NCBI GenBank assembly: GCA_000002445.1
Contig: CP000069.1
Span: 608,001 to 672,000 of the forward strand
Length of the DNA stretch: 64,000 bases
From: Trypanosoma brucei
Lineage: Eukaryota
Reading direction: 5' to 3'
The translations under genes were made by a program, and so were the position numbers. Positions 1 to 64,000 of the stretch are shown piece after piece. Position 1 is the stretch's first letter; every line of letters starts with the position of its first letter. The notes under the pieces were generated by a model that ran no database searches, was not told where the DNA came from, and worked only from the letters and a program-made list of their open reading frames with translations.

Positions 1-228
1 ACTACCAACAGCGGAAGGTGCACGAACCCCGGTACTCAAAAACGTGGCGGAGCAAAGAACAGTAAATGAGTGGGGATGAGACGCTACAGAGGGGGCATTT
101 CATTAATCCGTCACCCCCTCACAACAGCGTGCACAATATTCCGCATTTGTGCCGTTTTGCCTTTTCCCCTTCGGTGTTACTGTCGTTTCACCCTTTTCAC
201 GACTTACCTTCCTTCATACGCAGTACTG

Positions 229-1557
229 TTATTGTTGCCTATTCATCTCAAAAACATCATCCTCTTCACCACGTTCCTTCTCTTCCATGGCGCCGGGGAT
301 GTTGCGGTGCCAATACTTCACCTCTGAAGAACAAGAAGCGAGCAAGTTACCAAGTGGACTCCATGCAATGGCATTGATCGGGTTGGCGACATCGCGGAAT
401 CGGTCGTGCGCGCTCTCCACCAATGCCGCGTTGTGAATCACCACGAGCACGCCGTCCTGCCGTGCAGTCCCCTCACAGCCGTCAACCATCCAGTACATGA
501 TGCTTCCATCCGCACCTGCACTTACAAAAAGGTCCGGCACATGTGGGTGCCACTCCACTCGTTCCACTGACTTGGAGTGGGCTTCGTAGGAGGCTACTTC
601 CTGTACCATTCGAATATCCCAGAGTTTTAAAGTACAGTCCTTGGAAGCAGAAAGCAACATGGTTCCGCTGGGATTCCAACGCACACAATTAACAGACTGA
701 GCGTGTCCCTGCAGCGCCGCAATGCTGCCACGAGATGCCGTACGCGGGTCCCATAACCTACAGTCGCGATCCTGGCTTCCAGTCAAAATTAGTGAGTGAT
801 AAGGGTGCCAGTCCACACTTACAACATCGCCACCATGCCCCTCTAACTTCATCTCCTCCCGTGCCTGTTGAGGGTTTGTACCCACGGCGTTGGTGTCCCA
901 CACACGAGCTGAACCATCTTGCCCGCAGCTACAGAATTTCCCCTCCAGTGGGGCCCACGTCAACTCCCGAACAGCCCTGTGATGCGAATTGAACTCCGCC
1001 ACCAGAACAAAGTTGGAGAGCCACAGCTTCACCATACCGGCATCATCACCGCTAATGATCAAATCACTATTGTTTCCCCATGTAATAGCTCGACATGGGC
1101 GGTGATCCTCATGTGCCACGGTTTTGACCTCCACACCAAAAGAATGACCGTTGAACAGCAAAAACTCACCGCGTCCAGTGGAGCACAGCAAACGTCGGCC
1201 ATTCGGCGCCCATTTTAGATTCAAGAGCCCCTGGCGCGAGAGGCCGCCGCGGCTATCGGGGTGATATGAAGTGCTGACCCATTGAGTGCAGAGTGCTGTG
1301 CTGGGATTAAAGGGGGTCCGAAAAGCAGGCAGCATATCCTTAGAACAGTATGGATGCGGGTCGACATGATAACCGTACGGTGTGTTGCGATGCTGCAGCC
1401 GCGTTGTCACATACTGGATGGCTGAGGAGTAAAAATCAACGGAACGCTGACCATGGGTTTTCCTTCGCGGTACATAGTCATCATACTCCTGTCCACGGAA
1501 TTTTTGACGAGGTTGCTGCTGCGTTCGGGTGGTACTGCGCTCCGTCTCAAACTCCAT
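229..1557 (-). CDS. PFS2: WD40-repeat polyadenylation factor subunit 2 (PFS2 / WDR33 orthologue of the CPSF complex)
   Basis: 442-aa ORF. Long collinear similarity to the human WDR33 WD-repeat core: 'KWAPNGRRLLCSTGRGEFLLFNG' matches WDR33 '[23 protein letters not shown]', 'GHGGDVVSVDWHP' matches 'GHGADVKCVDWHP', and 'LLSASKDCTLKLWDIR' matches 'LLTASRDHLCKLFDIR'. Several WD repeats are visible. Confidence 0.8.
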   Translation of the reverse strand: MEFETERSTTRTQQQPRQKFRGQEYDDYVPRRKTHGQRSVDFYSSAIQYVTTRLQHRNTPYGYHVDPHPYCSKDMLPAFRTPFNPSTALCTQWVSTSYHPDSRGGLSRQGLLNLKWAPNGRRLLCSTGRGEFLLFNGHSFGVEVKTVAHEDHRPCRAITWGNNSDLIISGDDAGMVKLWLSNFVLVAEFNSHHRAVRELTWAPLEGKFCSCGQDGSARVWDTNAVGTNPQQAREEMKLEGHGGDVVSVDWHPYHSLILTGSQDRDCRLWDPRTASRGSIAALQGHAQSVNCVRWNPSGTMLLSASKDCTLKLWDIRMVQEVASYEAHSKSVERVEWHPHVPDLFVSAGADGSIMYWMVDGCEGTARQDGVLVVIHNAALVESAHDRFRDVANPINAIAWSPLGNLLASCSSEVKYWHRNIPGAMEEKERGEEDDVFEMNRQQ

Positions 1558-1899
1558 CGCCCAGATCGTGAACTACGAAATCAAGGAAGACGCGATTCCC
1601 TCCCCCTTTCTCCAAATCCAACACCAGCGCTAGCCTTGCTGCCGGTTCTCCTCTGTGTCCAGTAGTATGTAACATTACAAAATGTGTGTTTAGGTTAATT
1701 TAGGGGAAAAGTAAACAAGCGGGTGGGTGCGGAGACCAATAAAACAGAAGGGAATAGGGTCAGTAGCAAGCAGCTTCCTTCAAAGGAACATAAGTAAAAC
1801 CAACAAGAATGATGCCGATAACGGTAAACAACTGCAATGCAACAACAAGTAACGAACTCTCGGCGTGTCCAACAAGTACAAACTTGTCACGATTGCTGC

Positions 1900-2934
1900 T
1901 CAGCAGGATGCCAGCAGCGCATGGCAGGTTGAACGCTGGACTGAAACTGTTGACCCTGGAAACACTTGCACCGCCTCGCCGTCCAGCATCATTACCGCGC
2001 CAGACCTTCCGCCAGCACCTTCACGAGCAGCATGGAGGGTAAACTCCAACCCTGTTACATCAACTGACTCACCAACACCATCTTCATTAAGAACTACACC
2101 TTCTATGGCCTCACGACTTAAAAGATGCCAAAGGCGCATCCGCGTTGCTTCATGGGTAGCATGCGTGACACACATCGATCCCCGCTTAAATGTAGCATTT
2201 GGAGTAAGTGTGTAGTGGCGGTGTTGAAAAGGCATCTGCGAGGCTAACAGCATCTTCATTGGACTCTGAATAAGAACGTGTGACCTTCCCAGGGCTCCTG
2301 GTGCATCCTTCTTTCCTTTTCCTCCTCTTGTACAGCATGTCAGGGTAGCGCTACACGAAATTGTCTCATTGCGCATTGCTGTATAAAACGCCCCCAACCT
2401 GTACTTCCCCCGAACCATTGGAAGCGAAATGTAATTGTCCCCAACAGCATCTAACTCATGCAGTCGCTTAACGCACATTGCATAAGTACCGACAGCGAGG
2501 TAGGAGGCCACATACCGAGTGAGCGCGCCATTAATCCGTACCTCCCAGAGGGGCACCTGCTCCACGCGACCAAGCACGAAGGCAGAAACGGAACGTTCCG
2601 CAGAGAAAATACCCAGAGAAGCTGCAACTGAGTTTTGCAACCCACACGGCACCAGGACTATGGGAGCAGCGGCCAGTGGATGATTTGGAGTTGCCGCCAG
2701 TACATTGACAACAGAGCTTAGTGTGCCATCACCACCACACACAATGATGGCATCAGTACCACCCGCATGGCGTTCCATGGCGCAGATAATATCTTTCTCG
2801 GGCACACACACGTCGTGGTGCACAATTCCTGCGTTATCAAGGTACTGTCGCAAAGCACTTGCGAAAACAGAAAGACCCTCGCGAGCTCCACTTCGGGTGT
2901 TAACGATAGCCAGGCAGCGTTTGAAACGGCTCAT
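1900..2934 (-). CDS. Diacylglycerol-kinase catalytic-domain (DAGK_cat) lipid kinase, of the sphingosine/ceramide/DAG kinase-like family
   Basis: 344-aa ORF carrying the DAGK_cat signature 'IIVCGGDGTLSSVVNVL' about 60 aa from the N-terminus. It is on the same strand as its neighbours. Confidence 0.6.
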   Translation of the reverse strand: MSRFKRCLAIVNTRSGAREGLSVFASALRQYLDNAGIVHHDVCVPEKDIICAMERHAGGTDAIIVCGGDGTLSSVVNVLAATPNHPLAAAPIVLVPCGLQNSVAASLGIFSAERSVSAFVLGRVEQVPLWEVRINGALTRYVASYLAVGTYAMCVKRLHELDAVGDNYISLPMVRGKYRLGAFYTAMRNETISCSATLTCCTRGGKGKKDAPGALGRSHVLIQSPMKMLLASQMPFQHRHYTLTPNATFKRGSMCVTHATHEATRMRLWHLLSREAIEGVVLNEDGVGESVDVTGLEFTLHAAREGAGGRSGAVMMLDGEAVQVFPGSTVSVQRSTCHALLASC

Positions 2935-3675
2935 CAGCTAAATCAAGTCGTTTACGGCAACTTCTCCGAAGCTGCTATTCACCCAAACGTTTATTTTCCT
3001 CTTTCTTACTCCTCGGTTATGCTGACTGCGTGCGTGAGTTGCGGCTCCTCGTTCCCTCTCTACCTTACGAAGGCGGAAGAAAACGATATCTCTTCCTTGT
3101 TTTTTATGAATTCAAACTTTTAGCTTCTGCTCGTTCCCGCGTTTGTGTCCCTAACAACCCCTACACCATGAGGAACGTCCTTCTCGCCCGACCCCACGTA
3201 GTGAGCAAAAATATATGATGAAACGAATGAACCGCTTGAGTTTTGAAACACTTTCACCGCAGTAGCACTACAAATTATCATTTCAGCGAAGCCCCCACAC
3301 GGAAGAGTGAGGCACTCGCACAGGATCAACTGTGAAACAGAATCTCCCTCTTTTTCCCTTGTATTCACGAGAAAGAGGGGGCTCCGACAAAAGATTAACT
3401 GCACCCCAACCTTACACAAACCATGCTAACCAATATATATATACAAAAAAAACGTGCAACTACTCATTACGGCTAATGCCTTCCCTCTTCGCACGCCCTC
3501 CCGTGGACACCGAGACCCACTGTTCGAGAACGTACACATGTACGCGCATCTATATGTATATATATGGTAGTAACATGCAAACTACCAACCTGTCAGTAAT
3601 GCACTGACCATCTGCACAGGAAGGTGAGCGGTCAGTACCAACCATACTTGGATCTTCTGCTTCACCCTGATGGAT

Positions 3676-5268
3676 CTAGTAACGGTCCCGCCTCTTCCTC
3701 ACCCTAAGCCTTTTCATGTAGTCGAAAGACCCCAAACATACAAACAATAAAATGATGAAAACATTACTAAAAAGTAACACTGAATAGCCTTTCCCCTTTC
3801 CCCCAGCGTGATCTGATCGGACCTCCTTCGAGTTGCCGCGCGCACCTCCGTCCCCTTTTCCCTTACCGCTGCTCTCCACATTCCGCCCAACATTTGCATC
3901 CTTCGACGCAGGGTCGACTTCATTCAAATCATCGTTGCTTTCCATGAGCCCCACTGCTTTGGGATCCCATAGGTACCTTTGCTTCAGAAAACCCGTCACA
4001 TGTGCCTCAATAAAATTTCCGGCACCATCATAGCACTCGGTGCACGCCTCCAGTGTGGGAAACTGTCGCTTCGGTACTAGCGGGTCCGCACCATCCTTTA
4101 CGTTGGCCAGTCGCGCATTCACATTATTGTGCGCACGCCACAGTTGCAGTACAGGGTCTTCGTTGGGGCTGAAGTTAAACTGGATGAAGTGGTCCCGACA
4201 CTCCTTGCACGAGAAGAAATAACGTATATAATTCTGTATCACCTCAAGGACATTCCTATCCGCCGGTGTGTTTACTGTTAGTGCGTGCAAAAGGAGCCAC
4301 ATCCCACATGGGAAACCGCGGTACTGCGGAGATGAACCCCGGCATGTCCGCCACCGGACGTTACGTGGCGAGCCATCAAACGGAATACCGGACTTCACCA
4401 CAGCATCTTGCCATGATGCGACTGTGAATGGTCTTTCCGCGGTAATAGATTCAAGGGCGCTAACAACACCGTCAGCCCCTATAGAAGGAAGCGAGTCTTT
4501 CACAAGCAACACAAAATCTTCAAGTGCAGTTAGCCGCTCGCGTGGTTCCGTACCTACCAGAGAAACATCATAGTGCATTGCGGAGAAGAAAGCGCCGGCA
4601 ATATCTGTGGCATATAGTTCTGTTGTCTCAACAAACCTCCCTGATTCATCCGTAGAAGAAACAGAACGCTTCACCAACTCCTCTTTGGATGTATAAAGTT
4701 TGAAATGCATGTCTATGCATCGCTCCTTTAAGGAATCATCTACCACCATGTGTTTGTTAACTAGCCGTCGCACTTCCGACTCCAGTTCATCAACTTCCAA
4801 GTGACTGTTTTCAAATGCAACATGCTCTAATGAGGAGGTGCCGCACTCCTCGTTGCTCCTGCATGAGTCACGTGGGTAAAAGAAAAATAATCGTGGAACA
4901 AAGTTGATGTCATACTTACGGCACAGATCCACTTCACTAGCGCAATTCACAGCAGCTGCTGTGGCGATCTGAAGTGCATCCTTTCCATGCTCCACCTTCA
5001 ACCCTCCAGCAAATTTGGAGAAAGTTGAAGCGTACCGTCGGCAAGCGCCGCAGCCATCGTTATAAAAAAGAACAATCCAAGGACAGAGAGGCGCAACACG
5101 ATGAACACGAGAAAAATCATCACCCGATAGATCCACTACCGACGAATCTAAATGAAATAGACCCGGACGAGGACTGCCCGTGGCTACTTGGGCGACTGAT
5201 TTAGAAAGACAACAGCATAACAAACCTGCAAAGACTACAAATGATCGAGAGAACATTCTCCACGACAA
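3676..5268 (-). CDS. QSOX: Quiescin sulfhydryl oxidase (QSOX), a thioredoxin domain fused to an Erv/ALR FAD-dependent sulfhydryl oxidase domain
   Basis: 530-aa ORF. N-terminal signal peptide 'MSWRMFSRSFVVFAGLLCCCLS'. Thioredoxin-like CxxC in 'FYNDGCGACRRYAS'. Erv/ALR core 'FPCGMWLLLHALTV' plus a second CxxC in 'FFSCKECRDHF'. C-terminal hydrophobic anchor 'VLLFSNVFIILLFVCLGSF'. This is the architecture of kinetoplastid QSOX. Confidence 0.8.
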   Translation of the reverse strand: MSWRMFSRSFVVFAGLLCCCLSKSVAQVATGSPRPGLFHLDSSVVDLSGDDFSRVHRVAPLCPWIVLFYNDGCGACRRYASTFSKFAGGLKVEHGKDALQIATAAAVNCASEVDLCRKYDINFVPRLFFFYPRDSCRSNEECGTSSLEHVAFENSHLEVDELESEVRRLVNKHMVVDDSLKERCIDMHFKLYTSKEELVKRSVSSTDESGRFVETTELYATDIAGAFFSAMHYDVSLVGTEPRERLTALEDFVLLVKDSLPSIGADGVVSALESITAERPFTVASWQDAVVKSGIPFDGSPRNVRWRTCRGSSPQYRGFPCGMWLLLHALTVNTPADRNVLEVIQNYIRYFFSCKECRDHFIQFNFSPNEDPVLQLWRAHNNVNARLANVKDGADPLVPKRQFPTLEACTECYDGAGNFIEAHVTGFLKQRYLWDPKAVGLMESNDDLNEVDPASKDANVGRNVESSGKGKGDGGARGNSKEVRSDHAGGKGKGYSVLLFSNVFIILLFVCLGSFDYMKRLRVRKRRDRY

Positions 5269-5295
5269 CAGAAAAACAAAGGGAAGAACAAATTG

Positions 5296-5400
5296 TTTCT
5301 ACTACAAGGAAAAAAAATATTTAAAAAAAGTGAGAAAACATTATTCAAAATTGTAAAAATATATATATTAAAAGAAAAAAAAATTAAAAAAACTTTTCAC
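5296..5400 (-). promoter_or_regulatory. Polypyrimidine tract (on the coding/minus strand) with AG acceptor candidates upstream of QSOX; a probable spliced-leader trans-splicing signal
   Basis: The plus strand is almost pure A/G/T-poor purine-rich (aaaaaaaatatttaaaaaaagtgagaaaac...), so the minus strand is a long U-rich polypyrimidine tract. AG dinucleotides (plus 'ct' at about 5297-5301) lie just upstream of ATG 5268. This is the typical arrangement of a kinetoplastid trans-splice acceptor. Confidence 0.4.
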
Positions 5401-6389
5401 CATCATCATGCTCATTATATAATGCAAAGAAAGGGGGAAGATATCAGTCCCGTGCTTATGATAGGTAGCTTAGTGCACGGATGCCTAATTCATTTGAAAA
5501 TAATACAAATGCCTCGATTGTTAGCATCATCTGCACATACACTCAAATATATATATACACACACACACAAACCATCAGAATGTTATGGATGTAAAGTTGC
5601 ATCTAACCTCAATGGGTATCCTGTGGAGCGGCATCGATAAGTACAGTCGCCAAGGGACCTTTAATAATGAGGTGTAAATGTATTCACTCCACTCTCCCAC
5701 AGGCAAGTCCGTCACATGGACAATCAGCGTGTCCCGCAACGGTGCAACCCGCGGTACACAGTAAACAATAACAAACGTCGACGCGTACACCTCAGCGTTT
5801 CCTCTCATCAACAACATGATCAGGTGTATAATTAAATAACAACATCATTGGCGCCGCAATTCAGTTTCAATAAGTGTCGATAAAGTTGCAACCGCAAATT
5901 CATCACGATCACGCACAGTGTAAATGGTCATATGAAGGAAGACTAGATAGAAAAAGGGAATTGAGATAAATCACACACACGAAGATGGAGCCCACAATAA
6001 CTATATGAGCTCTCGCGGGTCCGATTGAGGCCGTCACAGCACCAAAGAGTTACCGCCGCCGCCTCACCCACGGGGCTCGCTCAGATAAGATAACACACGC
6101 ACACACATATATATTTATATATATGTAACTGGGTATGCAGGTGATAATAGCAGAAACAGATATGGTGGTGGTTTTTCTCAACTCTCGGGTAGCACAGGTG
6201 CAGACGCAGTGATTGACGTAAGCAAAACGCCTGTGTTTTCGCTAGCCTTCAGCGTACTATGGCAAAAAAAAAAAGCAATCATCATTCGCCTCCAAGGTAG
6301 TGTATAGCATAAACATGGCACGGGTAAAGTGACTATTGGAGAAACAAAAGAAAAGTAAGTGAATAAAAGCGAGGGAGGGGGGAATATAG

Positions 6390-6490
6390 TAGAGTCAGTG
6401 AATCCTTGTATGAAGGCATCGTCGCAGTTCTTCTGTCATTGCATTTTTCAGATACCACAGGAATTGCACGTATGATCATCATGCTCATTA
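6390..6490 (-). ncRNA. Candidate box C/D snoRNA
   Basis: Minus-strand perfect C box AUGAUGA (plus 6477-6483), D' CUGA (plus 6449-6452), D CUGA (plus 6395-6398). A further perfect AUGAUGA (plus 7352-7358, D' at 7322-7325) in the same unit has no clean D partner. No RUGAUGA motif occurs on the plus strand of the unit, which supports the strand bias. Confidence 0.2.
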
Positions 6491-6509
6491 TATAATGCAA
6501 AGAGAGGGG

Positions 6510-6610
6510 GAAGATATCAGTCCCGTGCTTATGATAGGTAGCTTAGTGCACGGATGCCTAATTCATTTGAAAATCATACAAATGCCTCGATTGTTAGCAT
6601 CATCTGCACA
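6510..6610 (-). ncRNA. Candidate box C/D snoRNA
   Basis: Minus-strand C-like box GAUGAUG (plus 6596-6602) and D box CUGA (plus 6517-6520) about 76 nt apart. Confidence 0.2.
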
Positions 6611-6789
6611 TACACTCAAATATATATATATACACACACACAAACCATCAGAATGTTATGGATGTAAAGTTGCATCTAACCTCAATGGGTATCCTGTGGA
6701 GCGGCATCGATAAGTACAGTCGCCAAGGGACCTTTAATAATGAGGTGTAAATGTATTCACTCCACTCTCCCACAGGCAAGTCCGTCACA

Positions 6790-6882
6790 TGGACAATCAG
6801 CGTGTCCCGCAACGGTGCAACCCGCGGTACACAGTAAACAATAACAAACGTCGACGCGTACACCTCAGCGTTTCCTCTCATC
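6790..6882 (-). ncRNA. Candidate box C/D snoRNA immediately downstream of the previous one
   Basis: Minus-strand C-like box UUGAUGA (plus 6868-6874) and D box CUGA (plus 6797-6800) about 68 nt apart; a possible D' at plus 6855-6858. Confidence 0.2.
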
Positions 6883-6884
6883 AA

Positions 6885-6990
6885 CAACATGATCAGGTGT
6901 ATAATTAAATAACAACATCATTGGCGCCGCAATTCAGTTTCAATAAGTGTCGATAAAGTTGCAACCGCAAATTCATCACGATCACGCACA
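6885..6990 (-). ncRNA. Candidate box C/D snoRNA with full C-D'-C'-D architecture (one per repeat unit, recurring every about 1072 bp)
   Basis: Read on the minus strand: C box GUGAUGA (plus 6973-6979 'tcatcac'), D' CUGA (plus 6934-6937), C' AUGAUGU (plus 6915-6921), D CUGA (plus 6893-6896). Spacings of 35, 12 and 18 nt are compatible with 10-21-nt guide regions upstream of D' and D. I could not verify a terminal stem. Confidence 0.3.
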
Positions 6991-9900
6991 GTGTAAATGG
7001 TCATGTGAAGGAAGACTAGATAGAAAAAGGGAATTGAGATAAATCACACACACGAAGATGGAGCCCACAATAACTATATGAGCTCTCGCGGGTCCGATTG
7101 AGGCCGTCACAGCACCAAAGAGTTACCGCCGCCGCCTCACCCACGGGGCTCGCTCAGATAAGATAACACACGCACACACATATATATTTATATATATGTA
7201 ATTGGGTATGCAGGTGATAATAGCAGAAACAGATATGGTGGTGGTTTTTCTCAACTCTCGGGTAGCACAGGTGCAAACGCAGTGATTGACGTAAGCAAAA
7301 CGCCTGTGTTTTCGCTAGCCTTCAGCGTACTATGGCAGAAAAAAAAAGCAATCATCATTCGCCTCCAAGGTAGTGTATAGCATAAACATGGCACGGGTAA
7401 AGTGACTATTGAAGAAACAAAAGAAAAGTAAGTGAATAAAAGCGAGGGAGGGGGGAATATAGTAGAGTCAGTAAATCCTTGTATGAAGGCATCGTCGCAG
7501 TTCTTCTGTCATTGCATTTTTCAGATACCACAGGAATTGCACGTATGATCATCATGCTCATTATATAATGCAAAGAGAGGGGGAAGATATCAGTCCCGTG
7601 CTTATGATAGGTAGCTTAGTGCACGGATGCCTAATTCATTTGAAAATCATACAAATGCCTCGATTGTTAGCATCATCTGCACATACACTCAAATATATAT
7701 ATACACACACACACAAACCATCAGAATGTTATGGATGTAAAGTTGCATCTAACCTCAATGGGTATCCTGTGGAGCGGCATCGATAAGTACAGTCGCCAAG
7801 GGACCTTTAATAATGAGGTGTAAATGTATTCACTCCACTCTCCCACAGGCAAGTCCGTCACATGGACAATCAGCGTGTCCCGCAACGGTGCAACCCGCGG
7901 TACACAGTAAACAATAACAAACGTCGACGCGTACACCTCAGCGTTTCCTCTCATCAACAACATGATCAGGTGTATAATTAAATAACAACATCATTGGCGC
8001 CGCAATTCAGTTTCAATAAGTGTCGATAAAGTTGCAACCGCAAATTCATCACGATCACGCACAGTGTAAATGGTCATGTGAAGGAAGACTAGATAGAAAA
8101 AGGGAATTGAGATAAATCACACACACGAAGATGGAGCCCACAATAACTATATGAGCTCTCGCGGGTCCGATTGAGGCCGTCACAGCACCAAAGAGTTACC
8201 GCCGCCGCCTCACCCACGGGGCTCGCTCAGATAAGATAACACACGCACACACATATATATTTATATATATGTAATTGGGTATGCAGGTGATAATAGCAGA
8301 AACAGATATGGTGGTGGTTTTTCTCAACTCTCGGGTAGCACAGGTGCAGACGCAGTGATTGACGTAAGCAAAACGCCTGTGTTTTCGCTAGCCTTCAGCG
8401 TACTATGGCAGAAAAAAAAAGCAATCATCATTCGCCTCCAAGGTAGTGTATAGCATAAACATGGCACGGGTAAAGTGACTATTGAAGAAACAAAAGAAAA
8501 GTAAGTGAATAAAAGCGAGGGAGGGGGGAATATAGTAGAGTCAGTAAATCCTTGTATGAAGGCATCGTCGCAGTTCTTCTGTCATTGCATTTTTCAGATA
8601 CCACAGGAATTGCACGTATGATCATCATGCTCATTATATAATGCAAAGAAAGGGGGAAGATATCAGTCCCGTGCTTATGATAGGTAGCTTAGTGCACGGA
8701 TGCCTAATTCATTTGAAAATCATACAAATGCCTCGATTGTTAGCATCATCTGCACATACACTCAAATATATATACACACACACACAAACCATCAGAATGT
8801 TATGGATGTAAAGTTGCATCTAACCTCAATGGGTATCCTGTGGAGCGGCATCGATAAGTACAGTCGCCAAGGGACCTTTAATAATGAGGTGTAAATGTAT
8901 TCACTCCACTCTTCCACAGGCAAGTCCGTCACATGGACAATCAGCGTGTCCCGCAACGGTGCAACCCGCGGTACACAGTAAACAATAACAAACGTCGACG
9001 CGTACACCTCAGCGTTTCCTCTCATCAACAACATGATCAGGTGTATAATTAAATAACAACATCATTGGCGCCGCAATTCAGTTTCAATAAGTGTCGATAA
9101 AGTTGCAACCGCAAATTCATCACGATCACGCACAGTGTAAATGGTCATATGAAGGAAGAATAGATAGAAAAAGGGAATTGAGATATATCACACACACGAA
9201 GATGGAGCCCACAATAACTATATGAGCTCTCGCGGGTCCGATTGAGGCCGTCACAGCACCAAAGAGTTACCGCCGCCGCCTCACCCACGGGGCTCGCTCA
9301 GATAAGATAACACACGCACACACATATATATTTATATATATGTAACTGGGTATGCAGGTGATAATAGCAGAAACAGATATGGTGGTGGTTTTTCTCAACT
9401 CTCGGGTAGCACAGGTGCAGACGCAGTGATTGACGTAAGCAAAACGCCTGTGTTTTCGCTAGCCTTCAGCGTACTATGGCAGAAAAAAAAAGCAATCATC
9501 ATTCGCCTCCAAGGTAGTGTATAGCATAAACATGGCACGGGTAAAGTGACTATTGGAGAAACAAAAGAAAAGTAAGTGAATAAAAGCGAGGGAGGGGGGA
9601 ATATAGTAGAGTCAGTAAATCCTTGTATGAAGGCATCGTCGCAGTTCTTCTGTCATTGCATTTTTCAGATACCACAGGAATTGCACGTATGATCATCATG
9701 CTCATTATATAATGCAAAGAAAGGGGGAAGATATCAGTCCCGTGCTTATGATAGGTAGCTTAGTGCACGGATGCCTAATTCATTTGAAAATCATACAAAT
9801 GCCTCGATTGTTAGCATCATCTGCACATACACTCAAATATATATACACACACACACAAACCATCAGAATGTTATGGATGTAAAGTTGCATCTAACCTCAA

Positions 9901-11566
9901 TGGGTATCCTGTGGAGCGGCATCGATAAGTACAGTCGCCAAGGGACCTTTAATAATGAGGTGTAAATGTATTCACTCCACTCTCCCACAGGCAAGTCCGT
10001 CACATGGACAATCAGCGTGTCCCGCAACGGTGCAACCCGCGGTACACAGTAAACAATAACAAACGTCGACGCGTACACCTCAGCGTTTCCTCTCATCAAC
10101 AACATGATCAGGTGTATAATTAAATAACAACATCATTGGCGCCGCAATTCAGTTTCAATAAGTGTCGATAAAGTTGCAACCGCAAATTCATCACGATCAC
10201 GCACAGTGTAAATGGTCATATGAAGGAAGAATAGATAGAAAAAGGGAATTGAGATATATCACACACACGAAGATGGAGCCCACAATAACTATATGAGCTC
10301 TCGCGGGTCCGATTGAGGCCGTCACAGCACCAAAGAGTTACCGCCGCCGCCTCACCCACGGGGCTCGCTCAGATAAGATAACACACGCACACACATATAT
10401 ATTTATATATATGTAACTGGGTATGCAGGTGATAATAGCAGAAACAGATATGGTGGTGGTTTTTCTCAACTCTCGGGTAGCACAGGTGCAGACGCAGTGA
10501 TTGACGTAAGCAAAACGCCTGTGTTTTCGCTAGCCTTCAGCGTACTATGGCAGAAAAAAAAAAGCAATCATCATTCGCCTCCAAGGTAGTGTATAGCATA
10601 AACATGGCACGGGTAAAGTGACTATTGGAGAAACAAAAGAAAAGTAAGTGAATAAAAGCGAGGGAGGGGGGAATATAGTAGAGTCAGTGAATCCTTGTAT
10701 GAAGGCATCGTCGCAGTTCTTCTGTCATTGCATTTTTCAGATACCACAGGAATTGCACGTATGATCATCATGCTCATTATATAATGCAAAGAAAGGGGGA
10801 AGATATCAGTCCCGTGCTTATGATAGGTAGCTTAGTGCACGGATGCCTAATTCATTTGAAAATCATACAAATGCCTCGATTGTTAGCATCATCTGCACAT
10901 ACACTCAAATATATATATACACACACACACAAACCATCAGAATGTTATGGATGTAAAGTTGCATCTAACCTCAATGGGTATCCTGTGGAGCGGCATCGAT
11001 AAGTACAGTCGCCAAGGAACCTTTAATAATGAGGTGTAAATGTATTCACTCCACTCTCCCACAGGCAAGTCCGTCACATGGACAATCAGCGTGTCCCGCA
11101 ACGGTGCAACCCGCGGTACACAGTAAACAATAACAAACGTCGACGCGTACATTCCTTTTTTTGTGTTCTACACGTTTTTTTAAGGCATGTCATTAAAACT
11201 TTTTTTCTTGTTGTAAATTTCAGTAACTATGTACTTTTTCTTCTTATTCTGTTGTCTTTCCTCATGGTGTTTTTTTAGGTTTGTTAACTTAGTTGTTGTA
11301 AAGGCATTCCTTGTTTTGTGCTCCTTTATTTATTACTTCATTTGTTTATTTTAAAATGCTTGTTCAAGTGGTGGAGAAAAGGTTTGTTATGAGCTCTTCT
11401 GCCTTTGGGTTGGTGGGTGCTTGTTATTTCTTCCAATGTTGTGTTTTAATATCTCCGATTATTATTGTAACGATAAAGCACCCATTTTTCACCAACGCGT
11501 TGATTCATGCGCTGTCGCGGTTTTGTAAAATTAGTCAGTGATGGACGATGCTTGGCTGAATTGTTC

Positions 11567-12595
11567 CTATGCTACAACGTCTGATTCGTCGGCACCCATA
11601 GATGTTACATCGGAGGAAAGTTGCTCTAATTCTGTCACCTTGTCCTCGACGAAACTATGAACACATTCATCCAACTGCTGGTGGAGTTCGCGTGATGCGG
11701 TCTCATCGATTCCTGATTCCTGAAGAGCTCTCGACGCTTGTGTGCGGACCTGCTTTACTTTGTTTTTGAAAGACGACACGACAAGTTGTATTTCTTCCAC
11801 CGCTTTCTGTCGCCGTGCTGTCGTTATAGGTGGCATTGTGATTTTTATCTTCTGTTGCTCCTTGGAGACCTGCAGGGTCCCGTCAAACCGTGTAACTCTC
11901 TGTAAAATAGGCGAGGCAAAGCTTACATTTTGTGGCACTACTTCCATTGTAGCGGCGCCCGTCTTCAAAACCTGGGCCACTTTAGTGAGAAGCACTTTGC
12001 GCCCCCCGCCCACATCCACATCCAACTGTTCCAAACATTTTGCCATATTCAACACCTTCATGGCGCTCACGTTCGCCCGCTCAAAGTGGTGTTGAAAAAC
12101 TTGCTCCAATTCCTCCGGCACGTCTTCGCTGACGACTGTCTCAGCTTCTTGCAGTAAGTTCTCCTTTTCCGCCTTTTGCTCCCGTGACTTTCCCGACCGT
12201 CGCTCCGATCGTTCCTCGAACGTAAGCCGTCGAGACTCTCCACGGTCACCGCGCCGCACATCCTTCAAGCGTTGAATTGTGGAATTGAAGGGAAACGATC
12301 CAACGAGTCGCAAGGCGGTGAGTTGCTGGTGGTGCCGTGCAATATTCCACCACCGTATCGAGCCGGCTGCAGCTAGCAGCATCCGACGCATGCTTACTGC
12401 GCTGGAGTCACCACACAAGGACGGTATATTAAAAAGGCAAAGGGGGAATAAATTGGAAGACTTGTGTGAAAAGTGCAGTAAATACGTTCCTGCTCCTATC
12501 CATATAGACCACACGATAGACAATGAAGTAGAAGTGTCTGTCGTGTGATCTATATGGCGCTGACTTCCTCGAAGCCCATACACACAACTAAACAT
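11567..12595 (-). CDS. Probable mitochondrial ribosome recycling factor (RRF/frr-like); the true start is probably the internal ATG at about 12391
   Basis: The C-terminal 180 aa follow the RRF pattern: 'LDVDVGGGRKVLLTKVAQVLKTGAATMEVVPQN' (cf. RRF L-D-x-I-x-V-x-Y-Y-G...L-x-I-x-P) and 'ITMPPITTARRQKAVEEIQLVVSSFKNKVKQVRTQASRALQE...ETASRELHQQLDECVHSFVEDKVTEL' (cf. RRF 'P-x-L-T-E-E-R-R-K-E-L-V-K...R-N-x-R-R-D...K-x-x-Q-x-L-T-D'). Met69 begins 'MRRMLLAAAGSIRWWNIARHH', a presequence-like basic amphipathic stretch. The first 68 aa are cysteine/tryptophan-rich and atypical. A purine-rich plus stretch (pyrimidine-rich on minus) lies just upstream of 12391. Confidence 0.5.
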   Translation of the reverse strand: MFSCVYGLRGSQRHIDHTTDTSTSLSIVWSIWIGAGTYLLHFSHKSSNLFPLCLFNIPSLCGDSSAVSMRRMLLAAAGSIRWWNIARHHQQLTALRLVGSFPFNSTIQRLKDVRRGDRGESRRLTFEERSERRSGKSREQKAEKENLLQEAETVVSEDVPEELEQVFQHHFERANVSAMKVLNMAKCLEQLDVDVGGGRKVLLTKVAQVLKTGAATMEVVPQNVSFASPILQRVTRFDGTLQVSKEQQKIKITMPPITTARRQKAVEEIQLVVSSFKNKVKQVRTQASRALQESGIDETASRELHQQLDECVHSFVEDKVTELEQLSSDVTSMGADESDVVA

Positions 12596-13754
12596 TTACG
12601 CCATTCTTAATGTTACCTCTTTCGCATCGCAAAGTGTTAGTCGCGCACTGGGTGTGTTGTGGTCCACTGTGTTTTTTTTTTCTCTCTACAACCCGCCGGA
12701 AAAACTGTGGCTCTGCTTGCGATTATATCTCGCTCGCGCTTCCACAAGCATAGCCCAAGTATGTACCTTACTTGGCCCACGCACGTACATACAAATAAAT
12801 TAATATATAAATATATATATATGTGTGTGTGGGAGACGTTCCTCTTTGATTTGTTTTTTTTTCCTTGTTCCATAGCTCTCTCATCTCCACATATTTTCAC
12901 CCTCCCCTCCGCTGCCCTGTCACGTTCCTCCCACGAGAACCAAAAGGGACGTAAATGCTAACATCTCTACAGTTGTGCAAACGACCCTTGTTATTTCCGA
13001 GTGGAGTGATGTGTGCGGCAGTGGCAGAATGCGAAAGGAGAGTAAAGGAAAATGAGTATCAGTCAAGTACGATAATTACGCCTTTGTCTCGGGTTCATTT
13101 TTTTTTAAAAAAAAGTTAAATTTCTTTCTTTTTTCCCCTGGTGAAGACTCTTTTTCATTCCTTCTACCCATCCCATTGATCCTGGCGTTTATACTTGTTG
13201 ACGACCTGCTTCATGATTTCCCATATTAGTAATTTTTATTCACGTTCCTTTTGTTGTTACGATTGTGCTTTTCCTCCCCTTTTCTGTCCACTTTCCCTTC
13301 CCTTCCCATAAGCCTCACATGCAAACTCTCACAACGTTAACTTTCCCGTACTGCCTCAGTTTGTGCGCGCGAGTTGAAAAGTGGATGTAAAGAATGAGAA
13401 ACGGGTGAAAAACAGAGGGAGAACACTAATGCACGTTTCTCCAACGCTTCTCCTTTACCCCTCTCAACACACGGTTACACCACAAATTCTCGCAAAGCGT
13501 CAAAAAGATGAAAAAGACGCAACTTCACAAACGCACCAATTACGCCCTCGTCAGACGTCGTGACACAGTGAAAGACAGACTGCCGCTGGGGTCCTATCTA
13601 CTCCCTCGAGACGCTTTACGACATGCACGGGCGCGGCTATGTTGTATGAACGAAGCACCTGAGAAGACGGGAAGCATAAAAACCACTAACCAAAATAAAT
13701 GAGTGATGGTGTTGGCCGCCTCCTCCACAAGTAACAAAACGCACGCCCTCACGC

Positions 13755-15044
13755 TCACCAAAGCCGACGATTGCCTCTATTTTTCTTCTCCTTCACAGCC
13801 AAGGCCGCCGCATTCGTGGCGGCCCTCTCCTGTGCGACGGAATGTGGAATGTAAGGAACCTGAAATGCATCCCCTAGAAACTTGTGCAGCAGCTCACTGA
13901 TGTCGCTCATCAGCTCTGAAGTCTGCTCTGTGACCCATACTTCCAACATGAAAGCAGCCGCTCGCACCTTCAGGGCAATACCGTTGACACTGTTGCGCAC
14001 TGACCTTGACCAGGACTCCCCAACAGTGCGGCAAAGAAGATGCAACCAAGCATCGTCAACCACTTGAGGCCTTACCTTCGCCCTCACAATACCGCCATCA
14101 CGATTCCTCAGATCTTCCCACTTTGGATTGATACCATCGCGGAAGAGGTACAACGTCCCAGCGCACATACGTGTTGGCTCCGGAATATTGTTGAAGACTT
14201 TCCAGAAGGAAGAGATGCAGTCCATACGAAAAACGAGCGTGGGGTCATAAGTACTTTCCCTCGTGCTGTCGGGCCCACCAACTGGAAGGTAGAAGAGACA
14301 CCAGGGGTCACCAAATCTCATATCACCAGAGTCGGGAGTGAGGGTAAAAGGCGAGGGTTTCGTCATGTTGGAGCGGTTCAGCGTGCGGCGCGGCAAAAAA
14401 GCCGGCGCCGAGGCTTTCAATGAGCTGCACCTGCTAATTTCTAATACCTCCTCATCCGTTTTGTCGACACTGATCTCCGCCACAATAGGCGTTGACCCGG
14501 CCTTGGGAACTGGCGATGTTGCCGACCGCACGCCATTACTTTTCGTACATGTAGTAACCCAACTGGAGGTAGAGGGAGAACCGCTTTGCTGTTTCCGCTG
14601 CAACTCCTTCTCTACCGCAAGGTCTGCAGTTGATGTTGGCAGTGGCATAAGTGAGCCGGCCGCTGCACCCCGTGGTACGTAACTTACTGCATTAGGGCTC
14701 ATGTGAAATGCCGCCGAAGGCGCATGCACGGGACTCATTCGAGTGGGTATTACATGAGTTGAAACGGGGCTACGTGTAGGCGGGGGCACCACTGTTTGCT
14801 GTTGCTGCCCTTGTGGGGGACACGACGGAGATTGAGGAGTTGTCGCCTGTGCAGAAAACCCACTATGTGTTGTGATGGTGTTAGTGGATGTCATGGAAGT
14901 TGTGAACCCAGTCTTGGGGGTAGGCAACGTAGCGCGAGCCGGTAGAGTAGTCGGTGTGGGTGCAGTTACAGCCACCGCCGACGATCTTTTCTGCCATGAC
15001 GGAGTGTACTCCACCGCATCAGCACGTAAATTTTGCATCAACAC
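13755..15044 (-). CDS. EIF4E4: Translation initiation factor eIF4E homologue with a long (about 240 aa) Pro/Thr/Ser/Gln-rich N-terminal extension (kinetoplastid group-2 EIF4E3/EIF4E4 type)
   Basis: The C-terminal about 190 aa carry the eIF4E cap-binding fold signature: 'DPWCLFYLP', 'FWKVFNNIPEPTRMCAGTLYLFRDGINPKWEDLRNRDGGIVRAKV', 'WLHLLCRTVGESW'. The N-terminus is low-complexity. My assignment to EIF4E4 rather than EIF4E3 rests on its position next to AspRS and is unverified. Confidence 0.75.
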   Translation of the reverse strand: MLMQNLRADAVEYTPSWQKRSSAVAVTAPTPTTLPARATLPTPKTGFTTSMTSTNTITTHSGFSAQATTPQSPSCPPQGQQQQTVVPPPTRSPVSTHVIPTRMSPVHAPSAAFHMSPNAVSYVPRGAAAGSLMPLPTSTADLAVEKELQRKQQSGSPSTSSWVTTCTKSNGVRSATSPVPKAGSTPIVAEISVDKTDEEVLEISRCSSLKASAPAFLPRRTLNRSNMTKPSPFTLTPDSGDMRFGDPWCLFYLPVGGPDSTRESTYDPTLVFRMDCISSFWKVFNNIPEPTRMCAGTLYLFRDGINPKWEDLRNRDGGIVRAKVRPQVVDDAWLHLLCRTVGESWSRSVRNSVNGIALKVRAAAFMLEVWVTEQTSELMSDISELLHKFLGDAFQVPYIPHSVAQERAATNAAALAVKEKKNRGNRRLW

Positions 15045-15132
15045 TGCCGATCAGATGAAGGTCACTACCAGCCTCCTCACCGGTACTAGTATACGACGGC
15101 TTAGTTCGTTCCTACGTAAACAAACGTACGGC

Positions 15133-15139
15133 ACGCCAC

Positions 15140-15172
<33 letters not shown>
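15133..15172. repeat. (TA)n microsatellite
   Basis: Run 'tatatatatatatatatatatatatatata' in the spacer between eIF4E and AspRS. Confidence 0.9.
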
Positions 15173-15179
<7 letters not shown>

Positions 15180-15937
15180 GTTTTGTTTACAACTCCACAC
15201 AGTATATCCGTCGCGCTCACCTTTTACTTGCCTGGCGTACACGCCACTTTGTTTAACCTTTTTTATTTATTCTCGTTTACCTCTTCTAAGAGACACACAC
15301 AATACCTCCCGTATACTGGAGTTGCTGATGTGACCCTTAAAACAGTTCGTGATACAATTACCACAGTTAATATTATTTACTTCGTATTCTTATTATTGCT
15401 TTCGTTTCCTCCGCTTATACACACGAGTGCCCCTTGGTAGTTTCGTTTCGTTCACGTGGGCTACTTGAAATTCTTCAAACGAAACAAAAAGAAAGAGGAG
15501 GATAATACCAGTATAATCTGCCTAACCACCCCTTTACTTGGTCAGTTTAATGCTATTACACAGCCTCCCACGCTGACCCTTCACGGTAATGAGATAAAAA
15601 TGTAATAAGAAAAAGAGAAAGTGGGGCAAAGAAAAAAAATAGTTCAACGCTGCAGCAGTTCCACAGGGCGGTCCGGAGAAAATGAGCGATCGCACCATCG
15701 ATAACAGGGGGAAAATAGTTCATATATATATAGACACGGGGATAGGATGAAGGTGTTCATCACTACCATCGCTCTCCTCTTTTCAAAGACCTAATCGGTA
15801 ATTATTAATTAATGCTTTCCCATCTGTTACGGACAAACAATCGTACCATCCGTCAAAATAACAACACCAGAGAGAAGGAAAAAAACAAGGCACAAACACG
15901 AAACTCGGATAATTTCTTTCCTCTGCCCTTCACTTCA

Positions 15938-17641
15938 CTACGGTGTCACACGCTGCGGGTCGCGCGGGAAGAGCGACGTCAGACGTACGTTGTGTAAACC
16001 AAGGTACAACATTACCACGCGCTCGAGTCCAACACCAAATCCACCATGCGGCCATGCCCCAAGTCTGAAGGAGTCCACGTAGTCGCTGACAGGTCCAAGA
16101 TCCACTTGCAGCGACTGGGCGCGTTGGAGCAGCAAGGAGGCATCGTGAATACGCTGTGCACCACTTGATATCTCCTCGCCTCGGATAAACATGTCAAACG
16201 AGTTGGTGAAACGCTCATCATTGGGGCACGGCATCGTGTAGAAGGGCCGCGCAGCCGATGGAAACCGGTCCGAAATGAAGAAGTCCACTCCGTAGCGCTC
16301 CTTGACCAACTTGCCAAGGAGTTTTTCGTTGGTGGTGTTTATGTCATCAGTTGGGTCCAGCTTAGTTTCCAGTACGGTATTTAGAAGCGCAACACAGTCC
16401 GGATAATTAATGCGAAGCATGCGAAGGTTGCTATTGCGAACACGCGCCTTGTACGTGTCGGTTGGCTCCGTGTCCTCTTCAATGGCACCGACACCTAACT
16501 CTTTCATGCGTTCTGCTGACATCTGCCACACAAGTGGTTCGAACGGGTACTGCCGCTTGATGGCCTCCAACTCCGCGTTGTGTCCTGATAGGCGCTCAAA
16601 CATGTGACAGAAGAGCTCTTCAGCCAAGTCAAGCACTTCGTAATAGTGCTCATTGATCCGCATCTCCACGTCAAGTCCCACAAACTCCGTCAGGTGGCGG
16701 TGGGTGTTGCTGTTCTCTGCACGGAACACGGGCCCCACCTCAAAAACTCGCTTCAAGTCACCCTGGAGCGCAATCTGTTTATAAAGTTGCGGAGACTGCG
16801 CCAAATATGCGTCACGGTTGAAGTACCCCAGCTTGAATACGTTGGCACCACCCTCGCTCGCTGTCGCAATGATCTTTGGGGAATGAATCTCCACAAATTC
16901 GCTATCAATGAGAAACTGACGGAAGTACTGCCCCACCCGAGATTGGATTCTGAATATGGCATTGGATGCGGGGGAACGGAGGTCCAACCAGCGGCACGCA
17001 AGGCGCGTATCGAAGTTGATCTTAATGCCTTCCTCATCCTCACGGCGGGAAGCGTCAGCGAGTGTAAACGGAAGCACGCGCAGCGCCTCACTCACTACAT
17101 GAATGCGATTGATCCTTAATTCGATGTCCTGTTGCGAGGTGGACGTAATAGGTTGAGCTGCGATACATACGGTTCCTTCTACATCAACAACAGACTCGCA
17201 CGGCAGTTGACCGATAAAATCCACCATCTCCTTCGGTACCTCCTCCGACACGGCAGCCATAGCCTGAAGGGAGTGGACTCCATCGCGCAGCACAGTGAAT
17301 GCAAGCTTCCCCTTCTTCCGTGTTGTGTCAACGCGGGCACGAATAGTGACCACACGGTCGGCGTCATCCTTCGACAAGACGGCAATATCGGTGAATTTCC
17401 TTGATCCATATGTTTTGGATTGCACCAGCGGCGCGGCTCCAAAAACGTCAGCGAACCTAAGCAGAAGTGCTGCCTTCTCCGCCGCTTTAGCAGCTTCTTC
17501 AGCTAGGCGCGCTGCCTTTCGGGCTTCTTTCTCGTTTTGCTTCTTGTTAGTGCTTTTAGGCGCATTTGCTGTGGTTGCTTCATTGGCGCCCGTGTTGTCT
17601 GATTGAGCGGGGTCCGACATCTGTGAGTAAAAATTCTCCAA
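15938..17641 (-). CDS. AspRS: Aspartyl-tRNA synthetase (class IIb, cytosolic type)
   Basis: 567-aa ORF with class II motifs: 'FRAENSNTHRHLTEFVGLDVEM' (motif 2), 'QSPQLYKQ' (class IIb signature), 'GGFGVGLERVVMLYLGL' (motif 3). N-terminal lysine-rich extension and anticodon-binding OB region. Confidence 0.9.
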   Translation of the reverse strand: MENFYSQMSDPAQSDNTGANEATTANAPKSTNKKQNEKEARKAARLAEEAAKAAEKAALLLRFADVFGAAPLVQSKTYGSRKFTDIAVLSKDDADRVVTIRARVDTTRKKGKLAFTVLRDGVHSLQAMAAVSEEVPKEMVDFIGQLPCESVVDVEGTVCIAAQPITSTSQQDIELRINRIHVVSEALRVLPFTLADASRREDEEGIKINFDTRLACRWLDLRSPASNAIFRIQSRVGQYFRQFLIDSEFVEIHSPKIIATASEGGANVFKLGYFNRDAYLAQSPQLYKQIALQGDLKRVFEVGPVFRAENSNTHRHLTEFVGLDVEMRINEHYYEVLDLAEELFCHMFERLSGHNAELEAIKRQYPFEPLVWQMSAERMKELGVGAIEEDTEPTDTYKARVRNSNLRMLRINYPDCVALLNTVLETKLDPTDDINTTNEKLLGKLVKERYGVDFFISDRFPSAARPFYTMPCPNDERFTNSFDMFIRGEEISSGAQRIHDASLLLQRAQSLQVDLGPVSDYVDSFRLGAWPHGGFGVGLERVVMLYLGLHNVRLTSLFPRDPQRVTP

Positions 17642-18224
17642 TTACAGGCGCTACCTTCAGGTATAAGAGCACACTAATCAACTGTAAGAAACAAAGTGTG
17701 CATGGGCAAACAAAGAGAAAGGGAATGGAGAGGTAATCCTGGTCTATTTAATGCACATTTAAGCCATCTGTATAAAAGATGCAAGGAGAGTAAAATACAA
17801 TGTGGAACAGAAAACCAACCAGCTGCTCGGTGTGACCGCATAAATATACCTATATATTGGCATACTCGTGAACTTCTCAGGTATGTGACAAAAATAAAAA
17901 AAATCACCAAATAATGGGTGGCAATACGTTTTCAATCCCAGGGGAGCCCTTGCGGACCGACATCGCATACGACGGTCCGCCTGCTCCTAGCCGATGCATC
18001 AATGAATGTCACAAAACAGAAGGGTTGTCTGTACTCCCGGAGGCGAAATTGCGTTGCCACATTTTAAAGCTATCCTGCTCGAGTGGCGAGCACACATCCT
18101 ACCAGGGTAGCGACCCGTGCACTACAAACCCATTTGCTATTGATGGAACACATTTTAGACATCACAGTAGATCTCTTCGTGAATCCATGATACTCAACAG
18201 CACTTCGTAGCAACAATGCCATTC

Positions 18225-20042
18225 TTATCGACGACGATGGTGCGCACGCGACTGGGACTGCATAACCCCTTCGTACTTCAGCTTCGGCCACATCTTTTCA
18301 ATTTCCTTATCATCTAGACTGTCAGCAGAGTCCCTGTGACCACCACCACCACCACCAGCCTGCACGGAGTCCTTCGAACATATAGCGCGCTCCAACTCCA
18401 ACTCTGTTTGCAAGCGCTTCAGTACCATCTTCCCATCACTATTCCTCTCCTCCAGAATCAGCCACTCAGATAGGGAATTCACAACGTGGGGCAACCCCAT
18501 GCGCTTTACATGCTCACGGTGAAAATCTGACAACTTGGGTAGAAGCTCATCTTCAGTGATACCTTCCTGAGGAATATACTGGTACAGTTCGAAGGCAATG
18601 TCCAGCGGTTGGCGATCGGAAGCACGTCGAATCCGAACTTTTTGGGGATCCTTTTCGGTGGGATCGTCCACCACAAAGTAGGACGGATACGAAGCAAGCC
18701 AGGCAACTACCTTTTTCGGTAGGGAATATCGCATATCAGGCCTAACAAGTTCGAGAACCTCCACAAGATTGAGTGTGCGGTTTGAAGGAAATTTATCAAA
18801 GAGCTCATTTATCACCTGTATGTGCGTGTACTCATATTGAACCTTCATCGCGGTTTGCGGGGCCGCTCTTGCGGAGGTGTCACTACCATTCCCTCTAGCG
18901 GCACCATCAGAACTGCCTTCGGTGATGACTTCTTTCTTGTCATCACCATTCCCCTCCGACGACAGTGATGTCGGATCCTTCTTATGATGAGGAATCCACT
19001 TCGCCACCTGTAACATATCTTGTGAAAGTGACAGTGACTTCCCATGAGCCCGCAGGAAACCTGCAAAGCTCTTAAACTCACGCTTAATCAGCTTTTTTTG
19101 GTCTCGTGTGAGCTGCTCATATAGGGAGGTGATATTCACCCACTGTGGAATGTCACTACAGCACACCTGCTCCTGCACCATCTTGGCAACATCCGGTATG
19201 GGTGAGTTATCGAGCGTGTAATCGTTAAGAGCCAGAGGCGCCAAATGTGGAGGGCGACGGCGGATCATTCCCTCAATGACCTGAAAATGCTCTGGGAACT
19301 TCGATGCGATCGCAACTAACCCACCTTGACAATCGAAATAAGGATGAAACAGCACATCCTCAGGAACGCTCTCCTCAACTTGGTCAATAAGCGTAAATTC
19401 ACTTGGCACAAGGGCCTTTAATCGTTCCAACACCGGCACTCGTTCCTCCAAGCGCACGTGCACGGCTGGGGGGGCCGCTGCTGGTTTCAACGCAACGCTC
19501 CCATTAGATTGCTCAATAGAGTCGAGAGACACAATGTACTCAGGTAGAGCAACATAGTTGATCACGTCCCCTACGTCTGTCATCACGAACTTCTCATCCG
19601 CTGCCCCACGACGTGGATGGTTTAAATCATCACGCAACTTCACATCTGCACGTACGCCATCGATAACGCGAACATCGAAAAAGAAACGGTACCGCTTAAT
19701 AAAAGACAAGAAACGGCCACGGCCGATAAAATATTTCCTACTGTCTTCCGAGAGTATGGCCGCCACACAATGTACGGGAACGTAAAACGTCGGAATGTAT
19801 TCAATGAACGTCAAGAGAACTTCTTGGGGTGATTTCCACGGCAACGCGGCGTGTGTCGACGCAACGGCTCCGGGCAACGGTGGAGGCGGGGGGAGTTTCG
19901 TTGCGGAACCCAATCGAGTCGGAGTTCCGCGGACATTCGGTAGAGGTGGGGGGACCCGGCTGGCCGCACCGCGCCGCTGCAATTCTCTCGATGCACATGT
20001 AAGAAAACTGCAGCTCCATAAGCACCGCCGCATGGGTGACAA
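18225..20042 (-). CDS. Hypothetical protein (605 aa), kinetoplastid-type; an N-terminal presequence-like region, internally repeated roughly 70-aa modules, and a Gly6 tract near the C-terminus
   Basis: Long uninterrupted ORF on the PTU strand. 'MSPMRRCLWSCSFLTCASRELQRRGAASR' is basic and hydroxylated (mitochondrial-presequence-like). I recognised no catalytic motif. 'AGGGGGGHRD' low-complexity insert. Confidence 0.55.
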   Translation of the reverse strand: MSPMRRCLWSCSFLTCASRELQRRGAASRVPPPLPNVRGTPTRLGSATKLPPPPPLPGAVASTHAALPWKSPQEVLLTFIEYIPTFYVPVHCVAAILSEDSRKYFIGRGRFLSFIKRYRFFFDVRVIDGVRADVKLRDDLNHPRRGAADEKFVMTDVGDVINYVALPEYIVSLDSIEQSNGSVALKPAAAPPAVHVRLEERVPVLERLKALVPSEFTLIDQVEESVPEDVLFHPYFDCQGGLVAIASKFPEHFQVIEGMIRRRPPHLAPLALNDYTLDNSPIPDVAKMVQEQVCCSDIPQWVNITSLYEQLTRDQKKLIKREFKSFAGFLRAHGKSLSLSQDMLQVAKWIPHHKKDPTSLSSEGNGDDKKEVITEGSSDGAARGNGSDTSARAAPQTAMKVQYEYTHIQVINELFDKFPSNRTLNLVEVLELVRPDMRYSLPKKVVAWLASYPSYFVVDDPTEKDPQKVRIRRASDRQPLDIAFELYQYIPQEGITEDELLPKLSDFHREHVKRMGLPHVVNSLSEWLILEERNSDGKMVLKRLQTELELERAICSKDSVQAGGGGGGHRDSADSLDDKEIEKMWPKLKYEGVMQSQSRAHHRRR

Positions 20043-20082
20043 CTGTCACTGCGCTCTTAAACTATTATATTACTCCCAGGGG

Positions 20083-20107
20083 TGTGTGTGTGTGTGTGTG
20101 TGTGTGT
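20083..20107. repeat. (GT)12 microsatellite
   Basis: 'gtgtgtgtgtgtgtgtgtgtgtgtg' immediately upstream (5') of the 605-aa gene. Confidence 0.9.
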
Positions 20108-20715
20108 GGAAATGAAGATGACTGCAGCGCGTCCTCCACCACCCAACAACCCCTATATTCCTTCTTAATTCTTTTCTGCAGACGCCAGCCACTGCCGCCG
20201 CAGAGTGGGTTCACTAACTCTTCCTTTCTTTTTGCGATAATGAATCCCGCGTAGTAGGTGAAAGGGAGGAGGAGGAGGGGGCAAAAGACACGTAGAGAAA
20301 ACATACAGGAGTGCCAATAAACAAACAAGGGAAAAGTTGAGCAATACACAATGAAATGAGGTGTTGGGATAGCGGAAAAAAAATTACTGTTTAAATTAAT
20401 TCGCAGACACGTATATGATTCCTTAACTTTCAACCTTTCATAGCCGCCCTTGCGACTGCTACTGCTTACTCACACGTTTCTGGAACTCCTTCACAGAACG
20501 TGTCCTCGCATGTTTCGCGCCCACATCAAATAATTAATTATTCGGTCGGATGTGAGCAAACCCCTAACGCTTAGACTGCCGGTCAATCACAAGTGATCAC
20601 GCAGCTGTTCAGAGAAAGACTAAAGGGAAAACGAACCACCAATCCGCGGGTGGCCAAAGTTAGTCGTCCAAGCTGTGCGACAGCACGAGGAGATCTTTAA
20701 CTACGTGTTTGCTCC

Positions 20716-22143
20716 TCAACTGTTCCCTCCTTTCGCCATAACTGGGGATGCATGCAGCTCTCGGCGAACCTCAGGTGTTATGAGGTAGTGGAAATGCTTT
20801 GAGCACACCTGCAGTAGCAGAGCGACCTGCTCAGCGGTAAAGTCTCCCTTATATCGTTGTGAGAATGAGAGCAGAGTTTGGTGCCAAAGTACTGGCAATT
20901 TCTCCTCCTTACTGTGGGATTGTATGAAGCGGTGGAAGTATGCTACAAGGGCGTCAATAGCTTGGTATGGCATCGCCATCTTCTTGTCGATCAGTACACG
21001 CAGCAGAACCGAGCGAGGACCCGAGAATGGCTGTTGCGCCAACTTGACAATAGTCACGGCTGTGGGAACTGGCGGCAAATGCATACGCTGCAGCACACTG
21101 GCAACGACCAGGGCCTCCTTCAGCGTACACTCATCGTCAGCTGCAAGTGGGAGAATAAATCCCTTATAAAATGCCACTGGTTTAAACAGCGCCTTCCTTA
21201 TTGCCATGTACAGCGCCGGGTGAAGCTTCTTCTCCGCAGACATGTGCTCGTGCACAACGGGTAGGAGCACAGCTGCGTAAAACCGCTGTGCCATGCGCTC
21301 GTTAAGGTTCGCAGCGAATATGCGTGTGGCCTGGTACGTGGCGTGAGGCGACCATTCGTGTGGTTTCGTTAACATGAGCAACTGCTCCCAATTCTTTATG
21401 TTCGGCAACACCTTGAACGCCTTCGGCACCTTCCCCGAGGTGTAATTCTTCAGGATAGTACCAATAGCAGTGTACACACGCGCAACACGTGGGTCGACAC
21501 GACTCTCTCCTGTTTCACCCATTCCCTCACACCCGTCACCTGAAGGGGAAGAGGCGGCTACCTTTCGGGCGTCTTCGCGTTCCTTTATCTTCTCCATAAT
21601 CATGTCAGCAAGGTTACGACTTTGCACATGGGATTGAGGTTGAAACTTCTGTAGCAACCGTGCCTCCTCATCGTCAATGTCGTACATGTCAACACCCATG
21701 TCAATCTCTGACGGAATTTCTGACACAACCGACTCCGCCTCATCGTATTCAATAACAATTGGTTCTTCGCTCTCATCTTCGTTTTCATAGAACCTAGCGC
21801 CGGCGTCCTCCCCATCTTCCTCGTTTTGTAGATTAACTATGGTAGGGTCGTTGTTGCAGTCGTCTCCATCGCTACTTTCTTCACCGTGAAGCCCACCACC
21901 GTCTTCCTGTTCCTCCGCAGCAATTGCCTCGATTTGCTGGCGTGCGGTTTTGAGAATTTTACTGGCCACTCGCCCTGGCAGAACAATTCCACCCTCCAAG
22001 TCAACATCTACATCATCTGAAGCTCCCGACGCTTTGCTTTCCACCGCTCCTCGCTTGGCGCTGGCAAACCGGTCGGCGTGCAGGTCTTCGCCTAGGGGAT
22101 TTGTGCGGGTGCCGATGCGTCGTTTCTTTTCGCGTCCCGGCAT
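20716..22143 (-). CDS. ENP1: Bystin / ENP1, a 40S ribosomal-subunit biogenesis factor
   Basis: The C-terminal 300 aa align collinearly with human bystin: '[53 protein letters not shown]' matches bystin '[53 protein letters not shown]', and '[19 protein letters not shown]' matches 'LPVLWHQCLLTLVQRYKAD'. Acidic central region. Confidence 0.85.
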   Translation of the reverse strand: [475 protein letters not shown]

Positions 22144-22980
22144 AAATGGTGATTAGAAATTCCCTAATTTCCCAATACGCGCGTTCCCCATTCCCCGCAG
22201 GAGGTGAGTTTGTTGAAAAGAATAGAGGTGAAAGGCAGAACAAGGTGGTAGCGTTAAATATGGAGCGGTGAGTCAAAAAAAAAATCATCAGTAAGGCAAG
22301 CAGGAGCGAAGGTAAGGACTTAAGGAGATACCAAAGACAGAATTTCCCCAGCAAACAAGTCATGAAGTGAGGCTAGAGAATAGTAAGCGCGAACAAGAGT
22401 GTCATTACCTTCTGCCACACTCAACTTCCAGTGCCATTTACTCCACCTGACTGCGGTTTAGCATAGGTTGCACTTCTGCCTTCCGCCGCCCCTGGTGACG
22501 ATACCAATTTATTCGTCTTCGTCAAGGTAAGGCCGCACCTTGTTACTAGGTAAACAACGAACACGAGCACACGTGGGAAATTAAAACGTCGTCGCGTGAA
22601 CATCTGTGGGGGGTGGGGAATGGAAGGAACCTTCAGAGCGAGAAGAAAGAGGGTAAATTAAAAATGAAAACACCAAAATAAACGAGTGGTGATGGGAAGA
22701 CCACTTGTTAGGGGAGAAACCTACATGATCCTCCCATTAACGTTAGCAGGGGGAGAAATTTGGCCTCCGTAAACTCATCACAAAACAACGGCATTCCACC
22801 TCACTCCCAGCGCGCCCCGCTAACACTGCCGTTGTATGAGTGCGTGCACGAACATTCACACAGTGTTATCATACGTATATTACATGTATATACGCTTATT
22901 TGTGCGAGTCAGCGCATTTGTCAATGCTTTCGGCTACATTTTGGCATTTGGGCCTGGACTTAAAGCAGAGCATCAACCCT

Positions 22981-24501
22981 TTAGGGCGTCTTTTCCAAAC
23001 GCGGGGGAATCCTGGCGGATTCCTTCGCCTTTCCATTGCGATAACAAAGTAACCCCTCTGAGCGACGTAGAAGATCTGTCTGCACCCGGCGCAGCCGCTG
23101 CTCCTTTGCAGCCATCTCCGCGTCGCGTTCCTCAAGTATTTTCATCCATGATGAAACCTTACGGGTTAGACTCTCAACCTCACCAATGCGCCCCTGCAGC
23201 ATACTATCGCGCTCCTTATGAGCTTCCAGTTCACTCCTGTACTTCCCCTCACGCTTCAGCAAAGCCGACTCCTGTTCCTCCAAGCGGCTCTCTAGTGCGG
23301 TCAACACCTTCCGCCTTTCACCAACTTCACGTTGCCGACTTTCTAATTCACTGAGGCGTTGCTGAAGAAGACGTTCCTTCCCAGAAACACTTGCCTTTCT
23401 TTCGTACACGCGTTGAAATAGCCCTTTGGTGTTCTCACATTCCAAGAGCAAATGCTGGATTTGATCAACAATGACAGTTGCGTCATTGTCACGGAGGTCA
23501 GAAATCGATGGCTCACCGGACTTCTTATTCCGCAGAGCCCGTTCCTTCTCAATTAGCTGGTCACGGGCCTCTGCCAGTTGTCGTCCCTTCTGTTCCTGTG
23601 GGAGCGACCGCGGAAAGTGGTCAAAGTCTATTGTGCTGAGCAACTTTCGAAGGGACTGCTCAAAGAATAACATCTTGTACAGTGTTGACTCCAATGTGGT
23701 AAAGACCGCCGCCCCCGGGGGTGGCGTCGGTAGCGGCGCCTGTGCTGAGACGGCTTCCAGAAGTTCTTGACTGTCCCCACGGATGACCACTGACCCCTTC
23801 TGCGATCGCGAGTAGGACCTGATTTCTTCATCTTGCGAGTCCTCACCTTCGTATGACTTTACGTAATAAGTGGTCCAGCTTCCCGAATGTGAAGCAGCGA
23901 GCTCAGCGGCGTTTTCTCCGCGTGACAAGGTATGCGCTAAGGTGGGAGACTGCCTCCCATCGTTTTGGAGTGTATCTCCCGCCGATCCCTCCATTCCCTC
24001 TGAGAAGGCCTGCTCGCTCGCACAAGCCTCCTCATAATAATCCTCAGACTCGCTGAAGCTCAACGTGGAATCATGGTCCTCTCCGGTAATTTCTGAGGTC
24101 ATCGTCACACTCCGCGATGCGAGATCCCGTTGATGACCATCTTTTGGTGGGGAGGGTGGAGGAGGAGGTGCCGCTCGCCGATCGCCACGCCGCGAATCAC
24201 CGCCCACCACACGAGACGATTCAAAATCAGCCGCATTCCCCCGCTCCACATGGTACGGATGATCAGTCTTGCTTTTCCTAATGGTATGTAACGAACTATT
24301 CACGCCATTATGGCCGACCCTGATTCTTGAAGAGGACGGCGGCGACGCGGATTCCCCACCGTTAAAGGAAGTGCCTTCTTCATTGTTAGCAGTCCCAGCG
24401 ACGACACCCATGGCCTCCACTATTGTGGCGTTGTACATCTCGAGACGCTCACGCAACAGTTGAATGCGTTGCGCTGAGGATAAAACCTCCTCCTTCGTCA
24501 T
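22981..24501 (-). CDS. Hypothetical coiled-coil protein (506 aa)
   Basis: The N-terminal and C-terminal thirds are heptad-like and rich in E/R/K/L/Q (for example 'RLSELESRQREVGERRKVLTALESRLEEQESALLKREGKYRSELEAHKERD'). Central Pro/Ser-rich linker. No enzymatic motif. Confidence 0.55.
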   Translation of the reverse strand: MTKEEVLSSAQRIQLLRERLEMYNATIVEAMGVVAGTANNEEGTSFNGGESASPPSSSRIRVGHNGVNSSLHTIRKSKTDHPYHVERGNAADFESSRVVGGDSRRGDRRAAPPPPPSPPKDGHQRDLASRSVTMTSEITGEDHDSTLSFSESEDYYEEACASEQAFSEGMEGSAGDTLQNDGRQSPTLAHTLSRGENAAELAASHSGSWTTYYVKSYEGEDSQDEEIRSYSRSQKGSVVIRGDSQELLEAVSAQAPLPTPPPGAAVFTTLESTLYKMLFFEQSLRKLLSTIDFDHFPRSLPQEQKGRQLAEARDQLIEKERALRNKKSGEPSISDLRDNDATVIVDQIQHLLLECENTKGLFQRVYERKASVSGKERLLQQRLSELESRQREVGERRKVLTALESRLEEQESALLKREGKYRSELEAHKERDSMLQGRIGEVESLTRKVSSWMKILEERDAEMAAKEQRLRRVQTDLLRRSEGLLCYRNGKAKESARIPPRLEKTP

Positions 24502-25192
24502 TTCCTATATTCACCAGTTAGGGTCCCGCCACTTTCCTCTCTCTGTTTCCCTCTTTTTCTTTCTATATGCACGTACGGAAGGGTTTTCTGTGCACTTCCT
24601 CTTTCTATAGATGTATGTATGTATATATCTGTATATTCGCACCAACCAACAAAGTGCTTGATGTTGATATTCCTTTTTATCTATGTTTGTTCGCAAGATT
24701 AGCCTGATGCACCTGCTAAACCTTCTTTCCCCCTTTTTTCTTCCCTTGTGAATATGTGGAGGAGAAAGCCTCAGAGTAAGGAAGAAACTGGGAAAATGTT
24801 CCCCCGTGTATTGCGCTATCAACTTCCTACTTTTTATACTTCTCGTTATTTTTCGTTTCTCGATTCTGGTGTCAGAGACGAAGAAGTTGATCTCTCTGGT
24901 GCTGCGTACTTCTTTACTCTTTCTACCCACGAAACGGTAACAGGATTAGGTACTGCAAAAATAGGAAAATAGGACGGGAGGAAAGCAAGCAAGGAAAAAA
25001 AAATAAGATTTACGTGGAACGTTTTTCTTCATCGTAGGGAATTATTGGCAGGGTGTACAAACAAAAAAAGAAAAAGAAAAACCAACTGAGATACATCTTC
25101 CACAAGTCTTCTCCTTCCTCTCTGTATCAAAACAAAGCAGCCAACATCGTTCAATCACCGGCCTCGAAGTGACCATATGCATTCTGTCCATT

Positions 25193-25194
<2 letters not shown>

Positions 25195-25238
<44 letters not shown>
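25195..25238. repeat. (CA)22 microsatellite
   Basis: Perfect 'ca' dinucleotide run in the 2.7-kb spacer between the coiled-coil gene and the 390-aa gene. Confidence 0.95.
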
Positions 25239-25243
<5 letters not shown>

Positions 25244-27175
25244 TGAAGAAAGGAAAAAAGTAATATAGTCGAATGAGTGTGTGTGTACAGTTGAATACAA
25301 TAAAAGGGATTATAAGGGAGGAAAGGCACAAAGAGGGGGAGAGGAGAACCACCAGTGCAGCAAAATGACGGCAATAACACAAACGTACGCAGTCTCATGG
25401 CAATTTATCGGAAGACAACACACGAAAAAAAAACTAACTAAAAAAAAAAGCAAACGAAGTACATGCAAATCTGGCGCACTACCGGCCGCTCAGCTGTTCA
25501 TATATAACGAAATGAAAGAAAGGACCCAAAGAAAGAGTCAGGGTAGAGAACCCTACCTGGAACGATGCATTACACAACATAGGGAGGAAACAACAATTAA
25601 CAATAGCATTAGTGACCACAGTAACAATAAGGATATATATATATATATATGTATATGTAATGCTTCTTCCTTATTACTGAGTTCACTCACTCACTCACAT
25701 CGGTGCCGCGGTATCCCAACTCAAATAAGCCTCTCACGTTATGGCGTATGGATATAAAGGTAATGAACAAATGAAGTGAAATAAGAGGGTACTGGAGGGG
25801 GGACTACAACAGTTATATATATCGTGTACGTCAGCGAATCTAATAAGAGAAATGAAGAAAAAGAAGTTTCAACAAAAAATGAAGGAAAAAAGGTGAAGAC
25901 GACGATTGCGGGGGAGGGGAAACCCCAGTGCCTCGCAGTCTTCATACCTTCATTTCCATGAAATTTTCAGCAGAAACCTCACCCAATTCTTCATTTCTTT
26001 CAATCTCCACTTTTCTCCTTTTCCAACCTGCAGGCTGCAACACAGAAAACATTACATACAACATTGGAACTTGTGAGCATCCTCTAAAACACACAAAAGC
26101 TTTGGGACCCCCAAAACCGAAACAACAGAAAAAAAAACATTCTTTAGATGGTAGAGGAGGTGCCAGCCTATGTGAGCGTCTATTTTCCGTGTTCCCTCCT
26201 TTCCACTTTACAGTTCATATAGTTTGCTTTGTTTTGGCTCTGTTAATTACCCTTTGCTTCTTCCTTCGTATCAGCGTCATTTTCGTGAGCGAAAGAAAAG
26301 CACCATGTCACTGGAGAAAGTGAAAGCAAGGAAAAGGAATGGCTATGCGTCAATACCGAATGAGTTATTTGTGAAGTAAATAAAGAAACCATCGACATGA
26401 AAAACAAAAAAAAACACACAAAGAAAGAGCGAGAGATGACAATCCAAAGAATTCGCTGAAAGACAACGAATAAGGTTACTCACCATGTTGTTTCTATTCC
26501 CAATACCGCAACACACCACGCCCGTAACACGCGGATGGTTCCCCTTACGAATCTGTTGCACATGTATTGTGGGATGAGGGGCAACCTCGCATGCACACGC
26601 AAGGGGAAATCGGTATTTGGGGGGGGAGGGGGATAATAAGCAAACATGTCAACAGAAATACAAAAAGTGGATATCATGCACGATCATCAGAGGTGTGGAA
26701 CGGTCATTTGTTACTTGCATTTGTTCTACAAAACTCGTCAGGCTGCAAGACGACTCCGTGACAAAGTTGTGTTTACGCTCATGTTCCTCACCGTCGTCCC
26801 TCTTTCCTTCATCCTCTTTAATTTTTTCCTTTTTTTAAAAAAAAGAGGGATCTCTTCACCTCTTATATTATCGGTGGCACCTCTAACCTGAGGGATCACT
26901 TGTTTACCGAATATTGTTCAACATTTCCTTTCCTTCTCTTCCTCTCTGTGAAGCGAGAGCCCTCCAGTCCGCAAGAGTCCCTCTAGTCGGACTCACTTGT
27001 CTTTCATTGCAACTTCTCCCACTGATGTGATAGTTTTTATTTCCACCCCCAACCCCCTCTCCCCGTTTCCCTCTCCGGTCAGCTCTCCTCTCCGTTTCCC
27101 AATTTCATTTCGTCCCTCTCTAATTGTGTGCAACTAAACTATAAAAATAACCGAAACAATGGAAACATAAAACCC

Positions 27176-28348
27176 TCAGTCCGCCCGACTTGTTTTTTCC
27201 TCAGCAATACGTCGACCCACTTCAAACAACTCTTTCTTGGTTGTTATCTTCTTTACGGATATGTGATGTTGCTTCACATAGAGCAGAAGTTCCTCCTTTG
27301 AAAGTTCACGATAAGCTTCACTGCTGGACCTCCCGCGGATGACAGCACCCACATCTCGAGTTTGGGGAAGTTCAGGGGAATTCGTCATATCCACTGATCG
27401 GCTGCAGCTGCTTCCCCGCGATGGCGCCCGTGGGGCCGGAGAGAACTGCAGCGTTACTTGTGATGGCAGTTCCGATGAAAAAGCTGGTCCTCCAGCTAAC
27501 TGAGTTGACATATAGGCCTCCGCCAACCCCCCCTCTTCCCCAGCATTACCTTCGGGATTGCTTTCTTCCTCCTCGTAAATATGTGGCACACGTGGTGGTG
27601 GTGTTAATGTTTCCAAGTTAGCCCCATCCTTGAAGGTAACAGACTTTCGTAATCGACTTGGAGTGGATTCATTCATGGAGGCCCTACCCACTGAAGGCCG
27701 CTGCAACGGGCATGGGGAAGAATGTGGAGTCGACGCGGCGGAAGCTCCACCATCAGCGTCCTCAGAGAGCATACGTTCCTTCATATCTGGTGATGTCCTT
27801 GCTTTTGCCACTACGTTGGAAACTCTTCCGAGTAATTTCTCGAGCCACTTCCCGCTTTCCCTGGTCTCATTCGCCACGGATTCGTCTCTTTGGGTTTGCT
27901 CGGGCGTCGGAGGAGGTGCTTTCAGCACTGTGCCACTGAGGCGTGCGGAACCACGCGAAGTGACACCACCTTCCATTTTATCTGGACTGGACGGCTTTTT
28001 CGGTGACATGCTCGAACGTCTTGAAGAGCTACCCATGCCGTCCTGCAAGGTCTGGCTGTTGCGCTCGCTCTCTTTTATCGTCTTATCGAGGAGCGTTGAG
28101 GCCCGTTCTAGTGCAGCATCGCACCGCTTGGTGAGCTGCTGTGAAAGGTGGACCTCCATTTCGTCGTTACATTCCGTGGGACTCTCCCCTCGCAACCTTT
28201 TCCCACACTCTCTGAAAATTGAGCCAAATGCAAAATTCGCTTTACCGCCGTGAGCGGACTTCACTGACTCAGCCTGTGACAGCTCACTCGTGTCACTGTG
28301 GTTGCGGGCACGGCGCTGACTCGACGCGGTAGGCCTCCGGTAGGACAT
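27176..28348 (-). CDS. Hypothetical Ser/Pro-rich protein (390 aa) with a short C-terminal helix-extension-helix (SAP/HeH-like) segment
   Basis: Long ORF on the PTU strand. Low-complexity Ser/Pro/Glu-rich body. C-terminal 'YRELSKEELLLYVKQHHISVKKITTKKELFEVGRRI' resembles SAP/LEM-type DNA-binding helices; this is weak. Confidence 0.5.
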   Translation of the reverse strand: MSYRRPTASSQRRARNHSDTSELSQAESVKSAHGGKANFAFGSIFRECGKRLRGESPTECNDEMEVHLSQQLTKRCDAALERASTLLDKTIKESERNSQTLQDGMGSSSRRSSMSPKKPSSPDKMEGGVTSRGSARLSGTVLKAPPPTPEQTQRDESVANETRESGKWLEKLLGRVSNVVAKARTSPDMKERMLSEDADGGASAASTPHSSPCPLQRPSVGRASMNESTPSRLRKSVTFKDGANLETLTPPPRVPHIYEEEESNPEGNAGEEGGLAEAYMSTQLAGGPAFSSELPSQVTLQFSPAPRAPSRGSSCSRSVDMTNSPELPQTRDVGAVIRGRSSSEAYRELSKEELLLYVKQHHISVKKITTKKELFEVGRRIAEEKTSRAD

Positions 28349-28960
28349 GGCAATTTTATTTTATTTTTTTCTTGGTTCCTTCAATCTCTACAGTGTGCTA
28401 TTTGAAAAAGTAATAAAACGAGGATGAACGAATGGTAGAAGAAAAAGAATGATAATTAAAAAAAAAAATACGGCCCGCTGAAACGGCACAGAAAGCGTCT
28501 GCGAAGGAAAGACATGTGCTACAAAGGCGATACAGCATGCTAGTAATAACAACGCCTTTGCATTGCTTATTCAGTTATTCACGACACCCGTAATGTTCCC
28601 CCTCCTTTACCATTAATCAGCGTGGTTTCTGGGCGGCAATACTTCTTCGCCCTTCTACAATGAAGAAGTAAAATATTACTTGAACCCTCATGTATCTCTG
28701 CCCTCTCAGGTTGTACCACCATTTTCTTCTTTGTGATACATATCTTCCCACTTTGTCCTCCTCCACAAATACATTCCCGTGACATCGACCACCATATACC
28801 CCTGCCTCCTCAACCCAACATATCAAAAAATATATATATGTACCCCCATGCACACGCACAAAACACTACATAAAAGTTAACATAGAGAGGAAGAAACCGT
28901 AAAAATATGTCAAACAAATCACAGCGAAATTCCCCTACATACAGTCGTAACACACCAACC

Positions 28961-29035
28961 GTTGCATCATCGTGGATATCCGTGCACCACTTTAACACCG
29001 CTTCGAATGCACACGGATATCCACGATGATGCAAC
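28961..29035. other. Near-perfect inverted repeat: a 26-bp stem with one 2-nt bulge and a 21-nt loop
   Basis: Left arm 28961-28986 'gttgcatcatcgtggatatccgtgca'; right arm 29008-29035 'tgcacACggatatccacgatgatgcaac', which is the reverse complement apart from the AC insertion. It lies 20-95 nt downstream of the stop of the 29056-30114 gene, at the start of its 3'UTR on the transcribed strand. Confidence 0.85.
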
Positions 29036-29055
29036 CTCGCCATTCCATGCATAAG

Positions 29056-30114
29056 TCAGCCACTTTTATCACTCGGCCGTCCCTCCCCACGTCTTGTGCC
29101 CGACGCGGTTCCAGCAGGGTCCCTGCCGAAACGTACAACAATAATACAGAAGAACATGAACAGGATGTAAAGCAATACCAGACACACAACAAAGACCTGC
29201 AGGTAGTGTGGTAGGATGTAATACAATGCTAGGAAGGCAGGGGGGATGAAAATCGTAAATGAAACCATATTTCGAATCTTGCTAAAAAGAGTGGAACCCG
29301 GCAGAAGTGCAACCCCCGCGTACGCGAGGGAAACAAATACGTACTCATCGTATGCCGAAAGAAGGAAATGCGTAATGATAAGCGACATGACAAAGTAATT
29401 AGTCGTCAGCATACGAACCGCTTGGAACGCCATAAATAGACTAGGTGCAGCAATCATGGAGATTAGGTAAAGCACTTTGTGAAGGAACGGAATAGTGCGA
29501 GCGGTTTCAAAGGCCTCCTTATGTTCCTTCATATTAGCAGTCAGTACCTCTGACTGCGAGGCACTAACTCCGATGAGCATGTCGTAAAGTTCGTTGTCGA
29601 ACAAACAGATATACAGCATCGAAATGCGAGGGAAAACAAGAGTTGTAGATCCTATCACGAAGACACGAAATGGTTCCTGTTTGAAGTATGACCAAAACTC
29701 TGCTGATGTTGATACCCCCTCTCCGCACATGCATGAACCCTTAAGAAGTTTCAAATGCGCTGAAAACTTAACGACATGAATTGAATTCTCTATGGGAAAG
29801 TGCTCTTCGAAATCCGCCGGCGTCAATTCCAGCAGAGTAGGGCCGTCTATGAGATGTTTACGGATATACCCGCTGTACTCTGGATATCCTAATGTGTTAT
29901 TCATCCAGTACTCAACATCCACAACATTCCATGAACTCACCGGCTTATTTATAGGTGAAGGACGAATCACAACAGCCTCTTCTGATGATTGAACAGGTAA
30001 CGCTTGGCGGAGCATGAGCACCAACATCAACACATTCACACCACTGCGAGTGCTCATGGTCGGTGTTACTAATGTGAGGCAACAACAAAAGTGCTTGCGG
30101 TAGAAACCCCACAA
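29056..30114 (-). CDS. Membrane protein with an N-terminal signal peptide, a SAM-like domain and a multi-pass C-terminal hydrophobic region (probable real start at Met20, coordinate 30057)
   Basis: 'MSTRSGVNVLMLVLMLRQALPVQS' is a signal-peptide-like stretch beginning at the second in-frame ATG. 'WNVVDVEYWMNNTLGYPEYSGYIRKHLIDGPTLLELTPADFEEHF' resembles a SAM domain. It is followed by five or more hydrophobic segments. Confidence 0.55.
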   Translation of the reverse strand: MWGFYRKHFCCCLTLVTPTMSTRSGVNVLMLVLMLRQALPVQSSEEAVVIRPSPINKPVSSWNVVDVEYWMNNTLGYPEYSGYIRKHLIDGPTLLELTPADFEEHFPIENSIHVVKFSAHLKLLKGSCMCGEGVSTSAEFWSYFKQEPFRVFVIGSTTLVFPRISMLYICLFDNELYDMLIGVSASQSEVLTANMKEHKEAFETARTIPFLHKVLYLISMIAAPSLFMAFQAVRMLTTNYFVMSLIITHFLLSAYDEYVFVSLAYAGVALLPGSTLFSKIRNMVSFTIFIPPAFLALYYILPHYLQVFVVCLVLLYILFMFFCIIVVRFGRDPAGTASGTRRGEGRPSDKSG

Positions 30115-30687
30115 TTCAATAGAAGAAAGAGGAAAACAAACACACGAAACGAATATATTATATTTATTTATTTATATTTACTGTAAAAAGACGCCTGTAA
30201 ACCCTTCGACCTCCTCCTATCTCAACAAAGGGACTTCCTCCTCACGAGCACGGCGGAGAGCGACTAAAACAAGGAATAAAACTAAAAAGAAAATGAGGAA
30301 AAATCGCAGGCAAAAATAGGGTCTGCTTGTAAACAGAGTAAAATAAAAATGCTACGAGGAAACAACAGCATATCGGTGGGGAAGAAGTAACATCAGGCCC
30401 TTTCACCACGCCCTTCAGTTCCACAACATGATTTAATAGTGATAAACAGGGAACTCGAGGAGGAGGAGGAGGAGGAAGAAGAAGAAAAAAGAAAAAAGAA
30501 TACCCTGTTAAAAAAATTTACAAATTCCACCCATACATCGTAAGAATGACCGCAAGTGGGTAAAAGCTAGGTCACTTGTACAGTTTGCACATAAATAAAA
30601 AGGAGGAGCCGTCAAATCCAACTACGTGCGTGACACTATATGTTATTTGTCAGCTCATTCTCATCCATTTTTACTTCACTCCCGCTC

Positions 30688-32700
30688 TCAAGCAACTGGC
30701 GCCGCGCCTTTCGCTCCAGCCCGACGACGACCAGTCCGGTTAATCAATGAAGATTCGGAATTGTTGTTTTTGGGGGCTGAGCCAATAGACAACTCAAGGG
30801 TAAGCACCATTTCTAATGAACTAAGTTCGTCTACCCGTTTCTCCTCGATATTTGAGAGAAGTCTCAATTCATCTAAATCGTCCTCTAAGCGCCTTGTCTC
30901 TGTTGGGAAACGATCGGACGCGTTCATCCGATCAGATGTTGACTTTTTGGAACGCCGCCGAAATGAACCAGAATTTGCCGCGACCAGCGGTGAAGATGAT
31001 TGGGGCGCCTGTGATGCACTCACGAGGAGTTGCAAAGAATTGGTGAGGTTCTTGCGAAGTTCGCGTGCATGAACCCGCTTCTCCGCCAGTGCTGCCTCGC
31101 TAAGTATAATGGGTACCTTCACAGATAGGGCTCGCGGTGGTGGCCCCGTGCTGAGAAGCAGAGAAGAACAGTCAGCGACGAAGGTGCCCATTTCGTAGGT
31201 CAGCGTCACGCTGTTACCGCTAGCAAATTGTACATCATCACGAACCTCGAGTGTGATAGCTAGCGCTTGCGCTAGCAAGTCCGAAAGTTTAGCGCTGGTC
31301 GGTATGTTAGCCCTTGCTGTATGGTTCAGTTCCGCCACGTTGTCAATTGCGTTTGGTGAAGGTTGCAACGTCCTTCTCGAGGCAGTGGTTGCTCGGCCGC
31401 TGGGGGCAGCAGGCAATATTGGTATATTCTCACACTTCAAAATTGCACCTTCCTCCCCGCCCCAGGAACCCTTCAAGGAAAAATGAGTGGCAAACTCGTA
31501 CGATATTCCGACGGCGGCGGGTTTAGCCTTCCTTTTTCCCTTCCTAGCCTTTGGTTCCGGCCGCTCTATCAACGACCGATCGTCGCGTGGTAACAGAGTG
31601 TGAAACAGGTTGGAAACTCCCTCCAACTTTACCACTGTGACGGCAATCGGCACCCCGGTCGAGACCAGGAACGACAATTCGCGCGGCGTGGCGACACATG
31701 AATGATAAGTCGACGCCCCATCTTCAACAGACGGCGCTTTCCTGGGAGACGCACTTAGTGCATTGTTCGCGCAGGGGAGGGTAACGCCGTCAAGCTTTCG
31801 CAGCCGGGGGCAACCCCTCGTTATATTTTCCTTGTAGTTGTCCAGAAGTGCAATGGGACAACCAGTAAACGTCACATCGTCCAATGTCGGATGATTACGC
31901 AATGAATCAATGGCGAGAACCAAATCGAATACGGTGTTGCGTGTTAGATCAAGCACACGGAGCGAAGGCATTTCATTGATGAAGTCAAGGCCGTCCATCG
32001 CGTTAAATGACAGACCAACAAGCGCGAGAGTATTAGACCCGCATATTTGCCTTATGTTACATCCACAGGCTATAAATACCAGACACGCGGGTGGAAGATA
32101 TGGGATGGAGGTTAGCCCCGGGTTGTTACTTAGGACTAGCTTAGTAACATTTGAGAACTGAAAAATGTCGGGCGTCAGTGCATCGATTCCCTTGTGGCAA
32201 AACCTAAGGTCAACGAAATAGGTACACAACTCCACCAAGCTAAACCTCGCTTCAGCCTCCTCCGTAAGGGCTTTCCGAAGCCGATTTCTCTCTCCACGGT
32301 GCAGCCGTCCCCAGCTTCCACAGCAGCCTCGAGTTACATCCAGCAGTTGCATAAGACTTTGCGTGTAACGAAGGCATCGAGATTGTGCCCTCACCACAGC
32401 ATCTGTATCCTCGCAGAAATCAATTGGGGGAAGTTCTTCCATGGAGATAACTGGGCATGCAGCCCGAACCCCTTCTAACCTCTTAGGAACAACAGGACGA
32501 ACATCATCACATACATTACCCGCTCCAGCACAAACACTGGCATTCAACACGGCACCCGCTTCTAACAGCTCCTGAAGTTCCTTCACGGTGTTACCGATAT
32601 ATGTGCTGAGGGAGCTCCAAAATACATTTGAAAAAGTCCCTGAGCGCCGCTCAGGCAACTTTCTTTGATCGTCGTCCCCCCAGGGAGGAGGTACAATCAT
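30688..32700 (-). CDS. Leucine-rich-repeat protein (670 aa)
   Basis: Central LxxLxLxxN-type repeats: 'FSNVTKLVLSNNPGLTSIPYLPPACLVF', 'LVGLSFNAMDGLDFINEMPSLRVLDLTRNTVFDLV', 'LRNHPTLDDVTFTGCPIALL'. N-terminal Ser/Arg-rich low-complexity region and coiled coil. Confidence 0.6.
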   Translation of the reverse strand: MIVPPPWGDDDQRKLPERRSGTFSNVFWSSLSTYIGNTVKELQELLEAGAVLNASVCAGAGNVCDDVRPVVPKRLEGVRAACPVISMEELPPIDFCEDTDAVVRAQSRCLRYTQSLMQLLDVTRGCCGSWGRLHRGERNRLRKALTEEAEARFSLVELCTYFVDLRFCHKGIDALTPDIFQFSNVTKLVLSNNPGLTSIPYLPPACLVFIACGCNIRQICGSNTLALVGLSFNAMDGLDFINEMPSLRVLDLTRNTVFDLVLAIDSLRNHPTLDDVTFTGCPIALLDNYKENITRGCPRLRKLDGVTLPCANNALSASPRKAPSVEDGASTYHSCVATPRELSFLVSTGVPIAVTVVKLEGVSNLFHTLLPRDDRSLIERPEPKARKGKRKAKPAAVGISYEFATHFSLKGSWGGEEGAILKCENIPILPAAPSGRATTASRRTLQPSPNAIDNVAELNHTARANIPTSAKLSDLLAQALAITLEVRDDVQFASGNSVTLTYEMGTFVADCSSLLLSTGPPPRALSVKVPIILSEAALAEKRVHARELRKNLTNSLQLLVSASQAPQSSSPLVAANSGSFRRRSKKSTSDRMNASDRFPTETRRLEDDLDELRLLSNIEEKRVDELSSLEMVLTLELSIGSAPKNNNSESSLINRTGRRRAGAKGAAPVA

Positions 32701-33530
32701 CTACGACATTGCCAAAACAAACATAGAATCAAAGATAACAAGGGTGCTTACAATACCAACTGAAAACTGGCCAGGAGTTCTTCGGGTAGCAGTCCTCACA
32801 AACACAGCTACACAATAAGGGAAAACTCATGCCACATAAACCAACATTGCAATTTTTTTTACAAAAAAACAAAAGCTTAAGGTCGCCACACACGCAAATC
32901 CCCTGCATATGGTAACACGCGGTCAGCAATGTCCACAGGAACCGCGTGTCCCTCAATATCAATGCATCAATATAGAAAATAATCCAAAAATGCGAGTACC
33001 ACCCGACAAAGCAGCAACAACTCGAAAAGTAAAAAGAAGCCATTTCCTTTTTTCACAATTTTGTACAAGAGCATATTACCGAACATAATAAGAGAAATGT
33101 GAGCAACTCATTTGTACGGCCCATTAAGAGCTGTTAGTCCTGCGCCACCAGTGTAAACTGCCAATTCACCTACAAATGTATACGCGGAGTAAGGTTCCAC
33201 CTGTGGATGCGCTTCGCCTACTTCCATACGAGGGCCCGCTGGCTATAACTCGCGTTTGTTCATGCATGCAAATCCCCCCCTACCATTCCAAATACCGCAC
33301 ACGAACGCACCAAACAAGGAGACTACATAAACGCTAAGTTTAGATCTAAGGGAAGATAGGTGCTTATTTCTTGTGTAAAAGGTGTGAGAAAGCAAGACGG
33401 TAAAATCACATAATTTTCTAGTGAATTCATCGCCCACAAGTAACGGCTATAAACTTAACGACCGAGAGAAATTTAGCGCTTACTCCACCCGACGCTACCA
33501 CAACCGCCAGCGCGTCTTTCAGTAGCAGCT

Positions 33531-36119
33531 CTAGCGCCTACGGGAGGCAGCGGCGGCCTCGCGGAGAATATCAGTTAGAGCGCTGTTTATGCGCGAAAGA
33601 CTCGCCTCACGGATTTTCTGTTCGCGTTTGCCAAGCGCTTTCATTGGAGGAGATTGTCGCAATCGATCACGCGCGCTTTCAGTAGCTGCTTGAAGGTCCT
33701 TCGCCCATGCCGCCACCGGTAACGTAGATGTTGGTGCGACCTGCAGAAGCGCTGTAAGAATAGATGCTTCAGGGAATAAGAAGCTTTTGATATTTTCCAC
33801 TTCAAGTACTGCCCTCAAGGCATGAGCGAACGAATCTGTGTGCGCAATGCGTGCTCCACTACCGTACGTTTTCACAAACTCTAAGGTAAGAGGTGCGATA
33901 GAGCTCATTACAGGAAGAGTCTGCAGTGTCTCCGTGTGTTGCTGACACAGAAGCATCGGTAAGGGTACGTCCTGGGGTGCAGCATCAGATTTTCCACCTT
34001 TGCCCTTCCTTCGCTTCGGAAGATTTGAGACTTGCACGCGATGAGCCTCCAACATCGAGACATCGTGCAATAACATAAGGCTCCCTACAAGCTGGCGTGC
34101 GTGTTCGACACGTTCATTTACCGTAGGCATCCCTACCAGTGTGTTGGCGAGTGCTTCCACCTTTTGGCTGTGGATGTTACCCAGCACCATGGACCGTACG
34201 ACCACCCAGTCAGTGTTATCCACAAGGTCCTTCGCTTGCGGGTCCTGAAGGGCTTCAAAGACTTGGGACAACACCCTCTCTTCCGCTTGCATCAGATCAA
34301 ACACGTTACGCTGCGTTTGGCACTGGCGCAGTTCCCCAGCAATACGGCTCAAACTGTATATAACCCTCGCTAACGAGTTTGTTTGCCGCCGCTCGTATTC
34401 CTGGATGTCTTTCATAGCTGGCCATGACATGTACGTAAACACCTTAATGCGAAGGAGGCTACAATCCCTTTGAAGCATGCCATAATGTTCCCAGGCAGCA
34501 GTGTTCCATTCGCACACCCCATCCAGCGCACCACCAGCAACAAGGGGCCAGTAACCCACATGCGACATTGTATCACGTTGAATACTCTTGAAGTCCAGTT
34601 GGCAACACGCCGCTACATCAGCGAGTCCCAGGATGCGGGCGAAACACACGCTGAAAGTGAGCCAAGTGGGGTTGTTTTCTCGGCGATCTACACTATCCAG
34701 CAGCGCTAACCCCTTCTGTACCCACTCAACGTTCTTAGTAGCTTCGTAAACATGAAGGGATATATTGAGGGCGACAGTGATGTAACCATCACAGAGCCCT
34801 TCCTCACTCCAAGACAGGTTTTCGGAAAGAGGACGTGCTTCTTCATACGAACGTATACACGCCTGCAGTAGTTCTTCAACCTCGGCATGACTTGGCTGCG
34901 TCTCAGCGGTGATCCCCCAGAGGGCAACGTGACACCGCAGGCCCAAAATCCTCCGCATATGGTAATGCAGCCGCTCCTTTCCCTCAGGGCCCCCGTCCTC
35001 CTGCGACCATGCATATATCGCTGACGCCGCCGTTGCATCCACGTAGGTTGAAATGTCTAAAAAGCAGCAGCTCGCCTTGTAAAAACGCTTGGCGTAGGCC
35101 ACCGTCTCATTTCGAAGCTGAACGTCATCGCCCAGGCGAGAAAGAATCTCAAGCACCGCCATGGACGGGCCACGGCCCAAGCGACTTCCCGATGAACCCT
35201 TCAGTGACTCAGCCGACAGCGACCGAGCGAAACGGAGGGCATCCTCGAGGGTACGGTCGCTGTTAGATAAATTAATCGAAACACATTTCGACTCCTCAGG
35301 ACCATCGAGTTCCAGAACACCTTCAGTGGCATTCGACTCGGACAATGAGTTAAGATACAGCTCCACAAACGTCCAATTTTCCGGTTGGTGGGTCCACAAT
35401 TGTTTTGCTATGGCGTTAGCCTTCGCCAATTCCCCGTTAAGCTGCAGCACTTTTGCCAGCATTTCCAGACGGGCTGGTGGTAAACCCACCGATGCCCCTC
35501 TCGTGCTACAAAGAAATTTGACAGCATCTGCATACAACTTCTGCTGTTGTAGCACCTGGACGTACGTGCGTGAGGTAGATGTTGTCATCGTACCCTTCTC
35601 TGTAAGTACTGCAGCTTCGAGAAGATTTGCCGACACTTTAAGTAAAGCATGATCCACAGAATCCCGTGGCACCTGCGCAAGCATCGACTGCACCACCCAC
35701 ACATGATAGCGAGGATTAGGCCACCCGCTATTGAGTTGAAGGGCTGTCTTTTGTGCCATGTTATACGCACCCATTCGCACATACGTTTGGAACAGGTTCT
35801 CCAGCACAACCTTCTCGTCTTGAATACCCTTAAGACGCTCATAAGTTCGCACGAGGGCTTCCCAACTGCAGCACTGCTGAAGGACGTGAACAAGAGCATT
35901 AACAGCCGATCCGTCCGTTACATTTTGCAAGCTTAGCGCCTCCGCCTTCGATCGGGCCTTATCTATTACCTTCTTGCGTAGCAACAACAAGGCCTCTGCC
36001 GCTAAAACGGCGTGGTCGTTGGGAAACTTTGAAAGTGCATCCTCCAGCAAGCCCTCCGCCTGTCCTAACTTGCCCGTGTCAATAAGGTCAAAGATACGAT
36101 CTGAAACTCTGCCAGCCAT
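33531..36119 (-). CDS. Large TPR/helical-repeat protein (862 aa); possibly the N-terminal acetyltransferase B auxiliary subunit (NAA25/MDM20-like)
   Basis: An 862-aa all-helical ORF. The N-terminus 'RIFDLIDTGKLGQAEGLLEDALSKFPNDHAVLAAEALLLLRKK' parallels the NAA25 N-terminus (I-x-D-x-I-D-x-G...A-x-x-L-L-K-K-x-P). Scattered TPR-like A/L/Y periodicity. The family assignment is tentative. Confidence 0.4.
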   Translation of the reverse strand: MAGRVSDRIFDLIDTGKLGQAEGLLEDALSKFPNDHAVLAAEALLLLRKKVIDKARSKAEALSLQNVTDGSAVNALVHVLQQCCSWEALVRTYERLKGIQDEKVVLENLFQTYVRMGAYNMAQKTALQLNSGWPNPRYHVWVVQSMLAQVPRDSVDHALLKVSANLLEAAVLTEKGTMTTSTSRTYVQVLQQQKLYADAVKFLCSTRGASVGLPPARLEMLAKVLQLNGELAKANAIAKQLWTHQPENWTFVELYLNSLSESNATEGVLELDGPEESKCVSINLSNSDRTLEDALRFARSLSAESLKGSSGSRLGRGPSMAVLEILSRLGDDVQLRNETVAYAKRFYKASCCFLDISTYVDATAASAIYAWSQEDGGPEGKERLHYHMRRILGLRCHVALWGITAETQPSHAEVEELLQACIRSYEEARPLSENLSWSEEGLCDGYITVALNISLHVYEATKNVEWVQKGLALLDSVDRRENNPTWLTFSVCFARILGLADVAACCQLDFKSIQRDTMSHVGYWPLVAGGALDGVCEWNTAAWEHYGMLQRDCSLLRIKVFTYMSWPAMKDIQEYERRQTNSLARVIYSLSRIAGELRQCQTQRNVFDLMQAEERVLSQVFEALQDPQAKDLVDNTDWVVVRSMVLGNIHSQKVEALANTLVGMPTVNERVEHARQLVGSLMLLHDVSMLEAHRVQVSNLPKRRKGKGGKSDAAPQDVPLPMLLCQQHTETLQTLPVMSSIAPLTLEFVKTYGSGARIAHTDSFAHALRAVLEVENIKSFLFPEASILTALLQVAPTSTLPVAAWAKDLQAATESARDRLRQSPPMKALGKREQKIREASLSRINSALTDILREAAAASRRR

Positions 36120-36634
36120 TAGTCACCACGTTTCCACAATTGCGATATTGGGCGATTCCCTGCCCCCTCCCTTTAAAACAGCGTGTTTTGAATATTGTGT
36201 GCCGGATAACTGCGAAAGATGGAGGGAAAAAAGGAGAGAAACCAATAAAATACAATCGCTCGCAAATAGCCACACGCTGTTAGCATACCTTCGTCCTCAG
36301 ACAAATGTATACACACGTACGTGTACATACTGCTACACATTATCCATAAACACACAAAATGTCAACATCACGGTCCGCAGGCACTATTACCACCCGCCAA
36401 AGTCACTCAAACACCGTCTCGGGGGTGAAAATGAGGTGAGCGAAGGGAACATACACGAAGAAAGGGATAAGAAGAAGACATTAATGCGGACAATGTGATG
36501 CGACGCCATGTCCCATTTTGTTTTTGTCCCCTCCCTCTCCTTCCCCTTTCCTCACACTCGGTTGGTTCCTCGAAATAACCCAATTTTCCCCCCTCTTATA
36601 TCCGCGTGTGGGACACGCCACAAACTCGATACCC

Positions 36635-38062
36635 TCACAAACTGAAGAGTGGGGTGAGTAACCTCAGCAACTCTGCAGTATCCGCCCCGGGGTACACACG
36701 AAGCGCCCCTAGATCAAGTCGCTGCAGCTGTTTACAAAGGTCCGCAACCTGCACACAATAAATGTACCGCTCATTACTAAGTGCCTCTGCAAATTCCAAC
36801 TGGTGGTCCAGCATTAGTGCTCGATTAGGTACAGCGATCATTGGTTTTTTGCTCTCTAGCACCTCCAAAATAGTCCCCGCTCCGGCGTGGGATATAACCA
36901 ATGCAGCTTTCTGAATGATTTCATGAAGTTTTGGCCGGTAAGGAAAAACTTCAACGGAAACGCCGTGAGCGAATGAAATCCGATTGACATAAGGCGATGT
37001 TCCCTTCTGCACTAAAAGTTGCGTAATACCTCGTTTGGCGAGTGCCCTCAGCACCTCCTCATTATCAACAGCTTCAATGAGTGGAGTGAACTGGGTGGAC
37101 CCCACAGTAACCAGGGCCATTGAGCCAGCTCCACCACCCTCTTCGCTGCCATCAAACTTCCCCAACATTGGTGAAAGCCGCTGCTGTAAACCATTTTCTT
37201 CCGCAGTATTCCTCGTCCCCACAAAGAAAATATTTTTGCAGCCCCACCACCATTTATGTTGATAATTTTCGTACAGCTTCAACCACTGCACCACGCACAC
37301 GTCACTGATCGGCCCCAGAAGCTTCCCTGAAACAGACATATGAGAAACGGAACTGTATGTCTCAATGAACGCGATAGCGGGACGGCAGTAGCACGACGAG
37401 GGTATGAGTATAGCCACTAACAATGCACCGGCAACTACAGGCACGCAGACACCTGGGCCGTTCACCAAAATAACATCCGGTTTCTCATCAAGTGCGAGAA
37501 ATACACACGACCACAAGGCACGAAGGGTTGTAAAAATGGAGAGAAAGTAGCTCTGGCCAACCTCACGCGCCCGAGGTATTATGTGTAGGCGGCAGCATCT
37601 CCCAAAGTTTCGCTCCTCAAATTGTTTAGCGAGACTAGCTGAATGCGAGTCGGTAGACGAAACAACATAAAATGGTCGGTGATGCCCCCATATTTCCGTT
37701 TTGAGGGTTTCGACGATACGCATCATTTCACTCGTGTGACCGCCTGATCCGAGCACTACGCACACGCGCAGTGGAGAGTCGCCACAGCGCCGCCTGGGTG
37801 CAGGCACACTGCGTAGCACTGACGCAAATCGCCAGACAAGCAACGAAAATGCCAGCACAAGCCAGAGGAACAGAGCCATGGGCTCGACTACCTCTCGTCG
37901 ACACACAAAAAAGGGAAGTAAAGAGAGAGATAAGCAAATGTAACAGAACTGCTTCAACACAAAGGGCTGATGTAGCGAGGAGAGAGGGTGAGGCATGTGC
38001 ATGCAAACTCCATGTGAGCGAAGGAAGGGCCTTGCCTCAAGCCTCACAATGGGCTCTCGCAA
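36635..38062 (-). CDS. ALG14/ALG13: Fused ALG14-ALG13 UDP-GlcNAc transferase (second step of N-glycan dolichol-linked precursor synthesis); probable real start at 37879 (MALFLWLVLAF...)
   Basis: The N-terminal half has a TM anchor 'MALFLWLVLAFSLLVWRF' and the ALG14 signature 'VVLGSGGHTSEMMRI'. The C-terminal half has the ALG13/GT28 C-domain: 'ALVTVGSTQFTPLIEAV', 'ISHAGAGTILEVLESKKPMIAVPN...LDHQLEFAEAL'. In most eukaryotes these are two separate polypeptides. Confidence 0.75.
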   Translation of the reverse strand: MREPIVRLEARPFLRSHGVCMHMPHPLSSLHQPFVLKQFCYICLSLSLLPFFVCRREVVEPMALFLWLVLAFSLLVWRFASVLRSVPAPRRRCGDSPLRVCVVLGSGGHTSEMMRIVETLKTEIWGHHRPFYVVSSTDSHSASLAKQFEERNFGRCCRLHIIPRAREVGQSYFLSIFTTLRALWSCVFLALDEKPDVILVNGPGVCVPVVAGALLVAILIPSSCYCRPAIAFIETYSSVSHMSVSGKLLGPISDVCVVQWLKLYENYQHKWWWGCKNIFFVGTRNTAEENGLQQRLSPMLGKFDGSEEGGGAGSMALVTVGSTQFTPLIEAVDNEEVLRALAKRGITQLLVQKGTSPYVNRISFAHGVSVEVFPYRPKLHEIIQKAALVISHAGAGTILEVLESKKPMIAVPNRALMLDHQLEFAEALSNERYIYCVQVADLCKQLQRLDLGALRVYPGADTAELLRLLTPLFSL

Positions 38063-38155
38063 ACTACGTCAGATTCTCAATTTCCACGGAGAGAAGCATC
38101 TCTGCATTCAAATGAAAAAAGGTCAAAGTTGCACCAACGGGTACTCCACACATCA

Positions 38156-38755
38156 TTACGAACGGCCGCGCTTCTCCACCCGTCGCGGTGGTATCCAAGT
38201 ATAATGCACTAACTGATCCTCCGCCACTGCAGCACCAACGCCAAGCTCCTCACGCCTCAACACACCAAGTCCGCCGCGTGCACTGTCTAAGTTCTGCCGC
38301 ACACCATCAACAACCTGCCCGCCGTGTGCACCTCGACCCCAGCGTCGTGTGTGGTCACAACCAACGTCCCATGAAACGGTTATGACGCGGTCGTCTAGCA
38401 GCGTGCCGTGTAAATCAATCACAGCGCTCATGGCGCCATCCTGGGACTCAAATACCACGAAACAAAACCCACAGGGCGTCCGTGTAACTTCACTCAGTCC
38501 CATCACAAGATCTCGTATATGACCACACCGGGAGAAATGCTCCCAGATTTGGTCCTCCGTCGTGTAGAAAGACAAGTTTCCAACGTACACTGTCGTGCTC
38601 TTATTCAGCTGTTCCTGCCGCCGCTCGATGAATTCCTTTTCCGTCAGAAGCGAACGCAGAAGTTCGTGACGGTCAACATATGCCATACGCGGCGTCAGAT
38701 CAATGAGGTATTCTGCCATGTTGTAATCGTTTGGCTCCGCTCCGTGTGCTCGCAC
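38156..38755 (-). CDS. CBP20: Nuclear cap-binding protein 20-kDa subunit (CBP20/NCBP2), an RRM
   Basis: '[78 protein letters not shown]...[14 protein letters not shown]' aligns residue-for-residue with human NCBP2 '[51 protein letters not shown]...LDDRIIRTDWDAG...RQYGRGRSGGQVRD'. Confidence 0.9.
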   Translation of the reverse strand: [199 protein letters not shown]

Positions 38756-39566
38756 ACGCGTGTCGAGAGTTTTAGCCGTACTTTACTATTCTCTCTTACG
38801 GCCACGCCGTGCGAGCTGATCGAAAAGAGGAACCAAGAAAATACTGAAGCTTTGGCAGTGCGCATCAAACGCATGGGGGAGAGTGTAAAGGCATGGAACA
38901 TGAAGGAAGAAAAAAGGGTAGAGCGTCATCTGTATATATATATATATATATAAATATGTGGTTATGGCAGTTGTGATACTGATGGAGAATCACCAGGAAG
39001 TTGAAACAGGAGGATTAAGCACAACACTATCACGCACACAGCGGCAGAGGATCTTAACACAACGAAAAAAAAAAATCATGCAACATATTTCAGTCAACAA
39101 AAAAAGAGAGAGAACATCGCACCAAACAGATACAAGCATTTCTGAAGCAACGGCAAAAAACATGACAGCAAATAGTAAGGGAAGGACATACAAGTAACAA
39201 TAGCAAATGTGTGGTTTCTCTATTTGCAGAAAGACGAAACACACACACACGCTAAAAAAAAAAAAACATGGCCAATGTGTTCTCACCTTTTCCCCTTTGT
39301 TTACCGTTCAACGGAAAAATAGAGAACACATAACTTCCTTTTTCTCACACAACCAGTCTTCCACCGTCCGCATATATGTATGCACACCTGATTCCATATA
39401 ATGTTGGTACGTAAAGTGTTTTACTGAAGCGGTGCACCAGAGAATATTAGAAGCAACAGCAACAAACAAGAAAAGAAAAGTAAAGTAAAAGAGAGACAGA
39501 ATTAATGCGATTATCTATGAGCCGCTTCACGCACCAACGACAAAAACAAAAACAAAAACAAAAACA

Positions 39567-41318
39567 TCACGACCGCCTCGCTCCCTCAGTCGCCATCCTT
39601 TGCGCTAGGTACTCTCTATACCGATCCCCACGCTCTGCCGGGGGTCCTCTGTTATGTCTGGGAGTCGAAACCTCCGTCCTTTCAACTTCACTCGCGGCGT
39701 GGCCCAACACTCTCGCGTCAATCGCCGTCAGCGGCCTTCCCAAGGCATTGGAAACGAGACGATAACCGTCCTCAATGCGCTGCCGCACCTCCTCGGAGTT
39801 TATGTTGTTGGGACTGTGCACCTCCAACCCAATAAGTTTCAAAATACATTGGGCGATATTTACAAACACAAGCAGGGAAACAAGAACAATAATTGCAGGT
39901 AGGAAGCGATTCAGCCAGTCACCTAATATGTAACTAGCATCCATGTTATCACGGTACACATGGCCGTACATGACATCCACAGCCCCATTCGCCATGTCCG
40001 CCATGAGTAGGAAATTGAAACAAAGAGGCATGATAAGGCGCGATAAAAACGTGGCGCCAAAACAGAGTGATGAGTTGTCCGATATCTCAGGGAGGATAAC
40101 ATAAATGTCAAACACCTTGAGTTGGAAAATGGCCCAATACGAGCAGTACGCCATGTAGAAGAGGAAAATAACGGACGCAGGAAGCTCCCAACCGCTATTC
40201 GCCATAATGGCAACTACAGAGATACTCTTTTCTGTCAACGGGCGAAAGGGTAGTGTCACTTCACTCCAAAGTATGAGCAGCGTGATAACACCACATAATA
40301 GCGCCAACAATTTAAGGATGATTCCGCGCATGGGGAACCACACCTTCTTGAAGCCGTTGTTAGTTGCTTTTGAACCACGCGCAAGCATCTCATAGAACTT
40401 GGCGTCGCGGACAGTTGCGTCCCACCTGTATGTCATCCGCTGAGCTATTTTAATAGACCCCTTCACACGCTCGTGCAGCTGCTCAAGGTGTTCCAGAGAG
40501 ACGTCTATTTCAGTCCTTTTGCCTACAGCATTTGTGCGTGATGTTGGCATGGGAAATTGTGAGCTGCGGCCATCAGACTCATCAATCAACTCTATCATGC
40601 GGGTCCAGTATGGTCTATGCTCCTCCGGGACTGCGGACGAAATCGCCATGAGCTCCGTCCTCACCTCCGTTAGGTCTAGTACAGCTATGTCAAGATCCTC
40701 CTGAATCTCGACAGCACTATAATAAACCTCCCGCAGCATCCGTATAGGGTTCGACTTCCGCCACAGCACCTTCGGTACTCCCACAATTCCTGTGGACATG
40801 AACAGCACCAAAAGCAGGAGACCCCAAGCATTCGCCAAAGCGGTAGCCAAGTTACCGATACTGGTGAGGGAAGTGTAGGCACCCTTTAAAACAACTACAT
40901 AGGCGAACAACACCGCAAATATACATGTGTATATGGCATACAACTTTGCATTGACTTTAATAGAACTTACGAGTTTCCTCCTCACTGTAAATCCACCCAC
41001 CTCTGTGTATGATTGCGAAATTGGCAATACCACCCAACCCATGACATACGTCACTATCATGATGGTGTACCACACAGGAATCATCCACTCCTCCTTCGGT
41101 GCGTCACCTCCATTCATGGACTCAATAGCTGCGCCAATATCCACTACTAGAAGTGGGAATGGCATCAGTGATGCGTAGACAGCAATGACAATGAACACTG
41201 GGCACAGGAAAGGCATGGTCTTGTACGAGACCCTTGTGTAATGCCATTGCAATCCCAATGTCACGAAGAAGGTTGTAATAGAAAACCCTATTGTGGAGTA
41301 TACGGCGGGAATAGTCAT
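39567..41318 (-). CDS. Multi-pass membrane protein with LMBR1-domain-like topology (N-terminal TM cluster, central cytosolic coiled-coil loop, C-terminal TM cluster)
   Basis: 583 aa; nine or more hydrophobic segments split by the central loop 'RKSNPIRMLREVYYSAVEIQEDLDIAVLDLTEVRTELMAISSAVPEEHRPYWTRMIELIDE'. I assigned it to LMBR1/LIMR by architecture, not by a diagnostic motif. Confidence 0.4.
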   Translation of the reverse strand: MTIPAVYSTIGFSITTFFVTLGLQWHYTRVSYKTMPFLCPVFIVIAVYASLMPFPLLVVDIGAAIESMNGGDAPKEEWMIPVWYTIMIVTYVMGWVVLPISQSYTEVGGFTVRRKLVSSIKVNAKLYAIYTCIFAVLFAYVVVLKGAYTSLTSIGNLATALANAWGLLLLVLFMSTGIVGVPKVLWRKSNPIRMLREVYYSAVEIQEDLDIAVLDLTEVRTELMAISSAVPEEHRPYWTRMIELIDESDGRSSQFPMPTSRTNAVGKRTEIDVSLEHLEQLHERVKGSIKIAQRMTYRWDATVRDAKFYEMLARGSKATNNGFKKVWFPMRGIILKLLALLCGVITLLILWSEVTLPFRPLTEKSISVVAIMANSGWELPASVIFLFYMAYCSYWAIFQLKVFDIYVILPEISDNSSLCFGATFLSRLIMPLCFNFLLMADMANGAVDVMYGHVYRDNMDASYILGDWLNRFLPAIIVLVSLLVFVNIAQCILKLIGLEVHSPNNINSEEVRQRIEDGYRLVSNALGRPLTAIDARVLGHAASEVERTEVSTPRHNRGPPAERGDRYREYLAQRMATEGARRS

Positions 41319-42102
41319 TTACCCGCACACTAATAAGGAGGAGATAAACAAAAAAGCAATGTCAACGAAAAATATTAACAAGTAAAGAAAAAAAGAAAAA
41401 GATCCTTGAGTCGCAAAAACACACACCCCAAATACCGAGATCTAATATGCCTAATGTGTGAGTTGTCCTACCCCTTTTAGTGGTGATGTTAAACTCCTTT
41501 TTTAAAAAAATTATTTGGATCTCTTTTCCTTTTTGTTTTTCCTCCGTTTTCCTTCTGCTTCCACACTACTCAAGATTCTTATTCCACTGCTGATTATTTT
41601 GCTCTTATTCTTTTTTATTTTTTAAAAAAAAAGCAATCTTACGCTCTCACTAAATGATATTGTTTCAATCCCTGTTTGCACCTTTTGGGTTTCACCCAGG
41701 ACGATAGGAAGAGGAGGGTAGAACACAGCAATAATCAAAAAATTAACAAAAAATCCCTGTAACTGTTGGGAACTGAAGATATTTTCCTTTTATTTTTTTG
41801 CGTGTGTGGGTGCGTGTGAAGATGTTGTTGATCAAATCCACAACGACAGTCGAGGCAACGGTAAAATATCAAACGAGGGGAGGGAAGGAAAGCAAAAGAG
41901 ATGAGAAAAGAAATGAAGTGAAGTGAAGTGAGACAAAATGCCAAAAGGAAACCCAATTGTGCGTTCGTAAAGGGTTAACACGATGAGTAAAACATGATGT
42001 GTAGCTTTAACGGTGTGATAGAACAATTTTTTTCTTTTATTTTAAGGTGGGATGGGTAAAAACTGATAAAGATAATTAATAAAGGTATGGTTTATCATTA
42101 CT

Positions 42103-43077
42103 TTAAGCAAAGTCAACCTTGACTTGCGCTTCATCTCGTTCCTTTAATACTGCTAAAAGTTCCTCACGAAGCGGACACGGTTCCGTTTTAAGTTGCAACG
42201 CCAGACGGTTCCGTTCCATGGTGAGCTTCGTTTGTTTTTGCGTTAACTCCGAAAGACGTGAGCTCAGCTGTTTTTGCCCCATATTGGCTGTACCGGTGTC
42301 ACCCTTCTTTGCGCTGCCCTGGGCGTTGAGTTTTGAGACAACTTCATCTAGCTGTTGCTTTGCCTCAGCCAATTTAGAAGGGAGATCTTCCTCGCTGTAC
42401 TGCAGAACCATCTGAATACGATCCTTTTCCTTCCTCAAGAGTGTCACTTGAATCTCCATATCATCCACAGTCTCTGCACTGATTTGTTTCTGCTGTTTGC
42501 CGCCTTTTGGTTTTTTTTGACCAGGGTTCATCACAGCCACGTGCTGAAGAAGTTCGCTCATCGCCCTTCGATCTACTTGCCGGGCGCGGGAACGAAGCTC
42601 CTCCTCGTTACGGCGGCGCTCCTCCTCGCGTGCGGCTATGCGCTCCTCCTCTAAGCGCTCCCTCTCGATGCGATCCTCCTCCAGTTTCTTCTGTTCTTCT
42701 TCCGATATCTGAGGTCCTTCATCATATTCCTCTTCGCTCTCTTCCTCAAACACCTCATCCTCATCGTTCTCGTTCCACCGCCGATAATCTGGACCCCGTG
42801 CCTTCAAGCGGCGGATTGGCTCCGGCGCCTGCCTCTCTGCAACAAGTGTGTTAATACAACCCATCAACGCATCCCCGAGAATTTTGTAATTCTCCGAGCT
42901 TATTTTAGTAGGGTCCTCCAAGAGGCGGTTAAGGAATGCAGTCAATATTAACTCGTAATGTTTCGTATTACGGTACATTTGCAGAAAACTATTGGTAATT
43001 TTACCAAACGCCGTGTAGTATGAATCACCCCTCAGTTCGGCGAACTGAAAGGTATAACGGTCACCATCTCTCAACAT
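42103..43077 (-). CDS. Hypothetical protein (324 aa) with an acidic tract and a C-terminal coiled coil
   Basis: ORF on the PTU strand. 'NENDEDEVFEEESEEEYDEGPQISEEEQKKLEEDRIERERLEEERIAAREEERRRNEEELR' acidic/charged region. C-terminal heptad-like segment. Confidence 0.5.
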   Translation of the reverse strand: MLRDGDRYTFQFAELRGDSYYTAFGKITNSFLQMYRNTKHYELILTAFLNRLLEDPTKISSENYKILGDALMGCINTLVAERQAPEPIRRLKARGPDYRRWNENDEDEVFEEESEEEYDEGPQISEEEQKKLEEDRIERERLEEERIAAREEERRRNEEELRSRARQVDRRAMSELLQHVAVMNPGQKKPKGGKQQKQISAETVDDMEIQVTLLRKEKDRIQMVLQYSEEDLPSKLAEAKQQLDEVVSKLNAQGSAKKGDTGTANMGQKQLSSRLSELTQKQTKLTMERNRLALQLKTEPCPLREELLAVLKERDEAQVKVDFA

Positions 43078-43707
43078 TTCCCCCCCCGAAAGCAGCTACT
43101 CGTAACTTTTTATTCTTTACTTTACTCCTTTTTTATAACACTTGTATTCTCTTGCGATTACAACGTTGCGACAAGGAGGAAAAGTATGAGCAACAGGTCG
43201 TCAACCCCCACCTCGCACCCGTAACATATCTCCACAAAAATAATTATGGTGATAATAACACAATGATTAAATTGAGCGGATCAGATGCCAATCTCTCCAT
43301 CAACAGCATTTTGTCGTTATACAAATAAGATTTATTATGCGCAAACACTCTGCAAGGACTCAAAAGACAGGCGTTAGGAAACGTAACGAGTACGTTAACG
43401 CAACCGCAGCATCAAGAATGCAATTCCTCACATTTTTTCGAAGGTTGCGCCCCCCCTTCTAATCTTCGACCACATAAATCGGTGGAACCACAAGAATGGG
43501 AAAGGATAGGGGAAAGCGAATGGAGCCCATAAAGAAAAAAATTATATATGAGGATGCAGGCATACGAAACCACCACTCCCCCCCCCCGATTCCCTAGTGC
43601 ACATTCACCCACCTTCCCCACCCCACACAAATGCACCACCTGCGTCACTGTTTCAAAAAGTGATACAAACGCATACGCTCATCGCTTTATTTCCCAGCCA
43701 CGGCCTC

Positions 43708-45078
43708 TCAAAATTTTGTTGGTGCACGTGGGGGGACAACTTGCTTCGCTGGTGGTTGTTGTTGCGGTTGCTGCTGCCGTTGCTGTTGATTCATGGTTGC
43801 CGCCCCAACTGCCGCTTTGGGCACCAGCACCGATCCCAAAGCTACGGTCGCCCCCACAGTGCTATCCTGAACACGAACATACTCTTGAGGAGTTGTGGGA
43901 ACGTATCCCACAGCCGTTGCAGGTGTGTATGCTTGCGGATGAAACGGCACGGGGTTAATCGCTGGTGGCGGTGTCGTCACCGGTGCGGGCGTTTTGGTTG
44001 TCGAAACAGTCGCTGGGGTTGGTTGAGCTTGCACAGAATGTGACACTACTGATTTTTGTTGCTGATGACTACCTGAGCTGGAAGTAAGAGGTGGTACAGT
44101 TCCCCAATACACTGGTGGAGCCTCTTCCACAGCAACCTCGTCCATAACACCAGGAAATAGAAATGTGTTGCTCTCCGTACGTGGCGGCTGTCCCCACTGT
44201 CCCTCACCATTACCCCATTGCGCACCTGGGGGAATGGGAGCGTTGAGGCCAGGAACTTTCAAACCGGGGTACGCTGGAGGAAGTCGTCGCATCGCCTGCA
44301 TGCCGTAAAGCCATGGTGGTGGCGAGTGCGGCCCCATCCCAAGCCCCGTCCGAAGCCGCTGCGAAAGAACGCCTGGTGTATGACATCCCTTTGGTAGCCA
44401 TTTACCCTCATAAAACACATCGCCAAACCGGCTTAGAGAGACGTTAAATCGTTTTCGCTGCAGCGGAGTGCCAGTAATGAAGCACGACACAAAAGCAACT
44501 TGGTCAATACTTGCCTTCTTGTCTCGTGTCGCACGAATCCGCTCGACACCTAGCAAAGCGATCTCCGGTGGAACAAGGTCTGTAGCCTTCTCGCGGTCCG
44601 CCTGATTGGCCATGAAAGCACGCAACCTGTTCCAGTGCTGCGGTACAGGCACTGTTCGCCGTACAGACTTTAAGAATACAGTAAACAGAGGATCTTCGGC
44701 ATTGCCGTCGTGTTCAGAGACCATGGCACTGACATCAGAACCGTAGCGCTGCGCGACGGCTAGCTTTAGAGCTTCCCACGACATTTTCTGCCGCTGTTGT
44801 TTGTTCTTCTTCGATTTCGAACCCGCGGCCTCATTCACCGTGATGGACGGAAGCTGCACGCGGTCCTCATCTTCCACATCCACATTACCGGTTTCGGCCA
44901 CAGCGCGAGAAGTAACGTCACCAGCGGGTGATTTTTCACCATCGCTATCGGAGGAGAGAACGTATTGCACTTCAACCTCTTCAGCGTTTTGCAGACGCTC
45001 TCTTATGAACTTGGTCCTTTCCCTTAACTCTTCCTGCCGCTGCCGTCGCAGTAACTTTTTCTTTTTTGCTTCCTTCAT
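43708..45078 (-). CDS. SF3B2: Splicing factor 3B subunit 2 (SF3b145/SAP145) homologue with DUF382 and PSP domains; start placed at the internal Met (MKEAKKKK...)
   Basis: The PSP-domain core 'GVLSQRLRTGLGMGPHSPPPWLYGMQAMRRLPPAYPGLKVPGLNAPIPPGAQWG' matches human SF3B2 'LSDELRISLGMP...VPPPWLIAMQRYGPPPSYPNLKIPGLNSPIPESCSFG'. The upstream DUF382-like 'VPVPQHWNRLRAF...EIALLGVERIRA'. The track ORF extends to 45219 only by reading through a (TA)n microsatellite ('NIYIYIYICIYMYIH'), which I take as spurious. Confidence 0.75.
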   Translation of the reverse strand: MKEAKKKKLLRRQRQEELRERTKFIRERLQNAEEVEVQYVLSSDSDGEKSPAGDVTSRAVAETGNVDVEDEDRVQLPSITVNEAAGSKSKKNKQQRQKMSWEALKLAVAQRYGSDVSAMVSEHDGNAEDPLFTVFLKSVRRTVPVPQHWNRLRAFMANQADREKATDLVPPEIALLGVERIRATRDKKASIDQVAFVSCFITGTPLQRKRFNVSLSRFGDVFYEGKWLPKGCHTPGVLSQRLRTGLGMGPHSPPPWLYGMQAMRRLPPAYPGLKVPGLNAPIPPGAQWGNGEGQWGQPPRTESNTFLFPGVMDEVAVEEAPPVYWGTVPPLTSSSGSHQQQKSVVSHSVQAQPTPATVSTTKTPAPVTTPPPAINPVPFHPQAYTPATAVGYVPTTPQEYVRVQDSTVGATVALGSVLVPKAAVGAATMNQQQRQQQPQQQPPAKQVVPPRAPTKF

Positions 45079-45127
45079 ACTTGAACTATAGGTTCCCTCC
45101 ACTATTTCTGGCTGAAAATAGGAGAAA

Positions 45128-45139
45128 AGATGTATATAC

Positions 45140-45173
<34 letters not shown>

Positions 45174-45176
45174 TGT
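45128..45176. repeat. (AT/TA)n microsatellite with interspersed 'ac'
   Basis: 'tatatacatatatatacatatatatatatatatatatatat' directly upstream of the SF3B2 start. Confidence 0.85.
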
Positions 45177-45932
45177 TTACCCCACTCTTGAGTGGAGGGA
45201 GAATAGATACTAATGCCACAAAGTGTAACAGCTGCTAATGCGTCATACCATGACTTACCGTACGCATTTCATCGCATCAAAACGTTTCACCTCGTACTAC
45301 TACTACCACTAATTTGCTACCTCAGCCGTGTGCAAGTGAAGGAGGGTACCTTCCTCCATTAATCTTCTGCCATTTGTGAATGTACTTTGGCGCTTGTCAA
45401 CCGTATCACACTACACCCAGTCATCTGTTCAGTTTATCCCGTGCAGGGTGAGGCCAACTCAACGGGACACCCGGGGAGGAATCCAAATTTATCATTTGTT
45501 GGTATGTGTTTCTGAACGATAAAACAAAAAAGAAGTTCAGACGGTACACCTACGAAGGAGAGTAAATATTCCCCAAGTACAGCCGACAGAAACAATGATC
45601 GCGACAATGAGTTCCTATTAAAGTTGTAACTAACATTCCTACTGCCACCCACAACAACTTGGAGGTCGAAGTGAACGCTTGCAGACACTACAGACACCTC
45701 ACCCTACGGATGGAGGTGAAGTGGCAAAGCACGCAAGATGACCCACACCACCTCACCCGCAGCATACACGAGTCCTGCCCAACTGACAGGCAAACCGCAT
45801 ATTCCAAAATGCAACATCACAGCTTGGTTTGTACACCTTGCAACACACTCGCGCTTTTTCGTTAGTAAAGTCGTAGGCATATTTCCCCTTCTTTGAAGCT
45901 ACATTCCTTTAATGTGCTATTGAGTATCCCAC

Positions 45933-47504
45933 CTAGTACAATTGGGTGCCATGCAGCGTCAACTGCCCCCTTTCATCCATAACAGCTTCGCGGCTTGTAC
46001 TGCAAAAGCCGCGCTCATCTACTAATTCTGTCAGCAGCCCAGCATTGTTGTAATAACCTGCGGAGATATGTGGGCCCTTCAGCTTCAAATTCCCCCGAGT
46101 GTTGGCCGCAAGAATCCTCGCATCGGCCGTTCCACGATCACCAACCACTTTTGCTTCCACATGCGGAACCATCTCCCACCGAGCGCGCTTTAAAGAACGC
46201 CACATGACCATGTATGCACTCTCCAGCGGCCCCCGGAAGACAAAAACATCTTCAAGACCAAGCTCCTTTGCTAATTTCTGCAAATACTCATCGCCCACAG
46301 TGGGCTCACTCGCGTCCTCAAAAAGTACCACCCACTTGAGGTGTTCATATTGATCTGCATCAAAGTTACCCGCGTGACGAAGCAGGAGGTCAAAGTCTGA
46401 CTTCTTACCCAACATACCCACTACCTCCTCTACACAGAGTTTCTCTATGCCGTTGATAGCGTGGTCGTCTGTAAACATGTCACTGTGGATGTGCACAAGA
46501 ACAGCTCCAGTCGTAAGTGCGGCATACGGTGCAACAATGGCGCCTACAGGGTCCACGTGGTGGTTAGGCATTACACCAAAGCGCGACTCCGCCTTCAGGC
46601 CCATGAGATTACCAAACAGGAACCCAGCATTAATGCAGTTACGGTGAGAATAGGTGATGTGCAACTTGTCCTCTAGTGCCGGGTGCGGGTCCTCCAGGGC
46701 GAGGATGGGGTCATCGGGATGCAGGAGGGCAGAGAGACGACGCAACCGCTGCTCATAGTAAGAAAAGGGGCCCCACACGAGCATCTTACGCATTGGCGTC
46801 ACTCCCAGTAAGTTCATGTTGTGATCTGTTATGACCACCTTCTTAAGGAAGAAGAACTCCTGAGAGTGCACCCACTGAAACCGTTGCCCTGGATACGATA
46901 GTCCTAGCTCAGGTATGACATTGTAAATCATATCCCAGAAGTGCATGTTACGCTCCACCAGCACACCCTGCTTAACCTCCGGTACGACGATCCATTCACG
47001 AGCGATGAGGTGGTGTGGTTGAAATTCATTAAGATAAAACCGAAGTTTGTCAGCGCTTATATTGTGATGGGGCACAACAGCAAGAAGAGCCCCAATCTTG
47101 GCGCATGCCAATTGAAGCACAAACGTCTCGCAGTTGCACGGTTGTATCGCCAGCACCCTCTGTCCAGGGCGCAAGCCTGTTTGAAGAAGACCATGCGCCA
47201 GCGCTTCACTATTCTTTCGTATGTCAGCAAATGCCCACCGTACTGCCTGGTGCTCAATACGCAAGAAATCCTTGTAGTACATCTTGCGTGACTGAATGTT
47301 GACGTAATAACCAACCAGCTGATCGAGGACTGGCGTATCTACGGACCCGCTCGCCACTGAGTAATCCTTTCCTTCATTACTGCTTTTGGGAATCACTGGA
47401 GCAGACACAGCTGCAGGAGACGACGACAACAGAGCCGTAGAGTTCATGAATGGCCTCACAACATTTTTCCGAAAAGCGACACACCCGGCGAGGCGACGGA
47501 GCAT
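45933..47504 (-). CDS. Hypothetical protein (523 aa) with an N-terminal mitochondrial-presequence-like region and a weak, degenerate resemblance to AMP-dependent synthetase/ligase (ANL) enzymes
   Basis: 'MLRRLAGCVAFRKNVVRPFMNSTALLSS' presequence-like. 'KLHITYSHRNCINAGF' lies where ANL enzymes carry the (I/L)xYTSGTTGxPKG P-loop, but the Gly-rich motif is absent. The overall length and hydrophobic periodicity are similar to ANL. The function is uncertain. Confidence 0.3.
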   Translation of the reverse strand: MLRRLAGCVAFRKNVVRPFMNSTALLSSSPAAVSAPVIPKSSNEGKDYSVASGSVDTPVLDQLVGYYVNIQSRKMYYKDFLRIEHQAVRWAFADIRKNSEALAHGLLQTGLRPGQRVLAIQPCNCETFVLQLACAKIGALLAVVPHHNISADKLRFYLNEFQPHHLIAREWIVVPEVKQGVLVERNMHFWDMIYNVIPELGLSYPGQRFQWVHSQEFFFLKKVVITDHNMNLLGVTPMRKMLVWGPFSYYEQRLRRLSALLHPDDPILALEDPHPALEDKLHITYSHRNCINAGFLFGNLMGLKAESRFGVMPNHHVDPVGAIVAPYAALTTGAVLVHIHSDMFTDDHAINGIEKLCVEEVVGMLGKKSDFDLLLRHAGNFDADQYEHLKWVVLFEDASEPTVGDEYLQKLAKELGLEDVFVFRGPLESAYMVMWRSLKRARWEMVPHVEAKVVGDRGTADARILAANTRGNLKLKGPHISAGYYNNAGLLTELVDERGFCSTSREAVMDERGQLTLHGTQLY

Positions 47505-47861
47505 TTATGCAAGTTGCTTCCTAAGGCACAGGTAACGAATCCCTTTTGCTGCAACACGCACTACTACAAAGCAAATGGGGCCTCTTCTTCTCCGCTTTCA
47601 AACGTCAACACTCCGCTGGAGAGGGAGAAGGAAAGCAGGGTTGGTTAAACGGGAAGGGGGAGAGTTGAAATATATGATGGGGCGAACAGTGGAATCCAGT
47701 ACCACCAGTGTTAGGCATAAAACAGAAGTTATGTATGTGCTTGTGGGAAAATACAACACTAATGTGTTCAGGGTGAAGGAAGGCAAAGGAAAGATAAATC
47801 GAATACGAAAAGCTTTTCATTCTGCAAAGCTGAGCGCGGATCTTTCACCCTTGAGAAGGTC

Positions 47862-50099
47862 TCACTTTTCGCCAGTACGAATGAGATTAATCAGCGACTG
47901 CATGTTACTTGCCTTTACGCATTCACGGCACTCGGCTACAAGTTGTGTTCTCGCCCTGCCGATACGTAGCTTACCCGCCTTCGCGATAAACCCATTGAGA
48001 CGCTTCAAAGCGCTTTTCAATTCTTTAAAATTGTTGGACAGCTTCAAGTTTTCATCAATAAGTTCCTTGTCAAGTTCATACAGTTGGGAGTAGTGGCGAC
48101 GCATGCTTACAATGTCCGATATCAGCCTCGAATCTTCAGCCCTCACAAGCAACGGTTTTATGTTTGTTGCAGCTTCCGCTATGTCATCACTCAGTTTCTG
48201 CCGCACCTTATCAAGATCTATAACACGTTCAACCGTCTCCTGCAGTTGCTGGAAGTCCTCCGGAAAATCACAACGGGACGTTGCCTCAGTAACACATGTC
48301 GTAGCAAAACTTTCGACAAGGATGCTGCATATATCCATGGAGTTACCACATATCTGCAACTCACATCTACTGAGAATTCCCCGAATCACCAATCCGGAGC
48401 GGTCCTGCAGATCCACAAAAGGAACAGAAAAATCGCTCGCAGTATCCGGAACACGATCCAACGGTACGTCAAACGTTTTTTGAAGCCACAGCGACACGCT
48501 ACCGAAGTCAAAATCCTTTGATAGCTGCAAAGTAACGCTTCCTGTGGGTTCTGAGAAGGATCCCCTACACCACTCATTTGGCCACAACCTGCACATGACA
48601 AACTTCGGGACTACAACATCGACTTCATGTACTTGGTAATTAACTGCGTTGGTAGAACCAACCATAACGGATGCCTTAAGTGTCACTTCCGGGCCCCGTG
48701 GAACATCAAGTCCGCAAACGAGTGTAGGCAGTGGATCCTGTGACATAAAGAGAATGTGCCCCTTTTCCGGAAACATAGCCTCACTACTGAGGATACAAGC
48801 GTAAATTATGGTATCTTGTTGACCGTTGATTACACTGAAAACCACATCAAGCTTCCCGGTTTGCGAGTTTGGCTGTAATTTGCAATCCACACCGGTTCCA
48901 ACCTTCGGTAAAGTCACATCCGTCCTACCACTCTTCTGCCTCACTAGCTGCTCCTTCACATTTGCTAACTCCTTCTCGAGCGCTTGCTTCTCCCTCATCA
49001 ACATATCAAGCTTAAGCGCCCCTTCCCGCTGCGCAACCATCGCTTCGTGCCTTCCCATCGTACCAGTCAGTTGTAAGCCACACACCGTTCCATCAACCGT
49101 ACATATGATCGGCAACGGTTGCCCGTTCTGGCGGTAGTCGTCTACCAGAACAGAACTTATTGGTGCGTCAAATGTTTCCTTACAAAGAACAGTCCCCTCG
49201 TTTCCGTCTCCGCTGCGCACCTCTACCCTTCCATTGTTCCAACCGATGATGAGCTCCGGCACGCCATCCATATCCACATCACAAAAAGCAGCAGATACCG
49301 GTCGCTGATTATCCTTCAATCGGTATAAACGCTCACATCTGTCGTATATGCCAACGGTACCACTATTTGAAAGATACGCAAACCGGCCCGGTACACCACT
49401 GTACACCAAACTGTGCACACGGTCTGCAAGACCAACACTTGTGATCGGCTCCTCACCGTCAAACACGCGTAGTTCAAAATCCTCTGATGCCGCAACTAAC
49501 GCCGGTGAGCCATTCAGCGTTGATGTTGAAGCGCACACGCCCGCGTCTGGCCAGGGCATAAGCATTAACGCGGTCACTCTGTCACCCGTTATGGTGGAAA
49601 ACACCTCCTCTCCACTTGAGTTGAAGCCGCTGATTGCGCAGTCCCCACCCACAATTGCCAGTGGAGCGGGTCCGCTCTTTGCTGTTGGGCCCACAACACC
49701 ACCCACTACCGCACTCACGCCATCTTCCACCTGTTTATAATAATATTCGCAGTTGCGCTCTACGTCATATGCTAACAAAGAGTTCGCTTCACCAAGAAAC
49801 AGTGCATCAACGCCTTCATTCTCATATCTCCCACCTATTGGTCCAGTTGCCAATGCAGTTAGTGCCTTACCAAAGTTAAAAGTCCGAAGCGGAGCTACCG
49901 AAGCATCCTCACGGTGAGCCGCTAGGGGGTTGCTTGTGTCATGCGTATGAACAATAACCTGACGGGTATTCGTCGCACACACAAGTGATGGTGTTTTCCC
50001 GTCGAAGCGCCCAATCGCAGCCAAACCTTCATTGAGTGATGCGTTGAGGCTTAACTGAAAGGCAGTCCGCATGGAGTAGCAGTTTGTCTGAAGACTCAT
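47862..50099 (-). CDS. BBS2: BBSome subunit BBS2
   Basis: The N-terminal beta-propeller aligns with human BBS2: 'AAIGRFDGKTPSLVCATNTRQVIVH' matches '[25 protein letters not shown]'; 'NSLLAYDVERNCEYYYKQVEDGVSAVV' matches '[27 protein letters not shown]'; 'PLAIVGGDCAISGFNSSGEEVFSTITGDRVTAL' matches '[33 protein letters not shown]'. Followed by a coiled coil and C-terminal platform. Confidence 0.85.
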   Translation of the reverse strand: MSLQTNCYSMRTAFQLSLNASLNEGLAAIGRFDGKTPSLVCATNTRQVIVHTHDTSNPLAAHREDASVAPLRTFNFGKALTALATGPIGGRYENEGVDALFLGEANSLLAYDVERNCEYYYKQVEDGVSAVVGGVVGPTAKSGPAPLAIVGGDCAISGFNSSGEEVFSTITGDRVTALMLMPWPDAGVCASTSTLNGSPALVAASEDFELRVFDGEEPITSVGLADRVHSLVYSGVPGRFAYLSNSGTVGIYDRCERLYRLKDNQRPVSAAFCDVDMDGVPELIIGWNNGRVEVRSGDGNEGTVLCKETFDAPISSVLVDDYRQNGQPLPIICTVDGTVCGLQLTGTMGRHEAMVAQREGALKLDMLMREKQALEKELANVKEQLVRQKSGRTDVTLPKVGTGVDCKLQPNSQTGKLDVVFSVINGQQDTIIYACILSSEAMFPEKGHILFMSQDPLPTLVCGLDVPRGPEVTLKASVMVGSTNAVNYQVHEVDVVVPKFVMCRLWPNEWCRGSFSEPTGSVTLQLSKDFDFGSVSLWLQKTFDVPLDRVPDTASDFSVPFVDLQDRSGLVIRGILSRCELQICGNSMDICSILVESFATTCVTEATSRCDFPEDFQQLQETVERVIDLDKVRQKLSDDIAEAATNIKPLLVRAEDSRLISDIVSMRRHYSQLYELDKELIDENLKLSNNFKELKSALKRLNGFIAKAGKLRIGRARTQLVAECRECVKASNMQSLINLIRTGEK

Positions 50100-53000
50100 G
50101 ATGATGAGCCGCGGTTATGGCTACCAATCAACTAATCAATGGAATGAATGAAGAAAAAATTAATATATGTTCACGCTACCAGTATTTAAGTACCTGTGTT
50201 AAGTGGTTGTATACCTATTTCACAATAATGCAACCTCACCTCAAATGTTTGAAAGAACCGGTGACTAAAGGGGGAAAAAAAGAAACTAACCTAAGCGCGC
50301 CACCTTTCTTCTTTAACTTCTCTTTTTCTTCACCTCCCTCACTGAAGTGGAAGTGGCTCTGTTTTGTAACAAAAATAATACGCAAAACACAACACACTAA
50401 TAAGAAGATGACACACACATCACCGCGAATAAATAAATAGAGGTTTTTTTTTTCGGAAGGAGGAAAAAAGAAAAATAAAAAAAACAAGGAAAAGAGGAGC
50501 TAGAGGAATGAGGTCATAAGCAGAAAAGGAATAAGAGAAACCAAAGTCAGTGCATATCAATGGTTACCCACTGAAAGCACGACCGCAAAAAAAAAAAAAA
50601 AAGATGCACTCACGGAGATTTTGTAAGAAAATAAAAATAAATAATATAAAACACCCCTCAAACTTACACACATTTATATACTGGCACAAACAAACACGCA
50701 CTTCTCATCTACAACCTCGCCTCTCCAAATTCTTCTTTCTTTACCTTTTTTCTCCTGTCGTCTTAGTCCACCTAACAATAATTGTTATTATAATTATAAT
50801 TTTATTAATTTTTTAAATCACTTCATCCAATGACGACAATACCAATACCAATACCAATATCAATACCAATACCAATAACAACCACAACTACAACTACAAC
50901 AGCCAAAACAATAATAATCAAAAAACAAAACAAAACAGAAACTCATTTCCTTATCTTTACTCATATTATCACTTCGTCATACACACACACAAAAAAAAAA
51001 AACGCTCTCGTTACTCTTACACCCACAAATAAATACTAATGAATATAAACCTTAAATATATTTAAATGAAACCACAAACATTATACCTACCTCTTAACTT
51101 GCTTCCCTAGACAAGTTAAGAAAGAAAAAGAAAAGAAAAAAAACAAAAGAAAAGAAAAGAATCAAATGAAAACATTAAGAAAAATGATTCCGCGCATGAC
51201 AACAATAATAATAATAATAACACTATCGCTATTTCTCATCTCGTTATTTTCTTCCCCTTCCAATTCCTCTTTTCTTTCTTCATTATTTTTTTCTTATGCT
51301 TTCGCTTTCCTTTTTTTTTCTCTCTTTCTTTTTCTTTCTCTTTACCTTTTGCTCTGCTCGCCCATGCTGGGCATCCTCTAACAACAATTTTTATTATTAT
51401 TATTTTATTTATATGAAATCAACCGAATAATAAAGTAATACAGCCGGTTATAAGCGGTAAGGTGGTAACGACGAAACCACATACTTGTTGTTGTAATAAT
51501 AATAATAATTATTATTTTTTTCTCTTCATTCGTTACTCATTTAAGGAAGTAAGGAAAAGTGCAATGGTAATAATAATAACAATTATTACTATTATTATTA
51601 TTATTACCATCATTACGAATGGGATCTCTTCCCTTGAAACCCCGCAGTGGAACTGTTTTTTTTCTTTTTTTTAAAAAAAAGGTGTATGAAAACAAACATT
51701 TGATAAGTATTAAAAATTAATCAAATGAAGTTAAACAAATGAACTGAGTGATCGATTCGTGAGGAAACAAAAAGAAAAAAAAGAAAGAAAAGATAAAGAG
51801 ATAAAAAGAAAAAAGGAGGCTAAACAAACAAACAAACAAAGACGGAAGCGAAAGCGGACACGTCCCTTCCACACATTTTCCTCATTTCTTTCTTTTTTTT
51901 TGTTGTTGTTGTTCTTTACATATATATTTATATATTTATATATATATTCGTTACTGTTGTTGAGATTTCACCGTGTCACCAACTCCTTTTTTTTTCCATA
52001 TCACAACCGTCGTAAATCGTAACAGCGGTAATCATCACGACGCAAAGGCACTGAAAGATAAAACAACAAGAAAAAAAAGGAAAAATACAAATAAAATACA
52101 AATACAACGTTTCTCCCTATCGTGTCACTCATTCATTCATTTATTCATTTACTTAATTACTTATTTTTTGTTGCTGTTGTCGCGTTTCTACACTTCACTT
52201 CTGATGCTTAAAAAAAAAAAAAAGAGATAAAACAAAATAAGTAAAAAAAACAAAAAAAGAAAAAAGAAATTAAGCACTCCATTGGGTCCACCCGCCTCTT
52301 GTTTCATCCATTTCTTGTGTTGTTGCATTGAGGTGTTTTTTTTGTTTATTATTTTATTTTATTTTCTCCCTTCTTCGGTATTTTTTTTTTCAAAATTTAT
52401 ATTCGCTTCGTTACAAAAAACCGGCAGCGGCAATAACGGCGAGAAGTGAAAAAACAAAAACAAAAACACAAAAGAAAGTCCAACACGCCTCCTTTTCAAA
52501 AGAAAAAGAAAGAGAAAGAAAAGGATCCACCACACTACAACAAATCCAATTCAATTTCCTACAAAAATAAAAAATTTAAAAAAACAATTTCATTTTCTTC
52601 GGTGTTATTATTATTATTATTGCCACTGCTATTGCTTTTTTTTCCTTTCTTTTTGTCTTTTCCCTATATTTATCCCCTTTACACACAAACAAAAACAAAA
52701 ACAAAACAATTCACACGAACTCTCGCTTATATTTCTCCTCCTCTTTTTTTCTCTCTCGTTCCCTTTCCTTTACAAAATAAAAAATTTAGAAAAAAAACAA
52801 AAAAATTGCGCACTTTTTTTCCGTCAGACAAAATTGTTTATTTGCTTTTAGTCACTTATTTCCATGAGTGGGTGCGCATCTACAATAAAATCAAAAAAAA
52901 AGGAGAAGTTTTATATAAAACGGCTCCCGTAAAATACAAAAGAGGGAGAGAGAAAGATATTTAAAATAAATAAAAAAAAAGAAGAAACGAGAGGACCGCC

Positions 53001-56000
53001 ATAATAATAATAATAACAGGAATAAAAATAATAGGGAGTAATAATGGGGAAAAGAATATCATATCAAAGGAGAAGGAGGAATAAGGGAAAAAAAAAGGAA
53101 AAACGGGGGGGGGAAAAAAAAGGGAAACTAAACAAAAAAAAACGACAACAACAAAACAACAGCGGCATTGAGTACACTGCACGAGAGGAATTTTTTTAAA
53201 AAAAATTAAAACTTGTAAGTAATGACAGGGGAAACTAAAAAACGGGGATCATCACTTAAGTGACTAAAAGGAAGAAAGAGATAGAAAAACAAAAAAAAAG
53301 GGGAAAATGAAGGGAAGGGAAATCACATAATAAAGGAATATTTAAGAGGGTTAGGGAAGGAAGGAAGGGGGAAAAAAAAAAACAGAAACGGAAACGGAAT
53401 ACTTTGAGGCTAACAAAAAAAAAAGAGACAACGGAATAAAATAAATAAAAACGCCACAGAGAGGACGAACGAAAAAAAAATTGTTTTTTTTTTTTGATTC
53501 CACAGAAGGAGAGTTAGTAAAAAAAAAGAAGGAAAAGTAAGGGAGGGCGCGCACCGAAGTCGAACACACAAAAACACACAAATAAGCACGAAAATAAAAG
53601 AAAATTAGAAAAAGAAAAAGAAAGAAAAAAGAAACATAACGGAATTGAGAAAGTGTTGCCGAAAAGAGTAAAGTGAAACAACCAACACGACAAAAAGAGG
53701 CATAAGAAATATCGAACAACCGATATTAAAATAATCTCACAGATATGAAAGCGACGGTTGTTGTTGTTGCTGTTGTTTCTCTTTTTTTTCTTTTGCGCGT
53801 GTGTTGGTGTACTGATTCATTCATTCATTCGCTCACATCCGTCCAGAGGAATATAAAAACAAAAAACCAAAGAACAAAAGGGAATACGGCAGTTTTAAAT
53901 ATACGAATATTTACAAATATATGCAAAAAAGAAAAAAATGAGTATTAACTCGTAAATATAACTGCTGTGTTAGGTATAATAAACATAATTTAAACATATA
54001 AATATATAAATGCGTGTGCATTTGCATTTGTACACACGGATACGCCCAAACGCGACTTCTCAAAAAAAAAAAAAACAGCAGTGATAGAAAACAAAAACAA
54101 AAATAAGCGCTCCCGTGCGATGTACCACATTTCCGCAATTGGCGTCGGGGAGAAACCAAATCAAAGACAAAAGTAAGGAGGAGAAAAAATCAAAGGGGAA
54201 CATAAAGGAAGAATGAAGACGTGGGACATTTTATCTATTTTGCAATATAATAACATTAATAATAAACAAAACATGGGCGGGACTCACACGAAACACAGAC
54301 TAATATAGAAGTAGAAGCTATAAACACATAATTATATTTATTTACATTAATAATATCAAAAGGAAATACGCGTTAGAGTATGAAGAAACGGAAACTGAGA
54401 AGTAGTGAAAGGAGGAATGCCAAGGTTCACGCCATTTTTTAATGATCCAGCATTCAGAAGAGAAACAAACAACAAAAAGACAAAAAGGCATTCATTACCT
54501 CTTATTTGCCCTCACTTCCCTTTTTTTTTCTTTTTGGTAGTTTACTCTTGTCCCCCTCCATTTCTTTTTCTTTTTTAGTTCTCCGTTTGTTCGTTTACTC
54601 TTGTTTTTGTTTTTTGGTTTGTGTCTTTTGCCTCGCCACATGTGTCACATCAGTCCCCATCTGATTTCATTAAATCTTTCACTCTTCTGTAGCTTCATTT
54701 GGCCCCTTTATTCTCCTTTTTTTCTATTGCTTATTTATTTGGCGCATCTACGCACACATATACACATACGCAAGCATAAATTAAAGTAAAAAACATCAAC
54801 CGCTTCCTCCCCCCCTTTATTAAAAATGAAAATCATTATTTAACCATTATACATATGTGCACATATATATATATATATATATATAACGTAAATAAACACA
54901 AATACATCAACCAATAGATATATATATTTATATTCCCTCCTTCCTTCAATCAATCCAGTACTTCTTCCGTGATATTATTTCCCCTTTTCATTTACCTCTC
55001 CTTCTTCATCCCCACATAGTCCCCAAAGTAAAATTGAAAGAAAATGAAACAACGACAAAACAACTGAAAGGATGAAGACAACCCAACGTATGCAAGAAAC
55101 AAGGAAAAAGAGAGAGAGAAGGAAAAACAAAGTGAGAGGGGTTTAAATTTTAAAAAAAAATCCAATCACCCAGGTCCAAAAGTGAAGAGTGGACAAGAGA
55201 GGAGTCAAAAAAAAAAAAGGAAAAAGAAGAGAGTGAAGAACAGCAACAAACCATGCCAACAGTCAACTACAGTAGTAATAATAGTAATAATATAAAGGAA
55301 AACTGGAAAAAACATCAGAAAGTCAAGAGCACACTATGTGCATATATAGTGCTGACGCATAGATGCATCTTCACAAGGAGGGAACACCGTAACAACAACA
55401 ACAAAACAAAACAAAATTCTGAAGCAAAGCAAATCCAAGCAAACAAGTAAAAGGGGACAGGAATATTTTGCCTCGGTCACTTAACTCCGTGGCCACTCCC
55501 ACCACATCGAGCGAAACAGTATGCGGGGGAGAAAAGAAATGGACAACTATTGACGTATATAAACATAGATATATAGATAAATATCTGTTGTTGCTCTTGT
55601 TGTCATTGATGATGTTAAGGTGTGCGCCTCATATACAAATATGCATATTTAAATATATATATATATTTATATATATATACATGAAAAGGTATTAGACGAG
55701 GGATAATAACAAAATCAGGAATATTCCCTCCAAAGTACAAACGACTCGGTGCGGCCCAGTTGGTGGGGACGAAAGAGGAACAAAGAGCCCCGCTGAGCAC
55801 ACACACGCACACACACACAACAAAAAGGAGGAGAGAGGGTAAAGTGACAGAGGCAATCAAAGGAAATGAAAGGAAAATAGGAAGGTAGGGAAAATTAGTT
55901 TCGGAATACAACTTGGTTATATAGTATATAAAACCAATAAATACAAACCAGCAGACAGTGGTGCTGCTTCTTTTACTTCATTCCTTTCCCTCACTACTTA

Positions 56001-56200
56001 TTGTTATTTCATTTTTCTTCTTTATTCTCTTTTACCTTAATCCCTTTAGATTCTTTGATACTATTTTGTACCCGCCCATTCCCCCCTTTTTTTTAATTGG
56101 CTAATTGGGAACATAGAGGAAAAGGTATTCGTCTGGCGCCATGCACTTTAACTCGTCTTCTGGGGTAAATTTTGCACTGGCTTGTTTGTTTTCTTCGTTG
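50100..56200. repeat. 6.1-kb ORF-free, AT-rich low-complexity block made of alternating 50-750-bp polypurine and polypyrimidine segments with many mini- and microsatellites
   Basis: No ORF longer than 172 aa, and those present are low-complexity artefacts (K-, F- and L-runs). Examples: (accaat)n and (acaact)n at 50830-50890, (caaa)n at 51820, (ttca)n at 53815, (aat)n runs, and about 750 bp of nearly pure A/G on the plus strand at 52960-53700. Flanked by BBS2 (ends 50099) and the STE11-like kinase (stop 56216), both on the minus strand. Confidence 0.8.
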
Positions 56201-56215
56201 ATTCCTGAGTTCCGC

Positions 56216-58135
56216 TCAGCGGCTGACAATGGGCAACTTCGTCGTCCTCGCGCAAGCATCACCGGCTATTCCCACTCCCTTCCTTCGACCCTTGCGCGGG
56301 TCACTAGTACGACTATCGAGAGGTGCCGTGCTGCTGCTGCATGAGATGGACAGACGTCGCCGAACGTTGCTCTGGCGGAAGCTGTTCATGCGGGGACGCC
56401 GGCCAGATTCGATGCCAAGAAGACTCCCACATCCCCTCATGCCAATCACGGCATGTCCTGAAGGAATGTGAGTGCTAAGCAGTGAAACGCGGCTCCGTTC
56501 AGCCCCATTAATGGGGCTTGTCGTCGCAGCTGCAACCTTGTTCGTAACACTTGCCACATCGATTTGCGAACACGCGCTTGCAAGTGAGCAATCCATCAGG
56601 CTACAACTTCGTACGGAGTCCGCCTTTCCCTTGCCCTTTATCCATGGGTGTCGCAGCAACTGTCGCGCCGTTAGACGCTCCCTCGGGTTGGTACGGGTAC
56701 ATTGACGAATGAACTCTTTGGCACCCTCGGGAAGGTGCTCTGGGATGTGCCTCTCGAGTTCACCTCGTAGAATAGCAAACATAACTGCCATACAGTTGTC
56801 TAGCTGCCAGAAGGGGGGATGACCGGTTAGCATCTCAAGTACGCAACAGCCCACGGACCAGATATCAGCCGTGTAGCTGTGCCCACTGCAGTTAATCACT
56901 TCAGGCGCCATAAAATTCGGCGTTCCAGCGACACTATTCGTTACTATAGTTGACTGCAAATCTTTGCTAGTACCGAAATCACCAACTTTCAAGACGCCAT
57001 TCCCTGTTATAAACAAATTGTCCCCCTTCAGATCGCGGTGCACGATGCGCCGCTTGTGAAGGTATGCTAAACCCTCTAGCAACTGTCGAGTATAGTTACG
57101 AGTCTCCTCCTCGCTCAGAGCCCCTTCGGTTTTAAGCTTGCTAGCGATGGTGCCACCACTAATGTACTCCATGTATATCAACAGCGCGCAGCACCCCTCG
57201 TCGCGTCGTGAAGAAAAGTACTTCACAATATGCTTGTGATTCAACTTGCGCATCACACGAATTTCCCGTTCCAGCGCGCATAGTTGCTTCTCTGTGTCCC
57301 TGTCAATATCTGAAGATACAATAATCTGCTTCACCGCAAGCTCCGCCCCTGTGTCCAGGTCAGTTGCACGAAATACATCGCCGAACATCCCACGACCGAT
57401 ACGTTCCTCTATCCGCACATTGACGATCTTTCTACGTAGGGCAGTTTCTGTGGTGGTGGAGACACCCGGAGTTCGGAGAGCCGGAGAGGCACTTCGGTCT
57501 AACAGATTGATCGAGTTTCCGGTGACGTCTACAGCGGAAGTGCCAGTGACACCATTGAGTTGATTCGTGCTCGCCACACTGGCCCTCCCATCTCCAATGC
57601 ACGTTGTGCTACACGTGGCCACACTTTCCATCTCAAGTACTTTTGTAAACTCAAGCGTGGAGGATAGTAACGATGCACTGCACGACGGGTCACCGCTTGT
57701 CGAATTCGACCTGCTACAGCTTGCTTTGTCACCCTCCGGCGTGTTTTCCAATATTTGCGTTGGGACGTCCTTTGTCAATTCGCCTAACCACGAATCAAGT
57801 GCTTCTTGACTGGCTTCTAGCACTCCACTCGCCATTTCGCTCGCCACATCATCTACTTCCTCACTGAATGCCGTTACACTAGTGACTGCAGATAGTGTGT
57901 TACTCGGTGTTCGGTCGAGTTGTACGAGTTGGTTTGGTCTCTGAAGTGCCTTTACAGTCCGTACGATGGGGCGGGGGGTAACCGCACCGGTATGCAAACG
58001 ACTTGTATAAACACCAGTACCCGCTAGACGAGCGTTCACCGATATCAAATCACGACGCCGCAGGGCCTCCGCGGCTAGTGGCCGATGGCCGTCCTCCGGT
58101 GGAGCACACGGGTGGCAATTTTCCAAGAGGGACAT
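56216..58135 (-). CDS. Serine/threonine protein kinase, STE11/MEKK-like (MAP3K family)
   Basis: Kinase domain in the C-terminal half: Gly-loop 'GRGMFGDVFRA', 'AVKQI' (VAIK-equivalent), 'HRDLKGDNLF', 'DFGTSK', 'GTPNFMAPEV' (STE-group activation segment), 'HPWIKG'. Long Ser/Thr-rich N-terminal regulatory region. Confidence 0.85.
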   Translation of the reverse strand: MSLLENCHPCAPPEDGHRPLAAEALRRRDLISVNARLAGTGVYTSRLHTGAVTPRPIVRTVKALQRPNQLVQLDRTPSNTLSAVTSVTAFSEEVDDVASEMASGVLEASQEALDSWLGELTKDVPTQILENTPEGDKASCSRSNSTSGDPSCSASLLSSTLEFTKVLEMESVATCSTTCIGDGRASVASTNQLNGVTGTSAVDVTGNSINLLDRSASPALRTPGVSTTTETALRRKIVNVRIEERIGRGMFGDVFRATDLDTGAELAVKQIIVSSDIDRDTEKQLCALEREIRVMRKLNHKHIVKYFSSRRDEGCCALLIYMEYISGGTIASKLKTEGALSEEETRNYTRQLLEGLAYLHKRRIVHRDLKGDNLFITGNGVLKVGDFGTSKDLQSTIVTNSVAGTPNFMAPEVINCSGHSYTADIWSVGCCVLEMLTGHPPFWQLDNCMAVMFAILRGELERHIPEHLPEGAKEFIRQCTRTNPRERLTARQLLRHPWIKGKGKADSVRSCSLMDCSLASACSQIDVASVTNKVAAATTSPINGAERSRVSLLSTHIPSGHAVIGMRGCGSLLGIESGRRPRMNSFRQSNVRRRLSISCSSSTAPLDSRTSDPRKGRRKGVGIAGDACARTTKLPIVSR

Positions 58136-59560
58136 GGTGTCCGTGGGAGCGTGCGTATATGTGGCACGCGAGGAGGAACGCTACAATTTACCCTCTACTA
58201 ATTTCTTTTCCTTTTTTTCTTGAAACCTTTCTTTGTATGTTGGTGGCGAACCGAGACACACCAATGATCTCTTTCTTGACTTCTCTTCCTCCTGTGCGGA
58301 TACCACCCACAAACGGTCCGGCTTTTGCGACTATTGAAGGGACAAAAAAGGAAAAAAAATGATGCTATGAATGTGGGTACGTTCGAAAAGAAGGATAGAA
58401 AAACAATCTTTACTGTTACAAAATGAATACGTATACATATACGTATTCATTTATATATGTATACGGATATATATTCGTATATAAATGTGCTGCGTGAAGC
58501 AAATACAGGCGGAATTGTGCCTTGTTCATTGATGCGGGGGAACATAAACGGCACAGATGAGAAGAGCAGAATTACAGAACATATGCAACAACGAAAAGAA
58601 CGTGCATGTGGTGAAATTTCCAAATGTTTAAACAGAACTTGACAAATTCTAAAGTACCAGTCACAACTCTTTAACAATCACAAGCATTTGCTACAATAAT
58701 AACAGTTATAGAGCAAGCATGCAATAAATTTTGTAATCCCGCAGAACCCACCCGCCGTCACCGCACAAGTGCGGACTGTGCGCTCGCACAAACCCCATAC
58801 TCCACAATCCCACCATTCAAGACGAAAATTTTAAAAAGTACTGAATGCAAAAATCTGAAGAATAACAAAAAGAAAAGGAAAACAAAGCAAAGAAAAGAAA
58901 AGTGAGAAAAAAAAACATTAAGTAACAACCACAGTTTCGCTCACACTCTAACCCTCCCATGACACCCCAATTCCATCATATTCTCATAATATGTATGTTA
59001 GCATCAGCCCCCGTGGAGGCTTGCAGGCACACACGCATATGCCTACATGCCATCGACGTAGCACCACCACGGGGGGAGGAAGACGCATTCCTTCCTTCTA
59101 TACACAATGAGACCATGGAGCAAAAAGAAAAAAAACTGACGGTGACAAAACATCGCGAAGGGGGGTGGAAATATATATAACATCACATCATATTGCTACG
59201 AGTAACAATGGTAATAGATGACAGAAAACTAGGGAAACTTTCTCTGTTTTGATTGAAAAGTTAACGGTATGCAACAAAACGAGTGGTCATTCACCCATTG
59301 CTTTCGATAAGAATACTAAAGACGAAAAATATATATATATATATGAATGGTACACGTTTGATGCACCGCCCCCTGCCAGCAAAATATTACTAAGTATTTT
59401 GATGTTTCCGGGCACTAGGAAAAATGGCACGGACGTAAAGCACATAAAATGGAAAAGTGAAGCTCAAGAATCAAAGAAAACGAGGACAGAAAAAGAAGCG
59501 CCGGGACACTCCGCAGCACCGATGAGAACTCTCACGCCACTGCGAAGATGAGAGTGGGCA

Positions 59561-60745
59561 TTACAAGACGATTACCCGCTCTTCCCTACATACACCACCC
59601 TTCACAGCCGACTCCTTCGCAGCGCGCGTGAAGTCAGGTGGGCCACAAATAACGACAGTTACTGCGGACCCAAACTGACTGAGAATTTTATGGTCCAGGC
59701 GAGCGTAACTAATAAGGTCTGCCCCGGGTACATTCACCTCACCTGAGGACCGCGTGAAAATGCAGCACAGCTTAAGCACTTTGCGCAACCGAGGTGCACT
59801 TTCACCACTAGCAACACCATTGTCATCCCGCAGGGAGCCGTACTGCTTGGCTAATTCTGTGATTTCGTCACGGATCACCAGACGGCGTAGATCCCGGGTA
59901 CTAACCACTAGCGTTGCAGAGGCGATTTGCTTCTCCAAGAGGTTCTTCACCGCGGCGAAGATGGGAACAATTCCAATGCCTCCCGCAATAAAAGTTACAT
60001 GTCTCATCTCCTCAGGTGTCTTGTGCAGTTCGTCATCGTCTTCAACAACCCACGAAGGGGCAAACGGGCCTTTATACTCAATTTCATTGCCGGGCTGCAG
60101 GGAGCACACGTGGCTTGAAACTCCATGGTTCAAGCTGCGTTTGGAAATAATCATAAAACTAGTTTCTGTCACCGAAGCAACGGTATAGTTACCACTCATG
60201 TCACACGCGCCAGACGGGTGAGGGAGCTTTAGCCGTACATAACTACCTGGTGAATGCTGCAGTCCCAGAGGAAAGGCAATTGTAATGCGCACAACATCAT
60301 CCAAGAGCATCTCAGTCCCCAGGACGGTGGCACGAACAAACCCCGGTGTCACCTCCCTATCTTTCCTGACTAACGTCGGGGCGATACGTGGACCTGCTGA
60401 ACGAAGACGACCAATACAGTACGTTGCAAGTTGCGCTTTAGTGCTGGGCCGGTGAATTCTGTCGAATACATCTCCAACCTCTTTGCCCACATTTTGGGAA
60501 AGAACCGATATACCACCCGGGTGAGTGGGAGCGAAGTCGGTCACATCGTACACACTACCATGAATTATTAGCACTAGCCGTTTCTTTTTATCAAGTAACG
60601 CCTGAACGTCACCATCTTCCAGTAGCTGTTCGCCCAGGGTTGGATCCGACAACCCCGCATCTTTCCCCTGGCAACCATCATCGCCACCAGTGGCCGCCGC
60701 TTGTCCCCGTGCATTCGATGCCGCCACACTGGGCAAACATCCCAT
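59561..60745 (-). CDS. Cytochrome b5 / NADH-cytochrome-b5-reductase fusion flavohaemoprotein with a predicted N-terminal dual acylation site (MGC...)
   Basis: N-terminal cyt-b5 haem domain 'LVLIIHGSVYDVTDFAPTHPGGISVL' (HPGG motif). Then a ferredoxin-reductase-type FAD/NAD-binding module: 'RLKLPHPSGAC...YTVAS' beta-barrel, 'FIAGGIGIVPIFA' NAD-binding Gly motif, 'VVICGPP'. 'MGCLPS' fits the myristoylation consensus MGxxxS and carries an adjacent Cys available for palmitoylation. Confidence 0.75.
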   Translation of the reverse strand: MGCLPSVAASNARGQAAATGGDDGCQGKDAGLSDPTLGEQLLEDGDVQALLDKKKRLVLIIHGSVYDVTDFAPTHPGGISVLSQNVGKEVGDVFDRIHRPSTKAQLATYCIGRLRSAGPRIAPTLVRKDREVTPGFVRATVLGTEMLLDDVVRITIAFPLGLQHSPGSYVRLKLPHPSGACDMSGNYTVASVTETSFMIISKRSLNHGVSSHVCSLQPGNEIEYKGPFAPSWVVEDDDELHKTPEEMRHVTFIAGGIGIVPIFAAVKNLLEKQIASATLVVSTRDLRRLVIRDEITELAKQYGSLRDDNGVASGESAPRLRKVLKLCCIFTRSSGEVNVPGADLISYARLDHKILSQFGSAVTVVICGPPDFTRAAKESAVKGGVCREERVIVL

Positions 60746-61689
60746 TGGCTAAGTCTAACACCCTTTTTTTTTCCAATATATAAGTATACAAGTTTATATG
60801 TATCGTTTCCAGTTCCACCCTTTGCCTTCTATTTTTTTTTTGCTTCCCTTCGGCGTATCCCCCTACCGTTTGACTTTCCCCTCTGTTCTGGTGAGATAGG
60901 AGTTTAGTCTTCTGAGTTCGGTGGCGCCTCAGCACCTACACCCGGGGTAAACACGGCAGTTACGCCACGCTCGGTTGGAAAAAAGAAAAAATAAGGGTGG
61001 GGAAAACAAACGAATAACCAAGCTGATAAAGCTGACCATGCGGAGCGATGAGGAGAGTTAAAAAACAAAAAAATGGACTTTAACAACAGGAAAAGAACAA
61101 ATCATATGGAAAGGAAGGAATAGAAGGGGGAAATTCCACTTTAGCTCTGCTGTGAAGTATCATATTTGGCTCTCTTCAGTGGAGCGAAGGAAAATAAAAG
61201 GGGGAAAAGAGGGAGGGTGGGGAATCAGCTGAAGAACGCAACGTTTAAATAGCTTTTCTCTTTTCACGAACATATCAGAGATACTGGAGAGTTATTTTTT
61301 CTACATCATGAAACGGGTAACCCAAATGAAAGGAGGTTCAAAAAAAACAAGCAGGAGAAGGCCCTTCTCCCCTGTCGGTTGTCGTCGCCTTTCCTCGGGC
61401 TTTCGTTAAGCCATGAAACCGTTGGTGGGGCCTGCAAAGCCGCACGATAGATGCTACGATAACGAAAACATCTGCTGCTACCACCACTCTTATGACAGTC
61501 ACTACTGCAGTGAGAAAAGAAGAGCGAAAAGAAAACTGCGGGAGCAAGTGTGGGGCTCAGAGAACTCAACAACGAAGTCAACTCAAAGAAACCAAATTTC
61601 CACCAAGTGCTACTTAAATAAGAATTACGACTTACGTTTATTATACTTGATGAGAAGGGGAGGTAAATAACACGTATATAAACCAGCTG

Positions 61690-62331
61690 TTACTTTTTAC
61701 CCTTCTTCCTGAGCGACACCTTGTCGAACTTGCCGTTTGAGGCGGTTGCCAGATGCTTTGCGGCAGCGGTGAGGTGCTTCACCTCTTCCTGTGCACGAGA
61801 AATGTGTTCCGAGCGGCGCTTATTGTGTTCCTCTTTCTTCTTTTGTTTCTCAAGTCTCTCCTTCTTCACCCTACGTTCGTCCAAGAATGGATCGCCACCC
61901 TCCTCCTGCGGGACGTAGTTGGGCCCCACCTCTCTTAACCAGTCGTACTTTTCCTTCTCCTCACGGGCGCGTTTGCCCCACTTGTCCTTCCACACCTGAC
62001 GCTCCTCATCAAAGACACGGTTCGTCTTCTTACGGTTGAGTGCAATTCCCTTTTTCATGGCAAACTTTTCCCATGCTGTGGGCGGTTTCGGCTTTGGTGG
62101 TGCCTTCTCACGAGGGAGTTGCATAACGGGCTGTGGAAGTTTCAGCAGAGTCGTAGATCCGTCAAACTTTCCTCTCTTTGTTGCCGTCGGTAACTCACAA
62201 CACTCCTTCAGAAGTACCTTCATGGCTTCAAGGGTGGACTGGTGGAGGTCTCCCTCGCTCCGCTGCGGTCCACTAATCAGAGAGCTGTTCGTCACGCAAA
62301 GAAGCCCCAGATCCATGTGATACTCACTCAT
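61690..62331 (-). CDS. RRS1: Ribosome biogenesis regulatory protein RRS1 homologue
   Basis: 'DLGLL' N-terminal motif. 'LPREKAPPKPKPPTAWEKFAMKKGIALNRKKTNRVFDEERQVWKDKWG' matches the RRS1 core (human 'LPRAKPLPRPRPLTRWQQFARLKGIRPKKKTNLVWDEVSGQWRRRWG'). Basic Lys-rich C-terminus. Confidence 0.8.
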   Translation of the reverse strand: MSEYHMDLGLLCVTNSSLISGPQRSEGDLHQSTLEAMKVLLKECCELPTATKRGKFDGSTTLLKLPQPVMQLPREKAPPKPKPPTAWEKFAMKKGIALNRKKTNRVFDEERQVWKDKWGKRAREEKEKYDWLREVGPNYVPQEEGGDPFLDERRVKKERLEKQKKKEEHNKRRSEHISRAQEEVKHLTAAAKHLATASNGKFDKVSLRKKGKK

Positions 62332-62663
62332 CTTCGGTCCTGTTAACCTACGTGAGTGCCCTACAAACAGGGGGTACGAGGGACAAAAGTGAATAGAAGT
62401 ATAAGATGAAAATAGATTCTGTAGGCTGCGGCTCTAACTCAGCATATAGACTCCTCTTTTGTTCCTCATTAGTGCTGTGAGTTGAACCGAACAAAGAGTT
62501 GTCCTCCGCTTCAACGTGCCATCCCCCCCCCCCCCCCACAGAACACCAAGGGTTGATATAAATTAAAGCCACAACCCTTGGATACTCCATTATGTGGCAA
62601 CACTCATAGAACATTGAAAATACTTAATCAGTGCCGAATCGTATACTCCATTGTTCACCGACA

Positions 62664-63965
62664 CTACACGATTTTATCAACTGGAAGAACGATGCCACGC
62701 TCGTTGGCTCCCTCCTCCCTTCCCGCCCCTTCGCGCAACATTTTAACCCGAACCTCACCCCGGGCCCACTCATCAGGGGCCACCAAGACGGCACGCAGGG
62801 CTCCTATGCGGTCCGCGTAATTAAATGCTTGGACAACCTTTTTCTTATCGAAAACGATATCGGCGCTTCGACCGGCGTCGCGCAACCGACGAAGGATGCT
62901 GAGGGCATGCGGCCGCATGGTCTCGTCGAAGGGAATCACAAGGTCGTCCACCACATGGTGTAATTCTGGCAACAGTTTCTTCTCATTCAGAAGTTCAACA
63001 ATAACGCAATCACCAAAGCCAAAGCCCACACAAGGCACCGCCGTCGGACTCCCGTACGTTGTCAGCAAGTTATCGTAACGACCACCACCACACAGTGCAC
63101 GAAAATTTCCATCGCGGTCAAAGCCCTCGAATACTATTCCAGTATAATAGGCAAGACCACGAACAACGCTAGCGTCGAAAATGACCCAGTCGCCAAAACC
63201 GTAAGCTTCGATCTGTGTAATAAAGTCTCTCAGTTCCCTCACTGCCTCATGCTCCTCACCGATGCGTTGCGCGATTTCATCAATGGTCTTAAGACTAAGA
63301 GTTGACGTAATGGCATCAACCACGTTGCTTTCAAGTCCAATGGCGGCGAGCTGTGCAACAACTTCCTCCCGCGGTAGTTTCTCCATCTTGTCGACGATAA
63401 CACACACAGGAGCGAACTTGTCGGCTGATACGCCGGCTTGCTCCACCACCGTCTGTAATATCTTGCGCGAGTTGATCTTAACACCAACATCTTTAGAGGA
63501 CAATCCCAAACTTTGCATAGCTGTACATGCAGCACACACCAACTCCACCTCTGACGAAACCGATTTGACACCTATAATGTCCATGTTCCACTGATAGTGT
63601 TCCCGACGACGCCCACGAGTAATTGCCTCATACCGCCAGCATTGAGGAATGGAGTACCACTTCGCTGGTAGCAACAGGGACCGACCCTTAGCAAGCAGTT
63701 GTCGTGCAAGTGATGGTGTCATCTCGGGGCGCAGAGCCACACGATGACCACCTTTCGTTATAAAGTTAAACATTTGCTCTGTAATCTCTTCCCCAGCTTT
63801 GCGGATGTACAGTTCCTCTGATTCCAAGACAGGCGAATCGTATTCCTCAAAACCAAACTTTCTCGCTGTGCTGTGGAATACATCAAAGAGATACTTGCGC
63901 AGACGCATTGTTTCAGGGGGGAAGTCCCGACAGCCTTGCACCGGCTCTGTCTCCACCATGTTCAT
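62664..63965 (-). CDS. HisRS: Histidyl-tRNA synthetase (class IIa)
   Basis: '[17 protein letters not shown]' (HisA motif), '[31 protein letters not shown]' (class II motif 2), '[12 protein letters not shown]' (GGRYD HisRS signature), '[11 protein letters not shown]' (motif 3). C-terminal anticodon-binding domain. Confidence 0.9.
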
Positions 63966-64000
63966 TTGGCTCTTCTTCTTTGATTTCTTAGAAAGCGACC

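What the first reader, a model, noticed from the sequence alone, without database searches (positions are those of the whole stretch)
5402..11150. 1.07-kb unit repeated about 5.4 times in tandem, with strand-biased box C/D snoRNA signatures: a snoRNA gene cluster embedded in the polycistron
Six near-identical copies (more than 98% identity, period 1071-1074 bp) fill the spacer between QSOX and the RRF-like gene. The unit has stops in every frame, so it is not coding. Perfect or near-perfect C boxes (AUGAUGA, GUGAUGA, GAUGAUG, UUGAUGA, AUGAUGU) occur five or six times per unit on the minus strand and never on the plus strand. Each has a CUGA D or D' box 25-95 nt downstream. One locus (plus 6893-6979) shows the complete C-D'-C'-D order with guide-length spacers. 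This is the same strand as every flanking gene, consistent with processing from the polycistronic pre-mRNA. Tandemly reiterated clusters of about 1 kb carrying several C/D (and single-hairpin H/ACA) snoRNAs are how trypanosomatids organise snoRNA genes. The exact snoRNA ends, any H/ACA-like members, the rRNA/snRNA 2'-O-methylation targets and the true copy number (tandem arrays are often collapsed in assemblies) cannot be read off here and deserve a second look.
Basis: partly seen in the sequence, partly recalled or inferred. Interest (0 to 1): 0.7.

Follow-up and report, generated by a model that had tools for sequence, protein, structure and literature searches.

The report
Known T. brucei TB6Cs1 snoRNA cluster

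Summary
Window 5402-11151 is five full units (1071-1074 bp, 98.9-100% identical) plus 388 bp. It lies between QSOX and an RRF-domain gene, inside a gene cluster where every long ORF is on the minus strand.

The interpretation also holds, and the locus is already described. Rfam places TB6Cs1H1, H3 and H4 on the minus strand of every unit at 82-94 bits. A published TB6Cs1H3 primer matches the window exactly.

Each unit carries seven snoRNAs: three box C/D and four single-hairpin, AGA-box H/ACA-like. I retrieved kinetoplastid-like rRNA genes from metagenomes with a published T. brucei LSU primer. On these, the three C/D guides pair so that the fifth nucleotide from D/D' falls on LSU-beta A545, A400 and the second C of UACCACAGG. 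These are the published targets of TB6Cs1C3, C2 and C1. The H3 pocket matches the SSU 530 loop.

snoRNA segments are conserved in T. vivax, T. cruzi, T. grayi and Leishmania. The spacers are not.

- There are three C/D genes per unit, not five or six.
- The "complete" C-D'-C'-D locus at 6893-6979 fuses an element absent from T. vivax with the 5' half of C2.
- Motif enrichment alone is only modest (p about 0.02).

Novelty: already known.

The parts
5402..11151 (-). Tandem array: 5 full units of 1071-1074 bp plus a 388-bp partial unit. In RNA sense it begins 3 nt after a C2 D box (11151) and ends at the C box of a truncated C1 (5402-5410).
7466..7555 (-). Box C/D snoRNA, TB6Cs1C1 by target (C AUGAUGA, D' CUGA, C' AUGACA, D CUGA). 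Reference copy; ends approximate. Other copies: 10682-10771, 9610-9699, 8539-8628, 6393-6482.
   Evidence: The D' guide CCUGUGGUA pairs with LSU UACCACAGG, and the 5th nt falls on the 2nd C. The guide is invariant in L. major and Leptomonas. Copies.
7256..7321 (-). H/ACA-like snoRNA TB6Cs1H1 (single hairpin, AGA box). Other copies: 10471-10536, 9400-9465, 8329-8394, 6183-6248.
   Evidence: Rfam RF01546, 81.9-86.5 bits against a gathering score of 40. Hairpin and pocket strands are conserved in T. cruzi, T. vivax and T. grayi.
7082..7155 (-). H/ACA-like snoRNA, inferred to be TB6Cs1H2 (single hairpin, AGA box near the 3' end). Other copies: 10297-10370, 9226-9299, 8155-8228, 6009-6082.
   Evidence: No Rfam family matches it. 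Conserved at 78% in T. cruzi and T. vivax. RNAalifold gives a consensus hairpin with a conserved AGA. All 5 copies are identical, and there are 0 differences from T. b. gambiense.
6927..6989 (-). Element (i): a C/D-like motif pair (GUGAUGA ... CUGA, 46 nt apart) directly 5' of C2. It is not among the seven TB6Cs1 names in the published table I could read. Other copies: 10142-10204, 9071-9133, 8000-8062, 5854-5916.
   Evidence: Absent from T. vivax. No significant rRNA complementarity. 0/63 differences from T. b. gambiense.
6860..6926 (-). Box C/D snoRNA, TB6Cs1C2 by target (C AUGAUGU at 6921, D' CUGA at 6896, C' UGAUGA at 6883, D CUGA at 6868). Other copies: 10075-10141, 9004-9070, 7933-7999, 5787-5853.
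   Evidence: The guide UUAAUUAUACA pairs with LSU-beta 397-407 in 12 rRNA loci, and the 5th nt falls on A400. Boxes and guide are conserved in T. vivax. Weak full-length SNORD36 match, 25.5 bits, below the gathering score of 30.
6766..6828 (-). H/ACA-like snoRNA TB6Cs1H3. Other copies: 11055-11117, 9981-10043, 8910-8972 (G>A variant at 8913), 7839-7901, 5693-5755.
   Evidence: Rfam RF01547, 82.5-83.9 bits against 40. The pocket matches SSU GCAAGUC-U-G-GUGCC in 10 loci. The published primer is an exact match at 8907-8926.
6675..6747 (-). H/ACA-like snoRNA TB6Cs1H4. Other copies: 10964-11036 (C>T at 11018), 9890-9962, 8819-8891, 7748-7820, 5602-5674.
   Evidence: Rfam RF01548, 89.9-93.9 bits against 60. 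Conserved in T. vivax.
7588..7676 (-). Box C/D snoRNA, TB6Cs1C3 by target (C AUGAUGC, D'-like AUGA, D CUGA, with an internal CCGUGC/GCACGG hairpin before D). Other copies: 10804-10892, 9732-9820, 8661-8749, 6515-6603, 5442-5530 (G>T in the D'-like box at 5502).
   Evidence: The guide CGAGGCAUUUG pairs with LSU-beta 542-552 in 18 of 19 rRNA loci, and the 5th nt from AUGA falls on A545. 78-86% conserved in T. cruzi and T. vivax, with boxes and guide invariant.
7322..7358 (-). Short AUGAUGA...CUGA motif pair abutting H1, repeated in each unit. Probably not a gene.
   Evidence: Only 37 nt long. Its boxes are not conserved in T. cruzi, T. vivax or T. grayi.
7692..7720 (-). (UG)n(UA)n microsatellite in the spacer after H4, with length differences between copies.
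3676..5268 (-). Downstream flanking gene: QSOX (thioredoxin, pseudo-Erv and Erv1/Alr domains). The listed ORF starts at an upstream TTG, so the true start is probably an internal ATG.
11567..12595 (-). Upstream flanking gene: protein with a ribosome-recycling-factor domain, 98% identical to the T. b. gambiense DAL972 protein.

Best explanation
The array is the TB6Cs1 snoRNA gene cluster of Trypanosoma brucei.

Each 1.07-kb unit encodes seven small nucleolar RNAs on the minus strand. In RNA sense the order is C1, H1, H2, C2, H3, H4, C3.

Proposed mechanism, taken from the literature (inferred here, not shown by my results): the array is transcribed by RNA polymerase II as part of the long minus-strand polycistron that also carries IF4E, RRF, QSOX and DAGK. 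The individual snoRNAs are then cut and trimmed out of the precursor.

The three box C/D RNAs assemble with the methyltransferase complex and direct 2'-O-methylation of LSU rRNA at the nucleotide paired to the fifth guide position upstream of D or D':
- C1 directs the second C of UACCACAGG, published as LSU-beta Cm1264.
- C2 directs LSU-beta Am400.
- C3 directs LSU-beta Am544/545. Published work also gives C3 a role in trypanosome-specific rRNA processing 3' of LSU-beta.

The four single-hairpin, AGA-box H/ACA-like RNAs direct pseudouridylation. H3 acts in the SSU 530-loop region; H1, H2 and H4 act in the 3' part of LSU according to published Psi-seq.

Tandem reiteration gives 38 gene copies in this window and raises dosage. 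C1 and C3 are among the most abundant T. brucei snoRNAs in published RNA-seq.

Shown here: the repeat, the family membership, the box anatomy, guide-target complementarity on related rRNAs, and selective conservation. Taken from the literature: expression, modification mapping, RNAi phenotypes and the mode of transcription and processing.
For: - Rfam gathering-level hits to TB6Cs1H1, H3 and H4 in every unit, all on the minus strand; the same families hit the syntenic T. b. gambiense locus, and H1 hits T. cruzi.
- The published TB6Cs1H3 primer is an exact match at 8907-8926 and has one mismatch in the other five copies.
- rRNA loci were fetched with a published T. brucei LSU-beta 579-603 primer sequence, so they are independent of the snoRNAs.
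- On those loci the C3 guide pairs with LSU-beta 542-552 in 18 of 19 loci, the C2 guide with 397-407 in 12 loci, and the C1 guide with UACCACAGG in 11 loci at relative positions 1098-1255.
- The nucleotide at guide position 5 is A545, A400 and C respectively. This matches the published table: C3 Am544/545, C2 Am400, C1 Cm1264.
- The H3 pocket matches SSU in 10 loci, against a shuffled-pocket maximum of 3. Published work assigns H3 to SSU.
- blastn conservation in T. cruzi, T. vivax, T. grayi, L. major and Leptomonas falls on the snoRNA segments only. Boxes and guides are invariant in the alignments.
- Against T. b. gambiense there are 5 differences in 522 nt of snoRNA and 51 in 451 nt of spacer, Fisher p=7e-13.
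- All 22 ORFs of at least 300 aa in the window are on the minus strand.
- Literature: RNA-seq of the TB6Cs1 cluster and the C3 RNAi phenotype (PMC3273796); RPKM values for all seven members (PMC6411936 supplement); clusters transcribed polycistronically by Pol II (PMC3273796).
Against: - No T. brucei rRNA sequence was available, so guide-target pairing was tested on related, kinetoplastid-like metagenomic rRNA genes. The C1 target coordinate (1199-1255 in the kinetoplastid-like loci, 1098 and 1166 in the two loci that differ from the rest) agrees with the published 1264 only approximately.
- Pocket-target matches for H1, H2 and H4 could not be established.
- Thermodynamic folding of the individual RNAs is not better than shuffles. 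This is usual for short guide RNAs.
- The serial order in one published table (C1, H1, H2, C2, C3, H3, H4) differs from the genomic order I infer from targets (C1, H1, H2, C2, H3, H4, C3). My assignment of the C names therefore rests on targets, not on a published map.
- The original description (Liang et al. 2005, PMC1370750) could not be read.
Confidence: 0.97

Rival explanations
1. One reading: the unit is essentially a box C/D cluster with five or six C/D snoRNAs, including a complete C-D'-C'-D snoRNA at plus 6893-6979.
For: Seven TGATG-containing C-like motifs and ten CUGA per unit, all on the minus strand. The span 6893-6979 does show GUGAUGA-CUGA-AUGAUG-CUGA in order, with a possible flanking UGAUC/GAUCA pairing.
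Against: - Four of the seven conserved RNAs are H/ACA-like.
- T. vivax lacks the GUGAUGA...CUGA half. It keeps AUGAUG, the guide, CUGA, a C'-like box and CUGA, corresponding to 6926-6860.
- The full-length SNORD36 model alignment covers the same 67 nt.
- The UGAUC/GAUCA pairing would use the GA of the D box.
- The 37-nt pair 5' of H1 is not conserved.
Confidence: 0.08
2. Each unit encodes an eighth stable RNA: element (i) at 6989-6927 is an unannotated orphan C/D-like snoRNA present in T. brucei and absent from T. vivax.
For: It has a canonical GUGAUGA and a CUGA 46 nt apart. It is identical in all five copies and in T. b. gambiense (0/63 differences), whereas spacers differ at about 4-11% of positions.
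Against: - Absent from T. vivax.
- No terminal stem.
- No rRNA complementarity above the null: score 12 against a null of 10.9 +/- 1.5.
- The neighbouring short spacers sp5 and sp6 also show 0 differences, so the low divergence may be regional.
- Not among the seven TB6Cs1 names in the 2019 expression table.
Confidence: 0.2
3. A non-functional tandem (satellite-like) repeat whose C/D-like motifs arise by chance from strand-asymmetric composition.
For: Motif enrichment over shuffles is only modest (p 0.014-0.09). The near-identity of the copies means the motifs are not independent observations.
Against: - Rfam covariance-model hits at E of 1e-16 to 1e-19.
- Cross-genus conservation limited to the RNA segments.
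- Guide-target matches at published modification sites.
- Published expression and RNAi data.
Confidence: 0.01

Closest known systems
TB6Cs1 snoRNA cluster of Trypanosoma brucei chromosome 6 (Liang et al. 2005, RNA 11:619; Michaeli et al. 2012, PMC3273796)
   Same: It is this locus. Three Rfam families built from it hit every unit. A published H3 primer matches exactly. The seven-member composition (C1-C3, H1-H4) and the modification targets agree.
   Different: Nothing of substance. The copy number here is 5.36 units. Small copy variants exist (H3 G>A at 8913, H4 C>T at 11018, C3 G>T at 5502, C1 T/C two nt upstream of the D box). The member order inferred from targets differs from the serial order in one published table.
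Other trypanosomatid reiterated snoRNA clusters (T. brucei TB9Cs2, TB10Cs1 and others; Leptomonas collosoma and Leishmania major clusters)
   Same: Tandem units of about 0.5-1 kb interspersing C/D and single-hairpin AGA-box H/ACA-like genes, transcribed polycistronically. The syntenic L. major spacer holds a 458-bp repeat with a C1 homologue.
   Different: Membership differs by species at this locus:
- T. cruzi has H1-H2-C3 only, followed by a GP63 gene.
- T. vivax has H1-H2-C2-H3-H4-C3.
- L. major has C1 plus a second C/D and a possible H/ACA.
Canonical eukaryotic box C/D and H/ACA guide snoRNAs (for example the SNORD36 family)
   Same: Same guide rule (fifth nucleotide upstream of D/D'), same boxes, and targets in the conserved LSU core.
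   Different: The H/ACA members are single hairpins with AGA instead of double hairpins with H and ACA boxes. The genes are tandemly repeated inside a protein-coding polycistron rather than intronic or independently transcribed. The SNORD36 match is below the gathering score (25.5 against 30 bits), so no membership is claimed.

Membership tests
TB6Cs1 cluster (Rfam RF01546 TB6Cs1H1, RF01547 TB6Cs1H3, RF01548 TB6Cs1H4) | Covariance-model score at or above the curated gathering score, over the full model length | tested here: met
   H1 81.9-86.5 bits against 40 (5 copies). H3 82.5-83.9 against 40 (6 copies). H4 89.9-93.9 against 60 (6 copies). All cover the full model on the minus strand.
TB6Cs1 cluster | Sequence identity with published T. 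brucei reagents for the cluster | tested here: met
   The TB6Cs1H3 primer CACTCTTCCACAGGCAAGTC (PMC4855143 supplement) is exact at 8907-8926 and has 1 mismatch at the other five copies.
TB6Cs1 cluster | C/D members guide LSU-beta Am400 (C2), Am544/545 (C3) and Cm1264 (C1) | tested here: met
   Guide position 5 falls on A400, A545 and the second C of UACCACAGG on related rRNA genes. The coordinate of the C1 site is only approximately matched, because authentic T. brucei rRNA was not available.
TB6Cs1 cluster | Members detected as stable small RNAs | not testable with these tools
   Published RPKM values exist for all seven members (PMC6411936 supplement), and the cluster's read profile is Fig. 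3A of PMC3273796. No read data were available here.
Box C/D snoRNA | C box (RUGAUGA) near the 5' end and D box (CUGA) near the 3' end, with internal D'/C' | tested here: met
   C1 has AUGAUGA/CUGA/AUGACA/CUGA. C2 has AUGAUGU/CUGA/UGAUGA/CUGA. C3 has AUGAUGC/AUGA (D'-like)/CUGA. The boxes are invariant across species.
Box C/D snoRNA | A guide of at least 10 nt directly upstream of D or D', complementary to the target RNA | tested here: met
   11-nt exact Watson-Crick matches for C2 and C3. For C1 a 9-nt exact core, extending to about 12 bp with one G-U pair. Each recurs at one rRNA position in 11-18 loci. A single tolerant duplex score was not discriminating on its own (null 10.9 +/- 1.5).
Box C/D snoRNA | Terminal stem bringing the C and D boxes together | tested here: inconclusive
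   Only short or irregular pairings were seen. Minimum-free-energy folds are not better than shuffles (z from -0.22 to +0.83).
Trypanosomatid H/ACA-like snoRNA | Single hairpin with an internal pocket and an AGA box about 3 nt from the 3' end | tested here: met
   Rfam structures for H1, H3 and H4. H2 has a consensus hairpin with a conserved AGA in three species. The H1 hairpin is kept in 6 sequences with one compensatory pair and invariant pocket strands.
Trypanosomatid H/ACA-like snoRNA | Bipartite pocket complementarity flanking a target U | tested here: inconclusive
   Met for H3: SSU GCAAGUC-U-G-GUGCC in 10 loci, with a null maximum of 3. No clean site was found for H1, H2 or H4 on the distant rRNAs. 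The sliding-register search suffered from multiple testing.

The most novel reading that the evidence does not exclude
Element (i) (6989-6927 and its four copies) is a GUGAUGA...CUGA unit directly 5' of C2. It is absent from T. vivax and is not one of the seven TB6Cs1 names in the published table I could read. It could be an unannotated orphan C/D-like RNA, or a lineage-specific 5' extension that affects C2 processing.
Probability: 0.2. Interest if true: 0.2.

Novelty: already known. Interest (0 to 1): 0.08.

Why it matters
It matters little as a discovery. The cluster, its members, their expression, their targets and the role of C3 in rRNA processing were published between 2005 and 2022.

It does show that the first-stage reader can recognise a snoRNA cluster from raw sequence. 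It also gives a clean, coordinate-level annotation of 38 snoRNA gene copies, which an annotation pipeline with Rfam alone would only half recover: C1, C2, C3 and H2 have no Rfam family.

Two minor points may be of use to specialists:
- Copy number is unresolved in at least one public assembly, which has an N gap inside the array.
- Some copies carry variants inside boxes or guides.

Tried and rejected
- TRF found nothing because its longest period is 500; I replaced it with blastn and the repeat finder.
- The original description (PMC1370750) is not held, and the PMC3273796 and PMC9283944 supplements hold no TB6Cs1 sequences.
- The window's RRF protein is not on record by exact sequence, so I used homologues instead.
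- A tolerant duplex score (G-U pairs plus one mismatch) for every CUGA-adjacent 20-mer did not separate real guides from shuffles (null 10.9 +/- 1.5). I replaced it with exact cores plus positional agreement across loci.
- A sliding-register pocket search for H1, H2 and H4 produced many multi-locus hits. Any chance hit in a conserved rRNA block is multiplied across loci, so I discarded the search as uninformative.
- Single-sequence folding z-scores are uninformative for these RNAs.
- I first assigned the names C1, C2 and C3 by position in the unit. I dropped that once the targets showed C/D-a is C3 and C/D-b is C1.
- I considered whether the roughly 30 nt upstream of H1 are conserved. The alignment shows only a T-rich tract.
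- Rfam at E<=1 finds nothing in the L. major syntenic repeat.

Full report
**1. Observation**

A unit taken from 6475-7547 matches the window at 5402-6474, 6475-7547, 7548-8620, 8621-9691 and 9692-10763. All five are full length and 98.9-100% identical. It also matches 10764-11151 (388 bp). That makes 5.36 tandem copies with periods of 1071-1074 bp. TRF was silent only because its period limit is 500.

Pfam confirms the flanks as QSOX (3676-5268, minus) and an RRF-domain protein (11567-12595, minus), with DAGK and IF4E beyond them. All 22 ORFs of at least 300 aa in the 64-kb window are on the minus strand. No ORF spans a unit, and the longest ORF wholly inside the array is 80 aa.

C-box-like and CUGA motifs occur only on the minus strand: RTGATGA 3 vs 0, TGATGA 4 vs 0 and CTGA 10 vs 0 per unit. 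Against 2000 dinucleotide shuffles this is only modestly unusual (p = 0.019, 0.025 and 0.086; C-then-D pairs p = 0.014). Motifs alone would therefore not have settled the matter.

**2. Identity**

Rfam at gathering threshold places three curated trypanosomatid families on the minus strand of every unit:
- TB6Cs1H4, six copies at 89.9-93.9 bits.
- TB6Cs1H3, six copies at 82.5-83.9 bits.
- TB6Cs1H1, five copies at 81.9-86.5 bits.

The RRF protein is 98% identical to that of T. b. gambiense DAL972. The published primer for TB6Cs1H3 (PMC4855143 supplement) matches exactly at 8907-8926 and has one mismatch in the other five copies.

The literature describes TB6Cs1 as a cluster with members C1, C2, C3, H1, H2, H3 and H4:
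- The cluster's RNA-seq profile is a published figure, and C3 depletion impairs processing downstream of LSU-beta (PMC3273796).
- All seven members have expression values, and C1 and C3 rank among the most abundant snoRNAs (PMC6411936 supplement).
- Nm targets are C1 LSU-beta 1264, C2 LSU-beta 400 and C3 LSU-beta 544/545 (PMC9283944).
- H3 acts on SSU, and H2, H4 and H1 act on the 3' part of LSU (PMC4855143 supplement).

**3. Anatomy of one unit**

Coordinates are for the fourth unit, read in RNA sense on the minus strand.

| Element | Coordinates | Features |
|---|---|---|
| C3 | 7676-7588 | C AUGAUGC, D'-like AUGA, D CUGA |
| C1 | 7555-7466 | AUGAUGA / CUGA / AUGACA / CUGA |
| Short motif pair | 7358-7322 | AUGAUGA...CUGA, 37 nt |
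| H1 | 7321-7256 | Rfam hit |
| H2 | 7155-7082 | No Rfam family |
| Element (i) | 6989-6927 | GUGAUGA...CUGA |
| C2 | 6926-6860 | AUGAUGU / CUGA / UGAUGA / CUGA |
| H3 | 6828-6766 | Rfam hit |
| H4 | 6747-6675 | Rfam hit |

Counting copies across the array gives C3, H3 and H4 six times each, and C1, C2, H1 and H2 five times each. That is 38 genes. In RNA sense the array starts 3 nt after a C2 D box (11151) and ends at the C box of a truncated C1 (5402-5410).

**4. Guide-target test**

The window contains no rRNA. I took a published T. brucei primer sequence, LSU-beta 579-603 (PMC6411936 supplement), and scanned the metagenome collection for it. This is independent of the snoRNAs. It returned 19 rRNA-bearing contigs, and most of them also contain a second published T. 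brucei LSU primer site in register.

An unbiased 11-mer antisense scan of the whole unit found two matches that recur at one rRNA position in many loci. A direct search for the target cores confirmed these and added a third.

| Guide | Pairs with | Loci | Nucleotide at guide position 5 |
|---|---|---|---|
| C3: CGAGGCAUUUG, followed by U then AUGA | LSU-beta 542-552 | 18 of 19 | A545 |
| C2: UUAAUUAUACA, followed by C then CUGA | LSU-beta 397-407 | 12 | A400 |
| C1 D' guide: CCUGUGGUA, followed by U then CUGA | UACCACAGG, at relative positions 1199-1255 in the kinetoplastid-like loci | 11 | second C |

These are the published targets of C3, C2 and C1, and I assigned the names on that basis.

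Using the pocket strands defined by the Rfam structure, H3 matches the SSU 530-loop sequence GCAAGUC-U-G-GUGCC in all 10 loci that include an SSU. Shuffled pockets never exceeded 3 loci. H1, H2 and H4 gave no clean site on these distant rRNAs.

**5. Comparative evidence**

The order IF4E-RRF-[spacer]-QSOX-DAGK is conserved in T. b. gambiense and L. major. blastn of one unit against the syntenic loci hits only the RNA segments:
- C3 in T. cruzi and T. vivax.
- C1 in L. major (three copies) and Leptomonas.
- H1 in T. cruzi, T. vivax and T. grayi.
- H2 in T. cruzi and T. vivax.
- C2, H3 and H4 in T. vivax.

Alignments show the boxes and guides to be invariant while other positions drift. H2 folds into a conserved single hairpin with an AGA box. 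H1 keeps its hairpin in six sequences, with one compensatory pair and invariant pocket strands.

Between this window and T. b. gambiense the seven snoRNAs differ at 5 of 522 positions and the spacers at 51 of 451 (Fisher p = 7e-13).

**6.

T. vivax lacks element (i). It keeps the full C-guide-D'-C'-D series corresponding to 6926-6860, and a full-length but sub-threshold SNORD36 alignment covers the same 67 nt. The 'complete' snoRNA at 6893-6979 is therefore most likely a fusion of element (i) with the 5' half of C2.

The 37-nt AUGAUGA...CUGA pair abutting H1 is not conserved. The unit is thus three C/D plus four H/ACA-like genes, not five or six C/D genes.

**7. Mechanism**

Shown here:
- The genes share the strand of the surrounding unidirectional gene cluster.
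- They carry the defining boxes and structures.
- Their guides fit known modification sites.
- They are under selective constraint.

Taken from the literature: Pol II polycistronic transcription, endo- and exonucleolytic release, snoRNP assembly, Nm and Psi formation, and the role of C3 in srRNA and LSU 3' processing.

**8. Verdict**

The only unexcluded novelty is element (i). It is identical in all copies and in T. b. gambiense, absent from T. vivax, without a detectable target, and not among the published names I could read. I give it a 20% probability of being a stable RNA.

Noticed in passing
L001:13615-13715 (T. b. gambiense DAL972, within the RRF-QSOX spacer 11030-15691): The syntenic array in this public assembly contains a run of 101 N. 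This produces an apparent 1.5-kb unit and a missing C2 copy. Copy number there is unresolved: 4 H3/H4/C3 sets and 3 H1/H2/C1 sets are visible.
   Followed up: yes
L005:10636-14200 (L. major, between RRF and QSOX): The syntenic spacer holds a different 458-bp tandem repeat (3 or more copies). Each unit has a C1 homologue, a second C/D-like gene (GUGAUGU...CUGA...UGAUGA...CUGA at about 11940-12040) and a possible AGA-ending hairpin. Rfam finds nothing there even at E<=1.
   Followed up: partly
L008:12069-14195, L006:7923-10073, L004:11033-13360: In T. cruzi, T. grayi and T. theileri a GP63 (Peptidase_M8) gene sits between RRF and QSOX. T. grayi has an H1 copy on each side of it (7505-7565 and 10738-10803). 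T. cruzi has only H1-H2-C3 before GP63. Cluster membership at this locus therefore turns over between species.
   Followed up: partly
window 5502; 8913; 11018; 10689 and 6400; 7276: Copy-specific variants lie inside the genes:
- The last C3 copy has G>T in the conserved D'-like AUGA box (5502).
- One H3 copy has G>A next to the AGA box (8913); this variant is the one the published primer matches.
- One H4 copy has C>T (11018).
- Two C1 copies have C instead of T two nt upstream of the D box (10689, 6400).
- One H1 copy differs in the upper stem (7276).
   Followed up: partly
window 7720-7692 and equivalents: A (TG)n(TA)n microsatellite follows each H4 and shows a 2-bp length difference between copies. 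A second TA/TG-rich tract lies between H1 and H2 (7199-7173).
   Followed up: no
window 7640-7593 (C3, and its copies): C3 has a conserved internal hairpin, CCGUGC...GCACGG, directly before its D box. The loop motif AGCUACCUA is invariant in T. cruzi and T. vivax. This might be the element that pairs with pre-rRNA spacer (ITS6) in the published processing role, but it could not be tested without T. brucei ITS sequence.
   Followed up: no
PMC6411936 supplementary table S2 compared with window unit order: The table's serial numbers list the members as C1, H1, H2, C2, C3, H3, H4. The order inferred here from guide targets is C1, H1, H2, C2, H3, H4, C3. Either the serial order is not genomic or my name assignment differs from the authors' map.
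   Followed up: no
window 5575-5817, 6648-6890, 7721-7963, 8792-9034, 9863-10105 (minus): An 80-aa ATG ORF recurs in each unit, overlapping H4, H3 and part of C2. It is most likely a mechanical by-product of the repeat.
   Followed up: no

What the first reader, a model, noticed from the sequence alone, without database searches (positions are those of the whole stretch)
50100..56200. 6.1-kb ORF-free block of alternating polypurine and polypyrimidine segments inside the transcription unit
Between BBS2 and the STE11-like kinase there is no credible ORF for 6.1 kb; the only ORFs are homopolymer- or microsatellite-driven. The sequence is organised as alternating segments of about 50-750 bp that are almost pure purine or almost pure pyrimidine on a given strand, for example plus 52960-53700 (A/G-rich) and plus 54520-54760 (C/T-rich), with many embedded mini-satellites. 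The spacer is far longer than the 0.3-1.5-kb intergenic regions elsewhere in the window. Possibilities are an unusually long 3'UTR of the kinase (U-rich on the transcribed strand), a long non-coding RNA, a recombination-prone or fragile low-complexity region, or an assembly-difficult region whose true length differs. Long homopurine/homopyrimidine mirror tracts can form triplex (H-DNA), and the pyrimidine-rich tracts on the transcribed strand could seed internal trans-splice and polyadenylation sites, which would make this a cryptic processing hotspot.
Basis: seen in the sequence. Interest (0 to 1): 0.55.

Follow-up and report, generated by a model that had tools for sequence, protein, structure and literature searches.

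The report
Very long low-complexity kinase 3'UTR
The 6.1-kb gene-free stretch is real and is most likely the unusually long, repeat-rich untranslated tail of a Trypanosoma brucei protein-kinase mRNA, an extreme but ordinary example of a known feature of trypanosome regulatory genes.

Summary
The window is T. brucei TREU927 chromosome 6 (about 608,001-672,000). The gap 50100-56215 lies between the stop codon of the STE11/MAP3K-like kinase Tb927.6.2030 and the start codon of BBS2. Both genes are on the minus strand of one polycistronic unit.

The gap is truly ORF-free, with no Pfam, Rfam or tRNA match and no peptide conserved across species. It is AT-rich (GC 0.33) and 40% U on the transcribed strand. 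It splits into 22 alternating purine-rich and pyrimidine-rich blocks, against about 2 in shuffles. "Almost pure" is overstated: blocks are about 62-89% biased, and pure runs are 15-39 nt.

Its length is not an assembly artefact. Three other T. brucei-group assemblies are collinear, and the two that span it measure 6.03 and 6.16 kb.

The kinase-to-BBS2 spacer is the longest, or once second-longest, spacer at this locus in all eight other trypanosomatid species examined, but its sequence is not conserved.

The best reading is a 5.6-5.8-kb kinase 3'UTR, ended by the BBS2 trans-splicing signal. Its 38 internal polypyrimidine tracts are normally ignored or masked. H-DNA, lost-gene and artefact readings are not supported. 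Direct transcript mapping was not available.

The parts
56216..58135 (-). CDS of the STE11/MAP3K-like protein kinase (639 aa), inferred to be Tb927.6.2030. The spacer begins at its stop codon.
   Evidence: Pkinase domain, E=1.5e-71. The best non-kinetoplastid homologues are MAP3K2/3 and plant ANP1/NPK1. The gene ID comes from the neighbours RRS1=Tb927.6.2050, HisRS=2060 and PSP=2000, and from Kolev Table S6 'Tb927.6.2030 protein kinase putative'.
50100..56215 (-). The 6116-nt ORF-free, AT-rich, low-complexity spacer (chr6 about 658,100-664,215). On the transcribed strand it is U 39.7%, A 27.5%, G 17.7%, C 15.1%.
50387..56215 (-). Predicted 3'UTR of the kinase mRNA, about 5.6-5.8 kb. The 3' end is predicted, not mapped: the poly(A) site is expected 123-178 nt upstream of the BBS2 splice acceptor, that is about 50387-50574.
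   Evidence: PPT/AG positions. The spacing rule (median 142 nt, interquartile range 123-178) comes from Kolev 2010.
50455..50540 (-). Composite 85-nt polypyrimidine region (on the transcribed strand), the strongest candidate trans-splicing signal for BBS2. The first AGs downstream are at 50398/50397 and 50360-50357.
50265..50285 (-). Second candidate BBS2 signal: PPT UUUCUUUUUUUCCCCCUUU followed directly by AG (50266/50265). It would give a 165-nt 5'UTR.
47862..50099 (-). BBS2 CDS (745 aa), the downstream gene, whose trans-splicing should set the kinase poly(A) site.
   Evidence: Six BBS2 Pfam domains.
52772..53757 (+). Largest purine-rich block on the plus strand (73% purine, 986 bp), which is a pyrimidine-rich, PPT-dense stretch of the transcript. 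It includes PPTs of 42, 57 and 62 nt.
54489..55024 (+). Pyrimidine-rich block on the plus strand (68% pyrimidine), which is purine-rich in the transcript. It carries a (TA)11 microsatellite at 54863-54885.
50286..52771 (+). Zone of short-period alternation: 15 blocks of 58-452 bp, with a weak periodicity of about 648 nt. A-rich purine blocks recur at about 50465, 51120, 51770 and 52210.
51305..51343 (+). Longest pure pyrimidine run in the window (39 nt). It contains the only perfect mirror repeat with arms of at least 10 nt (51321-51341).
51265..51858 (.). Imperfect palindrome of about 600 nt: a pyrimidine block, an (AAT/ATT)n centre at 51564-51610, and a purine block. It is about 60% self-complementary and driven by low complexity.
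   Evidence: (I1, I2)

Best explanation
The block is untranscribed-gene-free RNA-processing space inside a polycistronic unit. Nearly all of it (about 5.6-5.8 kb) is the 3' untranslated region of the STE11/MAP3K-like kinase mRNA (Tb927.6.2030). The last 165-300 nt are the BBS2 5'UTR and its trans-splicing signal.

Proposed mechanism:
- RNA polymerase II reads through from right to left (shown: all genes are on the minus strand).
- The spliced leader is added at an AG downstream of the polypyrimidine tracts at 50455-50540 or 50267-50285 (inferred from sequence).
- As is the rule in trypanosomes, this event sets the poly(A) site of the upstream kinase mRNA about 120-180 nt further upstream (inferred from the published rule). 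The predicted mRNA is about 7.8-8 kb.
- The 38 other polypyrimidine tracts inside the UTR are normally not used, probably because RNA-binding proteins such as DRBD18 cover them (inferred from literature, not tested for this gene).
- The long U-rich, poly(U)/poly(AU)/polypurine-rich UTR serves as a large landing platform for RNA-binding proteins that set mRNA stability, export and translation of a signalling kinase (inferred).

The purine/pyrimidine block pattern is a by-product of slippage-driven growth of A/G-rich and T/C-rich microsatellites and homopolymers in weakly constrained sequence. Supporting observations are 23% tandem-repeat content, a 2-6-fold excess of indels between strains, and an ordinary substitution rate.
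For: Position and strand: the spacer starts at the kinase stop codon, and all 24 large ORFs are on the minus strand.

No gene inside:
- There is no credible ORF, no Pfam family above cut-off on the sense frames, no Rfam family and no tRNA.
- No peptide or nucleotide block is conserved with the T. vivax, T. cruzi, T. theileri or L. mexicana spacers.
- No gene is called in the spacer in any of the eight other species.

Conserved length:
- The kinase-to-BBS2 spacer is the longest in the locus in T. brucei (6116), T. vivax (3926), T. cruzi (3560), T. theileri (3035), T. melophagium (1827), L. mexicana (7243-7771), L. braziliensis (7769) and Angomonas (1139). It is second-longest in Phytomonas (1521).

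Real length: three other T. brucei-group assemblies are collinear at 96-98% identity, and the two that span the spacer measure 6034 and 6156 nt.

UTR-like composition:
- The transcribed strand is 40% U.
- It carries 24 runs of U8 or longer and 15 AUAUAUAUA positions, with strong excess of poly(U), poly(A) and poly(AU) over shuffles.

Evolution like other non-coding DNA:
- Substitutions are 10.2-10.4 per kb, against 6.4-11.3 per kb in neighbouring spacers and 1.6-4.2 per kb in CDS (same two assemblies).
- Indel events are 7.2-9.1 per kb, against 1.4-3.2 per kb in neighbouring spacers.

Processing signals lie at the BBS2-proximal end.

Literature:
- Long 3'UTRs carry low-complexity poly(AU) and polypurine tracts (PMC10090614).
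- Mapped 3'UTRs range up to about 6,000 nt (PMC2936537).
- Kolev et al. detect Tb927.6.2030 mRNA at 11.5 copies per cell. They list no independent novel transcript between chr6 593,447 and 669,075, and no alternative processing for Tb927.6.2020 or 2030.
Against: - No transcript-end data for this gene could be retrieved. The Kolev poly(A) and splice-site tables are truncated in the held copy, and other supplements are not held. The continuity of one RNA from the kinase CDS to about 50,500 is therefore inferred.
- The Kolev list covers procyclic forms only and is filtered (NT.41-46 are missing from the final list).
- A later catalogue of 1428 mostly intergenic, AT-rich, trans-spliced lncRNAs exists (PMC9200285) and could not be checked for this interval.
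- With 38 PPT+AG candidates, some internal processing is likely in at least some conditions.
- The mapping to chr6 coordinates rests on one exact ORF-length match and a round offset of 608,000.
Confidence: 0.72

Rival explanations
1. The spacer is cut into several RNAs. The kinase mRNA ends early at an internal site, and one or more independent trans-spliced, polyadenylated non-coding RNAs (lncRNAs, possibly stage-specific) come from the rest.
For: There are 38 polypyrimidine tracts on the transcribed strand (6.2 per kb, against 2.5 per kb in other non-coding DNA), most with an AG within 0-60 nt. 3'UTR-derived trans-spliced RNAs are documented after DRBD18 loss. A catalogue of 1428 mostly intergenic AT-rich lncRNAs with normal processing motifs exists.
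Against: Kolev et al. list no novel transcript in chr6 658,100-664,215, and no alternative processing for Tb927.6.2020 or 2030 in procyclic forms. Published work says internal PPTs in 3'UTRs are generally unused. No sequence in the spacer is conserved between species.
Confidence: 0.17
2. A large part of the spacer is an unusually long 5'UTR of BBS2, with trans-splicing far upstream of the ATG, rather than kinase 3'UTR.
For: 5'UTRs up to about 2,500 nt exist in T. brucei. Many PPT/AG candidates lie upstream.
Against: The median 5'UTR is 130 nt. Strong PPT+AG signals sit 165-300 nt upstream of the BBS2 ATG. Even a maximal 2.5-kb 5'UTR would leave about 3.5 kb to explain.
Confidence: 0.05
3. The block acts mainly at the DNA level. 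It would form H-DNA/triplex or R-loops, or be a fragile, recombination-prone site that modulates Pol II passage or genome stability.
For: Purine and pyrimidine runs are dense (7.2 per kb). Indel events between strains are 2-6 times more frequent than in neighbouring spacers.
Against: There is only one perfect mirror repeat with arms of at least 10 nt, and it is 21 nt long. The longest pure run is 39 nt. The region is collinear, with about 1% length variation across assemblies. The substitution rate is the same as in other spacers. Genes downstream are intact and in the same unit.
Confidence: 0.04
4. Assembly artefact, or a decayed gene or retroelement relic.
For: The region is low-complexity and hard to assemble in principle. 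T. b. gambiense annotation calls two small ORFs inside it.
Against: Three other assemblies are collinear. There is no Pfam hit and no cross-species peptide conservation. The Tbg 107-aa ORF is F/L-rich and broken in this window, and the 109-aa ORF is on the non-transcribed strand. Internal repeats are only low-complexity ones.
Confidence: 0.02

Closest known systems
Multi-kb 3'UTRs of T. brucei regulator mRNAs, for example RBP10 (about 7.3-8.5 kb) and ZC3H20/21/22 (over 4 kb), and protein kinases as a class (Clayton 2019; Bishola Tshitenge and Clayton 2022)
   Same: It lies directly downstream of a regulatory-protein ORF in a polycistronic unit. It is several kb long and U-rich, and is full of poly(U), poly(AU) and polypurine low-complexity tracts and unused polypyrimidine tracts. 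Its primary sequence is poorly conserved.
   Different: For this gene the transcript ends are not mapped here. It has no UA(U)6 RBP10 motif at all (0 against 3.7 expected), so control is unlikely to be through RBP10. At a predicted 5.6-5.8 kb it sits at the top of the range mapped by Kolev et al. (about 6,000 nt).
DRBD18-masked internal polypyrimidine tracts and alternative poly(A)/trans-splice sites in long 3'UTRs
   Same: There are 38 candidate PPTs and 24 runs of U8 or longer on the transcribed strand. By comparison, 528 copies of (U)8 occur across 163 DRBD18-bound 3'UTRs.
   Different: Binding of DRBD18 to this mRNA, and altered processing on its depletion, were not checked (the supplements are not held). 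Predicted local RNA structure does not hide these PPTs any more than it hides functional ones.
Trypanosome intergenic lncRNAs (Kolev 'NT' transcripts; the Guegan et al. 1428 lncRNAs, e.g. grumpy)
   Same: AT-rich, non-coding sequence flanked by usable PPT/AG motifs.
   Different: No independent transcript is listed in this interval by Kolev et al. No embedded snoRNA or other Rfam family is present, unlike grumpy.
H-DNA-forming homopurine-homopyrimidine mirror repeats
   Same: Many short purine and pyrimidine runs.
   Different: The runs are 15-39 nt and almost never mirror-symmetric (one 21-nt element). This is far from the long mirror tracts that define H-DNA motifs.

Membership tests
Long low-complexity 3'UTR of a trypanosome regulator mRNA | Lies immediately 3' of a protein-coding ORF, on the transcribed strand, inside a polycistronic unit | tested here: met
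   The kinase stop is at 56216. All 24 ORFs of at least 200 aa are on the minus strand.
Long low-complexity 3'UTR of a trypanosome regulator mRNA | No coding or structured-RNA gene inside | tested here: met
   ORFs are only low-complexity. Pfam, Rfam and tRNA searches are negative. No cross-species peptide or nucleotide conservation.
Long low-complexity 3'UTR of a trypanosome regulator mRNA | U-rich, with poly(U), poly(AU) and polypurine low-complexity tracts | tested here: met
   40% U. (U)8, (A)8 and AUAUAUAUA are strongly over shuffles. 23% tandem repeats.
Long low-complexity 3'UTR of a trypanosome regulator mRNA | Ends about 100-200 nt upstream of the downstream gene's PPT/AG trans-splice site | tested here: inconclusive
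   Suitable PPT+AG signals lie 165-300 nt upstream of the BBS2 ATG, but the actual sites are not mapped.
Long low-complexity 3'UTR of a trypanosome regulator mRNA | One continuous mature RNA joins the CDS to the distal end (Northern blot, long reads, poly(A) mapping) | not testable with these tools
   Only indirect evidence: the mRNA is detected, and Kolev 2010 list no separate transcript in the interval.
Independent trans-spliced lncRNA locus | Own spliced-leader acceptor and poly(A) site, supported by reads | tested here: not met
   No 'NT' transcript lies between chr6 593,447 and 669,075 in Kolev Table S7. That covers procyclic forms only.
H-DNA / triplex motif | Long homopurine-homopyrimidine tract with mirror symmetry | tested here: not met
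   One perfect mirror repeat with arms of at least 10 nt, 21 nt long. The longest pure run is 39 nt.
Assembly artefact / collapsed or expanded repeat | Length or order not reproducible between independent assemblies | tested here: not met
   Collinear in GCA_003543875.1 (6034 nt), T. b. gambiense DAL972 (6156 nt) and, up to its contig end, T. equiperdum OVI, at 96-98% identity.
snoRNA / small-RNA host region | Matches to snoRNA or other RNA family models | tested here: not met
   No hit at gathering score. The best sub-threshold hits have E of 0.2 or more. The true TB6Cs1 array elsewhere in the window scores 82-94 bits.
Pseudogene or retroelement relic | Residual protein-domain or cross-species peptide similarity | tested here: not met
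   Pfam on the sense frames gives only sub-threshold hits from hydrophobic low complexity. tblastn against four species gives chance-level hits. The antisense frames were not scanned against Pfam.

The most novel reading that the evidence does not exclude
The spacer may not be a passive long UTR but a stage-switchable processing module. In particular life-cycle stages, for example when DRBD18-type masking changes during stumpy, metacyclic or procyclic transitions, internal PPT/AG sites would be used. This would yield a short, differently regulated kinase mRNA plus UTR-derived trans-spliced lncRNAs that themselves act in differentiation signalling. On this reading, the independent expansion of the same spacer to 6 kb in T. 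brucei and 7-8 kb in Leishmania reflects selection for regulatory capacity on this MAP3K.
Probability: 0.15. Interest if true: 0.45.

Novelty: new member of a known kind. Interest (0 to 1): 0.2.

Why it matters
If the prediction holds, Tb927.6.2030 carries one of the longest 3'UTRs in the T. brucei genome. The mapped range reaches about 6 kb, against a median of 388 nt.

The downstream spacer of this kinase has stayed the longest in its neighbourhood across trypanosomatids, although its sequence has turned over completely. This suggests that length or binding capacity, rather than specific motifs, is what is kept.

With 38 unused polypyrimidine tracts, it would be a convenient natural test case for how trypanosomes tell real trans-splice sites from decoys.

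It does not reveal a new kind of element. For genome annotation, the practical message is that the small ORFs called inside this spacer in T. b. gambiense are probably spurious.

Tried and rejected
1. Hidden gene. ORF lists, Pfam on the sense frames, Rfam at E<=1, tRNA scan, and tblastn/blastn against four orthologous spacers all gave nothing. The L. mexicana and L. braziliensis spacers align at 64-75% nucleotide identity, but peptide similarity is lower and falls in several frames, so the conservation is non-coding.

2. Cis-masking idea: that polypurine blocks base-pair with and hide the internal PPTs. The local unpaired probability of 34 internal PPTs is 0.61, against 0.56 for 26 gene-proximal PPTs (Mann-Whitney p=0.38). 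This was rejected for spans up to 200 nt.

3. H-DNA. A mirror-repeat scan found one 21-nt element.

4. Segmental or tandem duplication, or a transposon. Self-blast and repeat finding gave only low-complexity matches, apart from a weak 648-nt periodicity and three TTCGTTAC motifs. This is not enough to claim a repeat unit.

5. A conserved element just after the stop codon. A four-species alignment shows none.

6. RBP10 control. There are no UA(U)6 motifs.

7. Direct UTR data from supplements. Seven papers either hold no text supplement or do not list the gene. Only Kolev Table S6 (abundance) and Table S7 (novel transcripts) were usable.

Full report
**Where we are**

Rfam finds six tandem units of the trypanosomatid H/ACA snoRNA cluster TB6Cs1 at 5.3-11.5 kb. 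All 24 ORFs of at least 200 aa are on the minus strand, so the window is one polycistronic unit read from right to left.

The ORF 47862..50099 carries six BBS2 Pfam domains. The ORF 56216..58135 is a protein kinase. Its closest non-kinetoplastid relatives are MAP3K2/3 and plant ANP1/NPK1, which makes it STE11-like.

The neighbours fix the gene numbers. RRS1 is Tb927.6.2050, HisRS is Tb927.6.2060 and the PSP-domain protein is Tb927.6.2000. The kinase is therefore Tb927.6.2030, which Kolev et al. list as 'protein kinase putative'.

Tb927.6.1950 is given at Tb927_06_v4 641,531-644,119, which is 2589 bp. This matches exactly the window ORF 33531..36119, giving a round offset of 608,000. The spacer is therefore chr6 about 658,100-664,215. 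A 199-aa RRM ORF at 38156..38755 accounts for the remaining gene number.

**The observation**

The gap between the kinase stop and the BBS2 start is 6116 nt. It holds no credible ORF:
- The longest ORFs are 122 aa on the transcribed strand (TTG start) and 172 aa on the other strand (GTG start). All are F/L/K-rich translations of low-complexity DNA.
- No ATG-started ORF of at least 80 aa lies on the sense strand.
- The three sense frames give no Pfam family above its cut-off.
- Rfam at E<=1 gives only chance-level hits, and there is no tRNA.

GC content is 0.33, against 0.35-0.47 in the other spacers. On the transcribed strand the composition is U 39.7%, A 27.5%, G 17.7% and C 15.1%.

The purine/pyrimidine alternation is real:
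- A zigzag segmentation gives 22 alternating blocks of 58-986 bp, against a mean of 2.35 (maximum 7) in shuffles.
- 7.4% of 50-nt windows are at least 85% purine or pyrimidine, against about 0 in dinucleotide shuffles.
- Pure runs of at least 15 nt occur at 7.2 per kb, against 2.2 per kb in other non-coding DNA and 0.26 per kb in coding DNA.
- 23% of the gap is short tandem repeat, against 4.3% elsewhere in non-coding DNA.

The wording 'almost pure' is too strong:
- The longest pure run is 39 nt.
- Only one perfect mirror repeat with arms of at least 10 nt exists.

Other protein-gene spacers in the window are 0.33-1.5 kb. The exceptions are one of 2.7 kb and the snoRNA array.

**Is the length real?**

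The exact kinase protein is encoded in three other T. brucei-group assemblies. Their spacers are collinear with the window at 96-98% identity. They measure 6034 nt (GCA_003543875.1) and 6156 nt (T. b. gambiense DAL972). The T. equiperdum contig ends inside the spacer but is collinear as far as it goes.

- Substitutions run at 10.2-10.4 per kb, like the neighbouring spacers (6.4-11.3 per kb) and about four times the coding rate in the same two assemblies.
- Indel events run at 7.2-9.1 per kb, against 1.4-3.2 per kb in neighbouring spacers.

So the region evolves as ordinary non-coding DNA with extra slippage. It is neither an assembly artefact nor a rearrangement hotspot.

**Comparative evidence**

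Gene order (HisRS, RRS1, cytochrome-b5 reductase, kinase, BBS2, AMP-binding protein, PSP protein) is conserved in the eight other trypanosomatid species examined. In none of them is a gene called between the kinase and BBS2.

| Species | Kinase-to-BBS2 spacer (nt) | Other spacers in the locus (nt) |
|---|---|---|
| T. vivax | 3926 | 407-1754 |
| T. cruzi | 3560 | 179-2637 |
| T. theileri | 3035 | 286-1590 |
| T. melophagium | 1827 | 309-1554 |
| L. mexicana | 7243-7771 | 1084, 4754 |
| L. braziliensis | 7769 | 747-4253 |
| Angomonas deanei | 1139 | 196-990 |
| Phytomonas EM1 | 1521 | 211-1657 |

The spacer is thus the longest in its locus everywhere except Phytomonas, where it is second.

Sequence is not conserved. 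Sensitive blastn and tblastn between the T. brucei, T. vivax, T. cruzi, T. theileri and L. mexicana spacers give only low-complexity or chance matches. The region just after the stop codon does not align.

The two Leishmania spacers align at 64-75% over about half their length, but peptide similarity is lower and falls in several frames. The conservation is therefore non-coding.

The purine/pyrimidine block pattern is also seen in the orthologous spacers, at 2.8-4.6 blocks per kb.

**Processing signals**

On the transcribed strand there are 38 polypyrimidine tracts of at least 14 nt. That is 6.2 per kb, against 2.5 per kb in other non-coding DNA and 0.2 per kb in CDS. Most are followed by an AG within 0-60 nt. 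There are 24 runs of U8 or longer.

The end nearest BBS2 carries two candidate signals:
- An 85-nt composite tract at 50455-50540, with AGs at 50398/50397 and 50360-50357.
- A second tract at 50267-50285, followed directly by AG at 50266/50265.

With the published spacing between a splice site and the upstream poly(A) site (median 142 nt, interquartile range 123-178), the kinase poly(A) site is predicted at about 50,387-50,574. This gives a 3'UTR of 5.6-5.8 kb and an mRNA of about 7.8-8 kb.

**What the literature says**

- The median T. brucei 3'UTR is 388 nt, and the mapped range reaches about 6,000 nt (PMC2936537).
- Long 3'UTRs carry low-complexity sequence, with poly(AU) and polypurine tracts enriched among ZC3H28-bound mRNAs (PMC10090614).
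[quoted passage not shown] DRBD18 depletion exposes them, giving truncated mRNAs and trans-spliced UTR fragments (PMC9380746).

For this gene specifically, Kolev et al. detect the mRNA at 11.5 copies per cell in procyclic forms. They list no novel independent transcript anywhere between chr6 593,447 and 669,075, and they do not list Tb927.6.2020 or 2030 among genes with alternative processing. The poly(A) and splice-site tables themselves are truncated in the held copy, so the 3'UTR end could not be read directly.

**Interpretation**

The most economical reading is that nearly the whole block is the kinase 3'UTR, ended by BBS2 trans-splicing. The many internal polypyrimidine tracts would be ignored or masked. 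The block pattern would be a product of microsatellite and homopolymer slippage in weakly constrained, U-rich UTR sequence.

What appears to be kept in evolution is length, not sequence. This fits the published idea that long UTRs lower mRNA abundance or offer many low-specificity binding sites.

I put this reading at about 0.72.

The main rival, at about 0.17, is that the kinase mRNA ends early and the remainder yields separate non-coding RNAs. This cannot be excluded without read-level data. A catalogue of 1428 intergenic lncRNAs exists but could not be queried.

**Ideas tested and dropped**

- Polypurine blocks do not make the internal tracts less accessible in local folding: unpaired probability 0.61 against 0.56 for functional tracts, p=0.38.
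- H-DNA potential is minimal.
- There is no retroelement or segmental duplication. There is only a weak 648-nt periodicity, a 600-nt low-complexity palindrome and three TTCGTTAC motifs.
- There is no RBP10 motif: 0 against 3.7 expected.

**Verdict**

The feature is real and somewhat exaggerated in the description. It is best filed as an extreme member of a well-known class, the long low-complexity 3'UTRs of trypanosome regulatory genes. Interest is low to moderate. Its value is as a clean example for studying decoy splice signals, and as a warning about spurious ORF calls inside it.

Noticed in passing
window 5269-11566 (-): Six tandem units of about 1073 nt of the H/ACA snoRNA cluster TB6Cs1 (H1, H3, H4), scoring 82-94 bits. 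This is the only other spacer of about 6 kb in the window.
   Followed up: partly
window 61075-61535 (-): With the 608,000 offset, the Kolev et al. novel transcript Tb6.NT.47 (460 nt, 1.4 copies per cell) falls between the cytochrome-b5 reductase gene and RRS1. Only short ORFs (37-91 aa, mostly non-ATG starts) lie there. The 5' end overlaps a polypyrimidine tract, so the offset may be off by some tens of nt here.
   Followed up: partly
L002 12818-13141 (+) and 17730-18059 (-): The T. b. gambiense DAL972 annotation-aa and 109-aa genes inside the spacer. The first is F/L-rich low complexity and is broken into 51/57-aa pieces in this window. The second lies on the non-transcribed strand next to the BBS2 start. 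Both look spurious.
   Followed up: yes
L004 15958-18297 (+): In T. vivax assembly GCA_021307395.1 no BBS2 gene is called, although an intact 779-aa ORF sits at the syntenic position. This is probably an annotation gap.
   Followed up: partly
window 58136-59560; L006 7364-10000; L008 5247-10000; L013 5748-10000: The spacer upstream of the kinase (cytochrome-b5 reductase to kinase) is the second-longest in most species: 1.4 kb in T. brucei, 2.6 kb in T. cruzi, and 4.3-4.8 kb in Leishmania. The kinase is flanked by long non-coding regions on both sides.
   Followed up: no
window 50560-56215 (-): There is no UA(U)6 (RBP10-type) motif in 5.66 kb of 40%-U sequence, although 3.7 +/- 2.1 are expected from dinucleotide shuffles.
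   Followed up: partly
window 50300-52800: A weak periodicity of about 648 nt in both purine/pyrimidine pattern and base identity (0.349 against a mean of 0.293, sd 0.013). There are also three TTCGTTAC motifs at 51529, 51947 and 52407. This may be a trace of an old, heavily decayed tandem duplication, or may be coincidence among A-rich blocks.
   Followed up: partly
window 38156-38755 (-): A 199-aa ORF with an RRM-like sequence (VYVGNLSF...GFCFVVF) lies in the 1.5-kb 'spacer' 38063-39566. It is a real small gene that a 200-aa ORF cut-off misses.
   Followed up: partly
window 24502-27175: A second unusually long spacer (2.7 kb, GC 0.42) with nine pure purine or pyrimidine runs and only low-complexity ORFs. 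It is probably another long UTR.
   Followed up: no
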